Source of the DNA: an uncultured virus (IMG/VR IMGVR_UViG_3300025121_000046)
Lineage: Duplodnaviria > Heunggongvirae > Uroviricota > Caudoviricetes > Crassvirales
IMG/VR virus record: IMGVR_UViG_3300025121_000046
Direction: 5' to 3' (one strand)
DNA: 20,000 bases
The notes below the pieces were generated by a model that saw nothing but the letters and a program-made list of their open reading frames with translations, was not told the origin of the DNA and searched no databases. A program made the position numbers and the translations under genes. Positions 1-20,000 of this stretch are shown here, one piece after another (position 1 is the stretch's first letter; each line of letters opens with the position of its first letter).

Positions 1-359
1 CATTCAAATCCCTCTGATGCTAAAACAAGAGGATATGTTGACCTGGTACATGTAGCAAATGCCTTTATCGCGAACATAAAGTTTGCAGGTAATGTATATT
101 GTCTTGCTCCATGACTGTCATTAGAGACATATGTAAGAGCAAGGTTTGTTACAATGGTTCGGAGATCAGCAACCCGCCTCTGGTTATCTTCAAAGGCAGG
201 TGGCTGAAAATTTTGTCCGAACATACGATCTTTGATAAAATCATCCTGAGCATTATTAAGGAATACCAATATCTCTGCGGTCTGGTATCCCGGAGCCGAG
301 AAACTGGTTATCCTGTCATAATACAACAGGAAGGATTCTATCATCTGATCGACAGTCAT
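1..359 (-). CDS. crAss-like conserved virion (ring/neck-type, 'gene 74'-like) protein; 5' part only, runs off the window
   Basis: Not in the ORF track. Manual translation from ATG 359-357 (TAATG overlap with the upstream stop): MTVDQMIESFLLYYDRITSFSAPGYQTAEILVFLNNAQDDFIKDRMFGQNFQPPAFEDNQRRVADLRTIV..., open to the window edge. The EI..FLN.AQ...FE..Q.R..DL pattern and the position two genes after MCP fit crAss-like structural genes. Confidence 0.75.
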   Translation of the reverse strand, partial: MTVDQMIESFLLYYDRITSFSAPGYQTAEILVFLNNAQDDFIKDRMFGQNFQPPAFEDNQRRVADLRTIVTNLALTYVSNDSHGARQYTLPANFMFAIKAFATCTRSTYPLVLASEGFE

Positions 360-1321
360 TATTCAACGTTTTCAATTTGATGTTTTAACTTCATACGTAC
401 ATCCTGGTTCTTGGGATCATCAAGAAAGTCGATAAGATCTTCAATTGTTCCTATCGGATGATCAGACCCGGGAAGAGAATACAGATGCCTGTTACGCTGC
501 AGGGAGCCATTAGCTATTGACTTTTGGATCAACAGTTTTAAAGTATAGAAGTCATCATTGAGAATCGAAAGATAGGTCTTAAGATCATCTTCAATAATTT
601 GTCCTATAGCTTTTCTTAACTGGTCAAGTGTAGCATTACGCGGTGGCTGCTTGGCATCTTTTTTAGTAAGATAGTAAACATACAGGAAGTCCTTCATCTT
701 ATCAAGGCTCGAATCCATCTTGCCAAAGAGAATATATGCATTCTTCTTCTCTTCCAGGTTGCTGACATCGTCCAAAAGCTCTTCTCCTTCTTCCACAAGC
801 GCGAACTTGTACGTCCCACGATCAAATCTCGAACTCCAGTTTGGAGCAATGCGATCTGTATCGGAACGGAGAACAAGAAAATTGATAAGATCTTCAATCC
901 TGTCAAGATGAAGATGCAGTCCATTACGATCAAGAGTAACTGTCTTTCCTCTCCAGAAACATTTTGGAGTATAAAGATTGAGTTTCTTTATATCTTCAAG
1001 ACCAAGTTCTTCAGCAAGAAGAACAACATCCTCTTTAGTAAACTCCGGCATAGGATTGGCAAGTATGTTCCCTTTTAACACTGGTACTACAATACCTATC
1101 TTTGCTCCATCATTCATGAAAGAAGAATCATGGTCGCTTGTCACCCATTGTCCTTTACGGCGAATAGGTCTTACGACATATCTCTTCTCTCGCAGATTCC
1201 TGACCTTTATTGAATAAGGTCTTTCCATTTCAAGTACTTCATTTAGTACATCAGGCTCAGGAGCCAGCGTAGATTTTACGCCGGCTTTTCCTTTACCTGT
1301 ATTGCCTCTTTTTGTTTCCAT
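359..1321 (-). CDS. Conserved crAss-like protein downstream of MCP ('gene 75'-like), function uncertain
   Basis: 320-aa ORF directly after MCP, with AGGAG 9 nt upstream of ATG; synteny matches the crAss head module. Confidence 0.7.
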   Translation of the reverse strand: METKRGNTGKGKAGVKSTLAPEPDVLNEVLEMERPYSIKVRNLREKRYVVRPIRRKGQWVTSDHDSSFMNDGAKIGIVVPVLKGNILANPMPEFTKEDVVLLAEELGLEDIKKLNLYTPKCFWRGKTVTLDRNGLHLHLDRIEDLINFLVLRSDTDRIAPNWSSRFDRGTYKFALVEEGEELLDDVSNLEEKKNAYILFGKMDSSLDKMKDFLYVYYLTKKDAKQPPRNATLDQLRKAIGQIIEDDLKTYLSILNDDFYTLKLLIQKSIANGSLQRNRHLYSLPGSDHPIGTIEDLIDFLDDPKNQDVRMKLKHQIENVE

Positions 1322-1354
1322 GCTTTTAGTCTCCTAACTAATTTATAGATTCAG

Positions 1355-2839
1355 TTAATTCAATACGCTTGGTTTAATGGTAGCGCACCTGGTAGGATCG
1401 TTAACCAGACAACCGCCAACGAATGCACGGTGGAATGTGTAGCCATCTTCAGGAGAAGACATGAATCTCCGTGGTCCCTGTGCCTGGAACGGATCTCTCA
1501 AACCGGGTTGATAACCCATGAAATCTTCCATTCCTTCATTATATACAGGACGGATATTATCCTCTCCACCGGTACGTCCAACATTAAGGATCTGGTATAC
1601 ATAACTCTGTGCAACACCTTTTCCGGATGGATGCATGATCTTATTACGTTCCCTGTCATCAAATGTTGAATCAACCATGACACCAAGTTGTGTTCCATCA
1701 GGACCCCAGTATTCTACATAGTTCTCATGATATCCCCAGCCATTACCGGATTTATATTTCTCATCTCCGGAATAGAAAGGTGTATAGAGAGTAGTATAGT
1801 TCTTGATTGCCTTATGGAAGTTATATGCTCCCCACTTACCGGTACGCATGATCACTTTTCTTGTCTGACCATAACCACCTTTAGTATCATCGGTAAGATC
1901 CATGATAGCTTCGGTAAGCCATTCGATATCAACATCAAAATCATTGTAATAAAGAACATTCGATGCTTCAATCTGCTGTTCGAGGCCGGCACCCTGTTCG
2001 ATCTTGAACCCGCTGTAACCAATTTGCTTGAAAGTACCATCGTCTGCACGGTTGGTAGTTGCAAAGTTGATCAGCTTATCCTTCATATCCTGGAACTGTG
2101 TTTCAAATTCCCAGTCTGCATACTGAGTCCATGTAGTCATGATTTTCTCTTTGCCATTCGAATCCATTGCCTTCCATGAGAAAGCTACCGGCCTTGAGAT
2201 CATATTACCTGGTCTGGTGTCCTGCATCCTGATCATCGAGAAGGTGTTCTTCATCGAGAAAGGACTGGTATAGTTCGGGGTTCCACCTTTTATTGATAGT
2301 GTCTTTTCAACAATGGACCATTCTTTTGAAAACCTTTTTCCGGCTACGAGTTCATCGTAAGGAATATAGAGATCAGTGTCTCCTGTGAAAAGTTCGCATT
2401 CATAATCCCACATGGTCCCGTTTGGAACCGGTATAGCTACAATCCTGATCGGGTATACAGAATTCTTTTCACCAACTATCAGGTTAGTGTCTGAGAAATA
2501 CTGTTCCGGGAATGTAAGAGTAAACCTTGCACTGCTACGGCCAACCTGTGAGGTTGCAGAAATAGCACTGCCATTTACTGTACAAGCAATCAAAGGCACG
2601 TTCTTTTTTGAAGAACCCTGTAGCCTCCAACGAAAATCGTCATCTGTCTTTAAGGTCAGAGGACTGAATTTCTGAAGAACAAGACCGAAGTTTGTTCCCC
2701 TGTTGGCGCGATACAGCATGTTGATCATCTGGCTCGTGTCCTGTGGTTTGTTTTGATAGATCGCACCCAAGTGGTTTTTGGTTGTTAAACCAGACCAGTC
2801 TTTGGGTTCATACTCCTGAAGTGGTGATACTCGTTGCAT
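1355..2839 (-). CDS. Major capsid protein (crAss-like)
   Basis: 494 aa; N-terminal W.GLT..NHLG motif typical of crAss MCPs, GAGLEQQI and C-terminal NDPTR; position after portal and the acidic protein. Confidence 0.9.
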   Translation of the reverse strand: MQRVSPLQEYEPKDWSGLTTKNHLGAIYQNKPQDTSQMINMLYRANRGTNFGLVLQKFSPLTLKTDDDFRWRLQGSSKKNVPLIACTVNGSAISATSQVGRSSARFTLTFPEQYFSDTNLIVGEKNSVYPIRIVAIPVPNGTMWDYECELFTGDTDLYIPYDELVAGKRFSKEWSIVEKTLSIKGGTPNYTSPFSMKNTFSMIRMQDTRPGNMISRPVAFSWKAMDSNGKEKIMTTWTQYADWEFETQFQDMKDKLINFATTNRADDGTFKQIGYSGFKIEQGAGLEQQIEASNVLYYNDFDVDIEWLTEAIMDLTDDTKGGYGQTRKVIMRTGKWGAYNFHKAIKNYTTLYTPFYSGDEKYKSGNGWGYHENYVEYWGPDGTQLGVMVDSTFDDRERNKIMHPSGKGVAQSYVYQILNVGRTGGEDNIRPVYNEGMEDFMGYQPGLRDPFQAQGPRRFMSSPEDGYTFHRAFVGGCLVNDPTRCATIKPSVLN

Positions 2840-2864
2840 TTTTATTTAATTTAGAACGATTAAG

Positions 2865-4166
2865 TTACATGTTAATAAACTGTTGTGGAAATTGAAAGTC
2901 ATCCTTTTCCTCTTTTTCTCCTTTACCCTTATTTACTTCAGAGCCTGGCTTCCCTACAGTTCTTCTCTCTCCATTGAGGATACTTCCAAGACGTTTTGTA
3001 GCTGAAGTCTCAACTTTTTTAGTAAAGACATCGAATGCCCCGTCTTTAATCTTGTCATCAAAGAATCCATTTTTGATAAAGTAAGCCAGGCGCAGTTCAA
3101 AAGCAAGAGGGTTCTTTGCTCTTTGGGCCATTGCAGCACTCATGGGGATCTTCTCTCCTTGTTTATTAGTAAAATAAACAGGAACAGTAAGTGACTTGAT
3201 GAGTTCTTTCTTTTCTTCTTCTGTTACTTCAATTCCAGGGATGATCTCTTTGGTTGCTTTTACTGCAGACTGAACAGACTCTTTTGTCTTTCTGATGGAT
3301 TCATCTTTTGCAGTCTTTTGTCTTTCTGCCTGAATCCTCATCTCTTTTCTCTCTTCTTCGATGGTACTCTGGATCTCTCCAAGTCCTTCTGTAGCTTCCT
3401 CGAGAAGATCTTCCTTTTCTTTAGCTATAGCTACCATCTTGTTGATTTTTGCTTCAGAGAATCCCTTTAATGTCAAAAGGTCCTTGTAGACCTGTTCCTG
3501 AAGTTTCTCATCTTCTGCAAGGGATTTCTTTGTAATGGATCCGTATCTTTCTTCAAGGCTATAATTATCAGCCAGTGATTCAAATGGAATTCCCTTTTCA
3601 AGATCGGCAATAAACTTAACAGCTTTATCACCTATTGTAGATTTGTATTCTTCTACACCTTCCTGAATAGACTCATCGATTTGTGTCTGTATGTGCTCAT
3701 TAAGTTTTATGATTGCCGCTACAGGTTCCAGACCATCAAGGCTTTTTAAATCAAAGTTTGGGAGTACGCCGTGTTCCAGAAGAGCCGCAGCATGGAGATA
3801 GACAGGAGATTCGTTCCCTTCATCTGGCGCACCCCCGCCCTTTTTGTCTTTCCCTGGTTTAACTGTGTCCTTCTTATTGTCATCATCATCAGGATTTTCA
3901 TTATCCTGTACGTCTACGATTAATGTATCGTCTTTAGCTTTCTTCCCGGGTTCGGATTTATCCTTCACGGGTTTTTGACCTTTACCTGGTGCTCCACCAC
4001 CTGGTTGCCCTTTTATCTTTTCATCGTCACCTGGTTCATCCCCGACACTTAATTCATCGTCAAGTTCATCTGTTACAGGTTGATCGACATCAAGAAGAGC
4101 ACTCTCAAAACCGGATATATCCATGTTCTGAAAGAGATCGTCATTGTCATTTTGCTGCTTTCCCAT
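2865..4166 (-). CDS. Acidic, coiled-coil-rich protein between portal and MCP (putative scaffold/'gene 77'-like)
   Basis: 433 aa; D/E/G/K/P-rich low-complexity N-terminus and helical E/K-rich centre; conserved position; AAGGAG 8 nt upstream of ATG. Confidence 0.7.
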   Translation of the reverse strand: MGKQQNDNDDLFQNMDISGFESALLDVDQPVTDELDDELSVGDEPGDDEKIKGQPGGGAPGKGQKPVKDKSEPGKKAKDDTLIVDVQDNENPDDDDNKKDTVKPGKDKKGGGAPDEGNESPVYLHAAALLEHGVLPNFDLKSLDGLEPVAAIIKLNEHIQTQIDESIQEGVEEYKSTIGDKAVKFIADLEKGIPFESLADNYSLEERYGSITKKSLAEDEKLQEQVYKDLLTLKGFSEAKINKMVAIAKEKEDLLEEATEGLGEIQSTIEEERKEMRIQAERQKTAKDESIRKTKESVQSAVKATKEIIPGIEVTEEEKKELIKSLTVPVYFTNKQGEKIPMSAAMAQRAKNPLAFELRLAYFIKNGFFDDKIKDGAFDVFTKKVETSATKRLGSILNGERRTVGKPGSEVNKGKGEKEEKDDFQFPQQFINM

Positions 4167-4294
4167 TTAAAATTCTCCTTTAAATTAATACAAGTTTAGA
4201 AATTAGATTAATACCAGACAAGAGTATCACCATACACGAGTCTTTTTAAAAAAATACTTCTATAGATAAAAACTATAAAATTAAATTTTATAAA

Positions 4295-6748
4295 TTATTT
4301 TTTTATAGTTGCAGGTTTTGGTCTTGATCTCGCGATTTTCTCAGCACTCTGAACCTGCATTCGCACGATATTTCTTTGTTCTTTAAGTTTCTCATTGAAC
4401 TGTCGGATCTTCTCTTTCATCTCTTCTTTACGCTGCGCGAGCTGCAGGCGAAGCTTTTCAAGTTCAAACTCGCGTTTTTCTGATTCATCATCCGTGATCT
4501 TACCGAGATCCTTATCTTCTCCAAGCTTAGCGTATTCAACTTCTATCTGCATCTCTTTCATGTAGATCTCAGCATCAAGCCGGTTATTCTCAATTCTTTC
4601 TGCCTGTTCAAGTTTCATGAGTTCAAGTTCATTCAATGCCTGTTGAATTCTTTCCTGGCTTTCAAGTTGTTCTTTACGTACATCATCTTCTCTTTGATTG
4701 CGTTGTTCTTCACTATCTTCAAGTTTACGGATCATACCAGCGACACTTGTATCACGATATATTGTAAATAGATCTTTAAATGTAGCCTTGTCATTCTGAA
4801 GAGCTGCAAGAGATAATTGTTTTATCGCTGCTATGAGTTCTGCATCATTCTGTCCATCGGATATATAATAGCCATAATCCGTTTCAGCAAACTTCCTTCC
4901 GTCAACTTCAAAGAGATGTGTTATCATACCATCATCAACATACTGAAGTTTTTTAATATTCTCTCCTGTTGCATTCTTCCATGCATACTTGGCTGTCTCA
5001 AGAAGACATTCAAGTACACGAAGTTTTGTATTATCGTGTACCCTAAACCATTCTTCAGTAATATGTGAGCTCTGGGTAACGGATCTTTCTACTCCTCCAT
5101 ATGTTTCCCTGTTATCAATCTGTCCTTCGCGTTGAGGAGTAATACCGGCTACTTCACCAAGTTCATTTTTTACATATTGTGCCAGTTTAAGATTAGCAAG
5201 AATAACTTCTGAACTATTGAGATTAAGAACATTGGAATTCCTTTGTTTTATCGTAGACAACAATTTACCCTGGGCAATACCTTTTTTACCTTCCTTGAAC
5301 GAATCAGTGACCATGTATCCATTGGCCTCTGCATACATCATTACAAGTTCCTCATCCCATCCATCAGGAATCTCTGCCAGGTCCAGTTCTGCAATAACTC
5401 CTTTATTACGTGCCGATGCAAGTTCCGTCCTGCGCATGTATACATTATAAAGGTATTTATATGGTTTAACACGGTCCATAAGCGATACACCTGTGCCTCC
5501 ACCTATCGAATATATTGTTCCTATATATGGCGGAAGACATATTGACGGATTGGAAAACTTACTTCCTATCCTGGGAAGAGACTCAATACGCTTATACATA
5601 TCAACTCCTATCTTATGCCCCTGCCACCATTCATTTATCCATCTCCAATCGATCTTCCAGCCAAGATTCTTAAACTGATCGATAGGGAAGTTCTCATCAA
5701 CGATAGTCTCCTGTTCATCTCCTTTAGGATCATAATATGTCAATCTCCCTATCTTACGTCTGCTCTTCCATACAATCTTCGCAACGAAGATATTTCCTTC
5801 TGAATCAAACTGTCCACCAAAGTTACGGGCATCAGGACCATCAACAGTAATAAGTTGTGTGGCACCAAGACCACGAACATTAGGTTCATCTCTGTCAACG
5901 GGTCCACTGAATACTATGTTTGATGCAAATCTATTTTCCCGGGCTCCTATTTCCAAGGTGTCAATCTCATCAGAAGTAAGGACATCCCAATAATCATCAA
6001 TAACCTTCCCGATAGGAACATAACCGCTGTCAATGATTATCTCTGAATCCTCTATCTTATAACTATCTCCTCCTCCAAATGTTGATATATTAAGTACATT
6101 CCGTTTACTGACAACCGGTTCTCCATGCAGTATTGGCACCTCATATATTTCCTCGGCACCAACAAGAACATCATAAAAAGCATCTGAGAATATGTTCTTA
6201 AGCTTTTGAGTGTACCAGAAATAATCAAGGATCCGTTGGCCCATCACTTCACCGTAATCCTGGTATTCATAATTATGATAATGTTGTAATTGTTTTAACC
6301 TTCGGGCAACCTGTTCCTCATTATATCCACCACTGGTTATCTCCTGGGAAATAAGACCAAAGACCTGTTCCCTCATCATGAACTCTTTCTCACTGACAAC
6401 ATCCGGGTTAACACTTCGTAATCGCCATTCAAACCTGCGCTTCCCCTCTTCTCCTTTTAGTACATTGAACTTTGTCAGTTCGATAGGATAGTTCTGGATC
6501 TTTGCAGGAAAGTTAACTCCTTTTATTCCCATAGGATTAAATGCCTTCTCTATGTCACTCTCATCAATGATCCCATTTATAAGATCATAGTTGATCTGTT
6601 TTGCAACCCGGGATTTACGAATCTTACTTGTATCGCCATTGGTTATTGTCAGGCCAGCCTCAATACATTCCTTACCCCATTCTTCTGTTTTTTCACGAAG
6701 TAGTTTTTTCTGAGAAGGAAATTGGTAAATAGTCATTGTAGTTGCCAT
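4295..6748 (-). CDS. Portal protein (crAss-like)
   Basis: 817 aa directly after TerL; FP.QK N-terminus, NYDLING, GITPQREGQI..RETYGGVERSVTQSS motif, C-terminal coiled coil. Confidence 0.9.
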   Translation of the reverse strand: MATTMTIYQFPSQKKLLREKTEEWGKECIEAGLTITNGDTSKIRKSRVAKQINYDLINGIIDESDIEKAFNPMGIKGVNFPAKIQNYPIELTKFNVLKGEEGKRRFEWRLRSVNPDVVSEKEFMMREQVFGLISQEITSGGYNEEQVARRLKQLQHYHNYEYQDYGEVMGQRILDYFWYTQKLKNIFSDAFYDVLVGAEEIYEVPILHGEPVVSKRNVLNISTFGGGDSYKIEDSEIIIDSGYVPIGKVIDDYWDVLTSDEIDTLEIGARENRFASNIVFSGPVDRDEPNVRGLGATQLITVDGPDARNFGGQFDSEGNIFVAKIVWKSRRKIGRLTYYDPKGDEQETIVDENFPIDQFKNLGWKIDWRWINEWWQGHKIGVDMYKRIESLPRIGSKFSNPSICLPPYIGTIYSIGGGTGVSLMDRVKPYKYLYNVYMRRTELASARNKGVIAELDLAEIPDGWDEELVMMYAEANGYMVTDSFKEGKKGIAQGKLLSTIKQRNSNVLNLNSSEVILANLKLAQYVKNELGEVAGITPQREGQIDNRETYGGVERSVTQSSHITEEWFRVHDNTKLRVLECLLETAKYAWKNATGENIKKLQYVDDGMITHLFEVDGRKFAETDYGYYISDGQNDAELIAAIKQLSLAALQNDKATFKDLFTIYRDTSVAGMIRKLEDSEEQRNQREDDVRKEQLESQERIQQALNELELMKLEQAERIENNRLDAEIYMKEMQIEVEYAKLGEDKDLGKITDDESEKREFELEKLRLQLAQRKEEMKEKIRQFNEKLKEQRNIVRMQVQSAEKIARSRPKPATIKK

Positions 6749-6759
6749 TGCAGTATGGT

Positions 6760-8886
6760 TTAATTTTTATTACGATTTTCTAACTGAAGTCTTTTATTGA
6801 TTGTTGAGAATGGATTCGATTCCTGTTTCAGTTTTTCCTGGAACATCTCCATCCTTTTAAAGAAAGGGCTTAAAGCATCTTGTGGTTTCTTATCCATGTC
6901 ATCAGGGTGAATATGCTGCATGTCCTCTTTAAGTATCATAAGCATCTGTAAAGCATCAACCCTATCAAAGTTACCCTTTGGATTCCAATATATTAACTCC
7001 TGTAATAAAGGAATTGAACGGATTCTATGGAGATTTAATATTTCACTACCAGGTTCTATAGATGTTGTCAGCCAGATAAGTATTTGTTCTCTTCCCCATT
7101 TCTGTATAGGAGCCGTTCCTGGCGTTCCTTTACCTCTGTTTAACAGAGACTTATCGAATATCTTATCAACGATTATCTTGGGAGTATCACATAGTAAATG
7201 TGCTGAGTGTCTGTTATTTAAATATGTAAATAAACCTTTCCAGTTATTTTCATAGTTACAAATAGCTCTGTAATAGATTAGTAACCTTCTTACTCCTTCA
7301 TAATATTCATTTGCAGTGGAGGGACGACCGGTATATTCTGCAACTATCCTCTCCGTAATCCGGTTCATTATGAATGTACTACCAAGAGAATCAGTAGTAC
7401 TCTTATCATGATCATAAGTATCATTACCGGCAATATATATACCCCATGGAATAACACCATCTATAATAACCGGTTGTTCGTATATTATTATTGCACCCTG
7501 CAGATTGCGTTTATCAAGTTCCGGGAACCTTCTTATAGGATGAAGATCGGCACTTGGTTTCCATTCTATCTTTTGTGTCTCTTCATTTATCTCAAGAAAA
7601 CCAACATATTCCTGTTCTTCATATTTTTCAGGATTAGAAGTAAGATGATTAAGATGATGTTTAAGATCATTGATAGGAAAGATAGTCCCACCAATACGCA
7701 TAACAGCTTCCTGGGGTGTACGTGGTTCTTCTGCAATGAATCTTATAATGGTTTCAGGGTTCTTTGTTGCTTTAATAATCTTATTCCTTGAATGATCAAC
7801 CATCTCCCTGGCAATATCTTTTAATGAATTTCCATCCTTATCCATTGCTCCTTCAAGATTCTGTTCAATAGAAACAAAATGACCACACTTACTATTCAAA
7901 GATCCTTCATCCCATATATTAGGAACCTGATGAATATTATATGCATCACCCTGGTAGAATAACTGTTCAAGTCCCATAAAATCAGAGTCTTCCGTACCCC
8001 CGGTCCCAAAACTTACGGCTAAACCATGAGTAAGACGACCCTGTTGCATGCTTTTTAACGAGATGTTCCATGCCTGAAGAAGATTAGGATTCTTACCCGA
8101 TTCCTCATAGATCAAAAGTTTACCACCCTTCCCCCTTACTTTTTGATAATCATTCTTCATTGAGATACCCATTATTTCACTCTTGAATCCTTTCTCAATC
8201 TTAAGACCTTTCTGATCTACTATATAAGATGATCTCTTATACATTGTAGTATCATGCTTCTGTCTTCTTTTTCCCCAGGGTGTATGTTGTTCGATATGAT
8301 CCATCATCTCCCATGCTTTTGAGAGAAGACCATCTTCAATAAGGAATGCTTTATCATCTGCAAATACAAAACTCTTGGATCCTGGAATAAGATAATAGTT
8401 CCTATCGCACATTGAACCAGCCTTGTAACTATATCCTCTACGTCTTGATTTAATTACAACGCCATGTTCACCATTTGCTTCTGCATCATCAAGATACCAG
8501 AAATACTGATAATCACCATCCCAGAAATCAGGAAGAGTAAAAACACGATCTGCTTTTGCCTGTTGGTAAAGTTTAGCGACTGCATCCTGATCCGTTTCAT
8601 CATCAGGAATATCAATTTCTATAGCTTTATAAATAGGACTGTAATTAAGGTAGAAATAAAAATAGCCGGGGATCTTATCCCGGCCTATATCATATCCATA
8701 TACTGATCGTCTTGCTTCTTCTTCCCAGAATTTATAATACCTGGATGACGGATGATCATTTACAGGATAGTTAGTATATCTTTCAAACTCGTTAAAATGT
8801 AAAGCGCTCTCGCGCCATACCTCAGTATTATAGTGTAATGTATTCTTAAAATAACCTGTTTCTATAATTGCCTTGTTGTCATCCAT
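6760..8886 (-). CDS. terL: Terminase large subunit
   Basis: 708 aa; Walker A-like VVIKSRRRGYSYK, Walker B LLIYEESG, motif FGTGG, RNase H-like nuclease motifs YIAGNDTYD and NFDRVDA; no intein seen. Confidence 0.93.
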   Translation of the reverse strand: MDDNKAIIETGYFKNTLHYNTEVWRESALHFNEFERYTNYPVNDHPSSRYYKFWEEEARRSVYGYDIGRDKIPGYFYFYLNYSPIYKAIEIDIPDDETDQDAVAKLYQQAKADRVFTLPDFWDGDYQYFWYLDDAEANGEHGVVIKSRRRGYSYKAGSMCDRNYYLIPGSKSFVFADDKAFLIEDGLLSKAWEMMDHIEQHTPWGKRRQKHDTTMYKRSSYIVDQKGLKIEKGFKSEIMGISMKNDYQKVRGKGGKLLIYEESGKNPNLLQAWNISLKSMQQGRLTHGLAVSFGTGGTEDSDFMGLEQLFYQGDAYNIHQVPNIWDEGSLNSKCGHFVSIEQNLEGAMDKDGNSLKDIAREMVDHSRNKIIKATKNPETIIRFIAEEPRTPQEAVMRIGGTIFPINDLKHHLNHLTSNPEKYEEQEYVGFLEINEETQKIEWKPSADLHPIRRFPELDKRNLQGAIIIYEQPVIIDGVIPWGIYIAGNDTYDHDKSTTDSLGSTFIMNRITERIVAEYTGRPSTANEYYEGVRRLLIYYRAICNYENNWKGLFTYLNNRHSAHLLCDTPKIIVDKIFDKSLLNRGKGTPGTAPIQKWGREQILIWLTTSIEPGSEILNLHRIRSIPLLQELIYWNPKGNFDRVDALQMLMILKEDMQHIHPDDMDKKPQDALSPFFKRMEMFQEKLKQESNPFSTINKRLQLENRNKN

Positions 8887-9419
8887 GTTGCTTTCTCAGT
8901 ATCTTCGAAAATACCAACTTTACCACCACCGCGTATTGACATCTGATCCTCTTCACCATAAATCTTTTTTTCCCATTTCTCAAGATCCTCAACAATAGAT
9001 CCTACATCTTTCAATGCTTTAGTGGCCAGGGCCGGGTTATATGATTTGGTATCATTGTCACTATTAAACTTTAAAGCTTCATTGAACTTGATTATTGAAT
9101 CAACAGTGTCACGTATACTGCGAAGATATCTCATTGATGATGTCTCCTGCAGTTTAATATATTTCTTTATTGCTTCTTCAATAATATCATCAGTTACATA
9201 TTCCGGATCTTCCATTACTTCCCGGGATATCATGGAACGTTTTTCAATACCATAAATATTATACTCACTTTTATAGTCTGCCACAAAATAAACATAGGCG
9301 AGTTGTTTGGTCGCTTTTTCTTTATTCTTTGAAATATCTCTATCCCATATCTTCCTGAACTCCGGGATCAACAGCATCCTGGGTTCTATCGTTACCTTGT
9401 TCTGATTGAGAATAAACAT
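8862..9419 (-). CDS. Conserved crAss-like protein preceding TerL; candidate terminase small subunit
   Basis: 185-aa helical protein overlapping the TerL start; the TerS role is inferred from position only. Confidence 0.55.
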   Translation of the reverse strand: MFILNQNKVTIEPRMLLIPEFRKIWDRDISKNKEKATKQLAYVYFVADYKSEYNIYGIEKRSMISREVMEDPEYVTDDIIEEAIKKYIKLQETSSMRYLRSIRDTVDSIIKFNEALKFNSDNDTKSYNPALATKALKDVGSIVEDLEKWEKKIYGEEDQMSIRGGGKVGIFEDTEKATWMTTRQL

Positions 9420-9663
9420 CTTCTATTGTTTTTTTACTTTTGTTTACAAAGAAATTACGCTTACCTTTTTTCACTTTGAAACATCCAAAATATTCTAATC
9501 GCACATAAGGGAAATAATTATTATAAGAATCAACTTTCTTCATCGTTTCCTTGACCATCTCAAATTCAACAGAGACAATCATCTTAACGGTATTTTTATG
9601 TATTCCGTGTTTCTTAGCTATTTCTTCGCATATGCGATCAATTCGTTTTGAGTGGATGTCCAT
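9340..9663 (-). CDS. IHF/HU-like DNA-binding protein
   Basis: ICEEIAKKHGIHKNTVKMIV helices followed by VRLEYFGCFKVK, matching the HU/IHF V.L.GFG.F strand motif; such genes occur near TerL in crAss-like phages. Confidence 0.75.
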   Translation of the reverse strand: MDIHSKRIDRICEEIAKKHGIHKNTVKMIVSVEFEMVKETMKKVDSYNNYFPYVRLEYFGCFKVKKGKRNFFVNKSKKTIEDVYSQSEQGNDRTQDAVDPGVQEDMG

Positions 9664-10051
9664 TTAACCTGAATGTAAAAGTTAAACTACGATCATCAGC
9701 TAATATTACAAATATCGGCTTAATATTCTTTCCTTCCAAAATGCCAAGATTTCTTAATTGAGAAATATATATATTAAGATGATGCTCCTTCATTTTAAGA
9801 TTATCACAGATCATCTCCTTTACTTCTCTTGAAAAAAGCTGAGCAGATCTATCCTTTTCAGGTATATTCTTATACTCATCATTAAAGTAAAGTAGTTGTG
9901 CAAGGACTCTCATAGGTTTATCGCTAAGAGTAGCCTTACGATTACCGGTAATATGCTTGAGCATGGAATCTATAGCCGGCTTCTTGAGGATCAGATACTC
10001 GAGAAAGAATTTTTCCCTGGTTGTTGTGATATTGATATTTTCTGCGAGCAT
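9638..10051 (-). CDS. Putative (winged) helix-turn-helix DNA-binding protein
   Basis: 137 aa; LSDKPMRVLAQLL...KEMICDNLKMKEHHLNIYISQLRNLGIL resembles an HTH. Confidence 0.55.
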   Translation of the reverse strand: MLAENINITTTREKFFLEYLILKKPAIDSMLKHITGNRKATLSDKPMRVLAQLLYFNDEYKNIPEKDRSAQLFSREVKEMICDNLKMKEHHLNIYISQLRNLGILEGKNIKPIFVILADDRSLTFTFRLNGHPLKTN

Positions 10052-10092
10052 GATTAAATTTTATAAAATCAAAATTTATAAATTTCAATTTA

Positions 10093-10130
10093 ATACACAA
10101 AAGCCAGGTGAGGAACATCCCCCCTGGCTT
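10093..10130 (-). terminator. Intrinsic terminator-like hairpin
   Basis: Minus strand AAGCCAGG-GG-GGA-TGT-TCC-TCA-CCTGGCTT-TTGTGT: perfect 8-bp outer stem, an inner GGA/TCC stem, then a short U-rich tail. Confidence 0.65.
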
Positions 10131-10186
10131 AAGTTTTTTAAGACGATGATTTAATAATTCTCCATACTGCAATCAAGTTACTTCGT

Positions 10187-10218
10187 CAAAGGTAAACTTG
10201 ATTTTTATAAATTCCAAA
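10187..10218 (-). promoter_or_regulatory. Bacteroidota housekeeping-sigma promoter (-33 TTTG / -7 TAnnTTTG)
   Basis: Minus strand TTTG (10218-10215), 20-nt spacer, TACCTTTG (10194-10187); full consensus match within an intergenic gap. Confidence 0.7.
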
Positions 10219-10241
10219 TTTATATTTTTCAGTTTTATAAA

Positions 10242-10670
10242 TTACTTTATGAGATTCGCTGCAGGAACCGTACAGAATATATCATGATCCTTTATGACCC
10301 AATAGAGCTCTTTGCAGATAACAAGAGGTTCTCCGGACTTTCCACGGTATAGAATATGGTCCCCTGTCTTGACAGATGGTTTAAGGAGTGTCCCCCCACC
10401 TATATCCCTTCCCGGGCCCACAGCCATAACAACACCCTGGTTAGGATGCTCATCCCATTTATTCTTAAATTCAATATCTGCCACCTCATAACGAAGTGCA
10501 TCTGCTGTTTCTCTTTGTTCTCTTTCGAGTGCATTCTTAGGAGCCGGAGCATCGGCAAGTATAAGCTTGCCTTTCTCTGCACGTTTTTGATTTACATCCT
10601 TGATAAGCAACCTTCTTATTATTATATTGTCACTACAAGGTTTAACCGGAAATTGTTTTGTTGTACTCAT
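10242..10670 (-). CDS. groES: GroES/Cpn10-family co-chaperonin
   Basis: VKPCSDNIII, GKLILAD, QGVVMAVGPGR, VKTGDHILY and IKDHDIFC match the Cpn10 pattern; extra segment after the mobile loop (142 aa). Confidence 0.85.
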   Translation of the reverse strand: MSTTKQFPVKPCSDNIIIRRLLIKDVNQKRAEKGKLILADAPAPKNALEREQRETADALRYEVADIEFKNKWDEHPNQGVVMAVGPGRDIGGGTLLKPSVKTGDHILYRGKSGEPLVICKELYWVIKDHDIFCTVPAANLIK

Positions 10671-10693
10671 AAATATTGGTTATTAGTTAATTA

Positions 10694-11137
10694 TTAAAAC
10701 GAGAGATCATCTTCTATAGGAGTAGCATTATCGGATTTCACTGACAATATATCATCCTCATCATCGCTATCAATTCCAGGGAACTGATCTGAATAACTGT
10801 TAGACTGTGGTCTTATATCTGCTTTGATGATGTCATCAGCCTTATTGATTATCTTGATCTCCATTACATCAAGATTGGTGTAGAATGATTCTTCTTCATC
10901 CTTTCCTATCTTTCTCCCGGAGATCTTAAACTTACAGATTACAAAGTCTCCTTTCTTTGCACCATCTAACTGACTCATTATTTCATTGATACATTGGAAT
11001 CTCAAGTATTCAATGAATGTCCCTTTTTCGGTAGGGTTGTTGACCTGGATAATAAGTTCCTGCTTTTTGAACTTATCTGATTTAACCTGTGGCTCCATGA
11101 TCTTATAGATCTTTCCTTTCTCTGTATAAATTTGCAT
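10694..11137 (-). CDS. DUF3127-like OB-fold single-stranded DNA-binding protein
   Basis: GKIYKI...SDKFKKQELII...GDFV.CKFKISGR...FYTNL plus an SSB-like acidic tail ending EDDLSF. Confidence 0.75.
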   Translation of the reverse strand: MQIYTEKGKIYKIMEPQVKSDKFKKQELIIQVNNPTEKGTFIEYLRFQCINEIMSQLDGAKKGDFVICKFKISGRKIGKDEEESFYTNLDVMEIKIINKADDIIKADIRPQSNSYSDQFPGIDSDDEDDILSVKSDNATPIEDDLSF

Positions 11138-11161
11138 TTTATAAAATTGAGATTTATAAAA

Positions 11162-13681
11162 TTAAGAATTACTTTTTGCTTGCCCAATTCTTTTTACAGT
11201 TACTCCATCCTGATCAGAAATATATCTGAAAGGATCTATCACTATACTTCCTGCAGGAAACATGCAGTTCCTGAACACTTCATGCTTAGTTCCTATAAAG
11301 AATATTCTTGCATCACCAAGAAATTGATATAGCTCATTTTCTTTCTGACCTGAATTTGGATCCAATTCTCTGCTCTTGCTGAACATATATACAGGATCAA
11401 CCCATGGATCATACATCTTTATTTGTTTCTCGTCTATCCCTCTGTCAATTAATAAAAGTTCTTTTAATAAAAGAGATGGACTACCTATGGTAAGATTTGT
11501 TTCCGGTTTGAATGTATAGCCAAGGATCATAATATCAAGATTACAGTCATTATTGAAATACTCATCTTCTATAAGCTGAGCAAGCCATTCTGTCTGTTTC
11601 TCCCGGGCCATCATAAGATTCTCCCACCAGTCATAAGAGATATTGAGTTTCTTTGCAATATGACTCAGGGCAATATTATCCCTGGGATGACAATTATGAA
11701 CTGTACCACAAGGTACAACATAAGTATTATGTCTATCAATCCAGAGATTATAAACTGGTCCTTTAAACCATGTTTTATGTATCTGTATTATATGACGAAA
11801 AGTTCCTTTATTGGTGACTACATAGTTTTGAATGTCTACTGGATTTTCAATTTTATCCCATCCAATAATATCACATAATTTAGAAGCAAGATATTTATTT
11901 CTAACTCTTACTTCATATGCTTTCTTATGAATACCTCTTGGTGGGATAACCCTCAACGAAGGACAAAGATCAAGACGATGTAGTATTATAAAACTCCCCC
12001 AAGCAAGATCTTTCGAAATTGTACTATATGAAATTCCATTCTTATTTCTATGTCCATCTCCAAGAATTAATCCTTTCAAAAGCAATAGCGATTGTTTTGA
12101 CCATAAAATTTGAGGAGGAATATATTTTGTAGCTGCGCCTTTACCAAAATCATTAAATAATAATTCTGCAAGTCTTTTTGATCCAAATCTTACAGATAAA
12201 CTATTCCCTTCTATTTTAATAGTAACTCTTGAAAAAAGACCTCTTAAATTTTTCCTTTTTGGAATAAGACCAAATCTCTCTGATGTTATTCTTTCAATTA
12301 ATTCTTTAATTCGTTCAGCATACATCATTTCTTTTGCATGCAAATCGAATCTTATTCTTCCCCTTCTCGAATTTAATTCAAGAGATCCCTCGCTTAAATA
12401 CCAACCTGCAAGTTCAAGATATTCAGGAGGCATTCCAGGTTCTCTTCCTTCGTTAATCTTAGGCCAATACAACATATTATCATATGTTAGATCTGATGCT
12501 TTTATCTCATTGTCATCTGACATCAATTCTGATATCTTTAATAAAGTATTCCTTCTCCCATCAGGAACCCTTGTTCTCAAATCAGTTGAAGCAATAACAG
12601 GATGATCAGCAGTCATTAATGTATGAGGAAGTCCTTTTGTTTTTAACAAAATCATATCTCCTTCATAATCCCTTACATATGTTTTTATTACTTTGCAAAA
12701 TTCACCATTTCCCGAAAGCACCATGTCTCCTTCATTTATTTCTTCGATAGGTTTCATTCCATTATATGTCATTACAAGTTGTCCTGCAGGAAAACAGCCG
12801 CCTCCATCCCCCATTCCTGCTCTCATATATGAAGCTGAAATGATTCTCCTATCAGCTAAGGATAAAGCATCAATAAGATGATCCACATCGGCTCCGGTCT
12901 TTTCACATAACTCCATAGCTGCATTAGCAAAGCAGATCTTACCTGTAATGTAAGTATTGTATAGGACCTTGATTGCCTCAGCTGTATTGATAGAGCATTC
13001 AAACACTTTAGGAAAATAATCAGCTTCCCGTGGAAATGGATTTAATACTTTTTTATAGAAATCCTTAACAATTTCTGCAGCATAAGGATCATCAACCCCC
13101 AGGAGAACGAATTCCGGATAAAGGAAATCCTGTATTGTAGTACCCATTGCAATAAAGAATGGATTATAAACAATATGTAGATTAGTTAATTCTTTTGGTA
13201 CTAAAGGAAATATCTCGCGGTACATCGTTCCGGGAAGCACCGTTGATATTATACTTACAACGAATTGCTTCCTTTCTGTTTCATCAGACATTCCATCCAA
13301 AATCATACCATTTATATATTCATTATAATGAACAATCTCCTGAATGATATCCTTCATTCCGGCAATAAGATATGAATAGTCGAAATCCACCCTTTCTTTC
13401 GGAAGAGGTGTTATTCCTTCATACCTGGGATCATGTGGTGTCTGGATAGATACAAAACAGATATCACTTTCTGTAAGCACAGAAAATAGATTCTTTACTT
13501 CTATTTTCGTTTTTTGAAGTAACTCTTCCGCTCCCTCTTCGCGATACGGAATCTTCTTTTCATCGATGTATCTTTGTATTTGTGGATTAACATCATATCC
13601 ACATACCTGATAGCCTCTTGACTCTACAGCGAGAGCACAGGGCAAGCCCAACTTACCTAAAGCCACAAAACCGATTTTCAT
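11162..13681 (-). CDS. UDP-glucose/GDP-mannose dehydrogenase family protein, intein-containing (471-aa extein)
   Basis: Rossmann IGFVALGKLG, ISTVLPGT, YNPFFIAMG, AEAIKVLYNTY, catalytic GGG|CHPRD after intein removal, and ILGYTFKPET. Confidence 0.92.
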   Translation of the reverse strand: MKIGFVALGKLGLPCALAVESRGYQVCGYDVNPQIQRYIDEKKIPYREEGAEELLQKTKIEVKNLFSVLTESDICFVSIQTPHDPRYEGITPLPKERVDFDYSYLIAGMKDIIQEIVHYNEYINGMILDGMSDETERKQFVVSIISTVLPGTMYREIFPLVPKELTNLHIVYNPFFIAMGTTIQDFLYPEFVLLGVDDPYAAEIVKDFYKKVLNPFPREADYFPKVFECSINTAEAIKVLYNTYITGKICFANAAMELCEKTGADVDHLIDALSLADRRIISASYMRAGMGDGGGCFPAGQLVMTYNGMKPIEEINEGDMVLSGNGEFCKVIKTYVRDYEGDMILLKTKGLPHTLMTADHPVIASTDLRTRVPDGRRNTLLKISELMSDDNEIKASDLTYDNMLYWPKINEGREPGMPPEYLELAGWYLSEGSLELNSRRGRIRFDLHAKEMMYAERIKELIERITSERFGLIPKRKNLRGLFSRVTIKIEGNSLSVRFGSKRLAELLFNDFGKGAATKYIPPQILWSKQSLLLLKGLILGDGHRNKNGISYSTISKDLAWGSFIILHRLDLCPSLRVIPPRGIHKKAYEVRVRNKYLASKLCDIIGWDKIENPVDIQNYVVTNKGTFRHIIQIHKTWFKGPVYNLWIDRHNTYVVPCGTVHNCHPRDNIALSHIAKKLNISYDWWENLMMAREKQTEWLAQLIEDEYFNNDCNLDIMILGYTFKPETNLTIGSPSLLLKELLLIDRGIDEKQIKMYDPWVDPVYMFSKSRELDPNSGQKENELYQFLGDARIFFIGTKHEVFRNCMFPAGSIVIDPFRYISDQDGVTVKRIGQAKSNS
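11693..12796 (-). mobile_element. Intein with LAGLIDADG homing endonuclease (368 aa, residues 296-663)
   Basis: Starts CFPAGQLV; block B TADHPV; LAGLIDADG-type motifs LAGWYLSEGS and LLKGLILGDG; ends VYNLWI...TVHN followed by Cys+1. Confidence 0.95.
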
Positions 13682-14307
13682 AATATATGAGTTTTAAGTT
13701 TAAAAAATCCATTAGATTCTTTATTCGAGTTCCAGTTCTCTTTTATCCCTTTCATACTATATCCGGACCATACTACTTCAATAAGATGACTCTGGAATGT
13801 ATTACTCCACCATGTAATATCTTCTCTTATTATATGTGTTGAATCAAGTTCGTATGCTGGTTCGTTATATGTCATGCCATTATTAGACAGTGGTACTATA
13901 ACGAAGATATTATCTGAACAAGATCGGATCTCTTTTATTATATCATTGATCTTATCATAACCAATATGCTCAAGAACATCTTTACAGATGATCCAGTTCC
14001 ATCTTTTCTTTTTCCAGAATTCTCCGCTATAAATATATTCATCTATATCAACAGGTACATTCTCAAGAGCATATTCGCTTATATCATATCCATAGGCATT
14101 AAAACCAAGTAATCGGAAAGCCTTAACAAGATATCCCATTGCGCAACCAAAATCCAAGATGGTATCTTCATCAAGTATTACAAGTTCATTTGATAGTCTG
14201 TATGCCAATGGTATTGTTAATTCAGGCATCCACCGGTACTGAGAATAAAGACTCTTTCCCGTTTCTAATCCCCTGATGTAATAATCCTCATCGTACTTTT
14301 CCATCAT
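13678..14307 (-). CDS. Class I SAM-dependent methyltransferase
   Basis: Motif I ILDFGCAMGYLV, GYDISEYA, DVLEHI. Confidence 0.9.
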   Translation of the reverse strand: MMEKYDEDYYIRGLETGKSLYSQYRWMPELTIPLAYRLSNELVILDEDTILDFGCAMGYLVKAFRLLGFNAYGYDISEYALENVPVDIDEYIYSGEFWKKKRWNWIICKDVLEHIGYDKINDIIKEIRSCSDNIFVIVPLSNNGMTYNEPAYELDSTHIIREDITWWSNTFQSHLIEVVWSGYSMKGIKENWNSNKESNGFFKLKTHIL

Positions 14308-15317
14308 ATAAAGTTTTCATATTCAATCTTTTCTTTGATCCATATAGGATTATCGTTATGCATAAACCCTTCAAGCATATTGACATTATGAGTGAATACA
14401 CATCCCTGGCAATCTCTGTTTGCATTGAAAGGCTGATCTATACTTCTACTCATATATTGCTTTATATCTTTTGCCACGCATAATGCATATTTCATATCAA
14501 AATATCCTGAATTATCGTTTAATGGTATGCTATCACAAGGAAATACTATGCCACCAAAGATCTCACTTAAATATGGACGAAAATATGACTGATGACAGAT
14601 ATTACTTACTGGTGCTTCTTTCTTCTTATGTTGAATAAAGAACCTGTTGTCATATTCTCTTCCAAGCCATTGATCGATCTCTTTATAACTATCTTCAATT
14701 TCTTCGTCTGTTTGCAGACAATCTGGAAGTACCCTGATATACTTTGCATTTATATGATCCGCTATTGTTACAAGATCATCCGGAGCGAATCTTTTATTTT
14801 CCCCTGAATAAACGAAACTCAGTCCTACAGTGGTATTCTTTCCAAATTGCTTACTATTATCCATGAAGGAGCGTATCCAGTAATCATCATAATTGACACT
14901 TACGCGCACCCAGGAGAAAGGATACATATATATATAAGGTATGGTTGTTCCATTTGTTATAAGAGCTATTTCTTTTATTCCAGATCTGTGACTTCTGAGT
15001 AAATGAATAAGTTTATCAAACTGAGGATATAATGTAGGTTCACCACCACCGGTTAATATGACAGCTTTACAGCCAAGATCAACTACATCTTCAATGTATC
15101 TTTTAATAACATCGAGTTCTAATCGTTCATGTTTTGCCCTTTTTATAACACTACAATACTTACATTTAAGATTACATCGGCCTTCAGGTGATATATGAGT
15201 TGAGACTATTGTTCGTGAATAACCTTTTTTGTAATTCTCCATCTGAGATTTATGTCTGAAAAACTTCAATCCTGTTGAAGTATATATGTCTATATTTCTC
15301 ATAATCGTATTCTCCAT
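14304..15317 (-). CDS. Radical SAM enzyme with C-terminal SPASM/twitch-like Cys cluster
   Basis: CNLKCKYC (CxxxCxxC), LTGGGEPTL, LITNGT; C-terminal CHQS...FPCD...CQGC. Confidence 0.9.
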   Translation of the reverse strand: MENTIMRNIDIYTSTGLKFFRHKSQMENYKKGYSRTIVSTHISPEGRCNLKCKYCSVIKRAKHERLELDVIKRYIEDVVDLGCKAVILTGGGEPTLYPQFDKLIHLLRSHRSGIKEIALITNGTTIPYIYMYPFSWVRVSVNYDDYWIRSFMDNSKQFGKNTTVGLSFVYSGENKRFAPDDLVTIADHINAKYIRVLPDCLQTDEEIEDSYKEIDQWLGREYDNRFFIQHKKKEAPVSNICHQSYFRPYLSEIFGGIVFPCDSIPLNDNSGYFDMKYALCVAKDIKQYMSRSIDQPFNANRDCQGCVFTHNVNMLEGFMHNDNPIWIKEKIEYENFI

Positions 15318-16789
15318 AGTCTCTTAGGATAACCAAGTCTATATCTTACAACATCTATACATACCTGTAAAAGCTTCAATTGATAGTGGGCAATATTAGA
15401 ATAAGTGGCATGTTTGATTTTTTCTTCTCTTAATATCTTATTCATATAAATCCCTTCCCTGTTTTTATATTCTATCTGTATCTCTTTAACTGTAGAGTCG
15501 ATAGCATATATCATCTTGTTCTCTTTTATAAAGATAGTTTTGTTTCCTGTATTTTCAATTTTAGTGACATAAGTTTCAAAATCAAAATACTCTTCATAGA
15601 ACTGAGAACCTTTTGTAGGTCTTATCCCCAATGATAACCCACATGTATAAAAAGGATCCTGAATAAATTCTATTGTCTTCTCTATTGTTTCTTCAAGATC
15701 CCATAATAGCGTTCCGGGTGTTATAAGCATCAATGTCATGAATGTTTCAATATTGTATTCCTTCAATTTGACAAGTGCTTCGATATTCTTTTCTGCAGTG
15801 CACTTTTTTCCTATCTCAATAAGTACATTATCGGAGAATGATTCTATACCGATATTGAGTCTTCTGAACCCTGCCTTTTTCATTATAGGAAGGATATCGT
15901 CATTGATATCATCGGCCCGGGCAAAACACATGTACGATAAATCATCAAGTCCTTTATCAATTACTCTTTGACAGAACTGCATAACAGTTTTCTTATTGAT
16001 GCAAAAATCGTCATCGGTAATATATATGGTCCGTACAAGAGGATGTGCCTTCCTTATTCTTAAGATCAGATCCGTCAATATATCGGCATCAATCCCATAA
16101 GAAACTACATTACATCCTGCAGCATCAGGTAACTGATTCGTAGATGTACAGAACTTACAATGATGAGGGCACATGTTACGCGAGTATATCCTTATTGTAT
16201 AGATCTGCTGAAGTATCTCATCGGTAATATTGTCTCCATATTTCTTAAGATAATAATCCCAATATGTTTCATAATTTATATTTTCCCAATCTATCTGAGA
16301 AGTAAATATCTCGAATTCTTCCTGGCTTAGACTTCTTGCTTTATTCTTAATGATTATTCCGGGTATTAACTCAAGATCATACTCATCACATATTAATAGC
16401 ATAGGCATCTCTCCTTCTCCAATTACAACTATATCGCATGGAGACTTATCGAGTATTGTCTGGTAGTTGTACTGAGCTTCTATGCCACCGGCAATAAGCA
16501 TTGCATTTGGAAGAATATCTCTTGTGGTCCAAACATTACTGAGATCTTTAGCAAGTGTCTCTTCAAGACAGGAGAATCCTATTATATCCCAATCTTTCTC
16601 TTTGAGTTTATCTTCAACAGACATATAAGAATCACTAAGATCATGGAGGTTAGGATCGAATGCCTCTGCATAATGACCATTGGCATTAAGTACTCCTGCT
16701 ATCCTGTTAACACCCATAGCAGGACTTACATACCTGCTTTCATTAAGTCTGTTCGAAGAATGCGGCGATATCAGAAGGATTTGTTTCAT
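15299..16789 (-). CDS. Cobalamin-binding radical SAM enzyme (class B methyltransferase-like)
   Basis: B12-domain motifs DIIGFS, LIAGG, DIVVIGEGE; SRNMCPHHCKFC; DDDF; GIESFS. Start moved from 16903 to ATG 16789 (MKQILLISP), a typical family N-terminus with less overlap with the upstream gene. Confidence 0.88.
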   Translation of the reverse strand: MKQILLISPHSSNRLNESRYVSPAMGVNRIAGVLNANGHYAEAFDPNLHDLSDSYMSVEDKLKEKDWDIIGFSCLEETLAKDLSNVWTTRDILPNAMLIAGGIEAQYNYQTILDKSPCDIVVIGEGEMPMLLICDEYDLELIPGIIIKNKARSLSQEEFEIFTSQIDWENINYETYWDYYLKKYGDNITDEILQQIYTIRIYSRNMCPHHCKFCTSTNQLPDAAGCNVVSYGIDADILTDLILRIRKAHPLVRTIYITDDDFCINKKTVMQFCQRVIDKGLDDLSYMCFARADDINDDILPIMKKAGFRRLNIGIESFSDNVLIEIGKKCTAEKNIEALVKLKEYNIETFMTLMLITPGTLLWDLEETIEKTIEFIQDPFYTCGLSLGIRPTKGSQFYEEYFDFETYVTKIENTGNKTIFIKENKMIYAIDSTVKEIQIEYKNREGIYMNKILREEKIKHATYSNIAHYQLKLLQVCIDVVRYRLGYPKRLWRIRL

Positions 16790-17612
16790 TATATATTTTG
16801 AGTAAGATTTTTTCCGGCAACTCCCTTCCATTATATGGTATTGCACGGGATATTGAGGACCTGTATTGTTTTGATATCTCAAGATCCCTGTTATTAGTTT
16901 CATAATCCCATGTCATCCACATATCAAGCCAGTTTTCATCAGGGATCGAGTCTCTTATCACGGCAGAGAACGCGAGGGCTGTAAGATGCTTCCAGTACAT
17001 CACCTTCTCTGATATAGCAAATCCGAAATTATGAACAAAGCTATTGAGGACTTTTATGTTACTTGTCTCTCCATTTCCTTTTGTTACCGGTAATTTTGAT
17101 AAGTTTGTCATGTTCCAGAATACTACTCCTGTCCTGGCTGGTCTTTCCGGAATACGAAATAAATGAGTCTTCCATAACTCTACCTGTTTTGTCTTCGCGG
17201 ATTGATATCCTTTCTCGATAAACTCATTAAAGGATGCTTCAACCTGGTCCTTTCGAAATACATGATCAACTTCCGGGATAATAAATATATCAGGTTTGCC
17301 ATGATTGGGAATGACATAGTTGTTTATAAGTGTGGTGTAAAGATTCCAGGGTACGGAATAAGGATTCATCTCTTTAGTCTGCTCGATAAGGATTATCTTC
17401 GAATTATTAAGATCCCTGATCTTTTGAACCACGTCATCAAACTTCTCAGGAAACTTAATCTTTACACCTTTATATATACACTCAGATACATTTCCCCAGG
17501 GTTTGTTTGTCCAGAATACAAATATTCTATCAACGTGATCAATGATCGATAATATAGATTCCTGAATGTAATCTTCCCCATAGAGACACCGGTAGACCGC
17601 GTATGTTATCAT
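16743..17612 (-). CDS. Putative GT-A-fold (GT2-like) glycosyltransferase
   Basis: N-terminal YGEDYIQESILSIIDHVDRIFV is typical of GT2-like proteins; EVDH lies at the DxD position; late HNFGFA. Confidence 0.6.
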   Translation of the reverse strand: MITYAVYRCLYGEDYIQESILSIIDHVDRIFVFWTNKPWGNVSECIYKGVKIKFPEKFDDVVQKIRDLNNSKIILIEQTKEMNPYSVPWNLYTTLINNYVIPNHGKPDIFIIPEVDHVFRKDQVEASFNEFIEKGYQSAKTKQVELWKTHLFRIPERPARTGVVFWNMTNLSKLPVTKGNGETSNIKVLNSFVHNFGFAISEKVMYWKHLTALAFSAVIRDSIPDENWLDMWMTWDYETNNRDLEISKQYRSSISRAIPYNGRELPEKILLKIYNETNPSDIAAFFEQT

Positions 17613-17830
17613 ATCTTAAACCTGTCAAGTTTCTCCTGCAGTTCCTTTATCCTATCCTTAAGCTGGCCAATAACCATTATAAGTACAAATATTGTCATCC
17701 CGGATACAAGTAACCAGTGACCAATTCTTGGTATACCAAGGAACCAAAGTAACCAGGCAAGAATGGTTGTTAGCCAGATAATAGTTGAAGTCATATTTTC
17801 TTTTAAATAACGTAAAATAATGTTTGTCAT
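17609..17830 (-). CDS. Small two-TM membrane protein
   Basis: Two hydrophobic stretches and a charged C-terminal tail; ATGA-coupled to both neighbours. Confidence 0.65.
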   Translation of the reverse strand: MTNIILRYLKENMTSTIIWLTTILAWLLWFLGIPRIGHWLLVSGMTIFVLIMVIGQLKDRIKELQEKLDRFKI

Positions 17831-18576
17831 TTTGCTGTGTTTTTAAGGTTTAAGTATTTCTCGATTCTCTCCGTGATCATTTCTGCTGTAGCCATCCGGT
17901 TCTTATCGGATAACTTGAATACTGTTGTATCTACATTATGAGTATCATTGTTTCTCCACTGCATGTAGGTATTGTCTCTTGGTGAACTGCCATTACTGAA
18001 ATGAAGATGTTTTATTACTACCTCAGGAATATACTTTGTTACTCCTGTTTTTTTTGCAATATCGAACACCCAGGTATCATGATAGAAGAAATGGAAGCAA
18101 TCAGGAACGAAATATCCCAGGGCCCCGACCCAATGTTTTGTAACTATAGGAAACGCACAATGCTTTTCACCATTTATACTATCATCAAAATAATAACAGA
18201 AAAATGGATGTTCTGCTGCCATCAGTCTTTCTTCAAGGATAATATCCCAATCAGGTGTGATATAAACAAGATCATCATTTCCCATTATAAATACATCAGG
18301 ACTATCGTTCCATGCTTTCATTCTGGCCAGTTCATTCCAGATCTTACCTATCGGCCGGCGTTCCTCTTCAATCATGGTCATTATAATATTGTCATGACTA
18401 TGATCCTGCATCATACGAAGTATATCATAATAGTCTTTTTTCCCTGGATCATCTGAATCTATTCCAAACAGGAAATAGATTTTATTTTGCCGGCTTACAG
18501 TCTTATTAATACTGTCAAAAAACCTGTAAAGCTCTTTTGGTCTTTGTCTTGTTGGTGTAAGGATAGCTATCTTCAT
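17827..18576 (-). CDS. GT2-family glycosyltransferase
   Basis: IAILTPTRQRP, IDSDD, WNELA, MGNDD (DxD-like), FPIV, YHDTW, KHLH. Confidence 0.82.
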   Translation of the reverse strand: MKIAILTPTRQRPKELYRFFDSINKTVSRQNKIYFLFGIDSDDPGKKDYYDILRMMQDHSHDNIIMTMIEEERRPIGKIWNELARMKAWNDSPDVFIMGNDDLVYITPDWDIILEERLMAAEHPFFCYYFDDSINGEKHCAFPIVTKHWVGALGYFVPDCFHFFYHDTWVFDIAKKTGVTKYIPEVVIKHLHFSNGSSPRDNTYMQWRNNDTHNVDTTVFKLSDKNRMATAEMITERIEKYLNLKNTAK

Positions 18577-18881
18577 ATTTTTTTCATTATTAAATTCTTA
18601 AATATTATAACTTTCTCAGCAGTATATGGAGTCCTGAAACTTGTACCAAAAGCATAGAATATAATATCTCTTGTCATAGTGTCATCATCTATATCCGGGT
18701 CAACCCAAAAAGCGCCGATCTCATTTTCATCAATATATAAATCAGTAAGTTTCTCTTTAACATCAAGATCTGCTTTTGTGACTTTGTTTTTCTCAAAGCC
18801 CATAGTCTCATTTTCATCCAGAAGTTTCTGTATCTTTTCTTTCTTTGAAGTATCGACAATATATATCTGTAGTAGTATCAT
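18573..18881 (-). CDS. Hypothetical protein
   Basis: 102-aa ORF, ATGA-coupled on both sides. Confidence 0.7.
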   Translation of the reverse strand: MILLQIYIVDTSKKEKIQKLLDENETMGFEKNKVTKADLDVKEKLTDLYIDENEIGAFWVDPDIDDDTMTRDIIFYAFGTSFRTPYTAEKVIIFKNLIMKKI

Positions 18882-19156
18882 TTAATATAATATTTTGCAT
18901 ATTCATCAATCGCTTTATTGAAATTGATCAATCCCTGTTTTCCAGTAAACATTATATAAACTCTATCTGAAACTACAGGATCACAACCAATATAATAATT
19001 ATCTCTTATTGTAGATAACTTGTTCTTCCAATTGATAGGTTGTACAAGTTGCATAGGGGCAAGTTTGACAGGTTCTTCTGGAATAAGTAGTTTTGGTGCA
19101 ATAACACCAGCTGCTACAACTGCAGGGATTAACCTGAGAAATTTTCGTCTATCCAT
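18878..19156 (-). CDS. Small protein with twin-arginine-like leader followed by MCP- and TerL-like peptide fragments
   Basis: MDRRKFLRLIPAVVAAGVIAP leader; internal similarity to this window's MCP (see findings); overlaps both neighbouring genes. Confidence 0.75.
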   Translation of the reverse strand: MDRRKFLRLIPAVVAAGVIAPKLLIPEEPVKLAPMQLVQPINWKNKLSTIRDNYYIGCDPVVSDRVYIMFTGKQGLINFNKAIDEYAKYYIK

Positions 19157-19532
19157 AAATTAATGAAATATCATATATCCCTAATTCTCTCCTTTTTTTT
19201 ATTATCTCACCTATTTCGATAGGCAGATACGCAGTTATTTCTGTAGACATCATAAAGTCATAAAAAACTTCTCGTGGTAAATATTCAGCAAAATGAAACA
19301 TTATATCAGTACATCGTTTTGACCATATAAAACATTCATTTAATTCTTTTCTGAATCGTTGTCTTTCGATATTTCTCTGTCTGAATTCTTCATGTATTTT
19401 TTCTCTGTTCGATTCAATCTCAGACATACATTCACGATATTCTTTGTCTGATTTAATATTATTATTCATATCACTCCATTTAATATAAAAATAGATTGCA
19501 ACGAATATTGGTAATAAATATAATATTTCCAT
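19149..19532 (-). CDS. Hypothetical protein with N-terminal membrane anchor
   Basis: MEILYLLPIFVAIYFYI hydrophobic start, then a charged helix. Confidence 0.65.
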   Translation of the reverse strand: MEILYLLPIFVAIYFYIKWSDMNNNIKSDKEYRECMSEIESNREKIHEEFRQRNIERQRFRKELNECFIWSKRCTDIMFHFAEYLPREVFYDFMMSTEITAYLPIEIGEIIKKRRELGIYDISLIYG

Positions 19533-19733
19533 TTAACTCATTGAATAATTAAAGATTCTTTTCTTTCCGCTTCTTCTCCTTCTGATAGTAGTTCCATTAT
19601 GAATGATACTATAGAGGTTATCATTATGATCGAAATAAGATATAGAAGTTGCAATAAGATTCATAAACTGAATCTCCTCTACACACTGATAATAGTACTG
19701 TCCTGCCTCTTCTATGTAATCAATCCTTATCAT
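19533..19733 (-). CDS. Small hypothetical protein with terminase Walker-like peptides
   Basis: 66 aa; ATGA-coupled upstream and abutting the downstream ATG; contains IDYIEEAG and GTTIRRRRSGK. Confidence 0.6.
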   Translation of the reverse strand: MIRIDYIEEAGQYYYQCVEEIQFMNLIATSISYFDHNDNLYSIIHNGTTIRRRRSGKKRIFNYSMS

Positions 19734-20000
19734 TTTACTTCTTTAAAAAAATCATCAAATCCACTACCATCTCTCTTATCCGGCTGCCTGGTTTCTCTCC
19801 GGACTTTAACTTGCTCAGATTGCTTTATATGTTCAATAGGTCCGGTATTATCGTTACTTCTTACTTCTCGTCTTTCGATTCGTCCGACTTTCTGTATTCG
19901 TTGTTTTCCCCGGACCAGATCTGAACATCCACAGATTACCGATTCATCAACATAGAGTACATTACCATTAATGAACCAACCTCGTATCTTGTTATACGAT
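19730..20000 (-). CDS. Hypothetical protein, 3' part only
   Basis: Manual translation from 19999, open for 89 codons: SYNKIRGWFINGNVLYVDESVICGCSDLVRGKQRIQ...GSGFDDFFKEVK, then TGA (19732-19730) overlapping the next ATG. Confidence 0.65.
   Translation of the reverse strand, partial: SYNKIRGWFINGNVLYVDESVICGCSDLVRGKQRIQKVGRIERREVRSNDNTGPIEHIKQSEQVKVRRETRQPDKRDGSGFDDFFKEVK

What the first reader, a model, noticed from the sequence alone, without database searches (positions are those of the whole stretch)
18878..19156. 92-aa Tat-leader protein built from pieces resembling the phage's own capsid protein and terminase
Seen in sequence: after the twin-arginine-like leader (MDRRKFL + hydrophobic) come three short modules. 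(1) KLAPMQLVQPINW (19028-19066) aligns ungapped to the MCP N-terminus RVSPLQEYEPKDW (2795-2833): 4 identical, 6 conservative. (2) YYIGCDP (18977-18997) resembles the first catalytic strand of TerL nuclease domains (here YIAGNDT, within 7411-7440). (3) RVYIMFTGKQGLINFNKAIDEY (18899-18964) aligns ungapped to MCP RKVIMRTGKWGAYNFHKAIKNY (1796-1861), 13/22 identical. Eight of those 13 identical residues use different codons, so this is not a recent DNA duplication from this genome. Established: bacterial immune sensors recognise capsid proteins (CapRel) and terminase/portal (Avs NLR-like proteins). Inference: a concatenated epitope decoy that titrates such sensors, or a dominant-negative inhibitor of assembly by competing related phages, possibly membrane-tethered or exported.
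Basis: partly seen in the sequence, partly recalled or inferred. Interest (0 to 1): 0.92.

Follow-up and report, generated by a model that had tools for sequence, protein, structure and literature searches.

The report
Export-tagged mini-protein built from capsid fragments
A small accessory gene of an uncultured crAss-like phage joins a twin-arginine-type export or membrane-anchor leader to short, old copies of the most conserved core pieces of the phage's own capsid protein, and its relatives also carry a piece of the DNA-packaging motor; what this mimicry is for is untested.

Summary
Window 18878-19156 (-) encodes a 92-aa protein. Residues 65-90 match the phage's own major capsid protein (MCP) residues 327-352: 14/26 identical, BLASTP E 1e-5, 0 of 5000 shuffles. 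The N-terminal MCP match is marginal in this protein but significant in four relatives. The proposed match to the terminase nuclease strand is chance.

The gene belongs to a small family of 11 sequences, 91-127 aa. The 28-aa leader (MDRRKFL..APKLLIPKE) is its best-kept part. The passengers are mosaics. Different members carry different conserved MCP segments: N-terminus, 217-262, 298-352 or 370-399. One member carries a 33-aa copy of the terminase ATPase strand and loop (TerL 122-154, 16/34 identical, E 7e-7). The YYIGCDP motif of this protein looks like a leftover of that piece.

The pieces are old (8 of 13 identical residues use different codons) and no closer to the phage's own MCP than to distant MCPs.

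Function is untested. My best guess (about 0.4) is a membrane-tethered or exported mimic of unfolded core segments of MCP and TerL. The main rival is reuse of the fragments for an unrelated envelope function.

This scan noted the identical protein before on other DNA.

The parts
18878..19156 (-). Gene of the 92-aa mini-protein (P0001). Its start overlaps the stop of the upstream 127-aa ORF, and its stop overlaps the start of the downstream 102-aa ORF.
   Evidence: The identical protein occurs on 38 contigs.
19073..19156 (-). Leader, residues 1-28: MDRRKFL, a 13-residue uncharged core (LIPAVVAAGVIAP), then KLLIPEE. It is twin-arginine-type and has no AxA cleavage site (Pro follows Ala20).
   Evidence: Alignment A1: M1, R3, R4, F6, A20 and P21 are invariant in 11/11. 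TIGR01409 scores 12.3 bits, below the 16.7 cutoff. AF2 predicts a helix over residues 3-24.
19028..19066 (-). Residues 31-43, KLAPMQLVQPINW: a diverged copy of the MCP N-terminal motif (MCP consensus SPLQEYEPxDW).
   Evidence: marginal in P0001; significant in 4 relatives; MCP consensus.
18998..19027 (-). Residues 44-53, KNKLSTIRDN: a possible copy of MCP 196-205 (KNTFSMIRMQ). Suggestive only.
   Evidence: By eye. Pfam Crass_capsid aligns P0011 residues 36-94 to profile positions 196-256, which includes this motif. The short-segment test did not find it significant.
18977..18997 (-). Residues 54-60, YYIGCDP: a stub of the TerL 122-154-like piece that sister proteins keep whole. Not significant on its own.
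   Evidence: A1 aligns it with P0010 YFLGCDP. P0010 against TerL is 16/34 identical, E 7e-7. P0001 against TerL is at chance level.
18887..18964 (-). Residues 65-90, RVYIMFTGKQGLINFNKAIDEYAKYY: a strand-turn-helix copy of MCP 327-352.
   Evidence: AF2 predicts E66-70 and H73-91, at low confidence.
1355..2839 (-). Major capsid protein gene (P0002, 494 aa, Crassvirales type).
   Evidence: phrog_11589 E 4e-93. PDB 7QOF gp32 E 8e-85.
1784..1861 (-). MCP residues 327-352: the source-like segment, a strand (E328-333) and helix (H335-348) that I place in the A-domain from general HK97-fold topology (inference).
   Evidence: conservation.
2795..2833 (-). MCP residues 3-15: the conserved N-terminal motif.
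6760..8886 (-). Large terminase gene (P0003, 708 aa), intein-free in this phage.
   Evidence: phrog_6681 E 1e-121.
8425..8523 (-). TerL residues 122-154 (WDGDYQYFWYLDDAEANGEHGVVIKSRRRGYSY): the segment copied in sister mini-proteins. It is a putative strand plus deviant P-loop.
   Evidence: The P-loop assignment is inferred from the pattern and from intein insertion at this spot in relatives.

Best explanation
Shown:
- This is a real accessory gene of an uncultured crAss-like phage and a member of a small family of 91-127-aa proteins.
- Each member has a strongly conserved 28-aa leader: a twin-arginine n-region, a short hydrophobic core, an invariant Ala-Pro, then KLLIPKE.
- Each member also has a 60-100-aa passenger assembled from old, diverged copies of the most conserved core segments of the MCP. 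In some members the passenger includes the strand and loop of the terminase ATPase.
- In this protein the passenger is the MCP N-terminal motif, a stub of the TerL piece, and the MCP 327-352 strand-turn-helix.

Inferred mechanism:
- The leader inserts into the inner membrane by the Tat route and is probably not cleaved, because Pro sits at +1. The passenger is therefore tethered at the membrane or exported.
- The passenger presents core strand and helix segments of MCP and TerL in an exposed, non-native context.
- It thereby competes for some factor that binds those segments in unfolded or nascent MCP and TerL. That factor could be a host sensor of conserved phage proteins, a chaperone, or an assembly partner.

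The architecture is well supported (about 0.85). The mimicry function is a guess (about 0.4 for mimicry of any kind; the confidence given here is for that).
For: Gene and family:
- The identical protein is on 38 contigs.
- There are 9 representatives at E<=0.001 among 1.84 billion.
- Synteny with locus L004 is kept: small ORFs, the mini-protein, then a glycosyltransferase.

Leader:
- RR, F6, A20 and P21 are invariant in 11/11.
- Similar MDRRKF or MNRRNF leaders sit on unrelated passengers in three other phage loci: L005, L010 and L138. It therefore behaves as a generic targeting module.
- It is the only such leader among the six-frame ORFs of G002.

Likeness to the MCP:
- Searches give the direct matches described in the observation check.
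- An MCP profile of 59 sequences beats all 200 own shuffles for 7 of 11 passengers, at different MCP regions: 298/319-352 in P0001, P0004, P0006 and P0008 (P0007 maps there too but was reached by 1 of 200 shuffles); 217-262 plus 3-21 in P0009; 231-254 in P0011; 370-399 in the L002 ORF.
- Pfam Crass_capsid is a weak hit in 4 of 11 members and phrog_11589 in 3 of 11.
- hhalign of the passenger profile against the MCP profile gives three sub-alignments with P between 5e-4 and 3e-3.
- The reverse search agrees. The family profile hits the MCP gene itself in 2 of 5 related records.

Specificity:
- All 4 non-self BLASTP hits at E<=0.01 of the 11 passengers against 139 ORFs fall on the MCP (3) or TerL (1). 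Those two proteins make up 3.6% of the residues searched. 7 of 550 shuffles reached E<=0.01.

TerL piece:
- P0010 residues 42-74 match TerL 122-154 at 16/34 identical, E 7e-7. The lineage TerL profile gives 11.1 bits, reached by 0 of 200 own shuffles.
- P0011 matches TerL 137-154 at E 0.004, directly abutting a match to MCP 236-250 at E 0.013.

Constraint:
- Group-A members keep the MCP's near-invariant R327, T333, G334, G337 and F341. Spearman correlation between MCP conservation and retention is 0.51, p 0.008.

Precedent:
- Host sensors can bind unfolded core strands (Upx, AlphaFold 3 models) or a buried core helix (EcAvs2, cryo-EM) of TerL (PMC13601566, passages read).
- MCP sensors such as Avs7, Dsr1 and CapRel exist (PMC13581612 passages; PMC9712102 listing and abstract start only).
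Against: - No experiment and no expression data exist.
- A Tat-type leader would put the passenger in the periplasm or at the membrane, away from cytoplasmic sensors, MCP and TerL.
- The Tat profiles are below their cutoffs: TIGR01409 12.3 against 16.7; PF10518 hits 1 of 11. The host and its Tat system are unknown.
- The pieces do not track the phage's own MCP. Eight distant MCPs score higher by BLOSUM62 than the own MCP, and Spearman is 0.09. That argues against tight co-evolution.
- Leader-bearing proteins with passengers unlike MCP or TerL exist in L005, L010 and L138.
- The passenger fold is poorly predicted: AF2 pLDDT 57.6 and Atlas 0.44.
- The TerL link rests on one strong member (P0010) and weaker ones; 4 of 11 passengers scored nothing against the MCP profile above their shuffles.
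- The pooled TerL null has a heavy tail. One of 2200 shuffles scored 12.4 bits, above the 11.1 of P0010.
Confidence: 0.4

Rival explanations
1. Reused fragments, unrelated function. The passenger was assembled from pieces of MCP and TerL genes by illegitimate recombination. It now serves as a small exported or membrane protein, for example in superinfection exclusion, lysis timing or envelope modification. The retained residues only keep local strand-turn-helix structure; nothing is being mimicked.
For: - The leader is shared with proteins that have unrelated passengers.
- The gene lies in a variable block of small accessory ORFs next to glycosyltransferases.
- The whole block is 38-51% identical between two phages whose MCPs are 90% identical.
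- The pieces show no specificity for the phage's own MCP.
- Size and topology resemble small signal-anchored periplasmic phage proteins such as T4 RI (recalled, not tested).
Against: - Repeated, independent use of at least four MCP segments plus TerL across members is unexpected for random raw material. In P0001 almost the whole passenger is accounted for by MCP- or TerL-like pieces.
- All strong proteome-wide hits fall on MCP or TerL.
- The MCP's near-invariant residues are preferentially kept.
Confidence: 0.33
2. Assembly factor or regulator of the phage's own capsid. A membrane-tethered mini-MCP uses the N-terminal motif and core segments to hold or nucleate MCP subunits, or to delay their assembly.
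For: - The MCP N-terminal motif is kept in 7 of 11 members directly behind the leader.
- The phage encodes a GroES-like protein (window 10242-10670), which suggests assisted MCP folding.
- The copied segments are the most conserved in the MCP.
Against: - The predicted topology puts the passenger outside the cytoplasm.
- The gene is missing from close relatives. The family profile found no member in 4 of 5 related records, 40-88% complete. Only 4 loci were found in IMG/VR, so it is not a core assembly gene.
- The TerL piece has no place in capsid assembly.
Confidence: 0.1
3. Dominant-negative weapon against co-infecting related phages. The core-segment peptides would poison folding or assembly of a competitor's MCP and TerL.
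For: The pieces match the family consensus, and some distant MCPs, at least as well as the phage's own MCP.
Against: - It would poison the phage's own MCP equally, since the own MCP has the most identities (14/26).
- The export leader argues against a cytoplasmic action.
- There are no data.
Confidence: 0.07
4. Decaying relic or chance. The ORF would be a non-functional remnant of recombination, or the similarities would be coincidental.
For: - The family is tiny: 9 representatives in 1.84 billion.
- The fold prediction is poor.
- No RNA evidence exists.
Against: - 0 of 5000 shuffles reach the observed score.
- The result is replicated in L004 (E 1.4e-6).
- The leader is 75% conserved where the passenger is 36%.
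- The frame is intact in 11 diverged members.
- The gene overlaps its neighbours at start and stop, as in a coupled operon.
Confidence: 0.05

Closest known systems
Crassvirales major capsid protein (Pfam PF23898; PhiCrAss001 gp32, PDB 7QOF)
   Same: Residues 65-90 and 31-43 of the mini-protein, and other segments in its relatives, are homologous at fragment level to conserved MCP segments. These include the N-terminus, a strand plus long helix at 231-259, a strand plus helix at 328-348, and a hairpin at 375-389.
   Different: Only 13-55-residue pieces are present, not the HK97 fold. Pfam scores 11.3 bits against a cutoff of 27. The pieces sit behind an export-type leader and next to a TerL-derived piece.
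Twin-arginine (Tat) signal peptides, including uncleaved signal anchors and small 'hitchhiker' subunits that carry a signal-less partner (general knowledge, recalled)
   Same: Invariant RR-x-F-L, a short hydrophobic core, a basic residue after it, and a small passenger. The Atlas feature search lists Tat-signal clusters and a periplasmic [Fe] hydrogenase small subunit at scores of 0.80-0.83, which is a lead only.
   Different: The profile scores are below their cutoffs. There is no AxA site. There is no cofactor domain. The host and its Tat system are unknown.
Bacterial sensors of conserved phage proteins: Upx and Avs1-3 for TerL, Avs7, Dsr1 and CapRel for MCP, and Lit with the T4 Gol peptide (the last recalled)
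   Same: The mini-protein family copies exactly the two proteins these sensors detect. Upx is modelled to bind unfolded ATPase core strands including beta1, and EcAvs2 binds a buried nuclease helix (PMC13601566, passages read).
   Different: No sensor is known for crAss-like phages or their hosts. No phage decoy made of its own MCP or TerL fragments turned up in my searches. Known sensors are cytoplasmic.
T4 vs.8, an ATPase-like paralogue of the terminase ATPase domain (PMC13601566, passage read)
   Same: It is a phage accessory protein derived from TerL.
   Different: vs.8 keeps a whole ATPase domain with Walker motifs, and it activates EcAvs2. The piece here is 33 residues long.
T4 RI antiholin and similar small signal-anchored periplasmic phage proteins (recalled)
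   Same: About 95 aa, with an N-terminal Gly/Ala-rich weakly anchoring segment and a passenger of about 65 aa.
   Different: No sequence similarity was tested or seen, and there are no lysis genes nearby.

Membership tests
Tat signal peptide | Consecutive arginines in the n-region within an (S/T)-R-R-x-F-L-K-like motif | tested here: met
   D-R-R-K-F-L-R in P0001. R3, R4 and F6 are invariant in 11/11 and L7 is present in at least 90%. The S/T position is D or N.
Tat signal peptide | Score above the curated cutoff of the Tat signal profiles | tested here: not met
   TIGR01409 scores 12.3 bits against a cutoff of 16.7. PF10518 matches 1 of 11 members at E 0.0075.
Tat signal peptide | Short hydrophobic h-region followed by a c-region with an AxA cleavage site | tested here: not met
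   A 13-residue core is present, but it is followed by an invariant Ala-Pro. Pro at +1 is known to block signal peptidase I (recalled), so the leader is probably an uncleaved anchor.
Tat signal peptide | Tat-dependent export in a host that has TatA and TatC | not testable with these tools
   The host is unknown. No prophage copy was found in 185,579 species genomes.
Crassvirus major capsid protein (PF23898) | Full HK97-like fold of about 490 aa, scoring above the gathering threshold | tested here: not met
   11.3 bits against 27, covering 26 residues only. This is fragment-level homology.
Large terminase | ATPase and nuclease domains | tested here: not met
   P0001 against TerL is at chance level. 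Only a 33-aa segment is present in P0010.
RiPP precursor peptide (conserved leader and variable core next to radical SAM enzymes) | Conserved linkage to a modifying enzyme, and a leader recognised by it | tested here: inconclusive
   Radical SAM genes lie 2-4 kb downstream in the window. In L002 the family sits between SSB-like and primase-like genes with no such enzyme on the 4.5-kb contig. The leader is hydrophobic and Tat-like, unlike known RiPP leaders (recalled).
Phage anti-defence decoy or mimic protein | Binds and neutralises a host defence sensor | not testable with these tools
   No sensor candidate is known. It would need co-expression or binding assays.

The most novel reading that the evidence does not exclude
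Capture and remove. The passenger displays exposed core strands and helices of TerL and MCP, and so is bound in the cytoplasm by host pattern-recognition proteins that detect unfolded or nascent TerL and MCP by strand augmentation. The Tat route is the only one that moves pre-formed complexes. The twin-arginine leader would therefore drag the bound sensor to the membrane or out of the cytoplasm as a 'hitchhiker', disarming it before the real MCP and TerL are made. This would be a modular anti-immune decoy whose cassettes are swapped between phages.
Probability: 0.1. Interest if true: 0.95.

Novelty: new variant of a known kind. Interest (0 to 1): 0.72.

Why it matters
If the mimicry is functional, this would be the first phage protein known to me that copies short core pieces of the phage's own capsid and packaging proteins. 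Those are the two proteins that bacterial innate sensors most often detect. It would also couple those pieces to an export or anchor signal. That would point to unknown MCP- and TerL-sensing defences in the hosts of crAss-like phages and give a simple, testable decoy design.

If the mimicry is not functional, the family is still a clear natural case of a new mini-domain built by joining sub-domain fragments of two unrelated proteins. That bears on how new small genes arise in phages.

As a gene architecture I found no precedent in three literature searches. I rate it a new variant, not categorically new, because its function is untested.

Tried and rejected
- Complex prediction of the MCP (alignment A2) with passenger residues 29-92 (alignment A1) gave no verdict: score 0.00, and the controls were not run.
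- The look-up of sequencing runs listed no RNA holder. All 15 rows are DNA runs that may be the source samples. No reads were laid.
It was rewritten and rerun.
- blastn of window 17600-20000 against the phage collection found no match.
- A search for longer proteins sharing words with P0001 found none at E<=0.1, which is weak evidence.
- The genome-contig scan for the family found none in 185,579 species genomes, so there is no host clue.
- PDB and Pfam gave nothing for TerL, so the P-loop assignment could not be checked against a solved structure.
- AF2 of the mini-protein gave pLDDT 57.6, so no fold search was run on it.

Idea rejected: the passenger is a simple collinear deletion derivative of the MCP. 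In P0005 and P0008 the KNRISTIR motif precedes the N-terminal motif, in the L002 ORF the 370-399 piece precedes a spine-helix-like piece, and a TerL piece sits in the middle.

Idea not supported: the pieces are extein flanks carried by mobile inteins.
- The TerL piece does end at ...RRKGY|T. In relatives an intein of about 353 aa sits at the same spot, after TerL residue 152.
- But 80 of 80 MCP loci are uninterrupted, and that loop is simply the most conserved motif.

Idea rejected: every protein with this leader mimics its own phage's MCP.
- The L005 provirus protein has no likeness to its own 370 ORFs (best E 1.7).
- The L138 protein has no likeness to the MCP or TerL profiles.

Idea rejected: the passenger evolves faster than its neighbours. 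It is 36% identical between the window and L004, but the neighbouring genes are 38-51%.

Full report
**What is there**

Window 18878-19156 on the minus strand is a 92-aa ORF (P0001). It sits in a tight one-directional array of small ORFs. Its ATG overlaps the stop of a 127-aa ORF, and its stop overlaps the start of a 102-aa ORF, which is followed by a glycosyltransferase.

The window is part of a crAss-like phage. It encodes the MCP (1355-2839, phrog_11589 E 4e-93; PDB 7QOF gp32 E 8e-85), the portal (4295-6748) and TerL (6760-8886). The record holding the window is a 51-kb fragment. A 94-kb record, G002, is 97% complete and carries the identical mini-protein, MCP and TerL.

**Checking the observation**

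The 22-residue match is exactly as described: 13/22 identical, with eight identical residues using different codons, and 37/66 bases identical.
- BLASTP extends it to 14/26 (P0001 65-90 against MCP 327-352), E 1e-5.
- No shuffle reaches the ungapped score of 63: 0 of 5000 when the small protein is shuffled and 0 of 2000 when the MCP is shuffled. The null mean is 28 (sd 4) and the Gumbel P is about 5e-6.
- The match survives a search without prior choice of target. Against all 139 ORFs of G002 it has E 0.001.
- An MCP profile run over 294 six-frame ORFs of G002 finds only the MCP and this protein, at E 1.3e-4.

The N-terminal match (KLAPMQLVQPINW against MCP 3-15) is marginal in this protein. 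It is reached by 214 of 3000 shuffles against the whole MCP and by 12 of 3000 against the first 40 residues.

The proposed match of YYIGCDP to the TerL nuclease strand is chance: 1129 of 2000 shuffles do as well against TerL.

**The family**

An exhaustive profile-free search of 1.84 billion representatives found 9 proteins at E<=0.001. The word-indexed search and the locus scans added P0004 and a 91-aa ORF. Together that makes 11 sequences of 91-127 aa, aligned as A1.

The leader is the best conserved part: M1, R3, R4, F6, A20 and P21 are invariant. Between the window and the syntenic locus L004 the leader is 75% identical and the passenger 36%. The neighbouring genes are 38-51% identical, although the two MCPs are 90% identical. 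So the whole accessory block is divergent, not this gene alone.

**The passengers are mosaics**

I built a lineage MCP profile of 59 sequences and searched the 11 leaderless passengers, each with 200 shuffles of its own. Seven of the 11 beat all their shuffles, and they map to different MCP regions:
- P0001, P0004, P0006 and P0008 map to 298/319-352. P0006 aligns over 55 residues at 20.1 bits. P0007 maps there too (3.3 bits) but was reached by 1 of 200 shuffles.
- P0009 maps to 217-262 and also to 3-21.
- P0011 maps to 231-254.
- The L002 ORF maps to 370-399, at 17.1 bits.

P0010, P0005, P0012 and P0007 did not exceed their shuffles.

Short-segment profiles show the MCP N-terminal motif in P0005, P0006, P0009 and P0012. 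Public libraries agree weakly and independently. Pfam Crass_capsid hits 4 of 11 members (best E 0.005). phrog_11589 hits 3 of 11, at profile positions 199-257, 319-347 and 376-407 in three different members. Profile-profile comparison gives three separate sub-alignments at 199-260, 289-352 and 1-34, with P between 5e-4 and 3e-3.

The copied segments are among the most conserved in the MCP. In an AF2 model of the MCP (pLDDT 75.6) they are the disordered N-terminus, a strand plus long helix (E231-236, H237-259), a strand plus helix (E328-333, H335-348) and a hairpin. From the HK97 topology I infer that the long helix is the spine helix.

Group-A members keep the MCP's near-invariant R327, T333, G334, G337 and F341 (Spearman 0.51, p 0.008).

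**The TerL piece**

P0010 residues 42-74 match this window's TerL residues 122-154 at 16/34 identical, E 7e-7. A TerL profile built from 16 related loci gives 11.1 bits, reached by 0 of 200 own shuffles. One of the 2200 pooled shuffles did reach 12.4 bits.

P0011 matches TerL 137-154 (E 0.004), and the next residues match MCP 236-250 (E 0.013).

This TerL segment...GVVIKSRRRGYSY, is strongly conserved. By its pattern I take it to be the strand and deviant phosphate-binding loop of the ATPase. That is recalled analogy to the lambda gpA type and was not checked against a structure.

In P0001 the alignment places YYIGCDP at the start of this piece, and the rest has been lost.

In a proteome-wide BLASTP, all four non-self hits at E<=0.01 fall on the MCP (three) or TerL (one). 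Together these two proteins make up 3.6% of the residues searched. 7 of 550 shuffled queries reached that E-value.

**What the pieces are not**

- They are not recent. The codons differ, and the segment is no closer to the phage's own MCP than to MCPs that are only about 50% identical overall. The own MCP has the most identities, but eight others score higher, and Spearman is 0.09.
- They are not a simple deletion derivative of the MCP. The order of pieces differs between members, and a TerL piece sits between MCP pieces.
- They are not explained by mobile inteins. Relatives do carry an intein exactly where the TerL-like piece ends, but 80 of 80 MCP loci are uninterrupted.

**The leader**

The leader has an invariant RR-x-F-L, a 13-residue uncharged core and a basic residue after it. 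That fits a twin-arginine signal. It has no AxA site, and its invariant Ala-Pro should block signal peptidase I (recalled). I therefore read it as an uncleaved signal anchor.

The curated profiles are below their cutoffs. Similar leaders sit on unrelated passengers in three places: a GC-rich provirus (L005), a metagenome contig (L010) and a related crAss-like record (L138). At least two of these passengers show no MCP or TerL likeness. So the leader is a generic targeting module, and the mosaic passenger is special to one subfamily.

**How it may work**

Nothing here tests function. The repeated, selective use of MCP and TerL core segments and the retention of their invariant residues make me favour mimicry of exposed core segments (about 0.4). 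Recent evidence adds to this: host sensors bind unfolded TerL core strands or a buried helix (PMC13601566, passages read).

The main obstacle is the export-type leader.

The chief rival (about 0.33) is that the fragments were only raw material for a small envelope-directed accessory protein. The gene is sporadic. Only 4 loci turned up in IMG/VR, and 4 of 5 related records (40-88% complete) had no family member. So it is not a core assembly gene.

**Earlier notes**

This scan had already noted the identical protein on other DNA and read it as an export-tagged mini-protein made of capsid pieces. My tests agree. They add the varying MCP segments, the relocated TerL piece, the lack of specificity for the phage's own MCP, and the genericity of the leader.

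**Literature**

Three searches found no description of such a protein. Supplements were not consulted.

Noticed in passing
L020, L021, L022, L033 (TerL loci); L035; L043; L004:12060-15293: Relatives' TerL genes carry in-frame inserts of about 353 aa with LAGLIDADG-like motifs that end in HN followed by S or T, so they are probably inteins. One sits after TerL residue 152, inside the conserved K(S/T)R(G/R)(R/K)G(Y/F)|S loop. One sits after about residue 298 (GTGG|C...HN|T), and the 1078-aa TerL of L004 has it too. A third lies near residue 600. The window's own TerL has none.
   Followed up: partly
L004:5657-5824 (+): A leaderless 55-aa ORF directly upstream of the L004 mini-protein resembles the C-terminal MCP-like module of P0001 (12/25 identical, E 8e-6). 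It may be a tandem paralogue without the leader.
   Followed up: partly
L138:1393-1827 (-); L005:10001-10375; L010:932-1336: Other small phage proteins (124-144 aa) start with MDRRKF or MNRRNF plus a hydrophobic core but have unrelated passengers. Two were tested and show no MCP or TerL likeness.
   Followed up: partly
window 11162-18576 (-): The window holds a block of sugar- or modification-type genes. There is an 839-aa protein with a UDP-glucose dehydrogenase-like N-terminus, a methyltransferase, and two radical SAM proteins (one with a B12-binding domain). A 249-aa glycosyltransferase completes the block, and its counterpart block in L004 has two. The function of the block is unknown.
   Followed up: no
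window 10242-10670 (-) and 9340-9663 (-): A GroES-like co-chaperonin (phrog_3188, E 4e-9) and an HU-like DNA-binding protein (PF00216, E 4e-6) lie upstream of the packaging genes.
   Followed up: no
L006 and L007 (one 158,175-base metagenome contig): The same locus occurs twice on one contig, about 97.7 kb apart. The contig is therefore probably a concatemer or a run-round assembly of a genome of roughly that length.
   Followed up: no
window 19149-19532 (-) versus L004: The slot between the conserved 66/70-aa gene and the mini-protein holds unrelated ORFs in the two phages. The window has a 127-aa ORF with an N-terminal hydrophobic segment, and L004 has a 55-aa ORF. This is a variable insertion spot.
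   Followed up: no

What the first reader, a model, noticed from the sequence alone, without database searches (positions are those of the whole stretch)
18878..20000. Candidate locus-level system: an array of mini-genes displaying fragments of conserved virion-assembly proteins
Three of four consecutive, tightly coupled small ORFs carry short peptides matching conserved motifs of MCP and TerL (Walker A, Walker B twice, nuclease strand, two MCP segments) rather than arbitrary positions. They lie 10-17 kb from the corresponding genes and are diverged at DNA level. Clustering and bias toward conserved motifs make the pattern stronger than any single match. Inference: a phage peptide-decoy library against pattern-recognition anti-phage immunity, or an inter-phage interference cassette. 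I do not know of a described system of this form but cannot check the literature.
Basis: inference. Interest (0 to 1): 0.85.

Follow-up and report, generated by a model that had tools for sequence, protein, structure and literature searches.

The report
Export-tagged patchwork of capsid, terminase pieces
One small phage gene here, not an array of genes, joins a bacterial export-type leader to four short look-alike pieces of the phage head protein and DNA-packaging enzyme; relatives mix such pieces in many combinations, which suggests molecular decoys, but no function has been tested.

Summary
The 'array' is mostly one gene. [quoted passage not shown] They cover 92% of the tail (shuffles 6%), with saturated silent sites against the phage's MCP. 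Of 24 relatives with this leader, 23 carry at least one piece, 19 two or more, 8 a TerL piece, in 17 combinations (motif windows chosen after seeing the family). The neighbours fail or are doubtful: o2 and o4 carry nothing, o4 is a conserved ordinary gene; o3's Walker A/B likeness is borderline and absent from its one homologue. Unrelated phages show the same design. Best reading, inferred only: decoy or sink for protein-sensing defence (0.42); main rival: poisoning competitors' assembly. I found no paper on it (10 searches). This scan noted o1 and the design before on other DNA; new here are the array test and the terminase-plus-capsid shuffling.

The parts
18878..19156 (-). o1: 92-aa mosaic mini-gene (Tat-type leader plus four virion-protein pieces); the real finding
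   Evidence: family; syntenic homologue P0010 in L076
19076..19156 (-). o1 aa 1-27: twin-arginine-type leader (RRxF motif, hydrophobic stretch, Pro-Lys-Leu-Leu end), no Ala-x-Ala site after the hydrophobic stretch
   Evidence: TIGR01409 E 0.17, under cut-off; RRxF in 20 of 24 family members, Ala-x-Ala in residues 20-34 in 0 of 24
19028..19066 (-). o1 aa 31-43: piece like MCP N-terminus (MCP 3-15)
   Evidence: p 0.0005; own-clade MCPs score best, rank 1 of 44
19004..19036 (-). o1 aa 41-51: piece like MCP 194-204
   Evidence: p 0.001; own MCP rank 9 of 46, distant crassvirus MCPs fit better
18971..18997 (-). o1 aa 54-62: piece like the TerL nuclease first-aspartate strand (TerL 484-492)
   Evidence: p 0.001; own TerL rank 14 of 34, best donor L112 TerL with 7 of 9 identical
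18887..18970 (-). o1 aa 63-90: piece like MCP 325-352 (strand plus helix)
   Evidence: 14 of 28 aa identical to own MCP, 42 of 84 bases; p 0.0005; PF23898 320-345
19149..19532 (-). o2: 127-aa orphan with N-terminal hydrophobic stretch and charged helix; no MCP or TerL piece shown
   Evidence: no homologue in fetched loci
19533..19733 (-). o3: 66-aa accessory ORF; Walker A-like (19566-19601) and Walker B-like (19698-19727) stretches are borderline and not kept in its homologue
19730..20000 (-). o4 (cut; 117 aa in G000): conserved gene of this phage group, weakly like transcription regulators; not a piece carrier
   Evidence: 4 distinct homologues; homologue hits phrog_7148 E 0.006, phrog_18104 E 0.085; no piece
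1355..2839 (-). major capsid protein; template regions aa 3-15 (2795-2833), 194-204 (2228-2260), 325-352 (1784-1867)
   Evidence: PF23898, phrog_11589; PDB 7QOF chain A E 8e-85
6760..8886 (-). terminase large subunit; template region aa 484-492 (7411-7437)
   Evidence: phrog_6681; alignment

Best explanation
o1 is an optional phage gene for a small, probably unfolded protein made of a Tat-type leader and a string of 9-30-residue mimics of MCP and TerL segments (shown). Such genes swap pieces like cassettes (shown as 17 combinations; the swapping mechanism is not shown). Inferred: made before or with the structural proteins, the string binds host defence proteins that recognise short or unfolded stretches of MCP or terminase without giving the full activating shape; the leader then docks the complex at the TatBC translocase or carries it out of the cytoplasm as a passenger, so the sensor is removed from the real capsid and terminase. 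A decoy and sink in one gene, not a multi-gene library.
For: Four pieces cover 92% of o1's tail vs 6% in shuffles. Protein, not DNA, is kept: pS 0.91 / pN 0.36 against own MCP; pS 0.57 / pN 0.25 against homologue P0010. Family tails match MCP in 17 of 29 at p<=0.01, TerL in 4 of 29, six control profiles in 0-2 of 29. Outside libraries agree: 6 of 16 members hit PF23898; of 25 proteins scanned, 6 hit phrog_11589 MCP (E 0.001-0.24) and P0012 hits TerL phrog_38 (E 0.0066). The two donors are known triggers of defence: MCP for Avs7/8/10, Lit and CapRel (PMC13581612, sections 10, 12, 13 read), TerL for Avs1-3 with active-site residues sensed and an 11-residue helix of unfolded nuclease bound by EcAvs2 (PMC13601566, passages). 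One protein carrying both MCP and TerL pieces (7 of 24) fits shared enemies better than one assembly step. Pieces mostly avoid the surface I-domain (crAss001 79-180; PMC10172136, passages; coverage string). Gene is optional (absent at the syntenic site of G002) and sits upstream of the structural genes or beside primase. Tat can carry signal-less partners (PMC4273604, abstract start only) and tolerates about 100-120 unstructured residues (PMC6708511, passages).
Against: No binding, expression or defence data. Avs sensors wrap folded cores over broad surfaces (PMC13581612 section 12-13), so short strings are poor Avs decoys; only motif-type sensors fit. A mimic could trigger rather than block. 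The leader scores under the curated Tat cut-off, 4 of 24 members lack the twin arginine, and none has Ala-x-Ala. Some pieces fit other phages' proteins better than the own, which also fits the interference rival. Conservation bias is mild. pN on pieces is biased low because pieces were picked by amino-acid match. In the wider Tat-leader sample 51 of 60 had no virion-family hit at E<=0.05.
Confidence: 0.42

Rival explanations
1. Inter-phage interference: the pieces swap into nascent MCP or terminase of co-infecting crassviruses, and the leader drags them to the membrane or out, spoiling their assembly (or the pieces set off host defence against the competitor).
For: o1's nuclease piece fits L112-type TerL (7 of 9) better than own (3 of 9); its 41-51 piece fits distant MCPs better; P0010's pieces fit the G006 MCP better (32.5) than its own clade (22.5 or less for that segment). 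Pieces include helix and strand elements of the core fold (low-confidence model).
Against: Other pieces fit the own protein best (o1 31-43 rank 1 of 44, 63-90 rank 2 of 46), and in G007 and L177 the piece is plainly from the own MCP, which would poison self. Short catalytic-motif strands are unlikely assembly inhibitors (inference).
Confidence: 0.22
2. The leader is the working part (it jams TatBC or anchors in the membrane) and the tail is tolerated filler captured from abundant late-gene DNA or RNA.
For: The leader is the best kept part (pN 0.14); many Tat-leader phage ORFs have no recognisable piece (51 of 60; G010's 144-aa ORF; P0032-P0039).
Against: Motif residues persist after silent sites saturate; all pieces are in frame and in the sense direction; the same few segments recur; filler from portal, scaffold or other genes is not seen in this family.
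Confidence: 0.15
3. Helper or timer for the phage's own head assembly: a membrane tether or transient inhibitor that binds own MCP and TerL.
For: Lies on the same strand upstream of the TerL-portal-scaffold-MCP block in G000 and L076; two pieces track the own MCP.
Against: Absent from close relatives (G002 at 88% MCP identity; 1 of 5 records); piece content differs between phages with 90% identical MCPs (o1 vs P0010); beside primase in L002 and L118.
Confidence: 0.1
4. One reading: o3 (and o2 or o4) are also piece carriers, forming a locus-level library.
For: o3 Walker A p 0.0025 and Walker B p 0.0145, with 0 of 343 controls passing both at 0.02. Small clusters do exist elsewhere: a leaderless 55-aa gene next to P0010 in L076 matches the family's MCP 326-352 module (E 0.0006 among about 350 small proteins), and L177 has two Tat-leader genes in tandem.
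Against: o2 and o4 score nothing; o4 is conserved without the motif; o3's homologue lacks both motifs; no Walker B piece in 0 of 24 family members; no genome-wide excess of hits.
Confidence: 0.12

Closest known systems
Twin-arginine (Tat) signal peptides and signal anchors (Pfam PF10518, TIGR01409; Rieske-type anchor PF25471)
   Same: N-terminal RRxF motif and hydrophobic stretch; weak hits to these models in o1 and relatives.
   Different: No folded cofactor passenger; no Ala-x-Ala site; passenger is a string of phage virion-protein pieces; scores under curated cut-offs for o1.
Crassvirus major capsid protein (PF23898, crAss001 gp32, PDB 7QOF) and terminase large subunit (phrog_6681, phrog_38)
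   Same: Donors of the pieces.
   Different: Only 9-30-residue pieces, from two different proteins, out of donor order; cannot fold as HK97 or as a nuclease.
Motif-sensing defence triggers: T4 Gol peptide / Lit, CapRel-SJ46; Avs1-3, 7, 8, 10 sensors
   Same: Same target proteins; Lit and CapRel read short MCP motifs (PMC13581612 discussion, read); EcAvs2 binds a short unfolded nuclease helix (PMC13601566, passages).
   Different: Those are host sensors and triggers; no phage-made peptide decoy against them appeared in the passages I read (PMC13728456, 10.1101/2025.06.06.658234, 10.64898/2026.06.04.730250).
Phage anti-defence mimics (DNA mimics, antitoxin mimics, signal sponges; T4 vs.8 terminase-ATPase-like protein)
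   Same: Small accessory phage proteins that imitate a molecule of the conflict (EVADES preprint and PMC13728456, passages); vs.8 is a terminase ATPase-domain paralogue (PMC13601566, passage).
   Different: Those are folded proteins without export leader; vs.8 activates Avs2; none is a shuffled string of self pieces.
Assembly-interference proteins of prophages and satellites (Tab, Tai, PLE packaging inhibitor)
   Same: Small proteins aimed at virion assembly (search listing and abstract starts only: PMC10884400, PMC11364771, 10.1101/2024.04.22.590561).
   Different: Not shown to be made of pieces of their targets in what I saw; I did not read these papers.

Membership tests
Tat substrate | S/T-R-R-x-F-L-K-type motif in the N-region | tested here: met
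   o1 has D-R-R-K-F-L-R; RRxF in 20 of 24 members; motif from PMC6708511 passage
Tat substrate | Hydrophobic h-region | tested here: met
   best 13-residue Kyte-Doolittle mean 2.23 in o1, 1.63-2.64 in 24 members
Tat substrate | Ala-x-Ala signal peptidase site | tested here: not met
   none in residues 20-34 of 24 members; an uncleaved anchor remains possible
Tat substrate | Curated model score | tested here: not met
   TIGR01409 12.3 bits vs cut-off 16.7 for o1; only P0031 of 15 scanned passes
Tat substrate | TatC-dependent export or membrane insertion | not testable with these tools
   needs fractionation in tat+ and tat- hosts
Crassvirus MCP (PF23898) | Full-length HK97 fold over the cut-off | tested here: not met
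   11.3 bits vs 27, 26 of 496 positions
Terminase large subunit | ATPase plus RNase H-like domain | tested here: not met
   only a 9-residue strand in o1
Anti-defence decoy of protein-sensing systems | Binds a sensor and blocks activation | not testable with these tools
   host and its sensors unknown
   1 of 4 clear, 1 borderline, 2 negative
   L076: two adjacent carriers; G002: none; L002 and G006: single gene elsewhere; L177: two leader genes

The most novel reading that the evidence does not exclude
Tailed phages of many lineages keep a combinatorial 'epitope string' gene class: a Tat leader fused to shuffled pieces of capsid, terminase, portal and tail proteins, which catches protein-sensing immune receptors and uses the host's Tat machine to throw them out of the cytoplasm. 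The pieces would then be a natural map of which virion segments bacterial immunity reads.
Probability: 0.3. Interest if true: 0.93.

Novelty: categorically new. Interest (0 to 1): 0.74.

Why it matters
Phages cannot easily mutate capsid and terminase cores, which bacteria sense. A gene that displays those same segments, in reshuffled sets and behind an export leader, would be a new counter-measure and would point to the segments that sensors read in hosts nobody has cultured. Even if the function is interference or Tat jamming, a gene class built from in-frame pieces of two essential proteins is a gene design I could not find in print. It is directly testable with short synthetic genes in laboratory strains.

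Tried and rejected
Array of three carriers: rejected for o2 and o4, open for o3. Recent DNA duplication or DNA-level decoy (spacer-like): rejected, 50% base identity and 5 of 13 shared codons at identical residues. Assembly artefact: unlikely; one contig spans the stretch and no other letters or indels were listed in 4 runs, all of which may be the source of this DNA. Expression: no RNA holder listed; no evidence either way. Complex of o1 tail with MCP: no verdict. MCP model: pLDDT 47.9, used only for rough secondary structure, no fold search run. ESM Atlas: o1 best 0.88 to unnamed viral clusters, lead only; o3 no usable hit. No family member in GenBank phages (3 chance hits at E 9) or GTDB genomes (0 of 65 pattern hits). 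No further o3 homologue in IMG/VR (1 of 192 pattern hits, the same phage). Promoter and terminator scan at chance level (20 vs 14.2 +/- 4.0; 1 vs 0.9). P0016 is a chance eukaryotic hit and P0015 a leader-only fragment; both dropped before all counts. P0017, P0019, P0020, P0030, P0031 were kept in the 29-set but dropped from the 24-set after I saw they lacked crassvirus pieces. My recalled idea that P0031 carries a G007-type MCP piece was not supported. L077-type leader proteins (P0032-P0039) showed no virion piece in the 3 scanned. RusA hit to the MCP profile is chance. Ten paper searches (two of them for background on fold and Tat) found no description; the library lacks most subscription papers, and I read no supplements, where such genes might be listed.

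Full report
Setting. The window lies in a 51-kb virus record (G000); a 94-kb record, G001, holds the same genes at 100% identity. MCP (PF23898) and TerL (phrog_6681) make it crAss-like; the best GenBank MCPs are 35-38% identical Steigviridae. Runs holding the stretch are labelled groundwater or soil metagenome, and all may be its source. On the minus strand o4, o3, o2 and o1 abut or overlap and lead into sugar-modification genes and then TerS, TerL, portal, scaffold and MCP.

Checking the four ORFs. In a self-comparison only o1 against MCP 327-352 stood out (E 1.9e-4). I built MCP and TerL profiles from fetched relatives (46 and 34 sequences; thinned to 11 and 17 with G006 added) and scored ungapped segments against shuffles. 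o1 has four pieces at p<=0.001: MCP 3-15, MCP 194-204, TerL 484-492, MCP 325-352. They abut and cover 92% of the 65-residue tail; shuffles give 6%. o2 and o4 have none. o4 has four distinct homologues that do not keep the supposed Walker B. o3 is the honest doubt: Walker A p 0.0025 and Walker B p 0.0145, and 0 of 343 control ORFs passed both at 0.02; but the whole-profile p is 0.066 and its single homologue, 38% identical, loses both. Over eight records or loci the number of small ORFs at p<=0.01 was 3 of 99 (G001), 0 of 43, 1 of 27, 2 of 46, 3 of 67, 1 of 92, 1 of 20 and 1 of 10, two tests each; four of these 12 hits are o1-family genes and the rest are at chance level.

What o1 is. Searches gave 3, 19 and 20 hits. 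After dropping a eukaryotic chance hit and a leader-only fragment, 29 tails were tested: 17 match MCP and 4 match TerL at p<=0.01, against 0-2 for six control profiles. In the 24 that remained after removing five without crassvirus pieces, 23 have at least one piece, 19 at least two, 8 a TerL piece (Walker A 4, nuclease strand 5, Walker B 0) and 7 both kinds, in 17 combinations; among 343 control ORFs 20 had one hit at p<=0.0067 (about 23 expected) and 1 had two. The motif windows were chosen after I had seen the family, and members were partly recruited by their tails, so these counts describe the family and are not independent tests. Library hits are independent of my windows: PF23898 in 6 of 16, phrog_11589 in 6 of 25 and TerL phrog_38 for P0012.

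Age and donors. Against own MCP the main piece shares 14 of 28 residues but 42 of 84 bases; pS is 0.91 and pN 0.36; against the syntenic homologue P0010, pS 0.57 and pN 0.25. Donors are mixed: two o1 pieces fit the own clade best, the other two fit distant crassviruses better, the nuclease strand matching L112 TerL at 7 of 9. Used MCP columns are only slightly more conserved than the rest (0.63 vs 0.59), and the outer I-domain (crAss001 79-180, PMC10172136 passages) is rarely used. A low-confidence model (pLDDT 48) puts 242-262 as the long helix and 328-346 as strand plus helix; calling these the spine helix and A-domain is my recall of the HK97 fold, not a call result.

Context in relatives. 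L076 (MCP 90% identical) has o4, an inserted gene, the o3 homologue, a leaderless 55-aa gene matching the family's 326-352 module (E 0.0006) and P0010. G002 (88%) has the flanks but none of o1-o3. L002 and L118 carry single members beside primase; L118's record has a crassvirus MCP.

Beyond crassviruses. A 94-aa Tat-leader ORF in G007 matches that phage's own MCP (34% over 86 aa, E 4e-13; donor phrog_1357). A leader-pattern scan of IMG/VR gave 99 stretches, 80 fetched, 60 distinct small ORFs. Nine of 60 hit head, tail or packaging families at E<=0.05 and 6 of 60 at E<=0.01, all as partial matches (MCP four times, sheath, spike); one of the nine is a generic P-loop. Neighbour controls: 2 of 59 at E<=0.05, one a whole TerS gene; Fisher p 0.027 for 6/60 vs 0/59 and 0.053 for 9/60 vs 2/59. 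L177's ORF matches its own MCP (48% over 58 aa, E 2e-13). Most of the 60 show nothing by this test.

How it may work. Shown: anatomy, shuffling, protein-level retention, optional presence. Inferred: that it is translated, that the leader engages Tat, that pieces bind anything. MCP and TerL are both sensed by host defence; Avs sensors need folded cores, whereas Lit and CapRel read short motifs (PMC13581612, sections 10, 12, 13 and abstract) and EcAvs2 grips a short unfolded nuclease helix (PMC13601566, passages). Interference with competitors (0.22), leader-only function (0.15) and own-assembly helper (0.10) stay open.

Novelty. Ten searches found no description; I read passages of three anti-defence papers and no supplements. 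This scan has noted o1 itself twice and the leader-plus-piece design in at least five other findings; these are unchecked AI notes, and I tested the design myself on G007, L177 and the 60-ORF sample. Verdict: real and strange gene class, wrong unit in the original finding; interest 0.74.

Noticed in passing
window 11162-13681 (-): 839-aa UDP-sugar dehydrogenase-like gene; relatives' copies are 433-463 aa, so it holds an insert of about 370 aa that by eye is an intein with endonuclease; sits in a block of methyltransferase, radical SAM and glycosyltransferase-like genes (13678-18576), labels by eye.
   Followed up: no
L076:5657-5824 (+): Leaderless 55-aa gene just upstream of P0010 matching the family's MCP 326-352 module (E 0.0006); a two-gene cluster.
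   Followed up: partly
L177:1722-2281 (+): Two Tat-leader mini-genes in tandem; the second copies the N-terminus of its own MCP (48% over 58 aa). The first resembles ORFs in L148 and L209.
   Followed up: partly
L150:3759-4187, L203:2135-2431, L141:9586-10029, L132:9709-10029, L210:10001-10369: Tat-type leaders fused to pieces of tail sheath, MCP (three cases) and tail spike. L143, L181, L185 and L204 look by eye like terminase motif carriers but had no PHROG hit.
   Followed up: partly
G010:41395-41829 (-) (L127): 144-aa Tat-leader ORF in a close crassvirus relative with no significant MCP or TerL piece.
   Followed up: partly
window 19798-19902: One contig of run X5 replaces 103 bases of o4 with 175 others, and X3 has a loose end at 19902: a second o4 allele in the population.
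   Followed up: no
L078 and L079: A 158-kb metagenome contig holds the locus twice, about 97.7 kb apart: probably a circular genome assembled past its end.
   Followed up: no
G001:1-10500 (L057): Only short ORFs were listed under code 11 in this part; probably a very long gene running off the contig end, not checked.
   Followed up: no
L077:6-2013: Flank of a leader hit: small ORF, helical accessory-like ORF and a 421-aa ORF that by eye look like a diversity-generating retroelement.
   Followed up: no
TerL of L076, L011, L030, L044, L090, L092, L111: TerL ORFs about 1050-1100 aa instead of about 700, suggesting inteins.
   Followed up: no
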